Virus record (IMG/VR): IMGVR_UViG_3300042862_000096
Coordinates: 1-55,705 of that record
Origin: a virus
Taxonomy: Duplodnaviria; Caudoviricetes
Reading direction: 5' to 3' (one strand)
Length of the DNA: 55,705 nucleotides
The position numbers were made by a program, and so were the translations under genes. The notes below the pieces were generated by a model. The model did not search any database. It was not told the origin of the DNA and saw nothing but the letters and a program-made list of their open reading frames with translations. Positions within the stretch are counted from its first letter, which is position 1; each line of letters opens with the position of its first letter. Shown piece by piece: positions 1 through 55,705 of the stretch.

Positions 1-19
1 CTTTTGTTAATTACACCCC
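1..19. repeat. Terminal overlap (circular assembly), identical to 55687-55705
   Basis: CTTTTGTTAATTACACCCC occurs at both ends; an ORF reads in frame across the junction. Confidence 0.95.
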
Positions 20-566
20 TGACCCTAATCAAGTCATTGGCGCTCATAGGAAATACGCTGACCCTTTGATGGAGTCTTTGCTGATCTACGCTTTACCTAT
101 AGTTAAAAAAAATACAGGGTTGCAACTTTTCCCGACCTATTCTGTTTATCGAACCTATGGCTCTGGGGATAAACTTGACCGCCATAAAGACAGACCAAGT
201 TGCGAAATAAGCATTTCGTTATGTTTAGGCTATAACTATGAAAATTCTGACCCTAATTATCGTTGGGGGTTAAATGTTGGAAACGAGGAGTTTTTTATGG
301 AAGTGGGAGATATGGTTATATACAGAGGTCTAGAGGTAGACCATTGGCGAGAACCTTTAGAAGGGGAGCAGGGGACTTGGCAAGTACAAGCCTTCTTGCA
401 TTACGTAAACGCTGAAGGTTTATATTGGCCTTTGAAATATGATGGAAAACCTTATTTAGGTTTGCCTGAAAAGTATATAAATAATGATTTACATGGCGCG
501 GCAGCCTCTATTTCACAAAGAAATTATACCGTTCCGTCTTTTTTTAACTTAATAAAGGAGAAATAA
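1..566 (+). CDS. 2OG-Fe(II) oxygenase-like protein (3' part; true start at 55581 across the circular junction)
   Basis: HKD...H facial-triad motif (LDRHKDRPSCEIS...HWREP...FLHY); frame continuous with MKSNIELF... starting at 55581. Confidence 0.8.
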   Translation, partial: FVNYTPDPNQVIGAHRKYADPLMESLLIYALPIVKKNTGLQLFPTYSVYRTYGSGDKLDRHKDRPSCEISISLCLGYNYENSDPNYRWGLNVGNEEFFMEVGDMVIYRGLEVDHWREPLEGEQGTWQVQAFLHYVNAEGLYWPLKYDGKPYLGLPEKYINNDLHGAAASISQRNYTVPSFFNLIKEK

Positions 567-1174
567 TGCAATACATATACGGCGCAGATGTAGAACCTAC
601 AAAAATAATCGCTGGCGCTGTTTATATTTATGAAGGGGCTTGTGATAATTGGGAAACTATAATTAGCAGTATAGAAAAAGAAGTTGAAAATAAAGACTCT
701 GGGATATATTTCGAACCAGCCTCCACCCTTGATGGCAACACCCAAGGGCTCCGTAAAAATAAAATTATGTCTATTACAAGTTTCGCGAATAGAAAAAATG
801 AAACTTGTAGGCAAGTACATAATTACGTTGGCCTATTATTAAATGAACATCTTAAATCTTATTCTAAAGCATTCGAATGTAATTTCGGCGATCATGAAGG
901 TTATGGACTTTTGAAATATGAAGGGGCTACGTCAGATCATTATGATGCTCATTATGACGGGGGTCCAAATAATGGAAGATGGATTTCTGCCATACTCTAT
1001 TTGAATAATAATTATGAAGGTGGAGAATTAGAGTTCGTGGCTTTCAATGAAAAATATAAACCGAAAGCAGGAACTTTAGTTATATTTCCCTCTAATTACG
1101 CTTATCGTCACATCGCCCACTCAGTAACGAAAGGCACTAAATACGCAATAGTAACTTGGATAACTGGAAGTTAA
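566..1174 (+). CDS. 2OG-Fe(II) oxygenase, prolyl-hydroxylase-like
   Basis: HYD, ILYLNNNYEGGELEF, FPSNYAYRH, VTKGTKYAIVTW motifs. Confidence 0.88.
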   Translation: MQYIYGADVEPTKIIAGAVYIYEGACDNWETIISSIEKEVENKDSGIYFEPASTLDGNTQGLRKNKIMSITSFANRKNETCRQVHNYVGLLLNEHLKSYSKAFECNFGDHEGYGLLKYEGATSDHYDAHYDGGPNNGRWISAILYLNNNYEGGELEFVAFNEKYKPKAGTLVIFPSNYAYRHIAHSVTKGTKYAIVTWITGS

Positions 1175-1876
1175 TCAATCGAAAGATTTACTACTCCAAA
1201 AAAATTTTTTGTAACCTTCATAAAAAACCGTTTTAAGTTTGCTTAAATTTTTTACAACTTGCTGCTGGTCTATTTGGTCTCCTTTTTGCATTTGCCACTC
1301 ATCTCTCTTAAATGGAATAATCTGAACTAAAGGCGTGCCAGCAGGTATTATTCCTTCGAAATTTGAGTCTTTCAAAATAAAAGGAAAGTTTACTGGGTTT
1401 ACATACTCATCAGTATCAACAATTCCTTCAAAGATATTAAAATATGAGTTACTTCCATGTACAGGGTTTATGAATAAACAAGAATAACCTTTCGGAGTTT
1501 TAATTGACCATGGGTTTAGAAATTTAGGAACGCCTAATCCGTTGCTTGCGTAAGGGTGATTTACTAATTGCCGTTTATGGTGGAAATCGAAAGAAAAATT
1601 ATTACTGGCTTGTGAAACAACAAGTCCATCTGTTGTCTTCTCAATTGAAATTTCTTCATGAGTTACGATTACATACCCGCTAGTTAAAGCATCAAAAACT
1701 GGCATGCATTTTTTTATAGTAGAGGTTTTGTCTCCATTTATTATTTCTTTTGGTTTATCAGAAAAGTAAGGCTTTTGATTTTTGTACCAATCAGGTAAAA
1801 CTTTTTTACTTGGCTTCGGGTGATATTCAAGTTCGATATGAAAATTACCCACTTGAGTAAAAGTAATTTTGTGCAT
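1175..1876 (-). CDS. Conserved phage hypothetical protein, paralog of 17363-18031
   Basis: Shared motifs PDWYK, IKxC.P..D.LT.GY, G.IP.GTP..Q.IP..R..W. Confidence 0.75.
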   Translation of the reverse strand: MHKITFTQVGNFHIELEYHPKPSKKVLPDWYKNQKPYFSDKPKEIINGDKTSTIKKCMPVFDALTSGYVIVTHEEISIEKTTDGLVVSQASNNFSFDFHHKRQLVNHPYASNGLGVPKFLNPWSIKTPKGYSCLFINPVHGSNSYFNIFEGIVDTDEYVNPVNFPFILKDSNFEGIIPAGTPLVQIIPFKRDEWQMQKGDQIDQQQVVKNLSKLKTVFYEGYKKFFWSSKSFD

Positions 1877-1890
1877 GCGGCAATATTATA

Positions 1891-2208
1891 CTATTCAGCA
1901 ACCTGCCAAGTCTTATCAGCCTCGTTCCAAACTGTGTAAGCAATTCGGTTCACCTCATCTATCGGTGGGGGAGCGACTGGGGGTAGCCACTGTTTAATTG
2001 TGCTGTCCCATGTCCATGAAGGATAAGGTTGAATTTTCTCTTCTATTTCTTGATTATGGTTAACACCTTCATACTCAGTCAATTTCCGACCTTCAGTGCC
2101 TCCATGTAATTCTACAAATTGATTTATTTCCCCTGTTGAGGGTTCATGATCGAAATGAATAGCGTTTAATACTTTTCCGTCTTTCAATATCGCTACTATG
2201 GAGTCCAT
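1891..2208 (-). CDS. Hypothetical protein, fibre-associated
   Basis: QPYPSWTW...W.PPV motif; lies directly downstream of the glycine-rich fibre gene. Confidence 0.6.
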   Translation of the reverse strand: MDSIVAILKDGKVLNAIHFDHEPSTGEINQFVELHGGTEGRKLTEYEGVNHNQEIEEKIQPYPSWTWDSTIKQWLPPVAPPPIDEVNRIAYTVWNEADKTWQVAE

Positions 2209-3089
2209 TTAAGCACCAATATCTTTCCGGCTTCTCCTGCGGTAACTTGTACGAAAGTCGGGTTGCCTCTTCCACCTTGACCGCCCCTACCAGCCTCAAG
2301 TTTTGTTCTAGTTGCAGGATTATATACATTTGTGGCAGGGTCTCCTGTAGGCGTTCCCGCAGCACCAGTCGTAGCACCAACATTATCCGAGCCCCCACTG
2401 CCACCAACGCCTCCGTTTGCTGTTAATGAAAAACCTGTAGATGTTCCTCCAGTTCCTCCAACGCCTCCTGCTCCTGGCGATGTACCATTATTTCCTATTA
2501 CGCCTCCTGCACCTGCAGTTAAACTATAAGTTCCTGTTAATGCTATAGCAGTGTTGTTGTGAGCAACTCCTCCAACTCCACCATTTCCGCCTTGTCCGAT
2601 ACCAGCCCAACCGCCTTGTCCGCCACCGCCACCGCCACCGCCAACTACGACTACATGTGCGTATTGGCCAGCAGTGTAATTACCTGCGGTGCCGCCTGAT
2701 GTTTCATAATTTCCGCTAGATAATCTAGATAGAGTTATTGTTCCGCCATCAGCAGTAATTTTTGGATTTACTTTGTTGATTGTTAAGTCACTAGATGTGG
2801 ATGCTTGCGCTGTCCAACGCCCGATCGCAGAAGCAATAGTCGTATTTCCAGATGCCGTAGTAACAGCAATTTCTGCGAGTAAAGCATCATTAGTTCCATA
2901 TACGAACACAGTAACAGTTCCAGTAGAGCAAACAAGAGAATAAGTTCCTGCTTCGTTGAAAGACGAATCTAGCCATTCATAGGTTGTACCTACTTCAAAA
3001 ATTTCAGCATTCAACGCCCTAGTGTTTATACTCTCTTGGATAGTAACAAGCGGGTTGATAAAATTACTTCCGTTTTGAGCAACAGCCAT
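2196..3089 (-). CDS. Glycine-rich virion fibre / receptor-binding-like protein
   Basis: VVGGGGGGGG and GxGGxGG repeats in the C-terminal half. Confidence 0.65.
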   Translation of the reverse strand: MAVAQNGSNFINPLVTIQESINTRALNAEIFEVGTTYEWLDSSFNEAGTYSLVCSTGTVTVFVYGTNDALLAEIAVTTASGNTTIASAIGRWTAQASTSSDLTINKVNPKITADGGTITLSRLSSGNYETSGGTAGNYTAGQYAHVVVVGGGGGGGGQGGWAGIGQGGNGGVGGVAHNNTAIALTGTYSLTAGAGGVIGNNGTSPGAGGVGGTGGTSTGFSLTANGGVGGSGGSDNVGATTGAAGTPTGDPATNVYNPATRTKLEAGRGGQGGRGNPTFVQVTAGEAGKILVLKWTP

Positions 3090-3415
3090 TAGGCGATCTC
3101 ACTTCCGAAGGCGTTAAATGATTGACTTGCTGAAGAAGCATAAACAGTAATTACATCCGCTGCATTTAGAGTGGCGCCAATAGTATAAGAGTGATTAGCG
3201 TTCGCTGGTAACGCAACATCATAAGCAATATAGTGTTTAGCGGCCAAACTCTCACCATCAGGGCGAATAGCAATTCGATAAGACCCTGCTGTTGTTTGGT
3301 TACATACAGTAATAGTTGATATTACAGTTTCAGTTGCTGAAGGTACTGTGTAAAGAGTAGTAGCCGTTGTTGCGCTTGGATTTGATTGTCCGAGCACTTT
3401 GTAAGTAGTTGCCAT
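3089..3415 (-). CDS. Small virion protein, paralog of 54713-55018 and 55018-55320
   Basis: Shared TLYTVP..T.TV...I.V.N motif and terminal GxEI. Confidence 0.65.
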   Translation of the reverse strand: MATTYKVLGQSNPSATTATTLYTVPSATETVISTITVCNQTTAGSYRIAIRPDGESLAAKHYIAYDVALPANANHSYTIGATLNAADVITVYASSASQSFNAFGSEIA

Positions 3416-3418
3416 GGT

Positions 3419-4096
3419 TTAGCCTCCTATGAATAAGAACGAGTTTAGCACGCCAGTAGTTAAAGATTGTGCTGTAACTAGGCTTGCCGACGAGGAAATT
3501 GACGCGTTTTCAGTTTGGGTTTGGTAGGTATTGAAAAAACTTGGAACTGTGGTCCAAGTAATAGTAGTTAATGCGGTATAAGTGGCTGCTCGGGCATTTA
3601 AGGCAGTATAAGAAGCATTGCCGTATTCAAAGTATTGATATCGACCACTAAATACATAACTTGAGAGTGCTTGGTTTATTTGTCCATCTAAGACATCTAT
3701 GTTGGCTGTAAGAACTCCGAATAGAGAATCTGAAACTAATCCTACATAAGTTTCAGCAGTTATTGCAGGACTTATGTCTGCTAAGTTAAGAGTTCCAGCG
3801 GTTGTGTAGGGCAAACTAATTGTATAAGTCCTGCCTTTGGGAAAGGCTTCTTCGACTGTAATTGTATAGGGAATTGGGACAAGGTCTGGGTCATTGGTAG
3901 CAGGAAGAGTTGTGCTAAAAGAGCCATTAGCATCTAAAGTAACTGACTTAGTAGAAGGAACTATCATTTGATTATCTGTACCATTTTGAATTAAATCACT
4001 CAAAGTAAATTTAACTTGCCCACTAATAGCAGCACCAGTATAATCAACGAAGTTTCCTGCTACTGCAACAGTAGTTATTGCTGCACCCAAAGCCAT
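3419..4096 (-). CDS. Putative minor virion protein, paralog of 4289-4828
   Basis: Shared LD.NG.F..TLP.TND.D..P.P..Y.I.E motif. Confidence 0.6.
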   Translation of the reverse strand: MALGAAITTVAVAGNFVDYTGAAISGQVKFTLSDLIQNGTDNQMIVPSTKSVTLDANGSFSTTLPATNDPDLVPIPYTITVEEAFPKGRTYTISLPYTTAGTLNLADISPAITAETYVGLVSDSLFGVLTANIDVLDGQINQALSSYVFSGRYQYFEYGNASYTALNARAATYTALTTITWTTVPSFFNTYQTQTENASISSSASLVTAQSLTTGVLNSFLFIGG

Positions 4097-4287
4097 TACC
4101 CAACACCTCCTAAAAATGGATTAGCAACTAAAGGTGCAAGTGCTTGTATTGCTGCTAAATCGCTGATTACATCTGCGCTTGCAACATTTATAGCAGTTGA
4201 AATAGTTCCACCAATATTAGTCACTGGTGTTATTCCGTCCATAATTGCGTCATAAGTTGTAAATGTTGCGATTGCTACATTAGCCAT
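4096..4287 (-). CDS. Small hypothetical virion protein
   Basis: Tightly packed in the operon; C-terminal NPFLGG resembles neighbouring C-termini. Confidence 0.55.
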   Translation of the reverse strand: MANVAIATFTTYDAIMDGITPVTNIGGTISTAINVASADVISDLAAIQALAPLVANPFLGGVG

Positions 4288-4288
4288 T

Positions 4289-4828
4289 TTATAGTCCCAT
4301 CAATAAATAAGGGCTTAAAGATACTTTTTGTATATTTCCTACTTCATTACTTGCTAGCGTGGCATTAGCCGTAGCGGTATCGGCAATAGTTTCTGCACTA
4401 TCTAAAGTAGAAAAGGTTCCGTTAGCACCATTATATTTTGCTAAAAGAGTATTATATTGAGTAGTTGTTACGAAACCTGCTGCTTCAGAACTGCTTACTG
4501 CTTCAGATAAGTCAGATAAGTCATAGGTGGCTGTTCCTGAAGGTAGAGTAACAAAGAAGTCTCGCCCACCACCAAAAATCTCTTCTATTCTATAAGCGAT
4601 AGGGTTAGGCGTATAATCTGTATCGTTAGTTACTGGCAAGGTTACAGTAAAAGCACCATTGCCGTCTAAAACTTTAGTTATGGCTTGTCCTACTACTATT
4701 TGATTTTGGTCAGTATCTATAACATTACATATAGGAGTAAAACGAATTAAACCAACTTGCGCTGCGCCAGTAATATCGACGTAAGTTCCGTTTAATACAC
4801 AGGTAGAGATGTCGCCACTTAAAGCCAC
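4289..4828 (-). CDS. Putative minor virion protein
   Basis: AGGAG RBS; paralog of 3419-4096. Confidence 0.6.
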   Translation of the reverse strand: MALSGDISTCVLNGTYVDITGAAQVGLIRFTPICNVIDTDQNQIVVGQAITKVLDGNGAFTVTLPVTNDTDYTPNPIAYRIEEIFGGGRDFFVTLPSGTATYDLSDLSEAVSSSEAAGFVTTTQYNTLLAKYNGANGTFSTLDSAETIADTATANATLASNEVGNIQKVSLSPYLLMGL

Positions 4829-4837
4829 TTTGAACTC

Positions 4838-5047
4838 CTAACCCATTAACAAAAAGGAATCAAATCCTCCTGCTGCTGCTGATGCCCATTTTACTCCGCC
4901 TGACTCATTAGAATCTGCTGTGAGGACTGTGCCGTTTGCGCCAACGCTTAATTTCGCTACGGTGTTATCGGCTGTAGCAACAAACATATCACCCTTGCTA
5001 TCTACAAGAACTTGAGGAACTGGATACTGAATAATCGAAATAGCCAT
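4838..5047 (-). CDS. Small fibre-repeat protein
   Basis: KGD.FVATADNTVAKL.VG.NG.VLTADS...G.KW, a phage fibre repeat. Confidence 0.6.
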   Translation of the reverse strand: MAISIIQYPVPQVLVDSKGDMFVATADNTVAKLSVGANGTVLTADSNESGGVKWASAAAGGFDSFLLMG

Positions 5048-5049
5048 GA

Positions 5050-5322
5050 TTAAACTCCTTGTCGGATAACGCCAACTGTTTGAGTGCTTGAAGCGACTAC
5101 GCCATAAATACCTTCGCCGTCTTGTAATTCAATAGCGAAAGCGGTTCCTGCTAAAAGTAAAAAGCCATAAGAGGCTGTGGTAACACCTGTACCACCGATA
5201 TAAACACTTTGCCCATTGGTTGGGTTCTGTACTAAAACTGTTTGTCCATCTCGACCTGCGCCTGTGGCAGAAAGTAAGGTAGCAGTAGTACCTACTGAAA
5301 CTTGTGCGTGAGTTAATGCCAT
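5050..5322 (-). CDS. Hypothetical virion protein
   Basis: AAGGAG RBS; beta-rich composition; late operon position. Confidence 0.6.
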   Translation of the reverse strand: MALTHAQVSVGTTATLLSATGAGRDGQTVLVQNPTNGQSVYIGGTGVTTASYGFLLLAGTAFAIELQDGEGIYGVVASSTQTVGVIRQGV

Positions 5323-5393
5323 AGTTGCTCCTTTAGGAAAGAGCGATACTTCATTTCTGAAGTACCACCCTTTCTAAATAATTAAGTAAATCT

Positions 5394-5792
5394 TTAGGCT
5401 ATACGGTAAATTGATACTGTCGTTGGGGCAGTTACAACTACTTCCCAGCGAGATGCTTGTCCAGCAGTCGCGGCAGTTGTTGCAAGTCCTACGATTGTTA
5501 CACCAGTTCCACCAGCCAAAGTAGCAACGTATGCTGCTAAGTTGATATAACTGAATTTAACGCTTGTTCCTACAACTGCACCTAGTTCTGCAATAAGAGC
5601 AGCAGCAGTTGGTGTTGTAATAGTTCTTGCTGTTGTAAGAGTTGCAGTATTAATACCACCAAGAATACCTGCTGTTGTAAGTACCATTGAGGTACCATCA
5701 GCGATATTTGTTACTGACCTAAGTTGCTTTAATTGACTTTTAACAGTAAGTCCGCCAACAACCGCATTACCTCGCGTAATTTGATTAAACAT
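5394..5792 (-). CDS. Hypothetical virion protein (possible head decoration/fibre)
   Basis: Immediately after MCP; AAGGAG RBS; Thr/Ala-rich. Confidence 0.55.
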   Translation of the reverse strand: MFNQITRGNAVVGGLTVKSQLKQLRSVTNIADGTSMVLTTAGILGGINTATLTTARTITTPTAAALIAELGAVVGTSVKFSYINLAAYVATLAGGTGVTIVGLATTAATAGQASRWEVVVTAPTTVSIYRIA

Positions 5793-5811
5793 ATTTCTCC
5801 TTATTTTGGAG

Positions 5812-5838
5812 AGGGAGAGGGTTTTAGTCCCCCTCCCT
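5812..5838 (-). terminator. GC-rich hairpin after MCP (terminator/attenuator or stabiliser)
   Basis: AGGGAGGGGG-ACTAAAA-CCCTCTCCCT, 10-bp stem with one G-U on the minus strand; no U-tract. Confidence 0.55.
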
Positions 5839-5849
5839 ACTCAATTTAA

Positions 5850-6827
5850 TTAAGCGACTACTGAATCCCAGAACCAACCTAGATCAGAAGCAATAACTTT
5901 ATTGTCAAAAGCCATTTCTCCTTCAATACGGTCTGCCTTGAGAGATTCCATACGGAATGAACTTACGCCGATTGTTGAACCGATACCGCCTGATACGCCT
6001 GTCCATGAGAAAGAGTATCCAGCAGAAGGAGTCAACAAGCCTGGTGTTGGAGCAACATAAGCAAGAAGGGCTTTCTTTCCAGAAGTAAATGAATACGCCT
6101 GTGAAGCACCTTCGTTGTTTGTAGCCTTAACACCTTTAGAGATGATAACGCGAGGAATATCAAACATTGCTGCCAACATATCAGCAGTAATAGTCTGTGC
6201 AGATGTGTACTTGATACGATCTACGATATCAGGGTGATTCTTTAGTGCACGGAATACATCGTATCCCAATACTAAAGTGTTTGGTTCCATACCAGTTGTT
6301 GAAAGAATACCTGCCTTAGCGTCTTCGATATCATCAATTGGGTCTGAAGCAGCATAGTCTGACCATTGCTTTACTTCGTTTGATGAAGGAGAACCTGAAA
6401 CGCCATCATAATCGTTAGCCCAGATACCGCCAGCAAAGAAGTCTGTGTTCCATTGGATTTCTTTACGAAGCATTAAACGACGAGTTACAAACTCTGTTGC
6501 CTCGCGTAGTGGATTCAATGGTGCATCTGCGTTAGCAACAGTCTGATCATCTACGTCCTTATGGAACGCAAATACATCTGCACTGTAGTTACCAGTTGAT
6601 AGACCATAACCTCCACCAGCAGATTCAGTTCCACCTGCTCGGCGTTGAGCCTCGTCACGGAACCAATCGTTCTTGGTGTAGGTAAAGAATTTGTCAGACT
6701 TCTTGTCCACAGGAATTACTGGGAACACCTTGTCTGCAATAAAGTTGTCTTGATTTTGTAGATATGCTACTGAAATGTTTGTCAGAATCGCATCTACGTG
6801 AACTGAGTTAATACTTGGTTGTGGCAT
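5850..6827 (-). CDS. Major capsid protein (HK97 fold)
   Basis: VD.ILTNISVAY.Q...FIADKVFPVIPV; SDPI.DI; PNTLVLG; size and position after scaffold and cement genes. Confidence 0.88.
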   Translation of the reverse strand: MPQPSINSVHVDAILTNISVAYLQNQDNFIADKVFPVIPVDKKSDKFFTYTKNDWFRDEAQRRAGGTESAGGGYGLSTGNYSADVFAFHKDVDDQTVANADAPLNPLREATEFVTRRLMLRKEIQWNTDFFAGGIWANDYDGVSGSPSSNEVKQWSDYAASDPIDDIEDAKAGILSTTGMEPNTLVLGYDVFRALKNHPDIVDRIKYTSAQTITADMLAAMFDIPRVIISKGVKATNNEGASQAYSFTSGKKALLAYVAPTPGLLTPSAGYSFSWTGVSGGIGSTIGVSSFRMESLKADRIEGEMAFDNKVIASDLGWFWDSVVA

Positions 6828-6838
6828 GAGTTGGCTCC

Positions 6839-7228
6839 TTAGTTGGCTCTAGTTGGGTTAGCACAGTTAATTACCGCTGTGATTACGTCATTACTTGCGC
6901 CACCTGAGATAGCGGTTCCAACAACATACTTAGTTGTATCTGTCGTAGCAAGAACGCTTGCTTTTGCTGCGGAAGTTACACCTAGTATGTCACCGATAGC
7001 AATAGTTGCTCCAGCGACTAACTTAGTTCCACCAACGATAAGAATTTCTGCTTCTTGTCCTGATGTTGGGGCGTTCTGCAATACACCGATTGGAATATCG
7101 GTTGCTGCTGAACAAGTAACAACTGTGTCAGTTGTACTCAATTTAACAAAAGTATATTGAAGGGCTGATAAATCGGCTCCTGCAACTCTTGTAATTTTTA
7201 CTGAATAATTACTAAATTCAAATGCCAT
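6839..7228 (-). CDS. Capsid cement/decoration protein (DUF2190-like)
   Basis: AGADLS..QY.FVKL...PIGVLQNAP..G..A.I...G..K..AG; position directly before MCP. Confidence 0.7.
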   Translation of the reverse strand: MAFEFSNYSVKITRVAGADLSALQYTFVKLSTTDTVVTCSAATDIPIGVLQNAPTSGQEAEILIVGGTKLVAGATIAIGDILGVTSAAKASVLATTDTTKYVVGTAISGGASNDVITAVINCANPTRAN

Positions 7229-7229
7229 T

Positions 7230-8135
7230 TTATTTAGCACCTTTCTCTGTTAGGTATTGGCTGTATAAATCTGGGTTAGCAATAACAGCACTTGAGAAGG
7301 CTTGCTCGAAAGTTACGCCTTTTTTGGTTTCTGTTACTGATTTAGCCAAAGATGTTAATTGGTCATAAGCACTTCCAGATGCTGGATTTACTGACTTACC
7401 AATTTCTGCAAAGATATTCGCTGACTCTGCTTGTGCATTAACTGAAGAAAGTGCTTCTTCAACTGACTTAGCAAGGTCTGAATTAACTTCTGCTAATTGA
7501 CGAAGTGCTGGACCGATTTTTTCAGCATCAAGACCTAAGAACTTCCAAGCCTTTGCTTTCTCGACTGCTTCTTCATCTGCGCGAGCAATTCTTTCTGACT
7601 TTAGAACTAATTCGATTTCTGCTACACGAGTTTGTGCTTCTTTCGCAGACTTCTCCATAGATTCTAACATTTCACGAATTGGCTCTGGTGCTGATTTAAT
7701 AAGTGAAGTAATATCTTCTTTCTTCATCTCATCATCTTCAGGTTTCATCATTTTTGCTAATTTTTTATTAGCCTTGTCTAACTCTTCTTCAAGGTCAGCA
7801 ATTTTTTTCATCATGTCGTCGTAAGACATTTTCTTCTTGTCTTCGTCTTCATACATATTTTTCTTTTTTTCATCTTCGCGCATTGACTTTTGGGTATCGT
7901 CTTCATGCACAGACTTTTGTGTTTCGTCTTGGGCCATAGTTTCCTCCTCAGTACCTTTCTGGTACAGACTTTCATCTGAGTTATTATCTTGTTTGTTTAG
8001 GTCTGAAAGAAGGTCGTCCATGCCAGTCAAATTATCTGACTTGATGACTAACCAACCTTCATGAAGATGAGCAGGGTGGTCAACTCCAGATGCTTCTTCT
8101 ATATTCAAAGAAACCATCTTGCGGGCTTTGGCCAT
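7230..8135 (-). CDS. Capsid scaffolding protein
   Basis: Highly charged coiled coil; N-terminal EEASGVDHPA; C-terminal NPDLY.QY..E; position in head cluster. Confidence 0.7.
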   Translation of the reverse strand: MAKARKMVSLNIEEASGVDHPAHLHEGWLVIKSDNLTGMDDLLSDLNKQDNNSDESLYQKGTEEETMAQDETQKSVHEDDTQKSMREDEKKKNMYEDEDKKKMSYDDMMKKIADLEEELDKANKKLAKMMKPEDDEMKKEDITSLIKSAPEPIREMLESMEKSAKEAQTRVAEIELVLKSERIARADEEAVEKAKAWKFLGLDAEKIGPALRQLAEVNSDLAKSVEEALSSVNAQAESANIFAEIGKSVNPASGSAYDQLTSLAKSVTETKKGVTFEQAFSSAVIANPDLYSQYLTEKGAK

Positions 8136-8218
8136 TCTAACTCCCGTTCATTATAGATAGTTTGACATCGTGCCTCTATCTAACTTCTAAGAATAACACA
8201 CGATAGGGTTTATTTTAT

Positions 8219-8398
8219 CTAGTAGTTGCCCTTATTTCGTGCCGCAGCAATATTCCGTAGTTTCGTGTTTGATGTGTCGAACTTTATCTGCTCATAAACA
8301 TAGCAGTCGGTACAGATTATGATATTTCCCCACTGGGTTCCTGAAAACTTAGGATTGAAGAATCTTTCGCATTTAGGGCAAGTTTTGGCTTTGCTCAT
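8219..8398 (-). CDS. Small Zn-finger protein
   Basis: CPKC...CTDC; ATG overlaps the upstream stop (TAATG). Confidence 0.55.
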   Translation of the reverse strand: MSKAKTCPKCERFFNPKFSGTQWGNIIICTDCYVYEQIKFDTSNTKLRNIAAARNKGNY

Positions 8399-8805
8399 TA
8401 CTTTACTGGTCCTCCGACCACCCAAGCACGACATGTTCTTTTTGCGGCACACTTGAAATCAAAAGCCTCGCAGTATCCTAATTGACCTGCTGCGTCTATA
8501 GAGTCAAACTCATCTTGCCTATCGCCCCCAGTCAAGCCGGAAGAGATACAGTTCTTCATTTCGGGTGTCACGATAAATACTGCACAGTTTCCGCATCTTT
8601 GTTTCTTTGCTACTGCGGTAGTAACATTCCACTCTTCAGCCATCTTTTCCCAATATTCGTTGTTGGGTTCGGCAGGATTTAGTGGTCCATACATTGCCGT
8701 ATCAATAGCATTCTTTCGATTCTTGAGATTAAGTTTAATATCCTGTGTTGGTAATGGGCAATCTTCTTCTGCCTTATTAACTGCAAACTCGTTTAGGTTT
8801 AACAT
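8398..8805 (-). CDS. Cys-rich protein with HiPIP-like cysteine spacing
   Basis: RCGNCAVF...GYCEAF...RTCRAW; likely start at 8805 (TAATG coupling). Confidence 0.55.
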   Translation of the reverse strand: MLNLNEFAVNKAEEDCPLPTQDIKLNLKNRKNAIDTAMYGPLNPAEPNNEYWEKMAEEWNVTTAVAKKQRCGNCAVFIVTPEMKNCISSGLTGGDRQDEFDSIDAAGQLGYCEAFDFKCAAKRTCRAWVVGGPVK

Positions 8806-8975
8806 TAATCCTCGGTTGAATTGCGTAGTGGAAAAGTCGCTACCCATAAAATCATAGAACCGACAATAGCATAACCTACAACAGTTTTGGCGGAGCCATC
8901 AAGAACTACCCAAGCAACAAACATGCCCAGTAATGTCCAGATTTGATTGGCTATATCAGAAAACCATTTCTTCAT
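8805..8975 (-). CDS. 56-aa two-TM membrane protein (not in ORF track)
   Basis: MKKWFSDIANQIWTLLGMFVAWVVLDGSAKTVVGYAIVGSMILWVATFPLRNSTED; TAATG-coupled at both ends. Confidence 0.7.
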   Translation of the reverse strand: MKKWFSDIANQIWTLLGMFVAWVVLDGSAKTVVGYAIVGSMILWVATFPLRNSTED

Positions 8976-10420
8976 TACAACCTCCTTCTATAACTAACGC
9001 TACCTGCGAGTGCTGCAGTAGTAGCAGACTGAACTGCTATACCACTTACAATAACTGCGGCAACGATTGTCTGTTCTGACTCAGAGCGTTCTTCGTCAGA
9101 CATATCTGCTCCGATACTGCTTATAGCCAATAGAGCCTGAGCAGGGTCAGAAAAAATAGTACTAAGTAATTCTACTGGACTCTCTAATATAACTAACGCT
9201 GCGGCAACTTCAGCAATTACGATTACTTCATTTCCATTTGAGTCTTGGCGTACTTCAACAGGCGTGGAAGGTGGAAGATCGGCTAAAGTAATTCCTGCTT
9301 CAGCAATAGCCTCAACTGTTACTGCTTCACCTTCAGCAGATTCAATTAAGGCTTCAGCGACTAATTCCCTCTCAGATTCAGTGAAAGTTCCATCTTCGCT
9401 TAATTGCTCTGAAAGGTTATTAACTTCAGTTTGGGTGATTTCTCCGTCTTGAGATAAGGCTTCTAGTATCTCTATAGAGTCTTGAGCCGTAACTACTCCG
9501 CCCATTTCTAGGTTCTCTACTAAAGTTTCTAGTTCTGCAACTGTTATCGGTTCTAGGTTTTCTTCTATTTGGGTGATAGGCTCTTCATTAACGATAGGAG
9601 TATCAAGTGGTTCTTCTGACTGACTTTCTGGCTCTATTTCTGGTATCAGTTGTTCTGGGTTTTCTGGTATGGAAGGTTCAACAACAGGAACAAGTACCTC
9701 AAGTTCTGAAACCAATTCTTCGGGCAACTGTTCTACTGGTGGTTGTATCGTGGTTATTGGCTCTGGGCTTGTATCTATCACAATAATCTGAGGAGGAATA
9801 TATGGAATTACTATCTCTGGTGTTATCACTGGTTGCTCTACTGGAACAACAGGTGGCACTACTACTGGCTCTACTGGTTCGGTAGGTTCAGGTGTCACTG
9901 GGTTTTGGTTTTCTGATGGGTCTTCTGGCTGGGGCTGTGGCTCTTGCGGTGTTGGCTCTACTTCTGGAAGATTGATTAAATTACTACTTAAAGTATAGGT
10001 TCCAATAGGTCTTTGATTGGCAACTATAAAGTCGTAAGAAGTTGCTCGTATAGTGTAAATGTCGGGAGTTAGAGTTCCGCTTAATCTAGAAGCATAATAA
10101 TTGGTTTGGGTATTGTGGTTGCTATCGTCATCTTGTGCAATTACTGTTCCACCCTCAACTGCCACACCACGATATAAACTAATCCATGAATCTACCCATG
10201 CTTCCCTTTCAACTGTTACTGAATTAACTACTTCAGTGCGTGGTCCAGTAGTCGTTTCAATTACATATTCAGTAGGAGTTACTACCTCAACTACTGTATC
10301 TACGAAGGCTATCTCGGGAGTTAAGGTAATAGTAATTTCATCAGCGAATGCTACAACTGGGGTCAGGGTCAGCCAGCCCACTATAAAGGCAACTGAATAG
10401 TATTTGTTGAATCTTAGCAA
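8975..10420 (-). CDS. Secreted/membrane-anchored acidic Pro/Glu-rich protein with PPC-like N-terminal domain
   Basis: Signal peptide (..VAFA|DE); DSWISLY..AQDDD..SRL..TLTP..YTIRATSY; PE-rich stalk; C-terminal hydrophobic segment followed by RRR. Confidence 0.65.
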   Translation of the reverse strand: MLRFNKYYSVAFIVGWLTLTPVVAFADEITITLTPEIAFVDTVVEVVTPTEYVIETTTGPRTEVVNSVTVEREAWVDSWISLYRGVAVEGGTVIAQDDDSNHNTQTNYYASRLSGTLTPDIYTIRATSYDFIVANQRPIGTYTLSSNLINLPEVEPTPQEPQPQPEDPSENQNPVTPEPTEPVEPVVVPPVVPVEQPVITPEIVIPYIPPQIIVIDTSPEPITTIQPPVEQLPEELVSELEVLVPVVEPSIPENPEQLIPEIEPESQSEEPLDTPIVNEEPITQIEENLEPITVAELETLVENLEMGGVVTAQDSIEILEALSQDGEITQTEVNNLSEQLSEDGTFTESERELVAEALIESAEGEAVTVEAIAEAGITLADLPPSTPVEVRQDSNGNEVIVIAEVAAALVILESPVELLSTIFSDPAQALLAISSIGADMSDEERSESEQTIVAAVIVSGIAVQSATTAALAGSVSYRRRL

Positions 10421-10507
10421 GTAAGCACCCCTTGTTAATTAAGGATTTCTTACCTATTATCGCATTATCTGGTTACTAATTACTGCTGTAAAAATTGACT
10501 ACCTTGA

Positions 10508-11020
10508 TTAAATATCTAGTGAACTCTCAATACCAAGTTCTCTAATGGTTTCTGGGATTTCGGTATAAGCATTTTGAATAACCTGATCTACATTCATTCT
10601 ATAAATTTCTAAACCAGAAATTTTATCTAGAGCACTCTCATATTTATTGACCCCAGATTGTATCTTTGCTATTTTTTCCTGTCCTTTAAGTTTTTTAGCA
10701 CTCATAAAATCTTTTGTTGCTCCCTCTACATTTACTCTAGCAGAATTAAGTGCTTTTATTTGTACCGCATTATCGGCACGCTCTCTTAAACCTTCTAATT
10801 CATCTACGAGGCTAATGCTTGCGTCACGCATTTGATTAGATACTTCATTACCAGTTTTATCTATAAACTCATTAGACATCATTGTATTAGGTTTAGAATT
10901 TCCGCCACCTGCACCACTTCCGCCTTTACCACCACCTCTTCTTCCATGTGATAACTGGTTATGGCTTCCGTGTTTAAGAACTTCCTGTCCTAAGCCGTGA
11001 TCATTTAAGAATATGCCCAT
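10508..11020 (-). CDS. Hypothetical protein with KH..HNQ..H motif (possible internal head protein)
   Basis: VLKHGSHNQLSHGRRGGG, motif shared with the MuF fusion. Confidence 0.65.
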   Translation of the reverse strand: MGIFLNDHGLGQEVLKHGSHNQLSHGRRGGGKGGSGAGGGNSKPNTMMSNEFIDKTGNEVSNQMRDASISLVDELEGLRERADNAVQIKALNSARVNVEGATKDFMSAKKLKGQEKIAKIQSGVNKYESALDKISGLEIYRMNVDQVIQNAYTEIPETIRELGIESSLDI

Positions 11021-11023
11021 TAT

Positions 11024-11146
11024 TTACTCCGCTTTTTCTTTAGGAATCTGTATAACAATACTGGACTCAGATACAGCAACAGAGCAAGAGCACTCGCTCG
11101 AACAACAGGACGACTGCGGTAGGAATCTAAAATCTTTCTCATTCAT
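11024..11146 (-). CDS. Small Cys-rich hypothetical protein
   Basis: MNEKDFRFLPQSSCCSSECSC; fills the gap between neighbouring genes. Confidence 0.4.
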   Translation of the reverse strand: MNEKDFRFLPQSSCCSSECSCSVAVSESSIVIQIPKEKAE

Positions 11147-12758
11147 CGCTTTTCTTACCTTTGCTTGATAATGGGTGTGCTTCAGGTAGTAAGTCTGTAT
11201 CATACGCGCCTCTTTTGAATCTTCCATTACGCAACGCATGTAAAAATCCATTTACTCTAGCAAAAGCCCATTGTTCTTTACTTTGAACATTTGGACGAAC
11301 GGAAGATGGGTTGGTTTTATATGCCCCTATGCCTCTTCTGTAAACTTGAAGTAATGTTCCAGTAGTAGTTCTTTTGCCTTTAGCATCGCCTACTTCTTCA
11401 TTATGTTCTTTGGCTTTTTCTTCCAATGTGCTTTCAGTTGATTTCTCAATTTCTTTAAGTTTTTTAGGTGGTTTCATAATAGTATCTACATGAACCGCAT
11501 TGACACCGGGATCGCTTTTTTCTGCATCATCAGGTATATCAGTTCCTAATCTTTTTGCTTTACCACCAATAGAATATCCGCTTAGTTTGCCTGACTTAAC
11601 TAATTCCCATGCCCAGTCTTTCCACAATACTCCCATGAAAACTGTGTTGGCAGGATAAGTAAACTCTGTCTTCTTACCATCGGCTTTAGTTGTTGGAATC
11701 TTTAGTTCATAAGGGAAGGTCATCATCTCAACCCATTCACCTGCTACTACATCTCGGTTATGTTGTAAATGAATATTTCTATCGCCTGACTTTACGTAAT
11801 CCCATACAGCATTCTGCAATTCTTCTTCATCTGTCCACTCACTGTGGGCATCTAATTTATTAGGAATATACAGAGGTCCTAGAGTAAATTTCTTATCATC
11901 GGCTTTCATAAATGGTGCTAGATAATCAAAAGACTTATCAACTCTTTCTACTATTGATCTAGCCCAACTCTCAGCAGCATCGCCACCCCATGCGTCCCAA
12001 GCAACTCTTCCTCCAGATGGATAACCCTTTTCGCCTCGGTTAAAACCTTCTGCTTTCTTATCTGGTGTGTGTCTGGCTAAGAAAGAGCGCATACGCTTTA
12101 TTGTTCTTAAACTTACTGGTCTTCTTCCTGCTAATTGTGCTGCTCTTGCTCGACCTACATCAGTAAATCCCCCACCAGCCTTACCTTCACGAATCCAATT
12201 AAGTGCTCTCTTAGCATTTGTGGCAACTGAAGCAGGTGGAGTAAATGTATCTGACTCTGCAACCTTATCTACATTTTCTTTACTTGGATTAACAAGTATT
12301 TCTAATCCGTCTCCCCATAAACCAAAAGCAATTTTGAAATAATCTATATCGCCATCTTCCCATTTAACGATAATATCTTCAACTAATTCTTCTTCTCCGC
12401 TAAACAATTCCTCTAGTTCAGCACCATCTAAAGTAATCTCAGGATCAATAATTACTTCTTTCTCAAAGAACTCTTCACTGCTTAAGTCGTAGCCTCTTTT
12501 AGATAGTTCGGTAGTTATGTAATGATGAGAAGCCAGCATAGTAGCGTTCATTTCACTCTTGCTTAATTTCCCATGAAACGCTAATAGTGATTCAGTTGTT
12601 GCTTTCTGGATTACATCTGGGACATTGGCGTATAAAGCCCGAACATGTTTCGCTGCGTCTACCTTTGTGACATGGCAAGCGACTAACTCACCTGTGTCTG
12701 ATTTGACTACGGCAAATCCCGGACAACCTTTTACATTACTGGCTACTTTATACGGCAT
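11139..12758 (-). CDS. Multidomain prohead protease (XkdF-like) protein
   Basis: KFTLGPLYIP...DAH.E....EEL..A; HLQH; VKSGKLSGYSIGG; additional flanking domains. Confidence 0.75.
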   Translation of the reverse strand: MPYKVASNVKGCPGFAVVKSDTGELVACHVTKVDAAKHVRALYANVPDVIQKATTESLLAFHGKLSKSEMNATMLASHHYITTELSKRGYDLSSEEFFEKEVIIDPEITLDGAELEELFSGEEELVEDIIVKWEDGDIDYFKIAFGLWGDGLEILVNPSKENVDKVAESDTFTPPASVATNAKRALNWIREGKAGGGFTDVGRARAAQLAGRRPVSLRTIKRMRSFLARHTPDKKAEGFNRGEKGYPSGGRVAWDAWGGDAAESWARSIVERVDKSFDYLAPFMKADDKKFTLGPLYIPNKLDAHSEWTDEEELQNAVWDYVKSGDRNIHLQHNRDVVAGEWVEMMTFPYELKIPTTKADGKKTEFTYPANTVFMGVLWKDWAWELVKSGKLSGYSIGGKAKRLGTDIPDDAEKSDPGVNAVHVDTIMKPPKKLKEIEKSTESTLEEKAKEHNEEVGDAKGKRTTTGTLLQVYRRGIGAYKTNPSSVRPNVQSKEQWAFARVNGFLHALRNGRFKRGAYDTDLLPEAHPLSSKGKKSDE

Positions 12759-12767
12759 GGCTCTATT

Positions 12768-12902
12768 CTATCTGCTCTTGTCTTCGGCTTCGGTCTCGAC
12801 TTGATTTGATTCTTGTATTTCTTCTATTGTTTTAGCGACCTGTATTTTACCCTGCCCACGGATAATCTTGCCATCTTCGGGTTGTGCTATGAATCGTGAC
12901 AT
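12768..12902 (-). CDS. 44-aa protein, candidate immunity protein for the MuF toxin (not in ORF track)
   Basis: MSRFIAQPEDGKIIRGQGKIQ...; TGATG-coupled to the ART-encoding gene. Confidence 0.5.
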   Translation of the reverse strand: MSRFIAQPEDGKIIRGQGKIQVAKTIEEIQESNQVETEAEDKSR

Positions 12903-14833
12903 CATTTATCCATTCTCTGAAAAACTGCTACTGGTTTACCTTCTGTATCCGTAGTCGTGCTTATTCCTAAGAATAGTAGTGGAGTTTCACGAGGAAGTAA
13001 GACTTCTTTTTCTTTACCCCAAAACTCATCTCGCCCACTTCTCCCCCTGCTTGTTAAGAGTAAATCAACAGCAAGCCCTTTACCTGTTTTGCTTGGACTT
13101 GGAAGAATTACAGTTACAGTATCATCAGTAGGTGATAAGTTGCCTAATTGTTTTCTAGCAGACTTATTTGTTACAACATTTTTCCTTGTTGTACTTAAGA
13201 ATCCTTTGTCTATAAAAGTATCTCCGGGTTTCAAATCTGTGATAAGCCTATCGGAAGCAACTCTATAAAGAGTTTTATCACCGAAAGCATCTGGACTTTC
13301 TTCAATAGTTCTATCCAAAACACTTATCTTATTTTGCATGAAGTCATCGCTTTTTTGGCTACCTCTTGCCACAGCATTAATGCCCTGATAGCCAGCAGTT
13401 GCATAATCTTCAACTTGGAATTCTGAATTATCATTTTCCTCATTTTTTACAGAATATTTATTATCGTAAGCGACTGTTATTTTTTTCGTATCTTCTAAAC
13501 TTACATCATCTTTATCCCAAGAGCCATTCTGAAAAGAAGCCAAAGCACTGGCTGAAGCCTCGTATGACCCACTACCACTCCTTCTGCCTCCTGCGTGATT
13601 TTGCTGATTGTGTTGTCCAGGAGCATGCTTAGCAAATAACCAAGAGTTATCTGACTTCCTAAGTTTAGTTCCTAATCTAGCAAGTTTTCCATTACATGAA
13701 CGGCATAAGACTCTTAGGTTCTTCCTGTCATATTTAGCACCACCATCTTTTAATCTTTTCTTATGATCTACTGTTAGGTCTGATTTACTTCCACAACGCT
13801 GGCACTTGCCTATTCTATCTTTCATTTCATTGGCTATTTTGCGCCACTTGTAATCATAGTTTCGCCAAGTTTTTTCTCCGTCAGCAAATCTATAATATCT
13901 TTTCTCAACACTATTATCAAAGGTTGGCTCTGCTGGAACAATAACTGCGGTACATCTACAATTTGGGTGATTGGGTGGCATGACATCGCCAGTAGAAAAA
14001 ACACCTTCCCAATCTACTGTTACATTATTCAATGGTGCGCAAACTGGACATGTTCTTTCATCTGCTGCTGTTTTCCACCTCTTCTGGCTTCCTGCTGGAA
14101 GTAATCCTAATTGATCTGCTTCCGCCCAAGAAAGCATGCGACCAGCATTAGCAGCAGCAATAGTTTCTGTTCTGGCAATACGAGTAGCCCTCTGGATAAG
14201 TAATCTTTCACGATATTCTTTGCTAAGTTTAGTTACTATTTTTACTGCCTTCTCGTATGTTTCACCTTGCTCAATTAACTTAAGTAAGTTCTTTTCATAA
14301 AAGTTACCCAGTGCTTTTGCTTGTCTGGAATCTAAGCCAACTATTTGAGTAATATTATTTATTACTTCTTCTCTATTTATTTGTGTACTTAAACTTCTAG
14401 CAATAGTTTCAGCAACGGCTTTCTGAGTTTCTTGAGTAATTCCTAATATTCTTGCTCCTGCTCTCTGCTGTGCCCATGCTATTGCTCTTGGGTCTTGGGC
14501 AGTAAAAGAACTATCAAATCTAATATTCTTAGGCAAAGCAGCAGCACTTATATTTGCGGAAGCAGCAAGTTGTTGCGCTAACTTAGGAACTGTGCCATCT
14601 AGCGAAGAAACAAAGTCTCCCCACTCAAAAGCAACTGCACCAGCATTTGGACTTCTCGATTCTATTGCTCGCCTAACTGCTCTAATAACTTTTTCGTTAT
14701 CTAAATCTTTAGGCATAGAGGATAAAGCCTTAGAGTAAATATCAAAGATTTCTTGTTCGAACTTATTTAATTTTGCGGTTGGGCTACGAAGAACTGGGTC
14801 GTTTCTTTTTCTAGCCTTTATGACTAAAGGCAT
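12902..14833 (-). CDS. MuF (SPP1 gp7-like) minor head protein fused to HNH and ADP-ribosyltransferase domains
   Basis: RIARTE, KRW.T..DERTCPVC, PP.HPNCRC (MuF); CQRCG..LTVDH...NLRVLCRSCN (HNH); Y..IN..AR, LYR, GFLSTT, EKEVLLPR (VIP2/Alt-like ART, R-S-E). Confidence 0.85.
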   Translation of the reverse strand: MPLVIKARKRNDPVLRSPTAKLNKFEQEIFDIYSKALSSMPKDLDNEKVIRAVRRAIESRSPNAGAVAFEWGDFVSSLDGTVPKLAQQLAASANISAAALPKNIRFDSSFTAQDPRAIAWAQQRAGARILGITQETQKAVAETIARSLSTQINREEVINNITQIVGLDSRQAKALGNFYEKNLLKLIEQGETYEKAVKIVTKLSKEYRERLLIQRATRIARTETIAAANAGRMLSWAEADQLGLLPAGSQKRWKTAADERTCPVCAPLNNVTVDWEGVFSTGDVMPPNHPNCRCTAVIVPAEPTFDNSVEKRYYRFADGEKTWRNYDYKWRKIANEMKDRIGKCQRCGSKSDLTVDHKKRLKDGGAKYDRKNLRVLCRSCNGKLARLGTKLRKSDNSWLFAKHAPGQHNQQNHAGGRRSGSGSYEASASALASFQNGSWDKDDVSLEDTKKITVAYDNKYSVKNEENDNSEFQVEDYATAGYQGINAVARGSQKSDDFMQNKISVLDRTIEESPDAFGDKTLYRVASDRLITDLKPGDTFIDKGFLSTTRKNVVTNKSARKQLGNLSPTDDTVTVILPSPSKTGKGLAVDLLLTSRGRSGRDEFWGKEKEVLLPRETPLLFLGISTTTDTEGKPVAVFQRMDK

Positions 14834-14834
14834 T

Positions 14835-16226
14835 TTATTCTGTTTCGTCCTCGGTTGGCTCTTCCGTTTCTAGTGCCTCTTCTTCAGTTCCTCTATCTGC
14901 TTCAGGTTCTTCAATTTCTTCTTCGCCAAAGTTTAGGTCGTTATCTTTACGATTAGCAACCGGCAAACCTGCTAGTCCTCTTAAGTATTCTTCCATATCC
15001 TCATCAGGTGTTATTACTCCAGCAGTTGTAAGTTTGGCTACGAAATCAGATATTTCAGCAAGGTCTACGTGGCTTACGCTTGAATAAGTTAATTCAGGAA
15101 CAGTTCCAATTTTCATACCATTCATCTTAAGTAAGCGAGGTATGGCGTGATAGTTAATTACCTCTGCAATAGATTTACATATTGCTTCAACAGCCATTGT
15201 CCATAAATCTATTTTGCTATTACCTAATGAGAAAGAACCTACTCGGTCATGTCCAAGAAGAATAAAGTCTGATAATACAGACATAGCAATTCTTTGATCA
15301 TATCTAGAGATAACTTTATCTGTATCAAATTGTCTTGAGCCACCAGAGTTTAATAACTCTAGCGAGAACATCTTGTTTCCTCTATCATCAAATACTAATG
15401 GGAAAACAATACCTTCTTGTTCGTTTCGTTTTACATTTTGAACAATGCTAACAATGCTATCTCTTACTGCTTGTTGGTCTACGGAAGCAGTAGATGATAA
15501 GTATTCAGGAGGCATATACGCAATTGGTAATCCTGCTAAATCTCTTTCAATACCTATCGCTTCCATTTCCTCAATGCGTCTTTTGAAATACCATGGGCGA
15601 TAAGCAGTTCTTAATAATGATTTACCTTCTGGGTTATTCTTGGCACTACTAGTTCTAAATAGCAAACCTTTATCAATAGGAATTCTATGAAGACCAGCAC
15701 CGTATGGATCTACTTGTTCAAATCCTTGGATACCACCATCTTCGTCAAACATCCAGTTGTTATGAGTTTCTTGTGCACGGATTGGCCATTTACGCCAACC
15801 AATCTTTCCGTCACTAAATGCGGAACGACGAGCAGGGTCTTCGTTTCCAGCACCATCTCTAATCTTATAAACTATTTCATGGAAGGCGTAGCCATAAACA
15901 AGCATAGATAAAATCTGAGAAAGAGTGCTGTCCCAACTATCACTCATGTCATACAAGCACTGCTCAATAAACTCTGCTGTTTCTCTATCTTCTTCTTTCT
16001 CGCTTGCTGGTTTAACAGTCCACTCAAGTCTTAAGATAATTTTTTCTATTGCGTAAAGAATAGAGCCAATAACAGGATCGTTCTCAGACATCTCACGATA
16101 AACTTTTGCGCCACGACGACCACGAAGAGATACTAAAAACTCTTCGTAAACAGTTCCGCCAGTTCTGCGTAAACCTGTGCTACCTATTTCGGTTAAGTCT
16201 GGTCTTCTTGGCATCTTATTTTTCAC
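14835..16226 (-). CDS. Portal protein (DUF935/Mu gp29-like)
   Basis: NPEG.SLLR.AY.PWYFK; IERDLAGLP; II/VISRYD.RIA.SVL..F..LG; position upstream of MuF. Confidence 0.85.
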   Translation of the reverse strand: MKNKMPRRPDLTEIGSTGLRRTGGTVYEEFLVSLRGRRGAKVYREMSENDPVIGSILYAIEKIILRLEWTVKPASEKEEDRETAEFIEQCLYDMSDSWDSTLSQILSMLVYGYAFHEIVYKIRDGAGNEDPARRSAFSDGKIGWRKWPIRAQETHNNWMFDEDGGIQGFEQVDPYGAGLHRIPIDKGLLFRTSSAKNNPEGKSLLRTAYRPWYFKRRIEEMEAIGIERDLAGLPIAYMPPEYLSSTASVDQQAVRDSIVSIVQNVKRNEQEGIVFPLVFDDRGNKMFSLELLNSGGSRQFDTDKVISRYDQRIAMSVLSDFILLGHDRVGSFSLGNSKIDLWTMAVEAICKSIAEVINYHAIPRLLKMNGMKIGTVPELTYSSVSHVDLAEISDFVAKLTTAGVITPDEDMEEYLRGLAGLPVANRKDNDLNFGEEEIEEPEADRGTEEEALETEEPTEDETE

Positions 16227-16426
16227 CTATCCGTATCATCAGTAATATCATCAAAGTCATCTTCCCTTATTATCATCTTACTCGTTAAATATAGTGCTTG
16301 GTTCTCAGTGAACCCAGCCCTCATCAAAGAATTAAACATTTCATGTAATGCAGTAGCCAGTTGTGCTAATGGACTGAAAGACCCATCACCGAAGTTCATA
16401 TTAAACTCAGACATCAACCACCTCAC
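16223..16426 (-). CDS. Small hypothetical protein
   Basis: LHEMF.SL..AGFTE.QAL motif typical of actinophage small proteins. Confidence 0.6.
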   Translation of the reverse strand: MRWLMSEFNMNFGDGSFSPLAQLATALHEMFNSLMRAGFTENQALYLTSKMIIREDDFDDITDDTDR

Positions 16427-16742
16427 TTACTGATTCATTATACCTGCCTACCGCTACTTTACCCCTCAGCGAAGGCGCAAACAAAGTATCAAGATATAGT
16501 GGCTCAGGTTTTATTTTAAGTTTCTTGCGTATATGACTTCTTTCTCTTTCTGTCTTTCCGCCCCATATACCAACAACATCATTCTTTAATGCGTAATCTA
16601 AGCAAGGTTTCAACCATGGGCAAGTTAGACAAAGTGTTTTGGCTAATCTTCCTGTTTGTCTATCTGCTGTTGGAAACCAAAGGTCTGGTTCTGTCTGGGC
16701 GCAAATTTGAGAGCCATCAAAGTCTGGATATTCGTTCGCCAA
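16407..16742 (-). CDS. whiB: WhiB-family transcription factor
   Basis: C...DLWFP...AK.LC..CP....CL.YAL....GIWGG.TE.ER. Confidence 0.93.
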   Translation of the reverse strand: MANEYPDFDGSQICAQTEPDLWFPTADRQTGRLAKTLCLTCPWLKPCLDYALKNDVVGIWGGKTERERSHIRKKLKIKPEPLYLDTLFAPSLRGKVAVGRYNESVSEVVDV

Positions 16743-16745
16743 GAT

Positions 16746-16934
16746 TTATACCAATTCTGGTTGCTTAGTCTTCATCGCTTCTAATTCACGACTATAAGAT
16801 TCAAGAGCAATAGCAAGAGTCGCTGAGGCAACTAGGTCTGATATCTGCTTCAGTTCTTCATTTGAGTAAATAAGCATTCTGTCTCGAGTGCGAAGCAGTG
16901 TTCGCTCGAGTTCTTTAATGATTACTCTCTCCAT
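16746..16934 (-). CDS. Hypothetical protein
   Basis: ORF with TACACT -10-like hexamer 7 nt upstream of the ATG. Confidence 0.55.
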   Translation of the reverse strand: MERVIIKELERTLLRTRDRMLIYSNEELKQISDLVASATLAIALESYSRELEAMKTKQPELV

Positions 16935-16993
16935 ATCTAATAGTGTAGGGCATAAATTACTGATACGCTGACTACCTTAGAGAAGGAGAACAA

Positions 16994-17362
16994 ATGTTCG
17001 AATACTTGGCAAGAGTTGATAGAGTTGTAGATGGCGATACAATAGATATAGCGATTGACTTGGGGTTTTCTTTACATTACAAGACTAGGGTTCGGTTGTC
17101 TGGTATAGATACAGCAGAGAAGAATACAGAATTAGGCAAGCAAGTCAAGGAATATGTGAAGAGTGCTCTGGAAGGCAAGTCATTCCGTATCCAAACAACT
17201 AAGCCTGATAAGTATGGACGCATACTAGGAGAATTATTTCTCCCCGACAACACTAGTTTCAACAAGTCTTTGATTGAAAAAGGACTGGCTAAGTCATACG
17301 ATGGAGGTACTAAGACCGTATGGAAAGAGAGCGAACTAAATGTTGGAAAAACTGGCGGTTAA
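16994..17362 (+). CDS. Thermonuclease (SNase-like)
   Basis: RVVDGDT, RVRL.GIDT.E, DKYGRIL; AAGGAG RBS. Confidence 0.9.
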   Translation: MFEYLARVDRVVDGDTIDIAIDLGFSLHYKTRVRLSGIDTAEKNTELGKQVKEYVKSALEGKSFRIQTTKPDKYGRILGELFLPDNTSFNKSLIEKGLAKSYDGGTKTVWKESELNVGKTGG

Positions 17363-18031
17363 ATGAAAATTCAATTTATACCAGGAAGTGAGCAAGTACA
17401 AGAAATTACAGAGGCTCCAGTACCAAGTAAGTATTGTATTCCTGATTGGTATAAAACCATAGCACCTAATCGCGCTGAGCCTAATATAAAAGCCTGTTCA
17501 CCTTTTTTAGACTCTTTAACGCATGGGTATATTCAAAGAACTTGGACTGATATTAGTGTTGACGAAACAGCAGACGGCTTTCAAATCTCAGCACCTCATT
17601 TAATTAAGATGGTAGATTTTCGCGAGCCGAATCACCTTCCAGAGATAGATGGCTATTTACATTATCAGTTCTTATGGAACTCAATATGGTCTCCAATTTT
17701 CCCGTCAGGTTTTTCAGGACTCGTTACTCACCCGCTAAATCGAATTGACTTACCTTTTTACACTTTCTCAGGAATAATTGATTATGATGAGTTTAGGCAT
17801 GTACCATTTGGCAACTTGCCTTTTTATATTAAAAAAGGTTTTACAGGGGTAATACCGAAAGGAACGCCTATGTATCAACTAATACCTTTGGCTAGAGAAG
17901 ATTGGGAGGCTTCCCTAGGAAAACATGACGCTGATTTTTGGAGCGAGAAAGTGGCAGAACGCGCTCAAATCCCTAATTGGTATAAGAAAAAGATTTGGAA
18001 GAAAAAGGAATTTCAGGTAGACGCGAAATGA
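17363..18031 (+). CDS. Conserved phage hypothetical protein, paralog of 1175-1876
   Basis: IPDWYK, IKACSPFLDSLTHGY, GVIPKGTPMYQLIP. Confidence 0.75.
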   Translation: MKIQFIPGSEQVQEITEAPVPSKYCIPDWYKTIAPNRAEPNIKACSPFLDSLTHGYIQRTWTDISVDETADGFQISAPHLIKMVDFREPNHLPEIDGYLHYQFLWNSIWSPIFPSGFSGLVTHPLNRIDLPFYTFSGIIDYDEFRHVPFGNLPFYIKKGFTGVIPKGTPMYQLIPLAREDWEASLGKHDADFWSEKVAERAQIPNWYKKKIWKKKEFQVDAK

Positions 18032-18408
18032 TATTTCATAAACACTTATTAGTTAATGCTAAAGTCAATAGCCCCATGAAGTCTGACGATGAGGCGATAG
18101 AGTTCTTAACTGACTTAGTCAAAGCAATAGACATGAAGATTATTAAAGGTCCTTTTGCCTCTTACGTAGATGTAGAGGGCAATCGAGGACTAACTGCCAT
18201 AGTTATGATTGAAACTAGCCATATTGCCTTTCATATTTGGGACGAACCTTCTCCTGCTTTATTGCAATTTGATCTTTACACCTGTGGGCAGTTAGATCAG
18301 AAAGCAGTCTTAGATACTATTAAGTCAAAGTTTGCTATTACTGCATTTGATTACATACTATTAAATAGAGAAAATGGTTTCATCACTGAAGAACATGGGT
18401 TTGAATAA
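18028..18408 (+). CDS. speD: S-adenosylmethionine decarboxylase proenzyme
   Basis: HKHLL, GLTA...IETSHIAFHIWDE, QFDLYTCG; start at 18028 by ATGA overlap. Confidence 0.85.
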   Translation: MIFHKHLLVNAKVNSPMKSDDEAIEFLTDLVKAIDMKIIKGPFASYVDVEGNRGLTAIVMIETSHIAFHIWDEPSPALLQFDLYTCGQLDQKAVLDTIKSKFAITAFDYILLNRENGFITEEHGFE

Positions 18409-18599
18409 TGATTTCTTGGGTTGCTTTAATTTTAAGTTTCTTTGCTTTTGCTTTTGCCACTGCTGCTTTTATGTTTTCTGTATATACCTATTTCAATGGT
18501 TCTAGAGTAAAAGAACTAGACCCTGATGAACTGTTTGATTTACTCTTAGAACAGAACGACACCAATGTAATATTCAAAGAAAGACCTTTTGATGACTAA
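18408..18599 (+). CDS. Small membrane protein
   Basis: N-terminal TM segment; TAATG coupling. Confidence 0.6.
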   Translation: MISWVALILSFFAFAFATAAFMFSVYTYFNGSRVKELDPDELFDLLLEQNDTNVIFKERPFDD

Positions 18600-19156
18600 G
18601 TTTGCGCGTCTGAGCGCAGCATAAAACCTTGAACTGTAATTCTTAAACTTGTACTAGAAGTAACAGGTGTGGTTCCGTGCATCATTGACCCCTCATTGTA
18701 AACTAAAGTATTAAACTTTGGTTCAACAACTTTTAGTTCGCTTGTGGTCTCATCTTGCCAAATAAAAAGTCCCCCATCGTTGTAATGCCAGTCTTTATTC
18801 AAATATATGGTAACTGCTTGTTTCGCATGAGCGTCACCGTGCCAGTTAATCCATGAGCCTTTCGTCCAAACATAAATCATAAACTTCATTTCCTCGCGGA
18901 GACTTTCTTCGGTTTCATTTGAAAATAAGTCGTTCTTTTTTAAGAAAGGAATTATCTGTTTGCTTAAGGATTTCGGCATTGAGTAACATAGAACAGGGGT
19001 AGACTCTTGATTTAGGTCTGAGTGCCAACGGAAATTAGTCCATGACTGTATATTGAGTTCTTCTTCTGTTAAGTCATACCCTCTTGTTAATCTGTATCCC
19101 AAACCACCAATTTCGTAACAAAGTTGTTCAGGTAATACATTTTCAATAATTCTCAT
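18596..19156 (-). CDS. 2OG-Fe(II) oxygenase
   Basis: WHGD, TIYLN..W...DGG, PKFN.LV, HGTTPV, RITVQ. Confidence 0.85.
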   Translation of the reverse strand: MRIIENVLPEQLCYEIGGLGYRLTRGYDLTEEELNIQSWTNFRWHSDLNQESTPVLCYSMPKSLSKQIIPFLKKNDLFSNETEESLREEMKFMIYVWTKGSWINWHGDAHAKQAVTIYLNKDWHYNDGGLFIWQDETTSELKVVEPKFNTLVYNEGSMMHGTTPVTSSTSLRITVQGFMLRSDAQT

Positions 19157-19288
19157 TTAATTCGACCACCATTTATGTGCCACAAAAATAATATAAAACC
19201 TCAGGAATTGAATAGTAAGACTTTTATCCCAACTATGGAATTGAATTGCTATCCCCCAGTTATCTGTCACACCCTTAAAAACTTTCAT
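19157..19288 (-). CDS. 43-aa hypothetical protein (not in ORF track)
   Basis: [24 protein letters not shown]...; fills the gap between neighbouring genes. Confidence 0.4.
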   Translation of the reverse strand: MKVFKGVTDNWGIAIQFHSWDKSLTIQFLRFYIIFVAHKWWSN

Positions 19289-20924
19289 TTGTATCTCTCT
19301 CTACTATAGTTTTCGTATCAACAAAATATACCGCATCTAGGGTACTTTCGCTCAAGGTTTGTATTGCCTCGTCTTTAGTTTGAACTAAAGGCTCTCCAGC
19401 AAGATTGAAACTTGTATTAAGTAACATAGGACACCCTGTTTTTTCATAAAAGCCTTGAAGTAGGTCGAATAGAAAGCCTTCTTTGACTGTTTGTATTCTG
19501 CTTGTATTATCTACATGAATAATTCCGGGCACGAGGCTTATTGCCGACTCTTTTGCATCAAAGTTTACTGTCATATATTCTGATGAAGAAAGACCTAAAG
19601 TAACGAAATACTTATCGAATTCTGACTCTAATATAACTCCAGCAAAAGGTCTATACCATTCCCTTTTTTTAATTTTATTGACGATTGCCTTACAGTCCTT
19701 ATTTCTTGGGTCGAAAAGAATTGACCTATGACCTAACGCCCTTGGACCAGCCTCAGGACTGCCATCGAAAATGGCTAAACTCTTTTGATTGATTAACAAG
19801 TCTACTAAGTGTTCCATATTTGGCACTCTTTCACCAAAAGTTCTAAGGTCTAGGTCATAAAAATGAAAAAAGTTATCCTTTAATTTTTTAGGTCGCTTGC
19901 CTGTTTCCATAACATATTTCATCATAGCGGCACCAATAGGCACACCTGTATCATCGGCTACTGGTTCGAAATAGAAAGTAACATCTTTCATGTTTTTAAG
20001 ATAGAAGTTATTAGCGACTACATTTAATCCATAACCACCAACGAGGCAAACATTACGGACTTTGGTTTTCTCTACATGATATTTAATCAACTCTAAAACT
20101 GCTTCTTGGGTATCGATTTGAACTTGCTTAGCCAAGTTTGCGTACTCTAAGTAGTTTTGATTATCTATATCAGAAGTTATTTTATCTTCTTTTTCAAAGA
20201 AGCAAACAGGGTAAGAATCAGTAAATAATTCAGCCCTTGCAACGGACTTATGAAAGAGTTTATAGTTATCGTTGTAAGTTCCATAAGAGGAAAGCCCCAT
20301 AGTTTTTCCATTTTCTAAAGGGTTTTGCCCGATCATAGTTGTAGCCGACTCATAGACTTTAACAATGCTCAAAAAATTATTGAGAGTAACTTTTGTGTCA
20401 AGATAAAGAACTTCTAAAGACTTTAGAACTTTTAGCCGTTTAGAAGACATATCAGGCATAAGCCAAAAGTTTTTCTGTAAAGGTTTTAGAAAGTTATTTT
20501 TATCGCATAAATATACAGACTCTGACTCTCTAGCAACTTCTTTATCCTCAGCAAAAATTATAGAGCCATTTCGGTCAATAACAAAAACTAAGCAACTTTC
20601 AAACCCGCTATTAAAGTAGGCAAGGTTGGCATGTGATTGATGATGAGTTAGTGCCGAGAAATTCTCTAAAGGCACATTAAAAGTTTTTTCTATATAACGG
20701 CTATAAACAGTTTCAATACCGAGTTCATTGTTATCTGGTACTGTATAGAGCGCATGGTCTAAAGGTCCTGCTAAATTTGCTTTCAATAATTCTAAAGATT
20801 TGAAGGGGTGCTTGTCTCTCTTTTTTCTAGAGATTCGTTCTTCCTTACAAAAAAACTCAATTTCGCCATCATTTAATACACATACAGAACTATCATGGGC
20901 TATATTAAATGCTAGTATTCTCAT
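19275..20924 (-). CDS. Carbamoyltransferase (NodU/CmcH family)
   Basis: [64 protein letters not shown]. Confidence 0.93.
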
Positions 20925-21222
20925 TACGGTCCCTCTCGGCTCGCTCTTCTTGAACCATAGCCAAGGTAAGAAAGTAACCTATACCATCAACGATATTATC
21001 TACTTTAGGCGCATTGGTTTGGCGACTTATTTTAATTCCCACCATACATAAGGCTACTTGCTCAGCCGTAACTGGAACTCCTAATATCGCCTCCCATATC
21101 TTTCCTGCTCTAGTGAAGTCATCAAGAGGGTGACCGTAATCTTCTTGTCTATCTCCAGTTACTAACCTAGCAGCATAAGCAGCAATATCTCTTGGGTCAT
21201 TAAACACGCCATTTACCTCCAA
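20905..21222 (-). CDS. DUF6378-like protein
   Basis: GDRQ.DYGHP...F.R...IW; VALCM..IKISR; D..VD..GY. Confidence 0.75.
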
Positions 21223-21382
21223 ACTTAGGAACTTCTTTAAAAGATTTTACTGAACTACTACAGGTAGGGCAACTTCCTTCATAGTAAATTAAAGTAGAAC
21301 TCGGCGAACTTGGAGCATTGTTACCCTTCACCTTTACTCTTTCTTTACATTTACTACAATATCCAATGAAACTCATTTTCAC
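21200..21382 (-). CDS. Small Zn-ribbon protein
   Basis: YCSKC...CPTC. Confidence 0.55.
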
Positions 21383-22776
21383 ATCCTTGGTATAGACCAG
21401 TCGTTAATTTGAGTAAGTGATAGTGGAACTGTTCCTGTTAGTGTTTGGTAACTACCGCTTAGTTCTGTAAGTGCCCAAACTAGAGCATCTAGTCTATCTG
21501 GTGATTTCTTAGAGTCCGGTGTCCAAAGAACCATTTGGTCTTCTAACTGTGGAAAGCCTCCTACGTGGTGAACCTTACCTTGTTCATAGAGTGCTGATAT
21601 CGGTTCTGCTCTTGTGGATTTATTGCGTGTCGCATGAACTTTCTTGACTGGTGCATTTCTATCTACTTGTTGAATAACCATAGCAACCATATCTCCACCA
21701 TTATTTACTTCAGCAACTAATCTGTCTGCTCTCCATCTTGTATATGCTTGAAGTGATCGCTTACCCCACTCGTTAGGTGTTGCTCTCAAAGTATCATCAG
21801 CCAATACATAGAAGTGTTTATCTTCGCCAAGACCACAAGTAATAATTCCTGTTTCATCAGAGTTCTCACTACTAGTTACGGCAGGGTCTATACCTACTAC
21901 CACTCTTGTTAGTTTAGGTAAGTTATCAATACTAATTCTTGTATCTTCAATCCAGTTTCTTATCCACAAGGCTCCCTCAGCCTGTTCAAGTATTTCGCCG
22001 TAAAGTTCCTGTCGCCCTGTTCTTGTGCCCTCATATCGGTTACGTAACTCCTTTAATGCGTTCCCTGAAAGGTTCTTAGCATTATCAAAAGTGCTACCTC
22101 TTGTTAAATGTATTGAGTTATCTGTTCTGCTAACCCACTCACGGATTAACTTAATTGGCTTGGGTGTAGTAGTAACAACAACTCTTGGTCTTTCACCAAT
22201 ACGCAATGCTGGTGCTAATCCTTCTGTCCATGATTCGTATGGATATTGCCATGATGCTATCTCGTCTAGCCAAGCACCAGATAAGTTAAGACCACGACCA
22301 GAATCTGGAGAGTCTGCACCAAAGGTATGTATTCTTGCCCCATTAGCCATATCTATTTTGTGTGATGATTTGTTATAGACATAATCTTTTTCGTTCTGTA
22401 ATCCTTGGTGTTGGAGTGCTTTCAATAATCCGCTAGGTCCTTCTACGCAGATACTCTTTGCGTCTTTGAAGGTTGGTGCGACAATAGCCCATTGGGTGGA
22501 AACATTATCTTTAGTCTTAGGGTTATCTATAACTTTCTTAGCAAGCCACTCTGCTCCAGTTCTTGTCTTACCCCAACCACGACCAGAAAGAATTAACCAG
22601 ATAAACCAATCACCTTCAGGTTCTTGTTGCTCGGGTCTACCAATAAACCACCAAGGAGATTTATAGAGTTCTGTTAATACTGGTTCAGGAAGTTCCGAGA
22701 GCCACTTTTCTTTCTCACTCTTGGATAACTTCTGGACTTTCTCCATCAATGATAAGCCCATCATCTCCCCCTTCAT
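21379..22776 (-). CDS. terL: Terminase large subunit
   Basis: GRGWGKT Walker A, WLDE Walker B, TTTP, IDPA nuclease motif, PDRLDALVWA. Confidence 0.95.
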   Translation of the reverse strand: MKGEMMGLSLMEKVQKLSKSEKEKWLSELPEPVLTELYKSPWWFIGRPEQQEPEGDWFIWLILSGRGWGKTRTGAEWLAKKVIDNPKTKDNVSTQWAIVAPTFKDAKSICVEGPSGLLKALQHQGLQNEKDYVYNKSSHKIDMANGARIHTFGADSPDSGRGLNLSGAWLDEIASWQYPYESWTEGLAPALRIGERPRVVVTTTPKPIKLIREWVSRTDNSIHLTRGSTFDNAKNLSGNALKELRNRYEGTRTGRQELYGEILEQAEGALWIRNWIEDTRISIDNLPKLTRVVVGIDPAVTSSENSDETGIITCGLGEDKHFYVLADDTLRATPNEWGKRSLQAYTRWRADRLVAEVNNGGDMVAMVIQQVDRNAPVKKVHATRNKSTRAEPISALYEQGKVHHVGGFPQLEDQMVLWTPDSKKSPDRLDALVWALTELSGSYQTLTGTVPLSLTQINDWSIPRM

Positions 22777-23218
22777 TAAGCATTTCTAATACTACTTTCC
22801 TAGCCTCTTCAACGCTAATTGTTATTGGCGCTCCGTCAGGTCCAGAAAGTTCTGCTTTAATCTTAGTGTGTTGTGCCCAGCGTTCAGGGTGTTTTCTTTC
22901 TAGCCACCATGCTGCTGCTTGCCATCTTCCATTTTGTGCTGCTTGAACAATTCTGCCAACATTCATTGTTTCTGCTTCTGCTTCGCTACGCTCAAACGAC
23001 TCTCGAAATTCTTGTAATTCCTCACTAGCATTCTTGGCTCTTGACTGTTCTAACCAGCGATAAAGAGTTGCTTCAGATATACCAGCAAAGGAGCAGGCAA
23101 CTTTCTTGTCGTTTCCTGCTCTTATTGCTTTGATTAACTTATCCCTTCGAGCATCATCTAGTTTGGTCTTTCTTCCTCGCTTTGTAACAGAATCGTTATC
23201 AGTCATTATCTTGCCCAT
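22715..23218 (-). CDS. terS: Terminase small subunit
   Basis: GR.TKL, HTH (AGISEATLYRW), WQAAAWWLER..PE.W, LSGPDG.PI; directly upstream of terL. Confidence 0.8.
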   Translation of the reverse strand: MGKIMTDNDSVTKRGRKTKLDDARRDKLIKAIRAGNDKKVACSFAGISEATLYRWLEQSRAKNASEELQEFRESFERSEAEAETMNVGRIVQAAQNGRWQAAAWWLERKHPERWAQHTKIKAELSGPDGAPITISVEEARKVVLEMLNEGGDDGLIIDGESPEVIQE

Positions 23219-23823
23219 ACCGCAATAGTCTGCCAGCCTTTGGGCGTAATCTTAGGTGGCTTTATTGCTGTCCACTTCTCGAATCCTTGAATCAGTTTGG
23301 GTGCCTCTATCTCTCTTAAGGCTTTCCTGTTTAAGTGAATTTCCATTGTTACATATTGTACCGAATCAGGAAGTGTTTCGGGTATGTTGAATTCGTATTC
23401 TGCGCCCTCGCAGTCAATCTTTACTACATTGGGTTGAACTCTAGCCACTACCTCAGCAAATGAATCGCTCGGAACTATTATATGGTTTCTAGTTGGGCCA
23501 TCATAAAGAATACTATGTCCGCCCGTATGTCCAGAAGTTTTAACATTAAGCATTACATCTCTGCCATCACGGGTTAATGCTTTGTTATGGATTTCAACTG
23601 GTTTGCCTTCTGTGTTGAGAGTAAGCATACGGAAATTGTCTGGTTCTGGTTCATAGGCAACTACGAAACCAGCACCTTGTAGTAATGCCCAATTAGTAAA
23701 AGAACCTATGTGTCCACCAACATCTAACACTTTACAACCAGCAGGTATTGGGCAGGTTTTATACGCATTTATTTCGCCCAATGTCATAGCATCGGTTGTT
23801 CCTTCTCTAGTTTGCAAGTCCAT
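23206..23823 (-). CDS. FkbM-family SAM-dependent methyltransferase
   Basis: VLDVGGHIGSF, YEPEP.NF..L, KIDCEGAEY. Confidence 0.88.
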   Translation of the reverse strand: MDLQTREGTTDAMTLGEINAYKTCPIPAGCKVLDVGGHIGSFTNWALLQGAGFVVAYEPEPDNFRMLTLNTEGKPVEIHNKALTRDGRDVMLNVKTSGHTGGHSILYDGPTRNHIIVPSDSFAEVVARVQPNVVKIDCEGAEYEFNIPETLPDSVQYVTMEIHLNRKALREIEAPKLIQGFEKWTAIKPPKITPKGWQTIAVWAR

Positions 23824-24610
23824 GTAATGGTCTCTCTTTTCTTCCTAAAGTAATCGGCTTCAAGCGAAGATTCACTACTCCTCCTGCTTTAATCTGTATT
23901 GAAGATAGGTCTGGATATCTTTCTTGTACCCAACGCAATTCTGAAGCATGTCTATCTTTTCTCACATCTCCATCTTCTGTTACGCAAGCATCTATACCGC
24001 CTGAAGCAAAATACTTGGTCTTTGGGCATAAGAATTCTAGGCGAACAACGCAACCATATCTAGTAAATCCTCTAAGAGTTGAATGGTGGTCTTCTCCTGT
24101 TGGGGTCATGCGTCTTTCAGGATCGCAGAATATCCAGTCTTTAGCATAAGTTCCCATGAAGTTAGCACATATATATCGAAGTCCTACTGAAATATGGTCT
24201 TTTAAGAAGAAGTGGTTCATGGTTGGGTTAATACCCCACTGTCTTGCTCCCTGTTCTTCTGCTGTTGAGAAACCTATCTCTGCTATCTCGTCGAGTTGGT
24301 ACCGTGTTGGTACTAGTTTCTTATCTCCAAGTTCTAGTAAATCAGACATATCATCATCAATGCTTAATAGTCTTTCATTTTCAGGAAACCAGTTGTGGTA
24401 AAACTTTCTTTGGGTAGATATACCACGCACGCCAACAACAATGCGGTAATCGTCTTTTAATACAGACCGATAGAGTTCTTCTTGCTCTTCATTAGCGACA
24501 AAGACATGAACCTTATCTTTATCTACTTTCAGGCGTTCTAAAGTTGCTAGAGTTTGATCTCGGCAAATCTCTGCTCGCTGGTAAGAAGGAACTACTACTT
24601 GATACTTCAA
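23807..24610 (-). CDS. TET-associated glycosyltransferase (GT-A fold)
   Basis: VPSY.RA, R....N, IDDD, ED, GG motifs; directly downstream of TET/JBP-like gene. Confidence 0.78.
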   Translation of the reverse strand: MKYQVVVPSYQRAEICRDQTLATLERLKVDKDKVHVFVANEEQEELYRSVLKDDYRIVVGVRGISTQRKFYHNWFPENERLLSIDDDMSDLLELGDKKLVPTRYQLDEIAEIGFSTAEEQGARQWGINPTMNHFFLKDHISVGLRYICANFMGTYAKDWIFCDPERRMTPTGEDHHSTLRGFTRYGCVVRLEFLCPKTKYFASGGIDACVTEDGDVRKDRHASELRWVQERYPDLSSIQIKAGGVVNLRLKPITLGRKERPLHGLAN

Positions 24611-25527
24611 CCAACCTTAAACGGAGTATCACCTTTGAGAGCAGAAGCCAGTCCTGTTTCTCGTTCTGTTCTCCGTTTCCTCGCTTCTTTCTGTTCAACT
24701 GCGAATGAGAAGCAGTCTTTCATGCCTCTTAAGCAGTAATAAACAACTGTGTAGCGGTAAGAATCTTTCTGAACATGTGCTATCGGAGTAACTCCGTGAA
24801 GGTATCTGTATCCTGGAAAGAATAAACACCAACCATCTCGGCACTCAATAACTAAATCGTATTCGGGCATACTTAGGTAACCACCACGAGTACCTCTTCT
24901 AATTACTGGCATAGCAGACCACATATCAAAGTTGTTGCCGTCAAAGTGGTATGGAAGGGTTGAGGTTTTATTAATAACTCCGCTAGTCCAAAGACTTCGC
25001 TCGCTTAATCTCCACTCATCTGCTACTGCTGCTGTTTCGGTTACATCTGCATTGTATACATCAGGAATTAACTCTTTAATAATATCTGCTAATACATCTG
25101 CTGTTCTAGTTAGAACATCATGCTCTTCGGGTTGGTCATAAGATAATGCTGTTGGTCGGCATGCTTCTCTAGTTTGAAATGGTTTGCGTGGCGCCATACC
25201 GAAAGTTCTTGAATGATTTTCTACACCAGTTGATTGTCTAGTTACACCTGATGAAGAATACTTAATTGAACGAACTGCTTTTCTAAGTTCTGGAATTACT
25301 GCTTCTGGTAGAGGCATGTAAACTAAGAAAGGTTCATTGGTGTCTGCATCAACATAGATTCCAGCCTCTTTGATATTTGCTTCTAACTCTGGAACATCTA
25401 CACCTTTAAGTTCCTTAGTTTTACTTCTATCAAAAACTCTTTTGACTGGTATTACATCTAAATCTTTAATCACTTGGTGCCTCTGTTCCAGTCGCTTCCG
25501 CAACTGCTCTAATAATGGCGTCCCCAT
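24607..25527 (-). CDS. TET/JBP-like 2OG-Fe(II) DNA base oxygenase
   Basis: WTSGVIN...YHFDGNN, GG.L..PEY, HGVTPI, R..VVYY. Confidence 0.78.
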   Translation of the reverse strand: MGTPLLEQLRKRLEQRHQVIKDLDVIPVKRVFDRSKTKELKGVDVPELEANIKEAGIYVDADTNEPFLVYMPLPEAVIPELRKAVRSIKYSSSGVTRQSTGVENHSRTFGMAPRKPFQTREACRPTALSYDQPEEHDVLTRTADVLADIIKELIPDVYNADVTETAAVADEWRLSERSLWTSGVINKTSTLPYHFDGNNFDMWSAMPVIRRGTRGGYLSMPEYDLVIECRDGWCLFFPGYRYLHGVTPIAHVQKDSYRYTVVYYCLRGMKDCFSFAVEQKEARKRRTERETGLASALKGDTPFKVG

Positions 25528-26137
25528 TACTATCTACATTATACTTTACTCTAAGTTCAGTTAGCCTGTCTTGAATCCAAATATATTGGTCGTTAGGAAA
25601 CTCACACATTAACAGCCTGACTGTTCTTTCGGCATAGTGAGATGCTCTTTCAGACATAGTCGGTCTTCTATTAACTCCTTCTTGTGCTAATTGACCGCCT
25701 CCACTAACACCCTCAACCATACTTCCAGTCTCTTCGTAAGAAGGAGTTATTGACTGTTCTTCAATTAACGCAAGTAAATCATCTATATCTTGGGTGTCGT
25801 AGCCAGTTCCCTCTAGACTAATATCTTGTAATAAATCTAATAATTCTTTCTCATCATAAGTTCCAAGTTCGCCTAATCTATTATCGCTGGCTACTATCTT
25901 CTTCGCTTGGGTGTTATTAACATCTACCTCAACAGTATCAACTCTTGTCCAACCTAATTCTTTTGCTGCTTGCCATAGATGGTTACCGGCAAGTATGTAT
26001 CTAGTTGATGCCTGAATAACAATCGGCTTGTATTGTCCGTTAGCATTTAAAGATTCTTTAAGTTTATTAACATTACCTCTTCTTGGGTTATTTGGAAAAG
26101 GTAAAAGCGTTTCTATATCAGAACTAATAATCTCCAC
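25466..26137 (-). CDS. ParB-like (ParBc) protein
   Basis: L.P.PNNPR.G, SL...GQ..PIVI, ILAGNH...AA..LG, DNRL.EL. Confidence 0.85.
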   Translation of the reverse strand: MEIISSDIETLLPFPNNPRRGNVNKLKESLNANGQYKPIVIQASTRYILAGNHLWQAAKELGWTRVDTVEVDVNNTQAKKIVASDNRLGELGTYDEKELLDLLQDISLEGTGYDTQDIDDLLALIEEQSITPSYEETGSMVEGVSGGGQLAQEGVNRRPTMSERASHYAERTVRLLMCEFPNDQYIWIQDRLTELRVKYNVDSNGDAIIRAVAEATGTEAPSD

Positions 26138-26156
26138 AACTACTCCTTCTTGTAGG

Positions 26157-26360
26157 GTGAGAGCCTATCCTGTTGGAAGGGTAATAACAACTGGGATAGA
26201 CTCTCACAACTTAGAGTGATAACAAATAGATTAAATACACCACGTAATTTAGTCTATCTATCGGGTTAAGCAGTCGGACGGAAGGGACAAACTGCCACTC
26301 GTATAACCCAATTCTATTTAACTTACTTTCTGCTTCAATGAAGGTAAGGTTAGTGCTGGT
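26157..26360 (-). ncRNA. Structured leader/sRNA candidate with CCCUUC-containing loops
   Basis: Hairpin 26157-26207 (loop UUAUUACCCUUC) and hairpin 26263-26309 (loop contains UGUCCCUUC); further stems at 26226-26257 and ~26322-26349; TATGAT -10 candidate at 26424-26429. Confidence 0.5.
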
Positions 26361-26448
26361 CCTGTATATCTTCTGTTCATTTCTTTCTGAAGTCTTTTGG
26401 CTGACCACTTATAAATACCAAACATCATATTGAAATACATTTTTCTCC

Positions 26449-26640
26449 CTAGTCTAAACACTCAGAGCAATAAGACATTGCCCTTACATTATCTACTCCA
26501 GTATTAAACCATTTCCCGCAATGGCAACACTGAATACGAACTAATTTAGTAGCCTCTTTTTTCTTAAATAGATTACCAAGGGAAATCATTTTCAGTGCCT
26601 TCATTTTCTTTGATCTGAGAATTCTGTGGTTCAGGCACAT
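26449..26640 (-). CDS. Small Zn-finger protein (true start probably ~26589)
   Basis: CCHCG...YCSEC. Confidence 0.55.
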   Translation of the reverse strand: MCLNHRILRSKKMKALKMISLGNLFKKKEATKLVRIQCCHCGKWFNTGVDNVRAMSYCSECLD

Positions 26641-26968
26641 ACTTAGGTACTACGCCTACAGAATCTGCGTTGATTTCTAAACTCTTCTTTTCTTCTCCGT
26701 CTTTAGTTCTGAAAGTATTGATTTGAAACCTGCCCTGAACAAATACTTTATCTCCCTTTTTCAATGCGTTCGCTGCTCCTGCTGCTTCTGCATTCCATAC
26801 GAAAACTCTATACCAAGTAGTTTCTTGGTCTGTCCAAGTTCCGTTAATGTTTTTCCTAGGAGTATTAGCAAGATTGAAAGATGTCACAGGTATACCCTTT
26901 GGTGTCTTTCTAAACTCTGCATCAGAACCTAAGTTTCCAACTATCGTAATTACTGGTTCACCAGCCAT
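26573..26968 (-). CDS. ssb: Single-stranded DNA-binding protein
   Basis: ITIVGNL..D.E.R.TP.G, TTWYRV.VW, LKKGD.V.V.G, acidic DFPW tail. Confidence 0.93.
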   Translation of the reverse strand: MAGEPVITIVGNLGSDAEFRKTPKGIPVTSFNLANTPRKNINGTWTDQETTWYRVFVWNAEAAGAANALKKGDKVFVQGRFQINTFRTKDGEEKKSLEINADSVGVVPKYVPEPQNSQIKENEGTENDFPW

Positions 26969-27317
26969 CAGCCTTCCCTTCTAAGTAGCGATAACTTCCG
27001 TCATCTGTAAGTAGAACAATAGCACCACTAGGCAAAATCAATGGAGTATCTTCCGAGTCTTGCCAAGTTGCTACCATCAACCCTGCCTGATTAGAAGCGG
27101 AAGGGTTGAGATGAACACTATCCGTTCCAGTATTGTGGCATTCGTGATGTAAGGCAACTAGGTTTGATACGGTATCTTTCCCTCCACGAGACCGCAACTT
27201 CCTATGGTGTAAAGCCCATGTTTCGGTTAAGGGCTTACCGCATTTTTCGCAGTAGCCACCACACCGAACTCTCACCATTTCACGCATCTCTGTGAAATCA
27301 GTTTTGCTATTACTCAA
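26958..27317 (-). CDS. HNH endonuclease
   Basis: CEKCG, HHRK.RSRGG, NLVALHH.CH. Confidence 0.85.
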   Translation of the reverse strand: MSNSKTDFTEMREMVRVRCGGYCEKCGKPLTETWALHHRKLRSRGGKDTVSNLVALHHECHNTGTDSVHLNPSASNQAGLMVATWQDSEDTPLILPSGAIVLLTDDGSYRYLEGKADGW

Positions 27318-27699
27318 TTATTTGCTCTATTCCTATCCATACTCCCTGCTTCTCTCCATAAGTTTTGCTGGACTGTATGAGGATTACTTGAGAGTCATCT
27401 TCGTAAGCAACGCCAGTTAATCCATCTAGAACTGCCCTGATTAGTTTATCAAGGTCTGGTTTAACTGAGGGGAATGCTCTTTTTGCTGATTTAGGTCTAG
27501 CAATGATAAAGTCCAATTCAACTTTGACCGCACTTGCAATAGGTTTGAAACCAAATAGTTCTGCGTTTCTTGCTACATCAGCACGCCATAAAGCCAAGTC
27601 CTGAGAACGAGAGTGAATCATCACTCCAGGTCTTATGAACTTCATTGAACCTTGAGGAACAGGTCTTCCTTTAACAAAGAAAGAGTTCTTCAGTACCAT
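27310..27699 (-). CDS. rusA: RusA-like Holliday junction resolvase
   Basis: V.G.PVPQGS, PDLDKL.RAVLDGLTG...DDSQV. Confidence 0.9.
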   Translation of the reverse strand: MVLKNSFFVKGRPVPQGSMKFIRPGVMIHSRSQDLALWRADVARNAELFGFKPIASAVKVELDFIIARPKSAKRAFPSVKPDLDKLIRAVLDGLTGVAYEDDSQVILIQSSKTYGEKQGVWIGIEQIIE

Positions 27700-28154
27700 C
27701 TATTCACACTCCAGAATTCCCATGCTTCACAGGGCGAACCATACCGCTTTTCGATATAGTTTAATCCCCATTTAATTTGGGTTTGTGGATTTTTCATAAA
27801 TGCGTCTATCTCTTCTTGGGTGTTTTTGCGCATGTGTCTTTGTGGTATGCCATAATCTTGGGTAGGTGATGCTGCCTGAAAGTTCCAAGCAGACTCTTTT
27901 CCCCACAATATACCTAAGCATTTATGTTGCTCTGAATTCCAACCATACTGCTCCTGTGCAATACTGCGAGCATATTGCTTGGGGTCGGACACCTTCATAC
28001 TTTCCACCTTAGCGTCATTAACCGAGGCGGTATGAACCCCAGTTAAAGGGGTTGCAAGGGTTATTAGAGCCGTTAAAGATAAGGCAAGGTAAAACTTCAA
28101 CCGCCTTATTTTCCTTCCGTTGTTAGGGGCTTTGTAGCCCTTTTCCTTTTTCAT
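27690..28154 (-). CDS. Lytic transglycosylase (SLT-like) with N-terminal membrane anchor
   Basis: CL..LW.KES.WN, YGIPQ, NP.TQI.WGL.YI..RYGSPC.AW. Confidence 0.85.
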   Translation of the reverse strand: MKKEKGYKAPNNGRKIRRLKFYLALSLTALITLATPLTGVHTASVNDAKVESMKVSDPKQYARSIAQEQYGWNSEQHKCLGILWGKESAWNFQAASPTQDYGIPQRHMRKNTQEEIDAFMKNPQTQIKWGLNYIEKRYGSPCEAWEFWSVNRWY

Positions 28155-28165
28155 GTGCCCTCCTT

Positions 28166-28477
28166 TTACAGAATGCGAGTCTTAGAACTCTCTTCTGTTT
28201 CGTAGGCTTTGATTCGGGTATGTGTTCCACGAGCACGGAGTCGCTCATGGTATTCCTCACTAGTGGTCGAAGTCTTCCAAATACGCCACCTGTCGTAGTC
28301 GCAGTTCTTACACGGAACTGCCCCTTCATGTTGGGTCTTATCAATGGTATCAAACTCTGAACACCTGACGCCATCTCTATCCACCCAATATTGCTCCATA
28401 ATCCAGCCCCCATCGCAACCATCTGAATGGGTGCAAATACAGACTGGCTTACCACAATGCCTTCCTTTTGTTACCAA
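28166..28477 (-). CDS. Cys-rich hypothetical protein
   Basis: HCG..VCICTH..GC..GW, PC..C; in operon frame. Confidence 0.6.
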   Translation of the reverse strand: MVTKGRHCGKPVCICTHSDGCDGGWIMEQYWVDRDGVRCSEFDTIDKTQHEGAVPCKNCDYDRWRIWKTSTTSEEYHERLRARGTHTRIKAYETEESSKTRIL

Positions 28478-28719
28478 TTTCCACCTTTACCCTTCCACCG
28501 AGTTAAGTCGGCAACCGATATTCTATGTTTATCTTTCATGTGGCTTGAGAAAGGAACTGTTGGGTCGAACAATAAACCGACTCCAACTTCCCAAACTACA
28601 ATGAAACCCTCGCAGAAAGGACAGGACATAGATTCCCACCCTTCCCCTACTTCCTTATCGCCAATATACACATCAAGCCTTCTGTGATGAATACATTCGT
28701 TGAGCCACTCGGAAAGCAT
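28471..28719 (-). CDS. Small Zn-finger-like protein
   Basis: CPFC...HM..KH. Confidence 0.5.
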   Translation of the reverse strand: MLSEWLNECIHHRRLDVYIGDKEVGEGWESMSCPFCEGFIVVWEVGVGLLFDPTVPFSSHMKDKHRISVADLTRWKGKGGNW

Positions 28720-29455
28720 AACTTAGTAAGTCTGAAAGGTCTTTGCTTGCTGCTTCGTCTATTGCCAGTAGAGATATGCGCCCAAACCTTTTGGTCATTT
28801 GTCCGATTCTTGCTATCTCTGGACCTGTTAAAACTCTTGATTGGAGTTCCGACACATACCAAGAAGTAAGAGCAATACAACCACCAATATCATTCTCAGA
28901 GTGGAGTATGTCCCATTGCTCTTCAACCAACTTGCTCATGTTCCAAGCATTCACTCCACCTGCTCTTGCTTCACCCAGTTTGAGAGATATGCGCTCTACT
29001 GCATTTTTTGCTGATAGATTTCTTGGAACAAGTACTACCTCCTTAGATATGTCTATATCTAAGGGGTATGGGTTGGGTTGGGTTGGGTTGGGTTGGGGGC
29101 TGAGTTTCTTTTCCGTTTCATTTGAGTTTTGCTTTTCCCTGAATTTACGGAGTCTCTCTTTGGCTTCGTCCCTCTTCTTATTAACCTTTTCCCTTGTTGG
29201 CTGATATTCAGTATAGGAGCGAATAGCAAAACCTTTATCTACCCTTTCCCATAAGTTTTGGTCTTCTAGTTCATCGCTAGGTTTGAACGGATCATCGCCC
29301 ACCCAAGCACTTACGATTTGATATGGAATAACCCCGTCAGTTAATTGCCTATTTGAATAACACAGTCCAGTAATAAATAACCTGAAAGCCTTATCCGATA
29401 AAGCAATTATCTTGGGGTGGTCAGCAAAATTGTCATCAACTCTTACCCACCCCAT
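28673..29455 (-). CDS. Replication initiator / replisome organiser
   Basis: MGWVRVDDNFADHPKI..LS, coiled coil, PxPxP linker. Confidence 0.7.
   Translation of the reverse strand: MGWVRVDDNFADHPKIIALSDKAFRLFITGLCYSNRQLTDGVIPYQIVSAWVGDDPFKPSDELEDQNLWERVDKGFAIRSYTEYQPTREKVNKKRDEAKERLRKFREKQNSNETEKKLSPQPNPTQPNPYPLDIDISKEVVLVPRNLSAKNAVERISLKLGEARAGGVNAWNMSKLVEEQWDILHSENDIGGCIALTSWYVSELQSRVLTGPEIARIGQMTKRFGRISLLAIDEAASKDLSDLLSYAFRVAQRMYSSQKA
29070..29099 (+). repeat. (GGGTT)5GGGGG microsatellite adjacent to a 10-bp perfect inverted repeat (29041-29064)
   Basis: Read directly from the sequence. Confidence 0.9.
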
Positions 29456-29541
29456 AATTTACCTCCGCCTTCTTTATCTTTTAACATATATCCCTTCCTT
29501 GACCTTTCAGTCATCATGTCAGTTTTAATTGGTGCTGTAAA

Positions 29542-30483
29542 TCATTTCTTGACTGTAAGTCGGGCGGATTCTTTGCCGGTCTTGTAGGGGACATTGCCTA
29601 GAAGTTTCTTCACTTCACTTTCATCAACAGTTTTCCTGCCAGCAATAAGACTCCAAATTATCTTAATGCCTTGTGGAGTAATACCATTAACGCCTTCTAG
29701 TGCAGACTTAATAGCATCTTTCTGTTTTTCTAGTTCTGTAATTCGCTCATTGATTTCGATATAATCCTGTGCGGCTAACGCAATTTGTGTATCTTCAATA
29801 ACTGCGCTTTCCGCTTCGGCTTTTGGGCGACCGACACAACCCTTCACACCACTAGCATCATAGAATCCACAATAGTTCTTACAGAATACTGCGTCTTTTT
29901 CTGCTGGTGGCGGTGTTTTAGATTCACGAACTTGGGCAAGCCAAGCAAGTGCTTCTTTGCAGACCTCGGGATCAAATGGTTCGCTGTGATAAACAATATC
30001 TCTTTCGTCTCCGTCTCTCGGAATACCAACAAGAGTTACTGTTTTAACTTGATGTCCACCACGACTAGCAAGATATCCATATAGTTGTACTTGCCAGCGT
30101 TGGGCTTTTGATGGGAAGTAGCGACCTAGATTTGATTTGGTGCTAGTTTTCCAATCTATAACCTCTTGGTTTTCTTTGTCATACATATCTATGTGTCCGA
30201 CTAAATCATCTTCAGGGGAATCGAACTCTTGTTCTAATAAGAACCTTTCCGCAAATGGGTCTTGTTCATAAAAGATTTTCTGTAAATGGGAGTGAATACC
30301 AGTTCCCATAATTGAAGCGAGAGATAGTGTGTTTTGATTAGTTGGCTCTTGGTCGTTTAATTTATACCAGAGTTTTCTAGCACAACCACCTACTTCACTA
30401 GGTCCAACCTTAGTTTGTCTAGACCTAGTAGAGTTCTTGCTTGACTTAGTAATTATGCTGATTAGGTCATCAACTTGGGTCAT
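29542..30483 (-). CDS. PD-(D/E)XK exonuclease (Cas4/RecE-like)
   Basis: GPSE.GGC.R, GT.IH, GHID, DWKT, Q..LY, C..YC...C. Confidence 0.85.
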   Translation of the reverse strand: MTQVDDLISIITKSSKNSTRSRQTKVGPSEVGGCARKLWYKLNDQEPTNQNTLSLASIMGTGIHSHLQKIFYEQDPFAERFLLEQEFDSPEDDLVGHIDMYDKENQEVIDWKTSTKSNLGRYFPSKAQRWQVQLYGYLASRGGHQVKTVTLVGIPRDGDERDIVYHSEPFDPEVCKEALAWLAQVRESKTPPPAEKDAVFCKNYCGFYDASGVKGCVGRPKAEAESAVIEDTQIALAAQDYIEINERITELEKQKDAIKSALEGVNGITPQGIKIIWSLIAGRKTVDESEVKKLLGNVPYKTGKESARLTVKK

Positions 30484-30749
30484 ACATTTACCCCTTCTTT
30501 TTTGGTGGAGTTATATACTTTTTCTAAGTAATCTCTCCAAGCACCAGACAGTTCCGACCATATTCCTTCATCTCTATCCATTTTCTCAACAACTTCTTCC
30601 CATTGCTCATTAGTTATAGAGAAGTCTTCACCTTCATTAAGATTTTCTCTAATGTGTTCTTCCGACTCTTCTTTATAATACAGAGCAACAAAGACCAAGT
30701 CATCATCACTCATGTCTTTAATGATTTCCTTAAGTTCTTTCACTTTCAT
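30480..30749 (-). CDS. Hypothetical protein
   Basis: AAGGGGTAAAA RBS before ATG at 30749. Confidence 0.65.
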   Translation of the reverse strand: MKVKELKEIIKDMSDDDLVFVALYYKEESEEHIRENLNEGEDFSITNEQWEEVVEKMDRDEGIWSELSGAWRDYLEKVYNSTKKEGVNV

Positions 30750-30760
30750 TTTTACCCCTT

Positions 30761-30868
30761 CTAGTCTTCGTAGCACATATCGCACATTGCGATAAGTCCT
30801 TTATTAGTTATTACTTTGTGCGTTGCTTCTTCGCCAGTGTCGCAATTTTCGCATTTAATTCCGTACAT
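30761..30868 (-). CDS. 35-aa Zn-finger peptide (not in ORF track)
   Basis: MYGIKCENCD...MCDMCYED; GAAAGGGTAAAT RBS. Confidence 0.55.
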   Translation of the reverse strand: MYGIKCENCDTGEEATHKVITNKGLIAMCDMCYED

Positions 30869-30881
30869 ATTTACCCTTTCT

Positions 30882-31256
30882 TTAGATATCAAGTGAAGCC
30901 CTAACAGAAGTTCCGATAGAGCGAGCGATATCTACTTGAGTTCTAACTCTTTGCCCATTGCCTCTTGCTGCTTTAACCATAGCGTCTGCAATCTGTAGGG
31001 CATGAAACTCATCAGCGCATTGTAAGAGTGCTGTATCAGCAACATCTTGAACACGCATTTTGGCAAATGAAGTTCCTGTTTCTATTCTTGCTCTTGCTAT
31101 GGATAACTCGAAAGCGGACTTGGCTTTGTGGTAATCCATTTCCGCTTTAGATAGTTCTTCATGCGCTAAGTCAATTTCTTTACTTAGTTCATAAAGTCTG
31201 TTTTCTATTCGTGTTGGTGTTATCGCCATTTCAGATACCTCGCTGACCGCTACCAT
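30882..31256 (-). CDS. Hypothetical coiled-coil protein
   Basis: TP..IE.RL..LS; RSIGTSVR C-terminus. Confidence 0.65.
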   Translation of the reverse strand: MVAVSEVSEMAITPTRIENRLYELSKEIDLAHEELSKAEMDYHKAKSAFELSIARARIETGTSFAKMRVQDVADTALLQCADEFHALQIADAMVKAARGNGQRVRTQVDIARSIGTSVRASLDI

Positions 31257-31726
31257 GATGAGTGATAACTAAAAGATAAGTCATCAATATCGGGTAGGTT
31301 AAGCACTCGGTCAAGTTTAGTAATTGTCTCTTCGATATCAGCCCAGTAATATTCATTGATATCAGTTGAGCCAAAAAAGAAACCTTCAGTTGGCATGAGA
31401 AGACTTGGGTTCTTTTCGTCTATCACTCTGTGGCATAAGTGCCTTAGAGTCTTTAGATTTTCCGCAGAAACATAATAAGTTCCGCAGTCATCTTTTCCGT
31501 CTTGAACATTTTTTACAAACCAGTTATGTATGGCATTTGATTTACGCCAATAAGCGCAAACTACTTCTACCGAAGCCCCATAAATATCTGATGGCACATG
31601 GTCAAGTTCGACCAATGTCATGAGTGTTGTGTACTTAGGATTCACAGCGATTTCTTTTGCTGTTGATTCCTGCCAGTTCACTTTATGAACATGCTTTGAA
31701 GCACTTAGGTACATATCTAGTCCCAT
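31250..31726 (-). CDS. Conserved phage hypothetical protein
   Basis: MGLDMYL, YWRK.NAIH.WF, LPT..GFFFG-like, Y..SW. Confidence 0.75.
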   Translation of the reverse strand: MGLDMYLSASKHVHKVNWQESTAKEIAVNPKYTTLMTLVELDHVPSDIYGASVEVVCAYWRKSNAIHNWFVKNVQDGKDDCGTYYVSAENLKTLRHLCHRVIDEKNPSLLMPTEGFFFGSTDINEYYWADIEETITKLDRVLNLPDIDDLSFSYHSSW

Positions 31727-31894
31727 ATTTATTTACCCCTTCTATCTAATAAGTGACAAACTATGCAAGGATTTTCCCCATAGGTTCTATTGCCACATTT
31801 ACAGTTGTTTATATTTTCTTTAGGTATTTCTATTGGCGCTGTTGGTAATGGGTGGGGATAAGTTAAGAACCACCCATCACGCCAATGGTATTGT

Positions 31895-32467
31895 TTAGAC
31901 ATTGCCAAACAGCATTCCGTTACTGAATTCATTAGCCGTAACCCACACAATACAATCATTTCGATTTTGATTCTTGCGTGTTTTACCTGAATCAACTAAG
32001 AAGTTGTCAAGTACTAATGAACGCCTACTGGCTGAAACAGTTTGATGACTAATCTTCAATACAGTTTCTAATTCATAATCTGTATATCCGTAGCCATTAT
32101 TAGATTTAATTGTGTCATAAACTTTCCTGCGAATACTGCCAGTATTTGGTAATACCTTTTCCGCAGACTTACGACTTGTATTTTGTGCTTTTTTACTTAT
32201 CAGAACTACATTATCACCGACTTCACGGATATATTTACCACTCCGTTGAGCCATAGTTATGTAGTGATTTCTTCTGATAATCTCGGCAACTTCTTTTTGG
32301 GTCTGATGAGGTGCCCACTCATCAGTAGGTTTCAGTGTAGTTATGTCATACGCAACTGGGTGTGCCTCGCAACTGCTTGACTCATAGTCGCATATCCATA
32401 ACATATTGATACTGGGTCTACTGATACGAGTTCTGCACCAGTAGCACCCATCTACCATTAGTTCCAT
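31895..32467 (-). CDS. Hypothetical protein with C-terminal winged-HTH-like domain
   Basis: G.TD.EL...L...HQTVSA.R..LV....DSG..R......VW; GAAGGGTAAG RBS. Confidence 0.65.
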   Translation of the reverse strand: MELMVDGCYWCRTRISRPSINMLWICDYESSSCEAHPVAYDITTLKPTDEWAPHQTQKEVAEIIRRNHYITMAQRSGKYIREVGDNVVLISKKAQNTSRKSAEKVLPNTGSIRRKVYDTIKSNNGYGYTDYELETVLKISHQTVSASRRSLVLDNFLVDSGKTRKNQNRNDCIVWVTANEFSNGMLFGNV

Positions 32468-32469
32468 AC

Positions 32470-33360
32470 TTACCCTTCTACTATTTCTTGTATATGGACC
32501 AACAAATACTCCTTCAATAAAACTTCCTTTGCCCCTGCCCAGCGAGTTTGCTGTAATAGTGGTTTAGGAATAGGAGTACCTAATAACTCTTTATTGTCGT
32601 TCCATAGTTTTTTAAGTTGCTCTTTTGATTCTGCTTTGTCTATATCATTCAACAGAGACAACCATTGTGTTTCTTTTACTGGTTCTTTGGTTTCAGCAAC
32701 TGATACATCTTGTGGCTTATCCATAGAAACAATAGCCAAATCAACTTTCTTTGGCTGTATCTTTTCTTGAACTACTACATCAACTTGGCTCATTTCTTCA
32801 TCAGTATAAATACCTGATAAATCATTAGGGAAAGCCTTACGCAAGGCTAGTGACTCTGCGCATTTAGCCAACATAACATCAGGCATCTTCTTCCATATCG
32901 GATTATTCAATACGGCATAAGATTCCCAACGAGCAACTGCCCAAGTTGGTTCAGCAAAATTAGTGCGATAAACACCAATCTTTGCTGCTACTGGGGCGGT
33001 GTTTGATAACCAAACATCTTCCCAAGTTCCATCTGGACCACACCAATATGGTGCAGTTTGTCCAGCATATTGCCCACTGCGCTGAGCAATAATTCTGAAG
33101 CCATCAATACTGGTTTGAATACCCCATCTTCCGCCACGATTTATCATGTAAATCTGACGAGCGAATGGGTCAAGTCCAGTTCTTTGTGCTTGATGAAAGA
33201 AGAACGCTAAATCACCTGAGTCGGCTTGCGCTAAGCCAAGTGATTTAAGTGCTGCTAGTTGCTGAGGAGACCAGTAGGTCTGCTCATTTGTTATTGCGAG
33301 CGATGTGCTCATTTGTTTCCCCTTCGGTTTCTTGTTCCATTTCTTGCAATACTTTTGCAA
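32470..33360 (-). CDS. bet: Red-beta/RecT-family recombinase (true start probably MSTSL, ~33312)
   Basis: GLDPFARQIY, QTSIDGFR.IA.R.G.Y.GQ, W.KMP..MLAKCAESLALRKAFP..LSGIYT.EEM. Confidence 0.9.
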   Translation of the reverse strand: MQKYCKKWNKKPKGKQMSTSLAITNEQTYWSPQQLAALKSLGLAQADSGDLAFFFHQAQRTGLDPFARQIYMINRGGRWGIQTSIDGFRIIAQRSGQYAGQTAPYWCGPDGTWEDVWLSNTAPVAAKIGVYRTNFAEPTWAVARWESYAVLNNPIWKKMPDVMLAKCAESLALRKAFPNDLSGIYTDEEMSQVDVVVQEKIQPKKVDLAIVSMDKPQDVSVAETKEPVKETQWLSLLNDIDKAESKEQLKKLWNDNKELLGTPIPKPLLQQTRWAGAKEVLLKEYLLVHIQEIVEG

Positions 33361-33573
33361 GTTCTTCCGTAGCGATTTTTTCCATTATATTTAACCAGTC
33401 AGGTCTATTTTTCATTTTGTTGTACCCCCATGACCACAGGACACACAAACAGCGTATGGAAAATCCATAGTGTCGTGAAACTTTTGACTTTGACATTTAT
33501 CATTTCTGCAAATGATTTTATTGCCAACGCCATCGTGAGTGATTGTTCCGTATATCATTACCCTTCCTTTCCG

Positions 33574-34239
33574 TTATTTGTTTGGTATGACTGGACTGCG
33601 TAAATCTTCACGCCACTTTTCAATGGTTGAATATTTCCACAGTGGGGTGCGACCGTATTGCTTATCAGGTTTAGGCATTTGTTTCCTAGACTTGTAAGCA
33701 GAAATAGTCTTAGGTGATACACCTAATAAGTCGGCAACCTGTTTGCTTGTTAGGTAAACGACTCCTGTTTTCAACATACTTGTATCTGCTCCTATTCTTA
33801 TAGTTCCCATAAGAAAGAATCCTTCTTCACTATTTGGCCAGACATAAGGAATATTGTCTGGAACTTCATATTTATAGAAGTCGGGTGCTTTTCTCATAAG
33901 ATTTGATTGGTGAGTTAAGTGAACTAATGAATCTTTCACCCACCATGGTTTTGGTTTATGAGATTCTTGATTTTGGTTCATAAATAACCAAAACTTTTGC
34001 TCAAGGGAATCCTTGAAGCCTCGGCTAATCCACTCACCGCAAATCTCATAACCATAGTTTGCTAGTTGCCATTCATGCCCTTGCCACATCTTTGTAGCAG
34101 GGTGATTTGTCCAGCCATTTGATTTACCAGTTAAAGAGTTAAGGATTTGATATGCCTCAACTCTTTGCTTGCCCAGTCGCTTATTATCAAGCGACTGAGC
34201 AACAACAGCATATTTAGAAGCCGTCATAAAGGTTTGCAC
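33574..34239 (-). CDS. Pyrimidine-dimer DNA glycosylase-like domain fused to C-terminal HTH
   Basis: MQTF..., LD.KRLGKQRVEA.QI, HPA..MW.G, H..HQSNL.RK.P..Y; then YLT..QVA.LLGVS..TI..Y....MP.P...GR..LW. Confidence 0.8.
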   Translation of the reverse strand: MQTFMTASKYAVVAQSLDNKRLGKQRVEAYQILNSLTGKSNGWTNHPATKMWQGHEWQLANYGYEICGEWISRGFKDSLEQKFWLFMNQNQESHKPKPWWVKDSLVHLTHQSNLMRKAPDFYKYEVPDNIPYVWPNSEEGFFLMGTIRIGADTSMLKTGVVYLTSKQVADLLGVSPKTISAYKSRKQMPKPDKQYGRTPLWKYSTIEKWREDLRSPVIPNK

Positions 34240-34476
34240 TTAGTATCTCCAGTCATATCCGCAAGTGTTGGTTTCAATGTCACATTCCCACCAAAGACCA
34301 GACACAAAGAACACAAACAGACCGATACCTAGTCCAATAAGAACACTTACTACTATCCGACCTCTTCGGGTTAATAGAGTTTTGCGTCCTTCTTGGATTT
34401 CAAGTGCTTGTAAGCGTAGTGATAGCAGAGTCCCAATGATTCCACTAAGCACGAAAACCGCAATCATGTAAAACAT
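34240..34476 (-). CDS. Two-TM membrane protein
   Basis: Two hydrophobic segments with LTRRGRIV; GAAGGGTAT RBS. Confidence 0.65.
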   Translation of the reverse strand: MFYMIAVFVLSGIIGTLLSLRLQALEIQEGRKTLLTRRGRIVVSVLIGLGIGLFVFFVSGLWWECDIETNTCGYDWRY

Positions 34477-34517
34477 AGATACCCTTCTTTCTTTTCAGTA
34501 GTAATTCGTCTGCGATA

Positions 34518-34528
34518 GACAGCCGAAT
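34518..34528 (-). promoter_or_regulatory. ATTCGGCTGTC motif copy (others at 38800-38810 and 40523-40533)
   Basis: Three identical intergenic 11-mers in the same orientation. Confidence 0.6.
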
Positions 34529-34529
34529 T

Positions 34530-34703
34530 TTATTTTCTTGGAAATCGCACCTTGAATCCTGTTGGATCCATGCTTGCGAAGTGTTCATTTACCATGTCTT
34601 GTAGCAGAGATACTGTTTCTGCTTTCGCTTCTTTTGCTTTTACTTTTTCCAGTTGTGACTTGGGAGTTGGAACCTCAACTGTTACATAGAAACGAGCCTT
34701 CAT
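34530..34703 (-). CDS. 57-aa hypothetical protein (not in ORF track)
   Basis: MKARFYVTVEVPTPK...; GAAAGGAAA RBS. Confidence 0.6.
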   Translation of the reverse strand: MKARFYVTVEVPTPKSQLEKVKAKEAKAETVSLLQDMVNEHFASMDPTGFKVRFPRK

Positions 34704-34821
34704 GATTTTCCTTTCGATTTATCTTGGGGATTTTCCGCCAAGACTTGTGTTCATCTTACAGCCTGAGCCTACTTTGCCCATTCATTTATACCGAGCGTTT
34801 TGCCTCTTCAAATGAAGGACT

Positions 34822-34903
34822 TATACGACCTATAGAGCCTTCATAAGATTAAGCCCAAGGATTACCCTGAACTTAATTATCTGAAGACTCTAATAGGCGT
34901 ATA
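34822..34903 (-). other. 82-nt long imperfect RNA hairpin
   Basis: TATACG/CGTATA, CCTAT/ATAGG, AGAG/CTCT, CTTCA/TGAAG, ATTAAG/CTTAAT; G-U pairs form only on the minus strand. Confidence 0.75.
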
Positions 34904-34923
34904 GGAGTTTTTTTATTTACAGG

Positions 34924-35913
34924 CTACGCAGTTAGCAAAGATTGCGCTTTATCTTTGAACTTTTCAGTACCGCCTAGAATTATTCTTTCGGCACGAAGTT
35001 CATCTTTGCCTTCTTTACTTCTTACTGGCTTAGCCCAATCTGACCACTCTACAACAGCGTTGTAAGCAGCCCACTTTGTGCCAGCAATATTGCTTTGCGT
35101 TGGTGCTTTCCACAAAGCAAATAGTTCATTTCGCTTTTGCTCAAATGAGTTCTCAGCCCTCTTGGTTAATTCACCCTTTGGCTCAGGCACTAGAACTTCA
35201 ATGAACTTCTTGTATTGCGTATCTGTGAACTTCTCAGATAGCAACTGCTCAACCTCTTGCTGAAAAGCCTCTTGGTATTTGAACACTATACCTAGAGTCT
35301 CTCTTGCGTGTTGAACTTTGGCAGTAGCACCAGAAGTATGCTTCAGAGATATCTTAGACTTTGCAGAAGCAAGTGCTAAGCGAACTGTGTTTGTGCATAC
35401 TGCTCTGATAGGTGTTACGGCAACAGTGAAGGAAGATGAACCATCGTGGCTATTAACAGCCATAATATAGTTATCTACTACATCTGCCCCATTGGCTAAC
35501 TTCATAGAGTCAGGGAACTTCATAGTCATGAAAACACGACCACCCTTCTTCAATGAACCAGCAGTTTCGAATCTAGCACCCGACTCATCAGCAATAAGGT
35601 TTAAGAAATCAAACGCCTCACTGTTTTGAATTGGTGTATATCGATTACCAACTACACCCAACGCAGCCATTCCTGACTTTGGGTGATTACGATAAGTAAG
35701 AAACTTATCTTGTAGTGTGATTGTTTTACCATCAACAACTGTGCTGATAGGTTCTTCACTTACTTTTACTGGCCACTCTAACTGCGCAGTTTTAAGTGCG
35801 TCTTGTGCAGTTAAGGCATTCGGTGTAATTTCACCGAGTTTATGCCAAGCGACTTCTCGATTAGAGAAGAACGCACTAGTGCCATCAGCAAATTGCTCTA
35901 TTTCATGAGCCAT
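34924..35913 (-). CDS. DUF932/DUF945-family protein
   Basis: MAHEIE, AWH.LG, LGVVG.RY..IQN.EAF, FETAGSL..G..VF, NSHDG, RAVC.NT, HTS. Confidence 0.85.
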   Translation of the reverse strand: MAHEIEQFADGTSAFFSNREVAWHKLGEITPNALTAQDALKTAQLEWPVKVSEEPISTVVDGKTITLQDKFLTYRNHPKSGMAALGVVGNRYTPIQNSEAFDFLNLIADESGARFETAGSLKKGGRVFMTMKFPDSMKLANGADVVDNYIMAVNSHDGSSSFTVAVTPIRAVCTNTVRLALASAKSKISLKHTSGATAKVQHARETLGIVFKYQEAFQQEVEQLLSEKFTDTQYKKFIEVLVPEPKGELTKRAENSFEQKRNELFALWKAPTQSNIAGTKWAAYNAVVEWSDWAKPVRSKEGKDELRAERIILGGTEKFKDKAQSLLTA

Positions 35914-35941
35914 TTACTTTACCCTTTCTTCTTTTCTGACG

Positions 35942-35996
35942 AGGCTCGTCAGTAGTGGCAATTACCACTAGACCCTACTTTCGTAGGGTTTCGCCT
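35942..35996 (-). ncRNA. Type II hammerhead ribozyme HH5 (cleavage between 35971 and 35970)
   Basis: AGGC GAAA CCCUAC GAAA GUAGGG UC/ UAGUGG UAAUUG CCACUA CUGACGA GCCU: full core, three closed stems. Confidence 0.95.
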
Positions 35997-36190
35997 TAAT
36001 TAACTTCAACCCATTCCATGGCAACACGAAGTAAATTATCGTAGTCGCCAGACATTGAAGCATTGCTGTATTCATCTATCTGTTCTTTTGTTGCTCCTGC
36101 TCTTCTGAGAGCAGACCTAACTGATCCCATTATCGCGAAAGCATTTCCGTCATTTCCTGTAAGTTGAACTGTTGTATTGAACTTAGGCAT
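35996..36190 (-). CDS. Conserved small phage protein
   Basis: V.L.G.DGNAFAIMG.V..AL..AG...SGDYDNLL; GAAAGGGTAAAT RBS. Confidence 0.8.
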   Translation of the reverse strand: MPKFNTTVQLTGNDGNAFAIMGSVRSALRRAGATKEQIDEYSNASMSGDYDNLLRVAMEWVEVN

Positions 36191-36212
36191 ATTTACCCTT
36201 TCTTTGTTCTGA

Positions 36213-36277
36213 AGAACTCATCAGCGTAGTCATTTAACTACGGACGCCCAACCGAAACCGACTGGGCGTTTCGTTCT
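36213..36277 (-). ncRNA. Type II hammerhead ribozyme HH4 (cleavage between 36243 and 36242)
   Basis: AGAAC GAAA CGCCCA GUCGGUUUCGGU UGGGCG UC/ CGUAGU UAAAUG ACUACG CUGAUGA GUUCU. Confidence 0.95.
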
Positions 36278-36545
36278 ATCTTTTTTGTTTGAGATGCTCT
36301 TCAACCATTTCTTTCATTTGTATTTTAGTGGCTGAGTTATTAAGTTCCTTAGCCATTTCTATACATAGTTTGTATGAATCAGAAACGAAAACAGGTCTAG
36401 TTGGAACACCTGCGTTCATAAACTTCTGAAACATTTTCCAGTCAATAACAAAAGACTGACCTGAACTTATCCAGTCTTTTCTTACACAAGCATCGCCGTA
36501 GTATCCACCGGACTGGCATGCGATAAATGAGTTTGTATTAGACAT
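36276..36545 (-). CDS. Hypothetical early protein
   Basis: ORF in early operon; its stop codon overlaps HH4 stem II. Confidence 0.65.
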   Translation of the reverse strand: MSNTNSFIACQSGGYYGDACVRKDWISSGQSFVIDWKMFQKFMNAGVPTRPVFVSDSYKLCIEMAKELNNSATKIQMKEMVEEHLKQKR

Positions 36546-36858
36546 GTTGATTTACCTTTCCGTGGGCGTTCCACCAAGTCTTGGCGAAGTCCAATGTTCT
36601 TTCATTGAACTGGTAGCACCACTTCTGCGTATGTGTATGATGGCAACTTCTATCTTGGTTACCTGAGTAGATAATTACTTTGCCACCATATTTATTTATT
36701 TCCATCATTATGTTTTCAGCAGGGATACCCCAGTCAAGTAGGTTGCCTACCCACTCTCTTACTCTGTCTTGTCTACAAGGTAAGCAAGGGCACTTGTGTT
36801 CTGTTTGGTGAGTTGCAACTTTAACTGTCATAAGTTCTGCTGCTGAACCTCTTTTCAT
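36538..36858 (-). CDS. Hypothetical early protein (Cys/His-rich)
   Basis: CPCLPC; translationally coupled ORF. Confidence 0.65.
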   Translation of the reverse strand: MKRGSAAELMTVKVATHQTEHKCPCLPCRQDRVREWVGNLLDWGIPAENIMMEINKYGGKVIIYSGNQDRSCHHTHTQKWCYQFNERTLDFAKTWWNAHGKVNQHV

Positions 36859-37064
36859 TATTTCCTCACCTTCAGTATTGCGTAAGAGCCACCCTTATTT
36901 AACTCTTCAAGAATTGGCTCTAGTTTTGGAACTAGTAAATCACGGACCATTTGACTTAGCAGTGAGTGCCTTAATTCAATTGGCAGTGCTAGTATCCTTT
37001 GACATGTTATATGTTTGTCGTCTAGTATCATTTCTAGTTTGATGCTGTGCTCTATTGTTGTCAT
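36858..37064 (-). CDS. Hypothetical early protein
   Basis: GAAAGGGTAAATAA RBS. Confidence 0.65.
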   Translation of the reverse strand: MTTIEHSIKLEMILDDKHITCQRILALPIELRHSLLSQMVRDLLVPKLEPILEELNKGGSYAILKVRK

Positions 37065-37080
37065 TTATTTACCCTTTCAG

Positions 37081-37215
37081 TTAGTCACTCATTGATTCGT
37101 CATACATGCGGTCAGGATCTTCCTCACCGCATTTACATTCTTGTTCATCGCAATCAGCACAAGAATATAAACTTAGTGCTGCTGGGTCACCATGAAGCCA
37201 TTGTGGTTCAGACAT
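37081..37215 (-). CDS. 44-aa Cys-rich peptide (not in ORF track)
   Basis: MSEPQWLHGDPAAL..CADC..ECKC..DPDRMYDE. Confidence 0.6.
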   Translation of the reverse strand: MSEPQWLHGDPAALSLYSCADCDEQECKCGEEDPDRMYDESMSD

Positions 37216-37381
37216 TAGGCTTCACCTCGTCACTTACATATCCTTCTGCTAATAGTCCATCTAGTAAATCGTGAACCATTAACAAGCCCTTTTGAACTTC
37301 TGAGCCATCTTTGAAATAACGGAGAGAAGTGTTTATTGCTCCCCCCATTTTTTGTATATCTTCATACTTATATCCAAGCAT
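37208..37381 (-). CDS. 57-aa hypothetical protein (not in ORF track)
   Basis: MLGYKYEDIQKM...DLLDGLLAEG. Confidence 0.6.
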   Translation of the reverse strand: MLGYKYEDIQKMGGAINTSLRYFKDGSEVQKGLLMVHDLLDGLLAEGYVSDEVKPNV

Positions 37382-37404
37382 TATCTTTCTCCCGTCTATT
37401 GAAG

Positions 37405-37854
37405 TTATTCATCTTCAATCGTAATGTTGGACCATTCACAGTCTTCATTAGTTAGTTCACCTACACCATTGTAAGAAAGATCGATACTGATATCGTCCTC
37501 GCTTACCTCTTCGTCTAAGGCACATTCAACAGTTAAGTTGTATTCAACTGTTATTTGAACTGTTACCTCTTTAGTTAAGGTGATGTCCAGTTCAGCAGCC
37601 AGTTCTTTTAGTTCATCTACTGTTGCTGAATCATCATCTTTGACATGTTCAAGTATGAACGCTTTAACATAACCTAACTGTTGGTTAAGTTTTGCATTTC
37701 TTTCTTTTGAAGATTCAAGTTGCCTCTCTAGGGAATCAACTGAATTACTGTACTTAACTAACTCTGCCACTATTTCATCAGTGGCGTGATCTCTAACGAA
37801 CTCATCAGCAATTGCTTCTACTGTTGGCTCGTCTATTTGTGTTTCTGTTGTCAT
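37405..37854 (-). CDS. Acidic coiled-coil early protein
   Basis: GAAGGGTAAATC RBS; follows HH3. Confidence 0.7.
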   Translation of the reverse strand: MTTETQIDEPTVEAIADEFVRDHATDEIVAELVKYSNSVDSLERQLESSKERNAKLNQQLGYVKAFILEHVKDDDSATVDELKELAAELDITLTKEVTVQITVEYNLTVECALDEEVSEDDISIDLSYNGVGELTNEDCEWSNITIEDE

Positions 37855-37880
37855 GATTTACCCTTCATGTTTCTAACGAT

Positions 37881-37935
37881 TGGCTCGTCAGTATCGGCAT
37901 TTACCGATAGACCCTGCCGAAGCAGGGTTTCGCCA
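37881..37935 (-). ncRNA. Type II hammerhead ribozyme HH3 (cleavage between 37910 and 37909)
   Basis: UGGC GAAA CCCUGC UUCG GCAGGG UC/ UAUCGG UAAAUG CCGAUA CUGACGA GCCA. Confidence 0.95.
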
Positions 37936-38361
37936 TTAGTAATCAGATATGTTTGAGTACTCTTTCGCAGCAACTAAAGCCATGTAGTAAGTTCCTTGAA
38001 GTAGGTCACTATCAACATTGTTTTTAACTTTAGTAATTCGCTTGAACCAAACGCTGTATTTCTCATCACTTACATTGGTGGTTATACCAATACGACGAGC
38101 AATATCTAGCGGAGAATAATAAACAGGAACTAGGGTCTGTTCATTAGTTATAGAACTCTTGACTGACTTGTTGATATATGCTCCGTCAAGTTTTTCAAGC
38201 ACTTTAATTCGGGCATAAGTATCAGCCCAGTTGGTAACTTTGATTTCACCAATGCCTACTGCCATCATTAGCCAAATCATTTGCTCAGTCATAGCCTTGT
38301 GTTCATCAGACCATAAACTTTCATGCTCTTTGCACTTAGTTATATCCCATGATAGTGCCAT
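37936..38361 (-). CDS. Hypothetical early protein, flanked by HH2 and HH3
   Basis: GAAGGGTAAATAA RBS; MAL.WDIT.C, IG..TNV. Confidence 0.7.
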   Translation of the reverse strand: MALSWDITKCKEHESLWSDEHKAMTEQMIWLMMAVGIGEIKVTNWADTYARIKVLEKLDGAYINKSVKSSITNEQTLVPVYYSPLDIARRIGITTNVSDEKYSVWFKRITKVKNNVDSDLLQGTYYMALVAAKEYSNISDY

Positions 38362-38381
38362 TTATTTACCCTTCTTAATCT

Positions 38382-38434
38382 GAACTCGTCAGCGTTGGCG
38401 TTTACCAACGGACTGCCCGAAGGCAGTTTCGTTC
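38382..38434 (-). ncRNA. Type II hammerhead ribozyme HH2 (cleavage between 38411 and 38410)
   Basis: GAAC GAAA CUGCC UUCG GGCAG UC/ CGUUGG UAAACG CCAACG CUGACGA GUUC. Confidence 0.95.
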
Positions 38435-38439
38435 TTTGA

Positions 38440-38769
38440 TTAATTGCTTATTTCTTCATATTCGAGAATATCCCAACCACTCATTGCACAACCATAAGCA
38501 CGACCATCTAGCACTACTTCGTCACCAACGCTTATAGCAGTATGACTTCTGTTTTCAGGCATTTTTCCGTCAAGGAATAACTTCCATATTGCACCTTGAT
38601 ATAAATTGGTGCACTCGAACAGATATTCCAACCAGACCATGTCGTCACCATCAAGTTCGTAATGGTCAGTTGGAACTTCGAAGGTCATTTCAGCATTACC
38701 TATCTTGCCATTTGCAGCAAGAGCAACTGCTTGGTGTTTGAAAGCAGTCCATTTGATTGTTATTAACAT
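38440..38769 (-). CDS. Hypothetical early protein
   Basis: R.HTA.SVGD.V......Y.C...GW motif; GAAAGGGTAAAT RBS. Confidence 0.7.
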   Translation of the reverse strand: MLITIKWTAFKHQAVALAANGKIGNAEMTFEVPTDHYELDGDDMVWLEYLFECTNLYQGAIWKLFLDGKMPENRSHTAISVGDEVVLDGRAYGCAMSGWDILEYEEISN

Positions 38770-38820
38770 ATTTACCCTTTCATTAGTTAGTGAATCAGCG
38801 ACAGCCGAATCACGATTTAG

Positions 38821-39000
38821 TTAGTTAAGCGAACCATTTTCCATAATGAAATCGCTTGCTCTTTTCTTTGCTTCTTCTCTCGTAACATATTTATAGACTT
38901 TAGAACCCAGTGATAAATCACCAATACTGGCTCTGACCATAACTGAGTAATCAGTCTTTATGATTACCCATTCAATGTCTTTCAGGTTTAACTTACCCAT
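38821..39000 (-). CDS. 59-aa hypothetical protein (not in ORF track)
   Basis: MGKLNLKDIEWVIIK...; fills the gap and overlaps the upstream stop. Confidence 0.55.
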   Translation of the reverse strand: MGKLNLKDIEWVIIKTDYSVMVRASIGDLSLGSKVYKYVTREEAKKRASDFIMENGSLN

Positions 39001-39199
39001 TACGCTTAACCCCTATTTCATATTCTTCAATATCAGAAGCCCAGTTGCCACCGATACCACTTATTTCATTAGCGATATCTTTAGCAGTTTCTATATCGCC
39101 TTCTCGGATTGCTTTCTTTAGTTGAGGTAGTATCGCTTTGATATACCTCATGTCTGTATTGACTGACTTAACAGTCAAGTCACCTATTTTTTTAGCCAT
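38993..39199 (-). CDS. Hypothetical early protein
   Basis: GAAAGGGTAAACC RBS. Confidence 0.65.
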   Translation of the reverse strand: MAKKIGDLTVKSVNTDMRYIKAILPQLKKAIREGDIETAKDIANEISGIGGNWASDIEEYEIGVKRNG

Positions 39200-39221
39200 T
39201 TGGTTTACCCTTTCAGTTGGT

Positions 39222-39440
39222 TTATGAACGACCTGAAGACCTTCCGTTCTTCAAGTCGGGACTATCTTTATGAACTATTGTGAAACCTTGCTTCGGCACT
39301 AGCATTAGCCGATAATTTTCTCTGCCTGTAACTCCATTGGTTGATAAGCAATCTCGTTTCATGCAGTAGTAGTAACCCAGTTCCCATCTTCTTGGATCAA
39401 CTGGGTCGTTGCAATAAATGCAATAATTCTCGCTAGACAT
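39222..39440 (-). CDS. Small Zn-finger protein
   Basis: CIYC..PV..RR.ELGY..C...C. Confidence 0.7.
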   Translation of the reverse strand: MSSENYCIYCNDPVDPRRWELGYYYCMKRDCLSTNGVTGRENYRLMLVPKQGFTIVHKDSPDLKNGRSSGRS

Positions 39441-39446
39441 GATTCC

Positions 39447-39560
39447 TTAGTTACTTTCCATTAGAACTTCTAGTGACTGCTCTTTGTAGCATTTTTTACA
39501 AACAAGAGTGGAGTCAAAGAAAGTAACTGGAACTTTACAGCACTTAGATAATCCGTTCAT
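39447..39560 (-). CDS. 37-aa Cys-rich peptide, first ORF after HH1 (not in ORF track)
   Basis: MNGLSKCCKVPVTFFDSTLVCKKCYKEQSLEVLMESN; GAAAGGGTAAACA RBS. Confidence 0.65.
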   Translation of the reverse strand: MNGLSKCCKVPVTFFDSTLVCKKCYKEQSLEVLMESN

Positions 39561-39583
39561 TGTTTACCCTTTCGTTTTCAGAC

Positions 39584-39643
39584 AGACTCATCAGTTACGG
39601 CGTATACCGTAAGACACGCAACAGGGTGCTGCGTGTTTCGTCT
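39584..39643 (-). ncRNA. Type II hammerhead ribozyme HH1 (cleavage between 39613 and 39612)
   Basis: AGAC GAAA CACGCA GCACCCUGU UGCGUG UC/ UUACGG UAUACG CCGUAA CUGAUGA GUCU. Confidence 0.95.
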
Positions 39644-39644
39644 T

Positions 39645-40266
39645 ATATAATTAATTGCACAACTTTCTACCGCAAGATAGTTAGTTGATATGTTTGATTT
39701 ACTTTTGAAAGTCATTCGTCGTAGGTCTAATCTTTTTACCGTTGCGACCGGAACTACTTTTATCACTCGCTCTTTTGCTAATGGAACTAGCAATGTCATC
39801 GCGAAAGTAATTTCCTCACCTAGAACTGGCTATATCGTCGTATTATTTTGATTGACCGAGTAGTAGTCTGTAAATTGAATCAGTCTTGTTAGTTTCGATT
39901 TTACGAGCACCTGAATTACTGGAACGATTCAGGACGCCGAGACCCTTTACAGGTTTTCCTCTGACTATCCCTTCACTATTTAATTATCAGGTAATAACCT
40001 TTTCTGTCACCTTAAGAAGTTCCCTAGGGATTTAATGACTTCTTAAGTTCACCAGAGTTTTATCCCTGACCGTAGTTTTTTCACTTTTGAGTTTTGCCCC
40101 TAAGGGATTCTGAAAACCCAGCCGTGCCTACCCCTTAATCCTACTACATCTTGACCCTGTATAAAAGACGGCGAGGGGAGCCGACCTGCTTTGGGTATAT
40201 GGCAAGCCCTACAAGGAAGCCTCTAGGAAGCCTTTTGCGACCCTTTATTACAGGTCAGGTAGTTAT
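39645..40266. ncRNA. ~620-nt ORF-poor, highly structured region (candidate large ncRNA or leader)
   Basis: Stems at 39775-80/39788-93, 39910-16/39927-33, 40011-20/40038-47 and 40143-56/40253-63, several nested. Confidence 0.45.
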
Positions 40267-40473
40267 TTACTTAGATATTAGTGAAGAAGGCTCTACGCCC
40301 AGTATCTCTGCTAATTTTAGTATGGTAGAGAACTTGGCTGGTTTACCCTTCTCTAGCCTACATAGGCTTTCAGGTCTTATTCCTGCCATCTCTGCTAGTT
40401 TAGACTGAGTAATAAACCGAGCCTTGCGGAGTGATTTAATCTTCTCTCCATTAACAATAGCAGTAGCAGACAT
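40267..40473 (-). CDS. XRE-family HTH transcriptional regulator
   Basis: IKSLRK...TQ..LAE.AGI....L.RLE.G.......KLAE.LGV. Confidence 0.9.
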   Translation of the reverse strand: MSATAIVNGEKIKSLRKARFITQSKLAEMAGIRPESLCRLEKGKPAKFSTILKLAEILGVEPSSLISK

Positions 40474-40618
40474 AGTATCCCTATCTTTAGTTGTAATTGC
40501 GGTAGCATTTATATCAGAGAACGACAGCCGAATACAAGTTTACACACTAATATTCTAACATTCCTTAAGTAATTTGATAACATATAACAACCTGACGTCA
40601 CATATCCCAGACGCAGGT

Positions 40619-40672
40619 CTAAGACCGAGTTGATACCCCTCTGTCCCAAGAGGTGTGGTTCCTCGGTCTTAG
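40619..40672. promoter_or_regulatory. Hairpin with 11-bp perfect outer stem in the divergent intergenic region
   Basis: CTAAGACCGAG...CTCGGTCTTAG, inner CCTCT/AGAGG; ATATCCCAGA direct repeats at 40602 and 40741. Confidence 0.55.
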
Positions 40673-40760
40673 TTATTTCAAAGAAATAGTATAGATTTGG
40701 TCTTTATGTCTTGCTTATATGTAATTGATTCGCCATACTTATATCCCAGAAGGAGGCGAT

Positions 40761-40934
40761 ATGAGTAGAGCCGACCATGCTGGATTCGTTCATGACTGTT
40801 TAGCCAAGTTATCAGAGTTAGACCAACAGATAAATATGCTAGACCCTGAAATACACCAAGAGAAGATTGCTTACTTACGTGAGCAAACTCTTAGAATACA
40901 GTTATTAGCAGATAAACAATTAGCGACTATATAA
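40761..40934 (+). CDS. Small hypothetical protein, divergent from XRE
   Basis: AAGGAGG RBS before ATG at 40761 (MSRADHAG...). Confidence 0.65.
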   Translation: MSRADHAGFVHDCLAKLSELDQQINMLDPEIHQEKIAYLREQTLRIQLLADKQLATI

Positions 40935-41442
40935 ACTTTGGTCTACCGAAGCCTACTACGGCTACTGGTAAATTAGGTTTCAGTTTGCTTCTGTTCTTCT
41001 TTTGATATGCCCTTATTTTTAGACATACTTCGCCACCATTTCTTTGGTCGCCTTTCTTATCTGCTGCAGTATTGCCTTCTACGCAAGTAATAGTTCCATC
41101 GCCATTATCTTTAACCACAATACCGACATGAGATATTCTGTCTACGCCATCACCAGGAAAATCAAAGAAAACAATATCGCCCGGAAGTGGTCTTACATCT
41201 TCTCCCTCAAACCAAGTTTTATTCTTTTGAAAAGCCTGTGCTCCGACTAGTGTTGATACGCAATTTGGGACTTTAACTCCTGCTTGGTTAGCACACCACA
41301 TAACAAACGAGCCACACCATGGTAAGAAGTTTGCTTTAGTAAACTTGCCATATTTGGTCTCGTTATCTTTGGGACCTTCAATAGTTCCTACTTCTGCCAA
41401 TGCAACTTCAATCAGTTTTGCTGGTGTATTTAACTGTGCCAT
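40927..41442 (-). CDS. Endolysin, CHAP domain
   Basis: PWCGSFV.W, PGDIVFF, HVGIV, VEGNT. Confidence 0.9.
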   Translation of the reverse strand: MAQLNTPAKLIEVALAEVGTIEGPKDNETKYGKFTKANFLPWCGSFVMWCANQAGVKVPNCVSTLVGAQAFQKNKTWFEGEDVRPLPGDIVFFDFPGDGVDRISHVGIVVKDNGDGTITCVEGNTAADKKGDQRNGGEVCLKIRAYQKKNRSKLKPNLPVAVVGFGRPKFI

Positions 41443-41582
41443 TATTTAATTCCTTTGGTTTTCTCTTTAGGGTATTTCTCAATTCTTTCTTTTATCCTAC
41501 CATCTTTGCCCATGCGAACTATCCAACCATCTTTTATCTGCATAGAGTTAAAGGGTTCACACCTTCTGTAAGAAGCAGACAT
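41442..41582 (-). CDS. 46-aa basic peptide (not in ORF track)
   Basis: MSASYRRCEPFNSMQIKDGWIVRMGKDGRIK...; TAATG-coupled on both sides. Confidence 0.6.
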   Translation of the reverse strand: MSASYRRCEPFNSMQIKDGWIVRMGKDGRIKERIEKYPKEKTKGIK

Positions 41583-41746
41583 TACTTTTTCACTTTGCGT
41601 TGCCATCTAGTTCCATCTTGAACTAAACCATCTTTGTCGCCGTCTTTAGCATTAGGTTTGAAGCCTTTCATTATCCTATCTTGCTTAAAAGCAAAATAAG
41701 CAATTAGAATGCCCACACCTAGAGACCAGAAAAATAAAAATTCCAT
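41582..41746 (-). CDS. 54-aa TM peptide with DGDKDGLVQDGT motif (not in ORF track)
   Basis: MEFLFFWSLGVGILIAYFAF...NAKDGDKDGLVQDGTRWQR; TAATG-coupled. Confidence 0.65.
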   Translation of the reverse strand: MEFLFFWSLGVGILIAYFAFKQDRIMKGFKPNAKDGDKDGLVQDGTRWQRKVKK

Positions 41747-42129
41747 TACTTGCCTTTACGGGCTGAAGTCTTTCCGTCTACATCTTGAAACGCATCGTTA
41801 ATTTCAGCACTTGTTAATTTACCATCTACTAAGTAAGAGCGAGATAGTTGTTCAACAACAGTAACAACACCTAAAGTTCCTGCTAAAATTACGGCTTTAA
41901 TTGTATCAATACCAATAATTGCACCTGCGCCAATAACTGATAAACCACTAGCCAAGAATACGGCAAATATTCTTTTGGCTATGCTTAATATCTTTTCCAT
42001 AAAGTTGTCGCCCTTAAGTTGGTTCTTTCCAGTAGCAACCATTTTATCTCCTCTTAGTCGTTTTCTTATGTTGGGGCTGTGTATAGTATATGAAAGGACC
42101 ACTAGTATACGCATCATTTCTTGCGGCAA
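41746..42129 (-). CDS. Holin-like membrane protein (true start downstream, ~42042 or 42000)
   Basis: Two TM segments; DGKLT..EIN.AF; lysis cassette. Confidence 0.55.
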   Translation of the reverse strand: MPQEMMRILVVLSYTIHSPNIRKRLRGDKMVATGKNQLKGDNFMEKILSIAKRIFAVFLASGLSVIGAGAIIGIDTIKAVILAGTLGVVTVVEQLSRSYLVDGKLTSAEINDAFQDVDGKTSARKGK

Positions 42130-42601
42130 TTTCTAAAGATTCTGAAAGACTAGCCCCTGCTTCTAATGCGCCAATGGCATAACTACTACCTGACCCGACA
42201 CCATAAAATCCTGTATCGGTAAGTGAAATACTCATATCGTCTGCTAGTTCAAAGACCTGACCAGCAATGGCTATTAAGAAACAGAACTTGCTTTCGTCGT
42301 CATCTACGTCCCACTTATATTCGTTTTCTTTGAAACAGGCTTTAAGTGAAGGAACTACCTTAGCAATCATAAAATGGTAAAGGTCTTTCCATTCATTACC
42401 AGTTGGTCTTGGTGGGTTCCAGATATGTTGAGCAATATCGCACGGAGAACACTCTCCACTACCAGCAATAAGGAAGGGACCTCGTTCACTTATTTTAATC
42501 ATCTCTTTATGTTTTTGAAGTCTGCCACTACTTGCGGTTACTTGACTATCTGCACCAAACAGGACTTTGTCTTTTTGCTGAACTGCGATGATTGTGGTCA
42601 T
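42044..42601 (-). CDS. Ntn-hydrolase (HslV/proteasome beta-like) peptidase
   Basis: N-terminal MTTIIAV, ADSQ.T, K, GVGSGS.YA.GAL, D..T. Confidence 0.82.
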   Translation of the reverse strand: MTTIIAVQQKDKVLFGADSQVTASSGRLQKHKEMIKISERGPFLIAGSGECSPCDIAQHIWNPPRPTGNEWKDLYHFMIAKVVPSLKACFKENEYKWDVDDDESKFCFLIAIAGQVFELADDMSISLTDTGFYGVGSGSSYAIGALEAGASLSESLEIAARNDAYTSGPFIYYTQPQHKKTTKRR

Positions 42602-42676
42602 GCCCTAATAGTAAGGGAGGTGTCGGGAAAATAGGCTAGGCGACATATAGAAGCCACCTAGCCCAAGTTTATTGCA

Positions 42677-42967
42677 TTACTTTTTTGTTACTCTTTTGCT
42701 TGAACTTGACTTGCTCTTTATCTGCTTACCTACTTCTTTTGCTATAGATTCAGCAACTCTTCCGTAGGCAGGGTCTTTTGTATTTAAGTATCTTAAGGCA
42801 ACCGGCAATGCTGCTACCCATATCGCATTGGCTACTGTCCACCACTCTCCAGTATTAAATTCTAATGGAGAAACACCAGTCAAAGCACTGATAGTTGCTA
42901 CTGCTGATATTGCTGCACCTAGTAAATGGCGACCATAACTCTCTACTGCTGCTTTATTTATTTTCAC
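42677..42967 (-). CDS. Holin-like membrane protein
   Basis: SYGR...A, AALPVALRYLN.KDPAYG; basic tail. Confidence 0.65.
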   Translation of the reverse strand: MKINKAAVESYGRHLLGAAISAVATISALTGVSPLEFNTGEWWTVANAIWVAALPVALRYLNTKDPAYGRVAESIAKEVGKQIKSKSSSSKRVTKK

Positions 42968-42968
42968 C

Positions 42969-43265
42969 TTACTCCTTGACTGCCAACTTTTTTACGATGT
43001 CGTAGATATCGTCTATACGGTCTACTACTCCTGATTGGCGTTCTTCTAATCTTATCACCCTGTCTGCTAGTGAACTGCCCCCATTAGGTGAAAGTTGAGA
43101 TAGTTGAATCTCCATAGGCTTAAGTCTTTCGTCTAGCATGGCAATGATGTCTTGGCTTATATTTTTCTTCATAGGTCTCCAGACGAATTTACTAACTATG
43201 GTCAAAATAGCCAAAATTGAAGCAGTTGTGGCAGCAACAATTTCAGCGTATTCATAAGTACTCAT
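42969..43265 (-). CDS. Membrane protein with PNGGSSL.D motif (lysis-associated)
   Basis: N-terminal TM plus L.PNGGSSLAD...RLE. Confidence 0.7.
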   Translation of the reverse strand: MSTYEYAEIVAATTASILAILTIVSKFVWRPMKKNISQDIIAMLDERLKPMEIQLSQLSPNGGSSLADRVIRLEERQSGVVDRIDDIYDIVKKLAVKE

Positions 43266-43319
43266 AAGTTAAATGATAGCAATACCCTAATACTATCTTA
43301 ATATAGAGCGACTTATGTC

Positions 43320-43559
43320 TTACGCCAATTTACCTAAAACTAGAATATCTCCTGCATTTATTAAGCAAAATACTACATCTGCACTAGTAGGAGAATAACT
43401 CGAGAGATAACGAATACCAGTTAAATCAGTCGTATCACCACTTAGCCTAATAGTTAAAGAGGCTGGAGGTCCTGCTGCGGTTGATTGAACTACTGCTTGA
43501 TGAATAGCAATACGAGAATTCTGATCAACTAAACCTTTGATGATTGTTGAAAAGTCCAT
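43320..43559 (-). CDS. Small tail tip protein
   Basis: YL.SY.P...D.V......D..VLG OB-like motif at the end of the tail module. Confidence 0.6.
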   Translation of the reverse strand: MDFSTIIKGLVDQNSRIAIHQAVVQSTAAGPPASLTIRLSGDTTDLTGIRYLSSYSPTSADVVFCLINAGDILVLGKLA

Positions 43560-43568
43560 GATTATTCC

Positions 43569-44705
43569 TTAACTATAACTTTCATTGGCTTCAACTAGTC
43601 TAACAGTTCTTGCTGAAGCCGACATAACTTCGTTTGGGGATAGCGGAATAGTAAGAGTATCTAAAATAACGATTCTGTCCACCTTGGCACCCGTAGACTT
43701 TACATAAACAATATCTTGAACATCTAGAGCGGGATTAACTAACCCGTCCCAATTTATAGTTTCCTGTGCGCCGATATAAGTGTTTAGTAATAAAGTTGCT
43801 GCGGTAATCGCTGCGGCAGAAGTACTTAATAAATTAGTAGATATGAAAGTAGGGACTTGGCCGAACTTTCCGTATCGGTAAGTTGGACTCCCAGAGTCTT
43901 CGTCCCAGACCTCTACTCTTATTGGAGTAGAAACATTACTTCCTTCAACATAGTAGATAACTCCATTGAAAGTTTCCTTTGTGCTAATAGACCTATTTAG
44001 ACTTATAACAGTTGTTCCACTTCCTTCTTCGAAAGTAGCAATAGGACTAGTTCCATCTAAAGTGGGGAACTGTTTCATTGTAACTACTCCTGTTGCGTCG
44101 AAGAATAAATCGAAGCCTACTAACTCACAGATTTCTACCGCATCTTTCCAAGGGTCATTTTCATTTTCAGCACCTAAGATAACTTGGTTGATAGTTACGT
44201 TAGTAGTAGGGAAAGAGATAACTGCCTCAGGGTACCTGTTGAGCAACAAATTGGTGATAGAGGTTTCTAAAGTGCCTGTCGTTAATTGGTAAGGTGAAGT
44301 CCATTTATTCCTACTTACTATTAGTGCTCTGTCTTCACCGCTCAATTCAATAGATACTCCTTCGTTAGTATCTGAAATACTTACATCTGTAATCACGAAT
44401 ACTCCTAAAGGAATATACTCTTCTGTAGCGTCTGAAAACCTAACTCCTCTATAAAGCCTTATTTCATTACCAAAAGGATTGAGCAAGTCAAATTGATTAT
44501 CAGGCACTAAATTATTATTCGTTCTATCGGTGATCAAACTTACTTTGCAAGTTCTTCTTATTGCGCTAGAAGTTGATATCTCTACTGAACCTGATTCAAT
44601 ATCTATGTCGGCGAGTTTCTGGTCTGTCGCCCATATTTCAGCCTTGCTTACTACTACATGGCTAGTAGATATCGCTGTTCTAAAATTAGCACTAGTAGGA
44701 AACAT
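43569..44705 (-). CDS. Minor tail protein (DUF5047-like hub)
   Basis: GSV......IRRT, L.PFG.E....RG, IPLG.F, NPALD..D.V. Confidence 0.75.
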   Translation of the reverse strand: MFPTSANFRTAISTSHVVVSKAEIWATDQKLADIDIESGSVEISTSSAIRRTCKVSLITDRTNNNLVPDNQFDLLNPFGNEIRLYRGVRFSDATEEYIPLGVFVITDVSISDTNEGVSIELSGEDRALIVSRNKWTSPYQLTTGTLETSITNLLLNRYPEAVISFPTTNVTINQVILGAENENDPWKDAVEICELVGFDLFFDATGVVTMKQFPTLDGTSPIATFEEGSGTTVISLNRSISTKETFNGVIYYVEGSNVSTPIRVEVWDEDSGSPTYRYGKFGQVPTFISTNLLSTSAAAITAATLLLNTYIGAQETINWDGLVNPALDVQDIVYVKSTGAKVDRIVILDTLTIPLSPNEVMSASARTVRLVEANESYS

Positions 44706-46231
44706 TATCCATCTACCTCAACATAGGCTAATTCTATGTCGCGATAAATAACTCCATTTTGAAAAGATTCAGCAGCCCAAGTTCTGCCAACTACACGGAT
44801 AAACTTTTGATTAAGTTGTGGGTCTTGAACTAACAAAGTTCCTTGGTGTTCAATAATTGGATAAAAGTCGTCCCACTCGGTCTCAGTTAAAGTTTTAATT
44901 TGATAGATACCATCTTCGCCTTGAATTGGGCCAGCAACTACAATAGGACGACTTTCTCCTAATGGGCGAAATATCGTATTTGGTTCTTCGATATTAGTAT
45001 CTAACTGTGCTAAAACTCTTATGCTACCGATATTTATAGAAGGCTTACTGATAGCCTTAAACCACCAAGTTTCATCGCTCACTACATACACTTGAACTAC
45101 AGCACTATAAGCGGAAGGAATTTCAACTCCACCTGAAGTAGTTGCTATAGATCTAACTCGGTAATATGCACTTGCATCTCTTGGCGCTTCATAATCAATT
45201 ACTGAAGCAATAAAACTTCCACTAGGAGTCAAGTCACCCCCACCTCTAACTAATGCATAAGTTGTTCCTGAATCGTCCGACCTATAAATTTCAAATACTT
45301 GACTTGCAAATCCTCCTGATACCGCTACTCCTGTTGCAGTTAAAGTCGTGTAGTTATCGTCGTTACTATAAACAGCAGATAAAGAAGGACCTGTTGGCAA
45401 AGTGTTATTTATTACGAATCCGCTGTAAGCCCAATCTGAATAAAAAGGCGAGTTATTAACTGTCTTTCCAACTTTCATATATGCCCTATATGTAGCGTTT
45501 GCGAGTAAAGCGCCAACTACGGCGTTAGTATCAGCAGAACCAATTACGCCCGAGTCATAAGTTGAAGTCGAGGTTTCAGGGTCAAATCCTCCTGCTCCAT
45601 ACTGGGCAGCAGTGAAAACTTTTATTTGATAGTAACTCTGAGTATCGCCATCGCTATCAGTAAAAGTCCACGCAACATCAGGGCTAGCAGTATTAGTAAT
45701 AGTTCCGTTGGGATTACTTACCGTTACAGAAGGTTTACTAACGATATCCACATCTACATAAAGTTCGTAAAGGTTTGATATATCTGTTGAGTCTTGATAC
45801 TCAGTAATTTTAACTCTTAAGTTGTCTATATCGGTTTGAGTCCATGCTAAACCATTCGGGGCAGCGACTTGATATGCTCCAGTTAAAGTAGTGATACTTC
45901 CATAAGTTCCACGAAGTTGTAATGGAGAATGATAGTAGTTTTCATTGTCAATACGAGAACCTAAATAAACATTTAACTTACCAGTTGCCGAAGACCCAGT
46001 TTTAATTCTTGCTCTGACTCGTACTCTTTTAACTTTTTGACTTGCCGTTAAGGTAGTTGTTCCGAAATCATAAAGAACAGATGCTATGCCTGAAACTGAA
46101 GTTTTTTTAGAAATAAAAGTTGAATCACTTGCGTCATTCACAGCAGCGTGAAAAGAAGCAGCACCGCCATTATTATCAAAGTTTCCTGAACCCGTTACTG
46201 TGGCATTAGCCAATACTGTTGTAACTGCCAT
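44705..46231 (-). CDS. Minor tail / distal tail protein
   Basis: Follows the tape measure; DYEAP....YRV motif; beta-rich. Confidence 0.7.
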   Translation of the reverse strand: MAVTTVLANATVTGSGNFDNNGGAASFHAAVNDASDSTFISKKTSVSGIASVLYDFGTTTLTASQKVKRVRVRARIKTGSSATGKLNVYLGSRIDNENYYHSPLQLRGTYGSITTLTGAYQVAAPNGLAWTQTDIDNLRVKITEYQDSTDISNLYELYVDVDIVSKPSVTVSNPNGTITNTASPDVAWTFTDSDGDTQSYYQIKVFTAAQYGAGGFDPETSTSTYDSGVIGSADTNAVVGALLANATYRAYMKVGKTVNNSPFYSDWAYSGFVINNTLPTGPSLSAVYSNDDNYTTLTATGVAVSGGFASQVFEIYRSDDSGTTYALVRGGGDLTPSGSFIASVIDYEAPRDASAYYRVRSIATTSGGVEIPSAYSAVVQVYVVSDETWWFKAISKPSINIGSIRVLAQLDTNIEEPNTIFRPLGESRPIVVAGPIQGEDGIYQIKTLTETEWDDFYPIIEHQGTLLVQDPQLNQKFIRVVGRTWAAESFQNGVIYRDIELAYVEVDG

Positions 46232-49200
46232 TATTTACCTCGCCTTTGAGAAAGTGCTTTACCTACTGCTGAGGCAACTGTTCTTGAAGTTACTGTAGTT
46301 GCTACTTTTTGAGTGTTGATATTTACATTAACATTAGGATTTCCGCCACCATAAGTAAAGTTAGAAGAGTTTAATTTACCTAATGACCCTAAACCACTTC
46401 CGCCAAAACCACCTGCGTCTGAACCTGTTTTTTTAGTTGCAGGAGCAGGAGCAGCACCGCCACCGCTACTACTTGCGCTTCCAGCACTACCTTTGATTCC
46501 GCCTATTGAAGCAAAAGCAGCAGCGATAACAGCAACTATTTGTTGAGCAATACTTGACGCGGTTGCTACTAAACTTGCTCTTTGGGATTCTAGAGCGTTC
46601 ATTATATTTAAGGCTAAGTCAGTTCCTAGTGCAGTTCCTTCATCTCTTAATGGCGCAAGTACAGCAGTTATTGAATCTTTAATGAAAGTCATTTGAGCGT
46701 TAATGCTTTCTACTTCTGCTTGGGCTCCAGTAACAAATGCTTGAGCCATACTTACTGCATTGCCATAAAACACAGTAGCCATTTCAGTTCCAAAAGTAGT
46801 TGAAGCAGTATTAATTTGTCCATATAAAGAGTTAATAGCCGTAATTTGTTCTGCGCTTGCAGTTGTTAATGCTTGTGCTGTTAAAGAAGCAGTTTCAGGA
46901 CCAGCCTCTAATAGTTGGCGTACATAAGTTTCATTAACTCCCGACGCTAACAGTTTCTTGATATTGGCTGAGAAAGAAGTAATCATGGTTAAGCGGTCTT
47001 GTAACTGCTTAGTGATAGATTCAATACCACCTGAAGAAGCCTTTATTTGTGAAATAACATAACCAGTTGCTGTTCTTGCTACATTGTAAACTGAAGCACT
47101 ATCAGCCTTAGATAAATCAACTAAAGCCAAAGCATAACTTTTTAGATTACTTGTTATAGATTTGTTGAAATCTGCTTGTTCAGACAGAACAGTTTCTAAA
47201 TTCTTTTGGGCTTCTTCTAATACTTTAACTGCTACTTCTCTACGCTTAGCAAGCACTATCAACTTTTTGGTTTGTGATTCTAAGAATGTTAATAATTTAT
47301 TAGCAGAAGCAGGATCTATCCCGGCATACCTCTTGTTTATAGCAGCAGCCAACTGGTCATACATACCAATAATAGAACCTACGTCAGCCTCAGCACTTGA
47401 TAGTGCTCTCGTCAATGCACTTGGCTCACCAAAAGGTCTGCGTAAAATATCAGCAAGTTCGGAAGCACCTTCTGCCCTGCTCTTAAGTGCGTCTTGGTAA
47501 GCACTTTGTGCGTCTTCTAATTTTTTAGTAACCGCTTCTAAGGCAACAGCATTGGCTTCTGCTTGTGGAATAAAGCCTCTAACAACATCGTTCAACTTAT
47601 CGAAAGATTTTCTTAAGTTAGCCAAAGCAGAACCACTTAACATCTTGCCTTTTGCTTCAAATACTGCTGCTACTTTATCTAATGAATCAATTATTGCGCC
47701 TCGGGCTGATTCAGCACTTTCTGTGAACTTATCTGAGAATTCATATTTGATGAAATCGTTATAAGACGCTGTGGCTTCTTTCAAGCCTTGCTTCATTTCT
47801 GCTAATTTTTTGGCTGCTGACTCTGCTGCTTTTCTTACTTTATCGTTGATTATATCTCTGTCTGTTGTGCCAAGTCCGTCTGGATTAACCATGCCAGCAA
47901 CATCACCATTTATACTATCAACAGTTTTTTTAGTGATGGTTTTATATTTCTCTAATCCTTTTGCGAAGTCTTGTGCTTTAATGGCTGCTTCATCAAAGAA
48001 GTCACCCAGTCCCCCAGGAAGTTTACCTAATATTTCAAATGCTTTAGCAACTACTTTGACAACCATTTGTATTGCGCCAACTACTACCTTTCTAAATGTT
48101 GTTGATTTTTCCCAAGCAAGTTTGAAGCCCATTGCTACTACCGAAAGAGCGGTAATGATTATTCCTATTGGGTTAGCGCGGAAAGCATTACCTAATGTTT
48201 TCATTGCGAAAGCAAACTTTGTTGTCGCCCCAGTAGATGCGTAAGTAAAAAATGCATACGCTTGTTGGGCTTTTTTAACATTGAATAGAACTTTACCTAA
48301 TCCCATTGACGCTATTTTCGCAGCCTTAGTAGCAACTACGAAGGTTATAATTGCAGTCGCAGCAACAGTAAACAATGCTGAGTTATCTTTAATAAATCTT
48401 CCTATCGAACCCAATACTTTAATAAACCCTATCAATGCTCCGATTGCTATTTTAATTGCTGAGGTAAATATCGGTACAAATACTGCGCCCATTGCTTTCG
48501 CGAAGTCCGTAATATCTATTGCTAAGCCTTTAATTAAAGTGATGAAACCCTCAATGGCTTTTCCGTCAGCAAATTTTGCTTGTAACTGAGTTAAAATTGG
48601 AGTCAATGTACTATTAAGTGTCGTAGAAACTGCGCCCAAAACTGGCTGTAGTGCTGTTCCTAGAACCTTTCTTGTATCATCAACACTTCTAGCAAATTCT
48701 CTTTGAGCCTTCTGTGCTGGTGTTAGAGCATTTTCAGCGAAACCTCTATAGGTAGTACCAAGGACTTTAACAATGGCTTGTGATCTTTCAGTTTCGTTTC
48801 CAGAACTGATCATTTTTTTCGTATTAGCATCAAGTATAAAACCAGTTTTAGTTAATGAACTGAAATTACCTTGCAATGCTTGAGCAAGACCATTAGTAAG
48901 TGCCCTAAATTCATCGGCACTTGCTGCTGCTCCTTTTTCTGCTACTACATAATCTAAAATAGCAGGAGTTAATCTACCAATAGTACTTCCATGTAAATCA
49001 AATGTTGCTAACTGAGATTGAATTACTGTGATATTTTCTTTTGAAATACCTGTTAATGACTCAAGGGCTTTGCCTTGTCCAAATAGTATTTGTATCTGCT
49101 CTTCTGTAGCACCATTTGTGTTGAGCAATAGTTTTCTTAATCTATTTTGTGCTTGACCTGCGACTGTTGCTGCTTGAACTGAATCGCGACCTAGTTTGAC

Positions 49201-49383
49201 TGCATAAAGTGCAAGTGAAGTTGCTGCTACTCTTTTGAATACACTACCTAAATTACTAACACCAACTTGAGACTTAGCCGCAGATTGATTTAGGGCATCG
49301 GTTGCGCGAGCAGCCTTTTCCATACCAGCAATGAATTGACCAGTATCCGCTTTTAGACGAGCAAGTACATCAATTACTGCCAT
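46231..49383 (-). CDS. Tape measure protein
   Basis: 1050 aa, Ala-rich helical; ARLKADT..F; ANPIGIII; follows the chaperones. Confidence 0.92.
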   Translation of the reverse strand: MAVIDVLARLKADTGQFIAGMEKAARATDALNQSAAKSQVGVSNLGSVFKRVAATSLALYAVKLGRDSVQAATVAGQAQNRLRKLLLNTNGATEEQIQILFGQGKALESLTGISKENITVIQSQLATFDLHGSTIGRLTPAILDYVVAEKGAAASADEFRALTNGLAQALQGNFSSLTKTGFILDANTKKMISSGNETERSQAIVKVLGTTYRGFAENALTPAQKAQREFARSVDDTRKVLGTALQPVLGAVSTTLNSTLTPILTQLQAKFADGKAIEGFITLIKGLAIDITDFAKAMGAVFVPIFTSAIKIAIGALIGFIKVLGSIGRFIKDNSALFTVAATAIITFVVATKAAKIASMGLGKVLFNVKKAQQAYAFFTYASTGATTKFAFAMKTLGNAFRANPIGIIITALSVVAMGFKLAWEKSTTFRKVVVGAIQMVVKVVAKAFEILGKLPGGLGDFFDEAAIKAQDFAKGLEKYKTITKKTVDSINGDVAGMVNPDGLGTTDRDIINDKVRKAAESAAKKLAEMKQGLKEATASYNDFIKYEFSDKFTESAESARGAIIDSLDKVAAVFEAKGKMLSGSALANLRKSFDKLNDVVRGFIPQAEANAVALEAVTKKLEDAQSAYQDALKSRAEGASELADILRRPFGEPSALTRALSSAEADVGSIIGMYDQLAAAINKRYAGIDPASANKLLTFLESQTKKLIVLAKRREVAVKVLEEAQKNLETVLSEQADFNKSITSNLKSYALALVDLSKADSASVYNVARTATGYVISQIKASSGGIESITKQLQDRLTMITSFSANIKKLLASGVNETYVRQLLEAGPETASLTAQALTTASAEQITAINSLYGQINTASTTFGTEMATVFYGNAVSMAQAFVTGAQAEVESINAQMTFIKDSITAVLAPLRDEGTALGTDLALNIMNALESQRASLVATASSIAQQIVAVIAAAFASIGGIKGSAGSASSSGGGAAPAPATKKTGSDAGGFGGSGLGSLGKLNSSNFTYGGGNPNVNVNINTQKVATTVTSRTVASAVGKALSQRRGK

Positions 49384-49389
49384 CTAATT

Positions 49390-49584
49390 TCACTTCCTTC
49401 TCCTAGCCTCTTGTTCTTGCTCCCATATCCGCAACCGCTCGAGTGCTTCCCATTCTGCTAATTCAATAGCAGAGATAGGCTGAAAGTTAGGACTGCCATA
49501 TAAGAGTTCTTCGACAGTCCTACCTAAGCGTTCTGCTAATTCGAAGACGAACCTTCTGTAGCCGTTACGGAGGAATCTTTTCCC
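49390..49584 (-). CDS. Tail assembly chaperone gpT segment, reached by -1 frameshift at GGGAAAA (49578-49584)
   Basis: -1 frame RFLRNGYRRFVFELAERLGRTVEELL...ISAIELAEW...; stops 6 nt before the tape measure start. Confidence 0.85.
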   Translation of the reverse strand, partial: GKRFLRNGYRRFVFELAERLGRTVEELLYGSPNFQPISAIELAEWEALERLRIWEQEQEARRRK

Positions 49585-49919
49585 ACTTCATCGGCACTTT
49601 CTTGTGTGAATCCCGATAACCTCATACCAACTGCTGCTAAGCGATCTAACGCTGTTGCTGCTTTGGCAAGTAAGGCATCGCGGTCTGCGGGCTTAAAGAT
49701 TTGAACGCCAGTTTCTGTATCGAAAGAAGTAGCGATTACAATTTCAGGATAAACAAATTGTAGATTAACTCCACCTTTGTTATCTATTGCTAAATCCATG
49801 ATACGAGTGCGCTCTGCGCCTGTCATACCACGAACTTCTACTTTAACACCCCACTCTGGAACATCTACCATCTCTGATGGAATATCCTGAGCAGATAAGA
49901 TTTGGTCTCTAATGGACAC
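49536..49919 (-). CDS. Tail assembly chaperone gpG
   Basis: RDQIL.A.D...E.V.VPEWG..V.VRG.TG.ER; slippery site near the 3' end. Confidence 0.85.
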   Translation of the reverse strand: MSIRDQILSAQDIPSEMVDVPEWGVKVEVRGMTGAERTRIMDLAIDNKGGVNLQFVYPEIVIATSFDTETGVQIFKPADRDALLAKAATALDRLAAVGMRLSGFTQESADEVGKDSSVTATEGSSSN

Positions 49920-49932
49920 GATTTCTCCTTTT

Positions 49933-49951
49933 GGTCTCGTTGGACTCGGTT
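49933..49951 (-). promoter_or_regulatory. AACCGAGTCCAnnGAGACC motif (second copy at 51463-51481)
   Basis: 17/19 identical; each begins 5-6 nt after a -10-like hexamer (TAGAAT, TAACCT). Confidence 0.55.
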
Positions 49952-49977
49952 ATTGGGATTCTACTGCTTTTTAATTA

Positions 49978-50394
49978 TTAAGCGAAAGCACCACGGGTAA
50001 TGGCACCTGTAACTTGGAACTCTGCTGAATAGGAAACAATGTCGCCTACTCCTGCTGAAGTTTCGTATGAAGTCAAGAAGCACTCGCCTGTGTACTTTGT
50101 GAAAGTAGAGGTTGTGCCTTCAGGACCATACTCAAATGATACTGAGTCGGTCTTTCCTACAATGGCAGCCAAGTGCGTATCAACAGTAGCGTCGAATGAA
50201 CCTTCGATACTGATAGTTGCGCCTGTGAAGCCGATAACATAAGAACGATCAGATGAACCAAATGAGGTTGTCTCTAAAGTCTCTGCTTCTCGAGGGAAAG
50301 AAACTGAATTAAGTGTATTGCTGATATCGGTAAGTGTGCCAGCGTTATTATCTACTTTGAACGACGCTGACTTACCATGTCTGAATGTTGGCAT
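49978..50394 (-). CDS. Major tail (tube) protein
   Basis: ETTSFG, G......IEG.FD, YGPEG, YTGE..LTSYE, SAEFQVTG; directly upstream of the chaperone. Confidence 0.8.
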   Translation of the reverse strand: MPTFRHGKSASFKVDNNAGTLTDISNTLNSVSFPREAETLETTSFGSSDRSYVIGFTGATISIEGSFDATVDTHLAAIVGKTDSVSFEYGPEGTTSTFTKYTGECFLTSYETSAGVGDIVSYSAEFQVTGAITRGAFA

Positions 50395-50398
50395 ATTA

Positions 50399-51127
50399 TT
50401 ATCTCCTTGAAAAAGCGACGCTACGGGTTATAGCACCTGTGCCTGTTGCGATTGTGGTTCTTGTTCTCAGGTAGCGATTTACTGTCGTTCCTGAAGCAAC
50501 TTCAACTCTTTCTGAATCAAGTCCAGAAAGTGCTACCGTACCGAATACAACTAAATCAGCCCATGTTGAGTTATCGGCTGAATGTTGAACTGCGATTACA
50601 GTAGTTGCTGTTCTTGCATTTGAGGTTACATGCATGTGCGCTACCCCACCATTAGTAGATGATGCAGCATTATCAACACTTGTGGTGTTGGTGGTTGTAG
50701 ATACAGCGGTTTGGCAAACTAACCAAACACCTGAATCTAATCCTCCATCTGCAATTGCTTCTGCTGATACAGAAACAACATCAGTTAAAGGACTACTAAT
50801 TTCATACGAAGTAGATGATGCTGCTGCAAGAATTGCTCGCCCACCTATACTGGTACTGTCGTTAGATATAGTCACTACTTTATCGGTAGTATTTCCCAAG
50901 GCGGCATGAAATATTGAATCTGCACTAGCGGTGGTCCCATCAAATAAGCCTTCAAATGATATTGAACCTTCATTATGACCGACAATATAAGAGCGGTCAG
51001 ATGAGCCGAAAGTTGTAGTTTCTGGTAATTCAACTGCGTAAGCAGCGGTTGCGCTGTTAAGGTAAGTGGTTAGGTCAAAATCATCACTTAATACTGTGGT
51101 GTTTTTACCATGGCGAAATGTAGGCAT
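50399..51127 (-). CDS. Tail tube paralog with C-terminal extra domain
   Basis: Same MPTFRHGK start and ET.TFGSSDRSYI.G motif as 49978-50394. Confidence 0.7.
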   Translation of the reverse strand: MPTFRHGKNTTVLSDDFDLTTYLNSATAAYAVELPETTTFGSSDRSYIVGHNEGSISFEGLFDGTTASADSIFHAALGNTTDKVVTISNDSTSIGGRAILAAASSTSYEISSPLTDVVSVSAEAIADGGLDSGVWLVCQTAVSTTTNTTSVDNAASSTNGGVAHMHVTSNARTATTVIAVQHSADNSTWADLVVFGTVALSGLDSERVEVASGTTVNRYLRTRTTIATGTGAITRSVAFSRR

Positions 51128-51399
51128 TATTTACTCTCTTCGACTGGGCGTTGAAATTCTGTTCCATCTTGAACGAATCCGTCTTTATCGCCATCTATTG
51201 CTTCAGGGTCAAAAGTAACTTCAGGTTCGGTTTCAATTATTGTTTCAACTTTTTTTGCTTTACCATCAGAGGTCTCAATTAAGCCTTGTTCAAGTAACCA
51301 CTTGGCTGATTTCTCTGGAATATCTGAAACAATAGTTCCCGACTCTGCTCGCTTATCGGGTGGATAATCTATACCTGTAAGAACTCGGTACTGTGTCAT
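51127..51399 (-). CDS. Small virion-associated protein with DGDKDGFVQDGT motif
   Basis: Y.VL.GI.Y..., WLL..G.I; C-terminal DxDxDG motif. Confidence 0.65.
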   Translation of the reverse strand: MTQYRVLTGIDYPPDKRAESGTIVSDIPEKSAKWLLEQGLIETSDGKAKKVETIIETEPEVTFDPEAIDGDKDGFVQDGTEFQRPVEESK

Positions 51400-51522
51400 T
51401 AAGTGTCTCCTCTGGGCAACACAGACCCAACTACCTTGGGCACTTGGCTCTATATGTAGTGGGGTCTCTATGGACTCGGTTGATTAAGGTTAGCACGATT
51501 TACTCAAATAATACTACTGGAC

Positions 51523-52734
51523 TTACTTTAGAATTGATATGTCCGTAACTCTAATTTCAGGATACATGCAGAATGTTAAAACTCCGGACTCTGATTTTTC
51601 TCCAGACATTTCCCTCCACCAATCACTTCCCCCGTCCATTGCTGGTGCTTGAAGCCAAACACAACCACCCCAGTCCGCAACTCTAAAATGGTGAAAGTGT
51701 CCTGAAACTAATACATCTGCGCCACCTACATTTTGGCGACCTAGTGATTGTCCCTCTAGCCATCTTCTTAATTTTCCTTCTACTCCCTGACCACCTCTTC
51801 TTGCTGCGTGACCATGAGTAATTCCTAAAACCCAACCAGCAACTTCGGCGGTAATGCTAAGTCTGTCTTTCGGTATAGCAAACTGAATATGACCATAAGC
51901 CTCTTGGTTGGTTTCAAGTATTTCTGCCACCTGCTCAACTATTGCTACATCGTCATTATCGTTTAGAGTTGTATAAGACTTGCCTGAACTATTGCGATTC
52001 TCTCCATGATTACCACCTACCGCTAAGACTTGAACAACAGTAAAGTATTTACTCCACCTCATTAACGCATCTCTCAATAACCTTCTTACTACTTTTACTT
52101 GATCTCTTCTGTCTAATTCAACACTAAATGTTTGTTGCGCGTAATGCCCTACACAACCTTCTATAGAATCACCAGTCCAAAGAACTACTAATTTACCTAT
52201 CGGTCTTTTAAGTTTTTCAAGTTCTTTAATTCTTATTTCTACTTTATCTATTGCGTTAAGTATTCTTTCAATAGTTCCCTTGAGTCCATCTCCATCTGCT
52301 TTACCTATCTGCCAATCAGATAAAACTACTACCATTGCGCCTTCTCCAACAAAGGAACTTTTAAGATTTGGTTTATGTTTCTTTATTTCATTTTCTAACT
52401 TAGTTAAATCTTCTTTCTTAACATCGTCTGCTATTTGGACTACTTTACCTTTCCATTGGCGATTCAATGCGCCATCAGGATTACCCCAAACATTAAATAA
52501 AACAGGTTCTACTACTCTAAACTTTGATGGCTCTAATCCCCAGATGCGTAGTATTGCGTCCCAGTTAGGTGCTTCTTCTAAAGGTAGTGCAGTAGTTGTT
52601 ATTGTTCCTTCATTGCCGTTCCAAATAACTCCTGCTTGCCACTCTGCTCCAATTTTATTTAATCTTGGTTCGCTAGTTGGGTTGGTTGAAGTCTGAAGAA
52701 GTTTGTCCATCTCATCATCTAGATTTATGGACAA
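51523..52734 (-). CDS. Calcineurin-like metallophosphoesterase
   Basis: SDWQ.GK, GD..E, GGNHGE, THGH, GHFHH. Confidence 0.85.
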   Translation of the reverse strand: MSINLDDEMDKLLQTSTNPTSEPRLNKIGAEWQAGVIWNGNEGTITTTALPLEEAPNWDAILRIWGLEPSKFRVVEPVLFNVWGNPDGALNRQWKGKVVQIADDVKKEDLTKLENEIKKHKPNLKSSFVGEGAMVVVLSDWQIGKADGDGLKGTIERILNAIDKVEIRIKELEKLKRPIGKLVVLWTGDSIEGCVGHYAQQTFSVELDRRDQVKVVRRLLRDALMRWSKYFTVVQVLAVGGNHGENRNSSGKSYTTLNDNDDVAIVEQVAEILETNQEAYGHIQFAIPKDRLSITAEVAGWVLGITHGHAARRGGQGVEGKLRRWLEGQSLGRQNVGGADVLVSGHFHHFRVADWGGCVWLQAPAMDGGSDWWREMSGEKSESGVLTFCMYPEIRVTDISILK

Positions 52735-53084
52735 GAACAGCCACCGCCTTTTGCTCTTCTTCTATGACGGCGCATAACTTCAGCACTAACTATTAGTTCA
52801 TGGTTTTTCAACAGAGCAACTAAATCTAAAGATAATACTTCAGGATTATCTATAAGACTTAGTAATTTATTTTTACTAGATTCAGGTAATACATCTAATA
52901 CTTTTTTTACTGAACAGACCATGCCATTTGATTTTTTACTTGGCACAAAACTATCTAGTGCATTTTCAAAATCAAGCAATCTGTTGGTTTGTTGCTTTAC
53001 ATCTTCCGCAGTTGAGTTTCCATGGTCTTGTAAGGTATTCCGCGAGAATGCGATTACATCTCCAGCATCTTGGGACTTCGTCAC
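52725..53084 (-). CDS. Hypothetical protein (C-terminal RHRR...CSC)
   Basis: C.V..., RRHRR..G.CSC; precedes the phosphoesterase. Confidence 0.6.
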   Translation of the reverse strand: MTKSQDAGDVIAFSRNTLQDHGNSTAEDVKQQTNRLLDFENALDSFVPSKKSNGMVCSVKKVLDVLPESSKNKLLSLIDNPEVLSLDLVALLKNHELIVSAEVMRRHRRRAKGGGCSCP

Positions 53085-53135
53085 GATTAGTACCTCTTCC
53101 GTAAATGTCTTTCTTACTCTCTGACGGCTCCAAGT

Positions 53136-53540
53136 CTATACCCCAACATGGCAATCCAAGTTAAACACGACACGAGGTCTTTCAAGTTGATCCACGGAAA
53201 GGGAGTAGAAAGTTCCAGTTGGTTCAATCCTTTTCATTACAACACCCGAAGCAGTTACATCTACTATTCCTGAAACTAGAGTTCGCAAGGCTTGAGCAAG
53301 GTCTCTTGCTGTTGCATAATCATCTCTAGCAGCCCTAACAGAGATTTGAACACTTGGTCTATCCATCTGTATTGCAGTTGCACCAAAGGTCATTACTGGC
53401 GCACTTCCTTGATATTCATAAATACATACACATGTATCTGGGGTGTCTGGCATCTTTGATAGAAATAGGTTAGTTCCTATTGTTAGATCGTTTCTATTGG
53501 TGTCTATATAAGCCCCTAGAGCCTCTAATACGGTCGCCAC
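53136..53540 (-). CDS. Tail terminator / minor capsid-like protein
   Basis: MPDTPD..V.IYEY.G, P.VQI.VR, D...RP...FN. Confidence 0.75.
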   Translation of the reverse strand: MATVLEALGAYIDTNRNDLTIGTNLFLSKMPDTPDTCVCIYEYQGSAPVMTFGATAIQMDRPSVQISVRAARDDYATARDLAQALRTLVSGIVDVTASGVVMKRIEPTGTFYSLSVDQLERPRVVFNLDCHVGV

Positions 53541-53984
53541 TTAGATACCCATAGCCTTTCTAACCGCACCCAGTAATCGCCCGTCCATGCCCTTTATACG
53601 CCTTCTAACTGGGTCTTCAAGGTACTTCGCTTTCCTGCCATTACGGAAGTTCATTTCTAAATCTTCGTGAACAATAGCAGCGTAATCTGCTGCTGCTCCT
53701 CCATAAGAAATCTCAACAACAACATCTTTTCCTTCTACCTTCGGAAAGCCCAATTTTCCAGAAGCCCGTAAATTACCAGTGTCAAGAGGAACTTCATCTT
53801 GGCTCTCTTCAAATATTGTTGCGCCTTCGCGATAAAGTGCTTGCCCAAGAGTGCCTAGAGACTTTGGTCCACTAAGAGTAAGTAGGTCCATAAGTTTCTT
53901 TGAATCTAGAGATACTTCATATTTAGCCACCGATAGAACCGAACCTAACTTTAGTGTGATGAACTGTTGCTGTTCCGTTAGCAC
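53541..53984 (-). CDS. HK97 gp10-like neck protein
   Basis: VPLDTGNLRASG, YA..VHE, AKYLE.P. Confidence 0.8.
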   Translation of the reverse strand: MLTEQQQFITLKLGSVLSVAKYEVSLDSKKLMDLLTLSGPKSLGTLGQALYREGATIFEESQDEVPLDTGNLRASGKLGFPKVEGKDVVVEISYGGAAADYAAIVHEDLEMNFRNGRKAKYLEDPVRRRIKGMDGRLLGAVRKAMGI

Positions 53985-54288
53985 TATAACTTACTTTATC
54001 TACCGATATTATTCTTGGGTCTGCATTACTTCCCGGCAAGTCTAATCTATCCCCCACTTCAACATTTGCGTCTGAAAGTATATAAAGAGTTCCGCCTTCA
54101 ACAATTTCATTACCCTGTTCATCTCGAGAGTTTTTAACATCAGATATAACACGGCAGGAAAATGAAGTAGGGGTTGCTGATATGGTACGAGAGCCGTAAT
54201 TATTCAAACTTCCTTTTTTGTACACGACTACAGTGTCGGTCATATCTCCTGACCAGTGGTTAGGAGAACCCTTTACATATGTGGTCAT
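53923..54288 (-). CDS. Head-to-tail stopper
   Basis: Position; N.YG, G.EI, DRL.LP motifs. Confidence 0.7.
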   Translation of the reverse strand: MTTYVKGSPNHWSGDMTDTVVVYKKGSLNNYGSRTISATPTSFSCRVISDVKNSRDEQGNEIVEGGTLYILSDANVEVGDRLDLPGSNADPRIISVDKVSYSANGTATVHHTKVRFGSIGG

Positions 54289-54297
54289 TTTTCACTC

Positions 54298-54711
54298 CTA
54301 TACGTTGTAGTCGTGGATACCTGTATAAAAATCCGTCTTGTAAGTAGTCGTGGATTTATCTGCTGTAGCCATAATAGCCTGAGTGTTAATTTTTGGAGTT
54401 GGCGGGTTGAGGTATATTTTTTGTGATCTCAATCTGTCGGCCAAAGCGCGAAACTCAACTGCGGAAGTAGCGTAAGATTCTGATATAGAAAGGTCGCCAA
54501 TACTACGACTGTAATTAGTTTTATGAGCAAATGAACCTGCAATAATATCAGCGGCAGCAATAGCAGCGTCAAAAATATCATTACTCCAAGTAGTTAAAAG
54601 ATAAGCAATCTCTTCGTCATGTAAATGGAAATCAGTAGAGTCGGTATCTTGGACTAAAAATCTAACTTTATCTCTATTACCACTCGAAGGGTCTACATAG
54701 GTGAAAGCCAT
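54298..54711 (-). CDS. Head-to-tail adaptor
   Basis: D.VRFL..DTD....L.DEEI..LL, IGDLSIS. Confidence 0.8.
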   Translation of the reverse strand: MAFTYVDPSSGNRDKVRFLVQDTDSTDFHLHDEEIAYLLTTWSNDIFDAAIAAADIIAGSFAHKTNYSRSIGDLSISESYATSAVEFRALADRLRSQKIYLNPPTPKINTQAIMATADKSTTTYKTDFYTGIHDYNV

Positions 54712-54712
54712 T

Positions 54713-55018
54713 TTATACTATCTCCACTCCACAGATATGGAAATTAACTTCAGTGCTGGAAGCATTTCCTGTTATTAGTTGCCCTGTAGTTAAAGGCTGG
54801 GAGATATTATAGATTTGAGTTGCGCCTGCTGTAATACTTACAGTTCCAAATAATTGAACGCTGTTGAGCGAGATGGTAAAGGTTCGTGTAGAAGCACCAT
54901 CATTATTAACTACAATGCTCGTAACAACAGTAGTTGTAGAAGCAGGAACTGTATAAAGAGTTGAAGAACCAGTTTGGGCTGCTGCGCGGTGAAGTATCTT
55001 ATTAGTAATAACTGACAT
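54713..55018 (-). CDS. Small virion protein (TLYTVP family)
   Basis: Paralog of 3089-3415 and 55018-55320. Confidence 0.65.
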   Translation of the reverse strand: MSVITNKILHRAAAQTGSSTLYTVPASTTTVVTSIVVNNDGASTRTFTISLNSVQLFGTVSITAGATQIYNISQPLTTGQLITGNASSTEVNFHICGVEIV

Positions 55019-55320
55019 CAGGTTATCTCCACTCCTGCTATAAAGAAGTTAATATCTGTGGCCGAGGCTAAGCCTTTAATCGTTTTGGTGGCTGTTAAGG
55101 TTTGCTTCATTGAATAGGTCGTAGTTGTGTTGGCGGCAATACTTAGTTCCTTAAACAAATCGACATCGTCTAGTAGGATAGAAAAAGTTAAAGAACCGCC
55201 TGAGGTATTGGAAACTGTAATTTCAGTAACTACTGTGGTAGTGGCTGAAGGGGTTGTATAAAGGGTCGCGCTAGAAACGGCAGCAGCCGTCCGTGAAAGT
55301 ATCTTTGGGGTTACAGCCAT
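55018..55320 (-). CDS. Small virion protein (TLYTVP family)
   Basis: Paralog of 54713-55018. Confidence 0.65.
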   Translation of the reverse strand: MAVTPKILSRTAAAVSSATLYTTPSATTTVVTEITVSNTSGGSLTFSILLDDVDLFKELSIAANTTTTYSMKQTLTATKTIKGLASATDINFFIAGVEIT

Positions 55321-55460
55321 TAGTTAGCCTTCATTATTTCCATGATTTGGAAGTCATCAAACTCAGCGTCTGAATCATCTGCTAAGTTTTTAATATCAGT
55401 GTGAACCGCAGGGGTATCTGCGGCTAAAGGGTATCTTAGTCCTCGACCAGTGGTTGCCAT
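55320..55460 (-). CDS. 46-aa virion peptide (not in ORF track)
   Basis: MATTGRGLRYPLAADTPAVHTDIKNLA...; AAGGAG RBS. Confidence 0.65.
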   Translation of the reverse strand: MATTGRGLRYPLAADTPAVHTDIKNLADDSDAEFDDFQIMEIMKAN

Positions 55461-55580
55461 TTTTACTCCTTTTAACAGTTTAATAATAGCAGAAGACTTA
55501 AAGCAAAAAGGATAGCACTTAAGGTAAGCCTTTAATTGACGAAGCCTGAGTGATAGGCTACTTTTAGTTCAGGAGGATAG

Positions 55581-55705
55581 ATGAAATCAAATATAGAACT
55601 TTTCAACGAAAAAAAATATATTCACGTAAAGGGTGCTATTTCTCCAGATATTTGCGGTATTGCGGCCCAATATGGAGTTTTTGATTCTTTTGTTAATTAC
55701 ACCCC
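55581..55705 (+). CDS. 5' part of the 2OG-Fe(II) oxygenase-like gene continuing at position 1
   Basis: AGGAGG RBS, then MKSNIELFNEKKYIHVKGAISPDICGIAAQYGVFDSFVNYTP, in frame with DPNQVIGAHRKYADPLMES. Confidence 0.85.
   Translation, partial: MKSNIELFNEKKYIHVKGAISPDICGIAAQYGVFDSFVNYT
55687..55705. repeat. Terminal overlap identical to 1-19
   Basis: Direct comparison of the two ends. Confidence 0.95.

Follow-up and report, generated by a model that had tools for sequence, protein, structure and literature searches.

A phage genome in which the early and late genes meet at a single gap of 180 nt raises the question of what that gap encodes and how it might bear on the passage from one class of genes to the other. 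The DNA analyzed here (referred to as the window) is the whole virus record IMGVR_UViG_3300042862_000096 (55,705 bp; completeness estimate, 92%; GC content, ~40%), in which the minus strand carries almost all genes. The gap is the exact boundary between the early and replication genes and the late genes (beginning with the ParB/TET-modification/terminase block). The ParB-like gene is followed by genes for a Tet_JBP oxygenase, a TAGT glycosyltransferase, an FkbM methyltransferase, TerS, and TerL; beyond TerL lie the portal and capsid genes and then the tail and lysis genes, which wrap round the record end (the features around the gap are listed in Table 1). The gene at 24607-25527 is labeled "queuine tRNA-ribosyltransferase" in PHROGs but is a Tet_JBP 2OG-Fe(II) oxygenase according to Pfam. 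With the ParB-like gene before it and the genes for the TET-associated glycosyltransferase and the FkbM methyltransferase after it (23206-26137, minus strand), this oxygenase gene belongs to a cytosine-hypermodification block, not a 7-deazaguanine one.

The virus, which is uncultured, is probably an actinobacterial siphovirus. The nearest relatives of its oxygenase are encoded by Rhodococcus, Mycobacterium, Gordonia, Microbacterium, and Arthrobacter phages, and this actinophage affinity, together with a gene for a WhiB-like transcription factor (16407-16742, minus strand), suggests an actinobacterial host with a low GC content, possibly from freshwater. The top TerL match, however, is from a Microcystis phage (47.6% identity). 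Auxiliary genes in or near the late region (19275-20924, 17995-18408, and 66-1174), some of which are on the plus strand, encode Nol-like carbamoyltransferase, S-adenosylmethionine-decarboxylase-like, ferrochelatase-like, and 2OG-oxygenase-like proteins. Of the two small open reading frames (ORFs) upstream of the gap, the Zn-ribbon ORF had no Pfam match and the 40-codon ORF had no PHROG or Pfam match.

Table 1. Positions of the RNA element, its neighboring genes, and the early-region motifs in the window
Feature	Position	Strand	Remarks
Repressor-like gene and many small genes	40.4-34 kb	minus	
AAGGGTAA copies of the early/middle region (13)	28487-40350	minus	Proposed targets; leftmost bases 28487, 30871, 32470, 33558, 35919, 36193, 37069, 37858, 38366, 38772, 39205, 39564, 40343
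Type II hammerhead-like elements (five)	35943-35995, 36213-36277, 37882-37934, 38382-38434, 39584-39643	minus	Between early genes
Genes for RecT, exonuclease, replication initiator, RusA, HNH, SSB	33-26.6 kb	minus	
Small Zn-ribbon ORF (CxxC...CxxC)	26449-26604	minus	Conserved directly 5' of the RNA element
40-codon ORF	26318-26440	minus	RBS AGGGAG; between the Zn-ribbon ORF and the RNA element
Promoter-like site TTGAAG-16-TAGAAT	26311-26338	minus	Ends 2 nt 5' of H1; putative function
RNA-element gap	26138-26317	minus	180 nt
H1	26263-26309	minus	Two-part hairpin; loop UUUGUCCCUUCCGUCC, containing GUCCCUUCC
H2	26221-26262	minus	Hairpin varying in sequence and length, between H1 and H3
H2-H3 linker UAUCACUCUAAGU	26208-26220	minus	CACUC kept in 13 of 15 rows
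H3	26157-26207	minus	18-bp hairpin (14 + 4 pairs), one U-G pair; apical loop UUAUUACCCUUC
RBS and start codon of the ParB-like gene	26135-26148	minus	RBS AAGGAG, GTG start
ParB-like gene	25466-26137	minus	First gene after the element

Structure and conservation of the RNA element

On the minus strand, the gap is predicted to fold into three hairpins, H1, H2, and H3 (-59.2 kcal/mol), and a 211-nt region folds better than its shuffled versions (z = -3.36; 1 of 200 shuffles was as good). A preliminary description of this DNA, made from the sequence alone, had placed a multi-hairpin region of ~280 nt before the ParB-like gene; the three hairpins are real, and the length is ~180 nt. Both hairpins delineated there were recovered at the same positions, namely, H3, with its G-U pair on the minus strand, and H1, with GUCCCUUCC in its loop. 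The H3 loop UUAUUACCCUUC is the complement of GAAGGGUAAUAA, and in several relatives the H1 loop is UUACCCUUCCGUCC and carries the H3-type motif UUACCCUUCC. In addition, GAGUG in the internal loop of H1 (26292-26296) may pair with CACUC of the linker (26212-26216) to form a pseudoknot; across 15 aligned rows, its five candidate pairs include one compensatory change from G-C to A-U (L278) and one A-A mismatch (L305).

The -10 candidate of the preliminary description, TATGAT at 26424-26429, has to be abandoned: it sits inside the 40-codon ORF, and this ORF is missing in the four close relatives read at this junction (L002 to L005), where the stop codon of the Zn-ribbon ORF directly precedes the element. 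A better candidate, although a weak match to the consensus (9 of 12 positions), is the promoter-like site just 5' of H1, and TAGAAT or TAGATG is kept before H1 in close relatives; the region has no excess of such sites (31 versus an expected 39.4). No U-tract follows H1, H2, or H3 on the 3' side, which rules out an intrinsic (rho-independent) terminator, and a terminator scan gave no site at the element. Searches with Rfam 15 yielded no match at the gathering score over the whole window and three chance-level matches over 26100-26480 (best E value, 0.054), and no tRNA was found. A preQ1-type riboswitch was dropped as a candidate because the "queuine" neighbor is a Tet_JBP oxygenase, the long perfect hairpins are without a ligand pocket, and Rfam gave nothing. 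A reading of the loop as the ribosome binding site (RBS) of a plus-strand ORF was likewise rejected, as no start codon occurs downstream.

Relatives were gathered through their ParB-like and oxygenase proteins in IMG/VR and metagenomes. With a covariance model derived from four sequences, the complete three-hairpin element was detected at 15 loci, 14 of them distinct. In the resulting alignment, which was fitted to the model and thus somewhat favors the structure, 95.3% of the cells are paired and 14 of the 41 pairs have changed on both sides (compensatory changes), a level reached by none of 500 shuffles; shifting the pairing partners by 1 to 3 columns lowers the paired fraction to 34 to 41%. 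Compensatory changes affect 4 of the 18 pairs of H3 (nine sequences; no pair is broken) and 6 of the 10 pairs of the H2 helix (helix 3). Distant relatives, with ParB proteins 56 to 62% identical, are without H1 and H2 and retain an H3 of 20 to 28 bp directly before the ParB-like gene; in one lineage (L202), an inserted gene leaves H3 ~990 nt upstream. The stem sequences of these distant hairpins are unrelated to that of the window, and 10 of their 20 pairs show compensatory changes (12 sequences). When all 23 H3 hairpins were submitted jointly to RNAalifold, no structure was predicted, the arms being out of register, and the subfamilies were therefore folded separately. A stem segment, GUCURUC/GAYAGRC, is partly conserved.

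Despite this complete turnover of the stem, the H3 loop UUACCCUUC is retained across ParB identities of 56 to 98%, metagenome relatives included, so that the lack of loop conservation which the preliminary description had named as a point against its reading did not materialize. That description had also left the strand in doubt. The sense (gene) strand is more stable than the antisense strand in 12 of the 14 H3 hairpins, with 42 G-U pairs in total, and the G-U pairs of the conserved fold occur on the gene strand only; these two observations indicate an RNA on the minus strand, exclude a plus-strand RNA, and argue against an element acting at the DNA level. As judged from the alignments, the gene strand of the gap carries a structured RNA that has been conserved.

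The region 25400-27400 had no blastn match among cultured phages, no prophage relatives were found in GTDB genomes through the TET-like protein, and a search for relatives of the divergent L214 ParB returned only L214 itself. The exact H3-loop pattern occurs at 36 loci in IMG/VR, of which only 4, all on already known contigs, have the hairpin, the remaining loci being chance matches in coding sequence; a looser, gapped loop pattern gave >120 matches, most of which are expected by chance. In some distant relatives (L195, at 9880-9925; L193, L196, L199, L200, and L201), an HTH_17 gene and a covarying outer helix lie near H3, and a conserved block, AGUGUGUUAYRCUUCCUGYCAAUGG, is located directly 5' of it. 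The TGTGTTAYRCT part of this block could be an extended -10 promoter or merely the 3' arm of the covarying helix.

Complementarity between the loops and the early ribosome binding sites

The loop sequence UUACCCUUC(C) is the exact complement of GAAGGGUAA, a start-associated motif that serves as the RBS of ~13 to 20 early and replication genes. This loop sequence is presented by H3 in every relative and by H1 as well in the subfamily of the window. Fourteen copies of AAGGGTAA occur on the minus strand, 13 of them within 28.4 to 40.4 kb and 2 to 9 nt before start codons, and the late genes have AAGGAG or GGAGG as their RBS; the division into two RBS classes made in the preliminary description is thereby confirmed. 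On the plus strand, AAGGGTAA has a single copy, at 26177, which is the H3 loop. The counts for GAAGGGTAA are seven on the gene strand and one, again the H3 loop, on the opposite strand. Relatives show the same asymmetry between the gene strand and the opposite strand (9 versus 2 in G001, 7 versus 1 in G004, 9 versus 2 in G005, 11 versus 1 in G006, and 7 versus 0 in G008). The density of AAGGGTA on the gene strand is 1.89 per 10 kb in the loci of this family versus 0.13 per 10 kb in 1.1 Mb of other ParB-bearing phage loci, the hosts of which are probably different (~14-fold).

The pairing of the loops with the start regions of all genes, which the preliminary description had called for, follows the same division. 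Predicted duplexes of -10 kcal/mol or lower were obtained for 16 of the 34 genes starting at 26.5 to 40 kb and for 1 of the 62 other genes (Mann-Whitney P = 2.7e-6). Shuffled loops, being C rich, also pair with G-rich RBSs (mean of 5.5 and maximum of 23 start regions at -10 kcal/mol or lower), and 7 of 300 reached the observed 17 start regions; composition alone thus accounts for part of the signal. In predicted pairing with a canonical anti-Shine-Dalgarno (anti-SD) tail, used in place of that of the host, the early motif reaches approximately -8 kcal/mol and thus qualifies as a reasonable SD sequence; the loop is predicted to bind the early RBSs more strongly, at -10.4 to -12.8 kcal/mol versus -7.8 to -8.5 kcal/mol for that tail. 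The UAA conserved after GGG in the early motif has no pairing with the 16S rRNA. Two properties of antisense RNAs are found here: in the predicted fold, a stable stem-loop holds the complementary sequence in its unpaired loop, and the complementarity to the target RBS region exceeds that expected by chance.

In three divergent lineages, moreover, the start-site consensus is shifted in a manner complementary to the loop. In L205/G009, the loop is AAUCCCUUUU (UUAAUCCCUUUUC) and the RBS is AAAGGGA (7 of 10 sites have A following GGG, and none has T); in L214, the loop is CUACCCUUU and the RBS is AAGGGTAG, with G at the changed position in 8 of 9 sites; and in L201/L202, the loop is CCCUUUC and the RBS is aAAGGG. 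When the sites of the genomes were permuted against the loops of the lineages, the true assignment was beaten or equaled by 4,138 of 362,880 assignments (P = 0.011), a value that comes from about three lineages, which are few and not phylogenetically independent. The co-variation anticipated in the preliminary description is therefore seen in these three lineages but does not extend to every position: G008 is an exception, with the loop CUACCC and yet an RBS that is mostly GGGTAA, and in the window itself the fourth base after GGG is A in the RBS and T in the complement of the loop.

Possible functions of the element

In our estimate, there is about an even chance that the element is an antisense RNA of the late leader by which the early RBSs are masked as a class. 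On this reading, the timing of its transcription, its pairing inside the cell, and its repressive effect would be as follows. The RNA of the gap would most likely form the 5' leader of the late operon (i.e., the DNA modification, packaging, and structural genes). At the onset of late transcription, it would pair with the early RBSs, either within the late mRNA or as a processed fragment. Pairing between loop and RBS would out-compete the anti-SD sequence of the 16S rRNA, switching early translation off and sparing the late genes. A leader or small RNA that silences the early RBS class and spares the late genes had been put forward in the preliminary description; the early-specific complementarity, the conservation of the loop, the co-variation, and the parallel in K1 mycobacteriophages (see below) speak for that proposal, whereas the promoter that it named was wrong. 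Masking of 13 to 20 RBSs by one RNA would require a high abundance of that RNA, which counts against the antisense reading, as do the weak promoter-like match, the predicted pairing of the loop with the ParB RBS in the subfamily of the window, and the imperfect or missing loop matches in Cluster K outside K1.

The early region contains a second class of candidate RNA elements. Each of the five hammerhead-like elements precedes a GAAAGGGUAAAU RBS by 20 to 30 nt; all five have intact cores (CUGAYGA, GAAA, and GUC), and stems I, II, and III covary between the copies. The best score with the Rfam model RF02276 is 34.6 bits (E = 3.7e-4), under the gathering score of 37. Similar elements are present in six relatives, ahead of their own variants of the RBS, and arrays of hammerheads on the flanks of prophage genes have been described before (PMC3088659). 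If these predicted hammerheads are active, they would cut the early mRNAs into monocistronic pieces, and if such pieces persist, a dedicated translational shut-off would make sense.

Among the alternatives to an antisense RNA, the best supported, though unlikely in our view, is an RNA whose loops are bound by a phage or host protein (e.g., the Zn-ribbon protein, a late antiterminator, or ribosomal protein S1) and which controls late transcription or translation in cis, the complementarity to the RBSs being secondary. Loops that stay constant while their stems change freely are a typical feature of protein operators, the presence of the loop motif in two copies would fit recognition by a dimer, the candidate pseudoknot suggests a compact fold, and the small Zn-ribbon ORF is invariably found directly upstream. 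The neighboring ORFs yielded no RNA-binding domain, however, and protein binding leaves unexplained why the loop should be complementary to the early RBS, why the motif is otherwise missing from the opposite strand, why loop and RBS change jointly, and why the same arrangement recurs with a different motif in mycobacteriophage Adephagia (see below).

An improbable function, and one that could coexist with an antisense role, is that of an RNA processing or stability element, in which the long perfect hairpins (18 to 28 bp) would be RNase III sites or protective ends separating the early and late mRNAs. An invariant 9-nt loop complementary to RBSs is not needed for this, and H3, with no U-tract after it, does not qualify as an intrinsic terminator, even though the stems are long, near-perfect, and located at an operon boundary, one stem segment is partly conserved, and early mRNA would already be processed by the candidate hammerhead ribozymes.

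Translational control of the ParB-like gene in cis, in which the H3 loop would pair with the RBS 10 to 20 nt downstream (as a pseudoknot) and thereby mask or time the first late gene, comes next and is also improbable. Such pairing is feasible for the ParB RBS of the subfamily of the window (GAAGGAGUAG; -9.8 kcal/mol), and in L187 GAAGGGAUAA is the RBS of the gene that comes after H3; distant relatives with the same loop, however, have the ParB RBS GAAAGGCAA, GGAGGCG, or GAGAGGC, with at most 4 to 5 complementary bases, the hairpin of L202 is far removed from the ParB-like gene, and the early RBSs are the best loop matches in every genome. A DNA-level element (e.g., a protein-binding inverted repeat, parS, an origin, or a pac site) would fit an inverted repeat that adjoins a ParB-like gene and lies 3 kb before the terminase gene but is very improbable, given that the G-U (G-T) pairs occur on one strand only, that the fold of the opposite strand is the less stable one in 12 of the 14 hairpins, and that the spacer (the loop), not the stem sequence, is conserved.

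Start-associated sequences of Cluster K mycobacteriophages and known shut-off systems

An arrangement similar to that of the window occurs in Cluster K mycobacteriophages. In passages of the literature on these phages, 13-bp start-associated sequences (SAS) are described before 13 to 19 nonstructural genes (PMC3203893, PMC11373665, PMC12699233). According to the passages of the original report, the SAS is an asymmetric motif located 3 to 9 nt before start codons and conserved beyond its pairing with 16S rRNA (Pope et al. 2011, PMC3203893). Its function is still called unknown in passages of papers from 2024 and 2025 (PMC11373665, PMC12699233), and an antisense partner is not proposed in the passages of these Cluster K papers (PMC3203893, PMC11373665, PMC12699233).

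In Adephagia, 16 SAS lie on the gene strand and one is reversed. This reversed copy makes up the 10-nt loop CCUCCUAUCC at the tip of a ~20-bp gene-strand hairpin (L348, 48662-48717; ~58.66 to 58.72 kb of the record), which lies in a 430-nt gap between genes 92 and 93 (z = -6.7 for the region). The predicted duplex between this loop and a SAS start region has an energy of -22.8 kcal/mol, the hairpin region is conserved in 182 Mycobacterium phage records, and 6 of the 20 pairs show compensatory changes among seven phages. It is at genes 92-93 that, in the RNA-seq passage of one of these papers, "late transcription appears to initiate" (PMC11373665), which would place the hairpin in or at a late leader, as proposed for the window. 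The match of the anti-SAS loop is perfect in K1 phages and imperfect or absent outside K1: Unicorn has 15 standard SAS, yet its loop matches at only 8 of 10 positions; the loops of Amgine and Unicorn/Shadow1 are only partly complementary to the SAS; in Keshu, MacnCheese, and Yuna, the loop is different or deleted; and TM4 has SAS but neither a reversed copy nor such a hairpin. The existence of SAS phages without an anti-SAS hairpin indicates that the hairpin is not required for SAS to exist.

The window system works like the SAS but is not a member of that family. Both consist of a conserved asymmetric motif a few nucleotides before the starts of a subset of nonstructural genes, and in both the window and Adephagia the motif occurs in one orientation with a single reversed copy, an asymmetry also seen in the relatives of the window. 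The motifs, in contrast, are different (GAAGGGTAA in the window and GGGATAGGAGCCC in Cluster K), the phages and hosts are unrelated, and the window is without the ESAS inverted repeat of Cluster K, having candidate hammerhead ribozymes upstream instead. Tentatively, we suggest that actinobacteriophages may mark their early regulon by a phage-specific start motif that is silenced as a class by one late-leader hairpin RNA carrying the anti-motif and that this strategy may have arisen at least twice, with GAAGGGUAA in this group of freshwater phages and GGGAUAGGAGCCC in the K1 mycobacteriophages. If true, this would offer a testable answer to a question open since 2011, namely, what purpose the SAS serves and for what reason a single reversed copy is present in each K1 genome. 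A direct test is possible, as Adephagia and Mycobacterium smegmatis are tractable and RNA-seq data exist.

The class-wide silencing proposed here has a counterpart in phage T4, in which early mRNAs are shut off by the proteins RegB (an endoribonuclease) and RegA (a repressor). In T4 and, as proposed here, in the window, the early genes share an RBS feature by which they can be silenced together at a later stage of infection; T4 uses proteins for this purpose, whereas the effector proposed for the window is an RNA. RNA shut-off of a whole temporal gene class would, if true, be a new way to time a lytic cycle, with RNA in the place of RegB and RegA, and the pair of motif and loop could be put to use as an orthogonal translational switch.

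The masking of an RBS by antisense loops is itself already known, from c4 of phages P1 and P7 and from small RNAs (sRNAs) of the RNAIII type. In a limited literature search, we found no case of one RNA directed against the early RBS class of the phage that encodes it and no reading of the reversed SAS as an equivalent of such an RNA. In the passages available on c4, this antisense RNA of P1/P7 is described as having loops complementary to sites around an RBS, blocking translation, and lying on the same strand as its target operon (PMC12197685). The c4 RNA and the window element are alike in being phage RNAs with loops complementary to RBS sites; they differ in that c4 targets one mRNA (ant) for immunity, whereas the window element is proposed to act on 13 to 20 RBSs, and there is no similarity in sequence or model between them (no Rfam family at threshold). 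In Firmicutes, C/U-rich hairpin loops of the sRNAs RNAIII and RsaE pair with the G-rich SD regions of several mRNAs. Both sRNAs are encoded by the host, end in terminators of their own, and have short UCCC seeds, whereas the complement in the window is longer (9 to 13 nt) and includes a phage-specific extension (UAA) past the SD core.

Follow-up and report, generated by a model that had tools for sequence, protein, structure and literature searches.

Clustered type II hammerhead ribozymes in the early gene region of an uncultured lake phage

The window analysed here, a 55,705-nucleotide contig of an uncultured lake phage (IMG/VR record IMGVR_UViG_3300042862_000096; Caudoviricetes), carries on its minus strand five hammerhead elements, HH1 to HH5, within 3.7 kb of a single early region whose genes share one orientation and follow a Cro-like gene (Table 1). 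Upstream of this gene lies a divergent intergenic region (40480-40760) with a promoter-like site (40580-40552) that is a consensus match only. A segment of the leader (40161-39971) is conserved at 87-89% nucleotide identity in three related loci (L007-L009) and contains a covarying hairpin, with no match in Rfam. HH1 terminates this leader of about 620 nt without an upstream stop codon, inside a doubtful 73-codon frame, and stands upstream of a block of five small genes. HH2 lies between a 109-codon gene, the stop codon of which is 5 nt upstream, and a 141-codon gene; HH3 directly follows the stop codon of the latter (gap 0 nt) and precedes a six-gene block; HH4 and HH5 share 2 and 1 nt with the upstream stop codons (gaps of -2 and -1 nt) and are followed by a 64-codon gene and the DUF932 gene, respectively. 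The predicted cuts lie 52, 49, 55, 52 and 57 nt before the next ATG in HH1 to HH5. On these points the initial annotation was accurate: all five minus-strand elements, the four positioned at or within 5 nt of a stop codon, the five distances and the first bases of the 3' products (39612, 38410, 37909, 36242 and 35970) were recovered on recount. Its regular array standardising every mRNA is not supported: the cuts yield segments of unequal size (5, 1, 6 and 1 genes, then the remaining downstream operon), rather than single genes, and 11 other gene junctions in the region are free of ribozymes.

Table 1. Features of the early gene region and its surroundings, in window coordinates
Feature	Coordinates	Strand	Details
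Cro/C1-type HTH gene	40267..40473	(-)	HTH_19, HTH_3, HTH_26; heads the early transcription unit
ORF-poor leader	39644..40266	(-)	between the cro-like gene and HH1
HH1, type II hammerhead	39584..39643	(-)	MFE -22.4 kcal/mol, z -3.98; 64.5 bits (model R1); predicted cut after C 39613, 39612 being the first base of the 3' product
HH1 spacer	39560-39583	(-)	equivalent to the HH5 spacer
HH2	38382..38434	(-)	z -2.13; 66.4 bits (model R1); predicted cut after 38411
HH2 spacer	38362-38381	(-)	equivalent to the HH5 spacer
HH3	37881..37935	(-)	75.8 bits (model R1); predicted cut after 37910
HH3 anti-core tail UCGUUAG	37873..37879	(-)	complements CUGACGA 37891-37885, 7 pairs including one G-U
HH3 spacer	37855-37880	(-)	equivalent to the HH5 spacer
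HH4	36213..36277	(-)	63 bits (model R1); predicted cut after 36243
HH4 spacer	36191-36212	(-)	equivalent to the HH5 spacer
HH5	35942..35996	(-)	z -4.56; 73.3 bits (model R1); predicted cut after 35971
HH5 anti-core tail UCGUCAG	35936..35942	(-)	complements CUGACGA 35952-35946, 7 pairs
HH5-to-DUF932 start spacer	35914..35941	(-)	includes the Shine-Dalgarno-like box GAAAGGGUAA
DUF932 / phrog_1221 gene	34924..35913	(-)	PF06067, E 1.5e-62; first gene after HH5
Metatranscriptome contig ends	39601 (X1), 38398 (X2), 37897 (X1), 37899 (X3)		downstream of the predicted HH1, HH2 and HH3 cuts

Each element comprises, in order, a stem II strand, GAAA, the stem III hairpin, GUC, the stem I hairpin, CUGA(C/U)GA and the second stem II strand, and thus contains two GC-rich hairpins. 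As initially recognized, the full hammerhead core (C3-A9, G12-A14, the A15.1-U16.1 pair and C17) is present in the type II permutation, with all 11 core positions and the A15.1-U16.1 and G10.1-C11.1 pairs kept in 5/5 elements. The pattern CGAAAC..GTC..CTGAYGAG has five matches, all on the minus strand, compared with 0 in each of 100 dinucleotide shuffles. When folded alone, all five elements adopt the three-way junction as the minimum free energy (MFE) structure, with z-scores of -2.1 to -4.6 against shuffles; six of 200 shuffles fold as well as HH2, and none as well as any of the other four. The stem I hairpin had been described as 6 bp; the hairpin stands, but the fold is better read as 7 pairs with a U-G closing pair and a 4-nt loop. 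Mean column identity among the five is 67%, and the invariant columns are those of the core, the GUC site and a few positions of stem I and loop I.

The Rfam family Hammerhead_II (RF02276, clan CL00010) has the core, permutation and three helices in common with HH1 to HH5. The check by Rfam hammerhead models that had been suggested nevertheless failed to recover the array, as 0/5 elements reached the gathering score: HH3 alone was seen, aligned end to end with model positions 1-66 and scoring 34.6 bits where the gathering score is 37, the other four copies were unmatched by Hammerhead_II even at E up to 10, and the 3' half of HH4 alone gave a partial type III-like match. In the RF02276 model, loop I is longer and forms a pseudoknot with a 3' tail (AGCC), whereas the smaller loop I of HH1 to HH5 showed, on inspection by eye, no convincing pseudoknot of the sort usual for type II. 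According to the text of Perreault et al., this pseudoknot is the tertiary contact for fast cleavage at cellular Mg2+ in most type II hammerheads (PMC3088659). Loop I of HH1 and of HH5 can pair with upstream AU-rich bases, a match that could be due to chance.

Our own model, R1, was built from HH1 to HH5; in a scan of the whole window with filters off, nothing else exceeds 17 bits. With the DUF932 gene as the anchor for finding relatives, R1 was applied to 80 viral loci encoding a DUF932 relative and detected 32 further copies (at least 31.9 bits), 32/32 on the gene strand, in 10 loci that are the closest DUF932 relatives (59-95% identity); the intergenic placement that the initial annotation proposed to survey recurs there, mostly with the same stop and start spacing. 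In an alignment of 37 sequences (34 distinct), 97.2% of 580 cells pair, compared with 64.3% in shuffles and only 29-44% in a control with partners slid by 1-3 columns, and both-sided, compensatory changes occur in 14 of the 18 pairs. Such changes are also found among the copies within the window, so the claim that the stems differ yet pair under selection on activity is upheld both here and across the 10 related loci. The core and its two flanking pairs are intact in all related copies but 1/32 (L014:3930), with freely variable stems; the L006 copy is 5'-truncated, with only its 3' half visible. Judged by sequence and predicted fold, HH1 to HH5 are genuine type II hammerheads under structural selection.

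The whole records of five relatives (98-100% complete) contain 2, 2, 3, 4 and 4 matches, which span at most 2.6 kb and all fall inside the loci examined (L007, L008, L011, L013 and L015). We count as new that these phages form a conserved clade in which the arrays keep to the early region. A ribozyme is located upstream of the homologue of a 149-codon gene in 8 of 11 sources and upstream of DUF932 in 8 of 11. Throughout the window and its relatives, the ribozyme mostly begins at an offset of -2 to +5 nt relative to the upstream stop codon and the predicted cut lies about 49-59 nt upstream of the start codon, with GAAGGGUAA before that codon; the Shine-Dalgarno-like box recurs between ribozyme and start codon in the related loci. 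From stop codon through ribozyme, tail and ribosome-binding site to start codon, the parts form a fixed module, also counted as new here.

The tail begins 0-3 nt 3' of stem II. In HH3 and HH5, it is complementary to the CUGACGA strand of the core (Table 1), and once the native tail is included, folding predicts an inactive hairpin as the most stable structure. This hairpin ties up the catalytic core and beats the best core-free fold by a predicted 4.1 and 4.6 kcal/mol, respectively, or 7.1 and 5.6 kcal/mol with the full 5' UTR. HH1 has no such tail, and HH2 and HH4 have only 4 pairs and a difference of 0.4-1.2 kcal/mol. When 18 nt of native tail are added, 4 or more core bases are paired in the predicted MFE structure of 26/33 distinct copies, the alternative fold being better by at least 2 kcal/mol in 18/33 and by at least 4 in 10/33, including HH3 and HH5. 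The motif U[CU][AG]G occurs 3-16 nt past the core in 24 of 32 distinct copies, compared with a shuffle mean of 3.2 (maximum 8 in 500). The base opposite N7 is G in 9 copies and A in 1 where N7 is C, and G in 0 and A in 6 where N7 is U (Fisher p = 9e-4, without correction for shared descent); an independent sample of other viral contigs follows the same rule (10 G/0 A vs 1 G/3 A, p = 0.011). Because the variant core of L014:3930, CCGAUGA, is matched by a variant tail, GUCGG, selection acts on the core-tail helix itself. Again counted as new is this tail: it complements CUGAYGA, varies in concert with position 7 of the core and, by prediction, wins over the active fold. Fast cleavage of the insulating, RiboJ-like kind envisaged initially is not supported, given the predicted inactive folds of tailed HH3 and HH5 and the lack of an evident loop I pseudoknot in the five elements.

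Scans for transcription signals gave 11 promoter-like sites against 15.7 expected from shuffles and 3 terminator-like sites against 3.8, and no terminator-like site was found on the gene strand from 41500 to 34500. With both scans at or below shuffle level, transcription as one unit is something we infer, as are the sequence in which cleavage and tail folding occur and any influence on stability. Lake-water metatranscriptome contigs from different studies terminate 10-12 nt downstream of the predicted HH1, HH2 and HH3 cuts; the upstream-side ends (39645, 39642, 38431 and 35993) are at the ribozyme 5' edge, not at the cuts. These are low-depth assembled contigs, and strain variation in the stems can break contigs at the same places; as RNA evidence of cleavage, the ends near HH1 to HH3 are a weak hint.

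Given hammerheads under selection, one co-oriented region and no terminator-like site found, the best reading, which we consider probable, is that HH1 to HH5 are active ribozymes that process a polycistronic early transcript into blocks with structured ends. A single early, rightward-type transcript would start near the Cro-like gene (~40.5 kb) and run along the minus strand, and each ribozyme, packed between a stop codon and the next ribosome-binding site, would cut itself after GUC. The upstream product would carry a 2',3'-cyclic phosphate after its stable terminal stem III hairpin, and the downstream product a 5'-OH directly at the stem I hairpin; held by the 4-5 bp of stem II alone, the two would separate at once. 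After cleavage, the post-stem II tail would fold onto the CUGAYGA core in most copies of the clade, and strongly in HH3 and HH5, forming a second 5' hairpin, blocking religation and leaving the GAAGGGUAA ribosome-binding site single-stranded. The early operon would thereby yield the leader, then pieces of 5, 1, 6 and 1 genes, and a fifth piece comprising DUF932 and the genes that follow, and as each piece would have defined structured ends, the stability and expression of a block might be uncoupled from those of its neighbours.

The order of these events could also be reversed. As the tail directly follows stem II, the kinetic window for cleavage before it forms would be very short, so the tail may be an inhibitor of cleavage and not its sequel. 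Most transcripts would then be held inactive, and cutting would be incomplete or would depend on ribosome traffic at the neighbouring stop codon, on polymerase pausing, or on temperature or Mg2+. Instead of cutting constitutively, such an array would control how much mRNA stays polycistronic and how much is processed, or when processing takes place. The predicted energies of the alternative fold, especially those of HH3 and HH5 with the full 5' UTR, the immediate position of the tail, its covariation with N7 and the matched core and tail of L014:3930 all suit such gating. Moreover, with the ribozyme starting so close to the stop codon, a terminating ribosome would, from the size of ribosome footprints, cover stem II and part of stem III. 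Regulated cleavage was also raised as a possibility for phage hammerheads in the text of Perreault et al. (PMC3088659). Against this, nearest-neighbour energies take no account of the tertiary contacts that stabilise the hammerhead core, tails differ in strength from copy to copy (none in HH1, weak in HH2 and HH4), and a hairpin formed after cleavage accounts for the same covariation; we regard gating as unlikely.

It is far less probable that the hammerheads mark mobile or recombining cassettes of ribozyme, 5' UTR and small gene, exchanged through the short homology that the conserved boxes of core and ribosome-binding site offer, or excised RNAs that are circularised, RNA processing being secondary. 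The genes between ribozymes differ in mosaic fashion among relatives: in L007-L009 the 89-codon gene homologue adjoins DUF932 without a ribozyme, where the window has HH4, the 64-codon gene and HH5 between the two. Some ribozymes are also similar across junctions, as stems II and III of HH2 recur in the L013 and L011 copies that precede DUF932, and the L010 copy resembles HH4. Circular or spliced products are mentioned as a possibility, undetected there, in the text of Perreault et al. (PMC3088659). However, the homology blocks are merely 7-10 nt, the window (record ~92% complete) contains no RtcB-type ligase or reverse transcriptase, no RNA joints were seen in the metatranscriptome contigs, where cover is poor, and recombination does not need every catalytic base and the pairing in three helices, both of which are strictly kept. 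That the elements are decayed, non-cutting hammerheads serving as hairpins (3' stabilisers, RNase III or RNase E sites, or pause sites) is hardly credible: each has two GC-rich hairpins and no evident tertiary contact, and 4/18 consensus-conforming hammerheads were inactive in vitro in the same study (PMC3088659), but an intact core and flanking pairs amid freely varying stems is, at the sequence level, the signature of selection on catalysis, not on hairpins.

We thus favour processing of the early transcript by active ribozymes, for which cleavage in vivo, 5'-OH protection and independence from host RNases are what we infer. Of the self-processing early operon proposed initially, the genuine hammerheads and the co-oriented region endure, whereas the novelty, the regularity and the RiboJ-like insulation are not supported. 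An array dividing a phage operon had been thought potentially unprecedented, but in 2011 Perreault et al. (PLoS Comput Biol) described, in their text, clustered prophage hammerheads flanking genes or short gene blocks, including a triple arrangement around ardA in Agrobacterium tumefaciens and cases in Azorhizobium caulinodans and Clostridium scindens, and proposed that they process long phage transcripts to operon- or gene-length mRNAs; polycistronic fragments of ~2 kb were cleaved in vitro and the Agrobacterium arrangement was cleaved in E. coli (PMC3088659). Later reviews repeat the proposal. Those clusters, like HH1 to HH5, place several hammerheads on one strand, type II included, beside small genes of phage origin. 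Compared with the text of that paper, the present case differs in having five copies within 3.7 kb on a free phage contig, an array conserved across a clade (at least 11 records), a fixed stop-ribozyme-tail-Shine-Dalgarno-start module, a loop I of 4-6 nt with no clear pseudoknot, and a tail that pairs with the core (PMC3088659). In Desulfovibrio vulgaris, three type II hammerheads cleave in vivo, with 5'-OH and 2',3'-cyclic-phosphate ends mapped by cyPhyRNA-seq (Olzog et al. 2021; PMC8782182). These have the type II topology of HH1 to HH5 and lie near phage-like, hypothetical and HTH genes, two copies being ~300 nt apart; they differ in occupying host-chromosome loci with at most two neighbouring copies, and the description given covers no operon array and no tail helix (PMC8782182).

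RiboJ-type insulators and the RNase III cuts of T7 are analogous in function, as a cut between cistrons or before a ribosome-binding site leaves a defined structured 5' end that does not depend on upstream context. The T7 early mRNA is processed by a host protein enzyme that leaves a 5'-phosphate and a 3'-OH, and RiboJ combines the sTRSV hammerhead with a downstream hairpin. Unlike HH1 to HH5, RiboJ is a type III hammerhead, and its extra hairpin does not pair with the core. Viroid hammerheads are active only transiently, since the mature RNA takes an alternative fold; as predicted for the tailed copies here, a competing structure sequesters the core and would confine activity to a folding window. 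Dimeric and alternative folding are touched on in PMC6155905. Viroids, however, are circular RNA replicons whose alternative fold protects the finished genome, whereas here the element resides in the mRNA 5' UTR of a DNA phage.

The 55,705-base viral record is estimated to be about 92% complete, and its long frames lie nearly all on the minus strand. Matches to PHROG families (terminase, portal, major head protein, tape measure, tail protein, and endolysin) identify a tailed phage, and other PHROG matches include RecT-like and exonuclease recombination genes, a queuine tRNA-ribosyltransferase-like gene, and a carbamoyltransferase. The latter two genes are taken by us as a hint of a modified base of the 7-deazaguanine type in the phage DNA. 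Among the structural genes, a 643-codon head-morphogenesis protein, SPP1 gp7-like by its PHROG matches, gives HNH endonuclease family matches in its middle (residues about 307–392). In minus-strand order, a divergent intergenic region comes after the endolysin gene, then a gene for a Cro/C1-type HTH protein and an ORF-poor leader, and after these about fourteen small genes, the DUF932 gene, and then the recombination genes; the hammerhead array, HH1 to HH5, occupies the small-gene stretch.

Coordinates of the hammerheads and other features in the window, with the spacing of each ribozyme
Feature	Coordinates	Strand	Predicted cut after	Gap from upstream stop (nt)	Cut to next ATG (nt)	Basis or remark
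Endolysin gene	41442-40927	minus				PHROG
Divergent control region	40480-40934					
Small gene facing the HTH gene	about 40762-40934	plus				
Cro/C1-type HTH gene	40473-40267	minus				68 codons; Pfam HTH_19, HTH_3, HTH_26
ORF-poor leader	40266-39644	minus				~620 nt without a convincing frame
Conserved leader segment	39971-40161	minus				
HH1	39643-39584	minus	39613		52	
HH2	38434-38382	minus	38411	5	49	
HH3	37935-37881	minus	37910	0	55	
HH4	36277-36213	minus	36243	-2	52	
HH5	35996-35942	minus	35971	-1	57	
Gap with imperfect hairpin	38770-38820	minus				
DUF932 gene	35913-34924	minus				Pfam
Queuine tRNA-ribosyltransferase-like gene and Nol-like carbamoyltransferase gene	24607-25527 and 19275-20924	minus				
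Head-morphogenesis gene	12902-14833	minus				

The five elements that the initial annotation had read as hammerheads with a full type II core are present in the sequence at exactly the coordinates it gave. A pattern describing the core alone matched five times in the window, each time on the minus strand, and 100 shuffled sequences gave no match. They share one layout, a stem II strand ending in C, GAAA, the stem III hairpin, GUC, the stem I hairpin, CUGA(C/U)GA, and G with the second stem II strand, which is the segment order of the type II permutation, with stem II open and stems I and III closed. The hammerhead core is complete in each (C3-A9, G12-A14, the A15.1-U16.1 pair, C17, and the G10.1-C11.1 pair), with CUGA(C/U)GA and GAA correctly placed in all five. 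For every element folded alone, the predicted minimum free energy (MFE) structure is the three-way junction (z-scores of -2.1 to -4.6). Column identity among the five is 67%, the invariant columns being the core, the GUC site, and a few positions of stem I and loop I.

The Rfam hammerhead search proposed in the initial annotation recognized a single element and placed it below the cut-off. Over the whole window, Rfam at the gathering score gave no match to a hammerhead, twister, pistol, hatchet, or other known ribozyme. A sensitive scan aligned HH3 to positions 1–66 of Hammerhead_II (RF02276) with 34.6 bits, against a gathering cut-off of 37, and left HH1, HH2, HH4, and HH5 unreported even at E values up to 10. 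The RF02276 consensus combines a longer loop I with a tail that forms a pseudoknot, and neither is evident in HH1–HH5. Most type II hammerheads carry a pseudoknot joining loop I to the bases just 3′ of stem II, according to PMC3088659; judged by eye, no such pseudoknot of at least four pairs is apparent in any of the five elements. In HH1 and HH5, loop I might form an AU-rich pairing with bases 5′ of stem II, a pairing lacking in the other three. Since four of the five copies escape the Rfam type II model, phage annotation probably under-counts arrays of this small-loop subclass.

Additional copies were sought in relatives. With the DUF932 protein as query, viral contigs yielded 165 pattern-matching stretches, 157 of them encoding a relative, and 80 loci were kept. 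A covariance model was built from HH1–HH5. In the window with filters off, it returned these five at 63–76 bits, scores that are circular, and nothing else above 16.5 bits, so there is no sixth copy in the window; the weak match at that score (37798-37834) lies inside a coding frame, lacks the helices, and was rejected as a hammerhead. Across the 80 loci (928,365 bases, default filters), the model gave 33 matches at E up to 1, of which 32 scored 31.9–73.3 bits. All 32 lie on the gene strand and within the ten loci closest by DUF932 protein (L006–L015; 59–95% protein identity), and the same model with default filters found no copy in the other 70.

In an alignment of 37 copies (34 distinct), the stem partners pair in 97.2% of 580 cells, compared with 64.3% after shuffling, and 14 of 18 pairs have changed on both sides; sliding the 3′ partners by one to three columns lowers the pairing to 29–44%. 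This alignment was fitted to the model and so favours the structure, but the effect size and the slid controls leave little doubt. The A-U pair 15.1-16.1 is found in 33 of 33 rows of alignment A2 and the C-G pair 10.1-11.1 in 32, and the core is unchanged in all but one of the 32 related copies. Since the stems vary yet always pair around an invariant core, the sequence comparison points to selection on catalysis, as the initial annotation had argued from the covarying stems. The exceptional copy, L014:3930-3984, has the variant core CCGAUGA (U4C) and an A-A mismatch at the 10.1-11.1 pair; it may be a copy in decay or else a variant of low activity such as those treated in PMC3088659. At L009:6250, the predicted cut follows GUA.

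Copies with a large loop I (8–14 nt) also occur in these loci, namely L014:6318-6378, L015:6770-6831, L015:7156-7216, and L015:8995-9056. By eye, each of these four can pair loop I with the bases immediately 3′ of stem II, and two further copies, in L010 and L013, have tails able to form at least four pairs with loop I. These six tails would correspond to the classical type II pseudoknot.

Instead of such a pseudoknot, many copies have, immediately 3′ of stem II, bases complementary to the catalytic core itself; the four large-loop copies carry no tail of this sort. The tail reads AUCAG or CAUCAG when core position 7 (N7) is U, and CGUCAG or UCGUUAG when it is C. Scored in a scripted count conditioned on the four-base-pair motif U[CU][AG]G alone, 3–16 nt after the core, such a tail is found in 24 of 32 distinct clade copies, compared with a mean of 3.2 and a maximum of 8 when the tails were shuffled 500 times. 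The base facing N7 follows the core (nine G and one A where N7 is C; no G and six A where it is U; Fisher p = 9e-4), although many clade copies are orthologous and the independent N7-tail events are fewer than these counts suggest. An earlier ‘perfect covariation’, from helices of at least five pairs starting at C3, was discarded because N7 is then paired by construction. In the single exceptional core of L014:3930, the tail GUCGG is altered to match and keeps its pairing with the variant core. Among unrelated viral copies, the same rule for N7 holds (10 G and no A with C; one G and three A with U; p = 0.011), but across the sample as a whole the motif shows no enrichment (15 of 97, shuffled mean 8.8, maximum 21), and the tail is thus a feature of a subclass rather than a general type II trait. 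As the large-loop copies sit inside the same arrays, both tail types coexist in one genome.

With 18 nt of tail included, the predicted MFE structure pairs at least four core bases in 26 of 33 distinct copies, and, relative to the best fold with a free core, the core-paired fold gains 2 kcal/mol or more in 18 of the 33 and 4 kcal/mol or more in 10. Within the window, the advantage is 4.1 kcal/mol for HH3 and 4.6 kcal/mol for HH5, marginal for HH2 and HH4 (four pairs each), and absent for HH1. A literature search, with supplements and most subscription journals outside its reach, returned no description of a core-sequestering tail.

The ribozymes hold a fixed place between genes. Stop-codon gaps and cut-to-ATG distances were recovered exactly as first annotated, HH1 being the copy without a gene directly upstream; it closes the ORF-poor leader, and the related loci have no homologue of a 73-codon frame that runs across it. 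In L006–L015, the order of stop codon, ribozyme, tail, and start codon repeats, extending to relatives the placement first noted in the window: most copies begin from 2 nt before to 5 nt after the upstream stop, and a tail of 15–30 nt bears a GAAGGGUAA-type box ahead of the start codon. An unusually uniform Shine-Dalgarno-like box, (G)AAGGGUAA, stands 4–8 nt before the starts of early genes, both in the window (35914-39583) and in these ten loci, and is found upstream of most small genes whether a ribozyme is present or not. Loop I in the ribozymes, which reads GGUAAAUG or close variants, is similar to this box. The sole longer gap in the small-gene block to lack a hammerhead contains a short hairpin, imperfectly paired, ahead of the customary GAAAGGGUAA box.

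The homologue of the 149-codon gene has a ribozyme before it in eight of 11 sources, and DUF932 likewise in eight of 11, the DUF932 junction of L007–L009 being without one; the genes between ribozymes vary among relatives. In the whole records of five relatives, four of them with terminal repeats, the matches (at least 2, 2, 3, 4, and 4) all fall in the early-region loci, in a search that recovered at first look four of the six L015 copies known from cmsearch.

Upstream of the array, the conserved leader segment retains 87–89% nucleotide identity in L007–L009, and less in L010–L012, and is better conserved than the adjoining proteins. It forms a long hairpin with compensatory stem changes and an invariant loop with the palindrome UCCCUAGGGA, and it has no Rfam match; summed metatranscriptome contig depth peaks beside it, at 39675-40048. 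The segment may be an RNA element, or else act at the DNA level as, for example, an operator or origin. In the divergent control region, the small plus-strand gene, which has a strong AAGGAGG ribosome-binding site, faces the Cro-like HTH gene, a layout that resembles a lysis-lysogeny or early switch. No terminator-like sites were found on the minus strand between 34500 and 41500, and promoter-like matches in the window were at shuffle level.

The array is best explained as a set of self-cleaving processing sites in an early phage operon. Cleavage would leave a 5′ product ending in the stem III hairpin and a 3′ product starting at the stem I hairpin; since only the 4–5 bp of stem II would hold the two together, immediate release is expected. 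In predicted folds of the 3′ product, the tail would then close onto the freed core, leaving two hairpins stacked at the 5′ end and the ribosome-binding site open, and the tail-core helix would prevent religation. The predicted products are a leader with the Cro-like gene and the ORF-poor stretch, blocks of 5, 1, 6, and 1 genes, and DUF932 with everything downstream; blocks so unequal do not bear out the gene-by-gene ‘standardisation’ of mRNAs suggested by the initial annotation. Protection by the 5′-OH end and independence from host RNases are what we infer from general knowledge of RNA decay. Neither RtcB nor a reverse transcriptase was found in the window, and the gene at 11139-12758, labelled ‘RNA ligase’ by PHROG, encodes an XkdF-type protease according to Pfam.

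Each of four lake-water metatranscriptome runs, from four studies, includes in its assembled contigs 5–20% of the words sampled from the stretch. Aligned at 90% likeness, these contigs, 150–315 nt long, cover parts of the region at low depth and offer no informative gene-to-gene spans. Contig ends lie 10–12 nt downstream of the predicted cuts of HH1, HH2, and HH3: near HH3 at 37897 (run X1) and 37899 (run X3), from two studies and with no loose end; near HH2 at 38398 (run X2); and near HH1 at 39601 (X1), through a 17-letter loose end (39584) that reads as a different HH1 variant. Further ends are at the 5′ edge of ribozymes (39645, 39642, 38431, and 35993). Altogether, nine of the 54 piece ends listed fall inside or within 2 nt of the five elements, which make up ~5.5% of the stretch, against about three expected. 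None of the 27 pieces listed spans a ribozyme, a count that carries no weight either way given low cover, several empty bins, and short contigs. The ends near the cuts are at most a weak hint of processing, since RNA ends are not visible in assembled contigs and assemblies may break at the same places where stems vary between strains.

The main rival concerns the order of events: the tail might form before cleavage and throttle or gate the cut. The predicted folding energies favour this order, but they neglect tertiary energy, and the strength of the tail varies among copies, both of which weaken the case. A more elaborate proposal, which we regard as rather unlikely, is that the core-pairing tail helix, covarying with N7 as the only free base of the core, defines a subclass of conformationally switched type II hammerheads housed in portable cassettes that run from a stop codon through ribozyme and 5′ UTR to a start codon, in which cleavage is gated or made irreversible and which serve as units for acquiring and independently expressing small early genes near DUF932. 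Were this so, ribosome traffic at the abutting stop codon, Mg2+, or temperature would be examples of gating inputs. The DUF932 context resembles anti-restriction regions.

A 4.5-kb nucleotide search in distant mode against 50,697 phage records, a set from which near-identical entries may be missing, gave no match. The core pattern was found in at least 119 stretches of viral contigs, 80 of which were taken as loci (L086–L165); among the matches listed, 79 loci were re-found by script, comprising 68 with a single copy, nine with two, one with three, and one with six. The last, L096:7264-11598 on a 125,690-base viral contig, carries its six type II matches on one strand within 4.3 kb, so arrays of this size are not unique to the phage of the window. 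It belongs to an unrelated large phage, its tails bear GAAGGGAG-like boxes, and its stems III are very similar, apparently reflecting more recently duplicated copies.

Three features are worth pursuing: the tail that pairs with the core, the fixed module at the junctions, and the restriction of the arrays to the early region across the clade. The clade makes a compact natural test case: four of its genomes are complete and bear terminal repeats, each has two to six ribozymes that all sit in one early region, some orthologous junctions carry a ribozyme and others do not, and the anti-core tail is strong in some copies, weak in others, and missing from the rest. Such comparisons bear on whether phage hammerheads are constitutive mRNA processors or switches, on whether the tail serves to lock the product or instead holds back the cut, and on whether natural ribozyme and UTR modules insulate expression like synthetic RiboJ parts.

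The initial annotation knew of no characterised hammerhead array dividing an operon, a belief shown to be wrong by the clustered prophage hammerheads published in 2011 (PMC3088659). Perreault et al. 2011 discovered natural type II hammerheads, found that ~2 kb fragments from three bacteria were cut at all sites during transcription, and observed in vivo cleavage in E. coli of a triple arrangement around ardA of Agrobacterium. For three type II hammerheads near phage-like genes of Desulfovibrio vulgaris, cleavage was mapped in vivo (PMC8782182). Reviews repeat the account of clustered phage hammerheads and treat the question of what bacterial and phage hammerheads do biologically as open (PMC6155905, PMC6765202). 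Like the clusters of 2011, in which several hammerheads lie on the coding strand between co-oriented phage genes, HH1–HH5 lie on the minus strand among co-oriented phage genes. The arrangement in the window belongs to the kind published then and active in other systems, to which the present array adds members.
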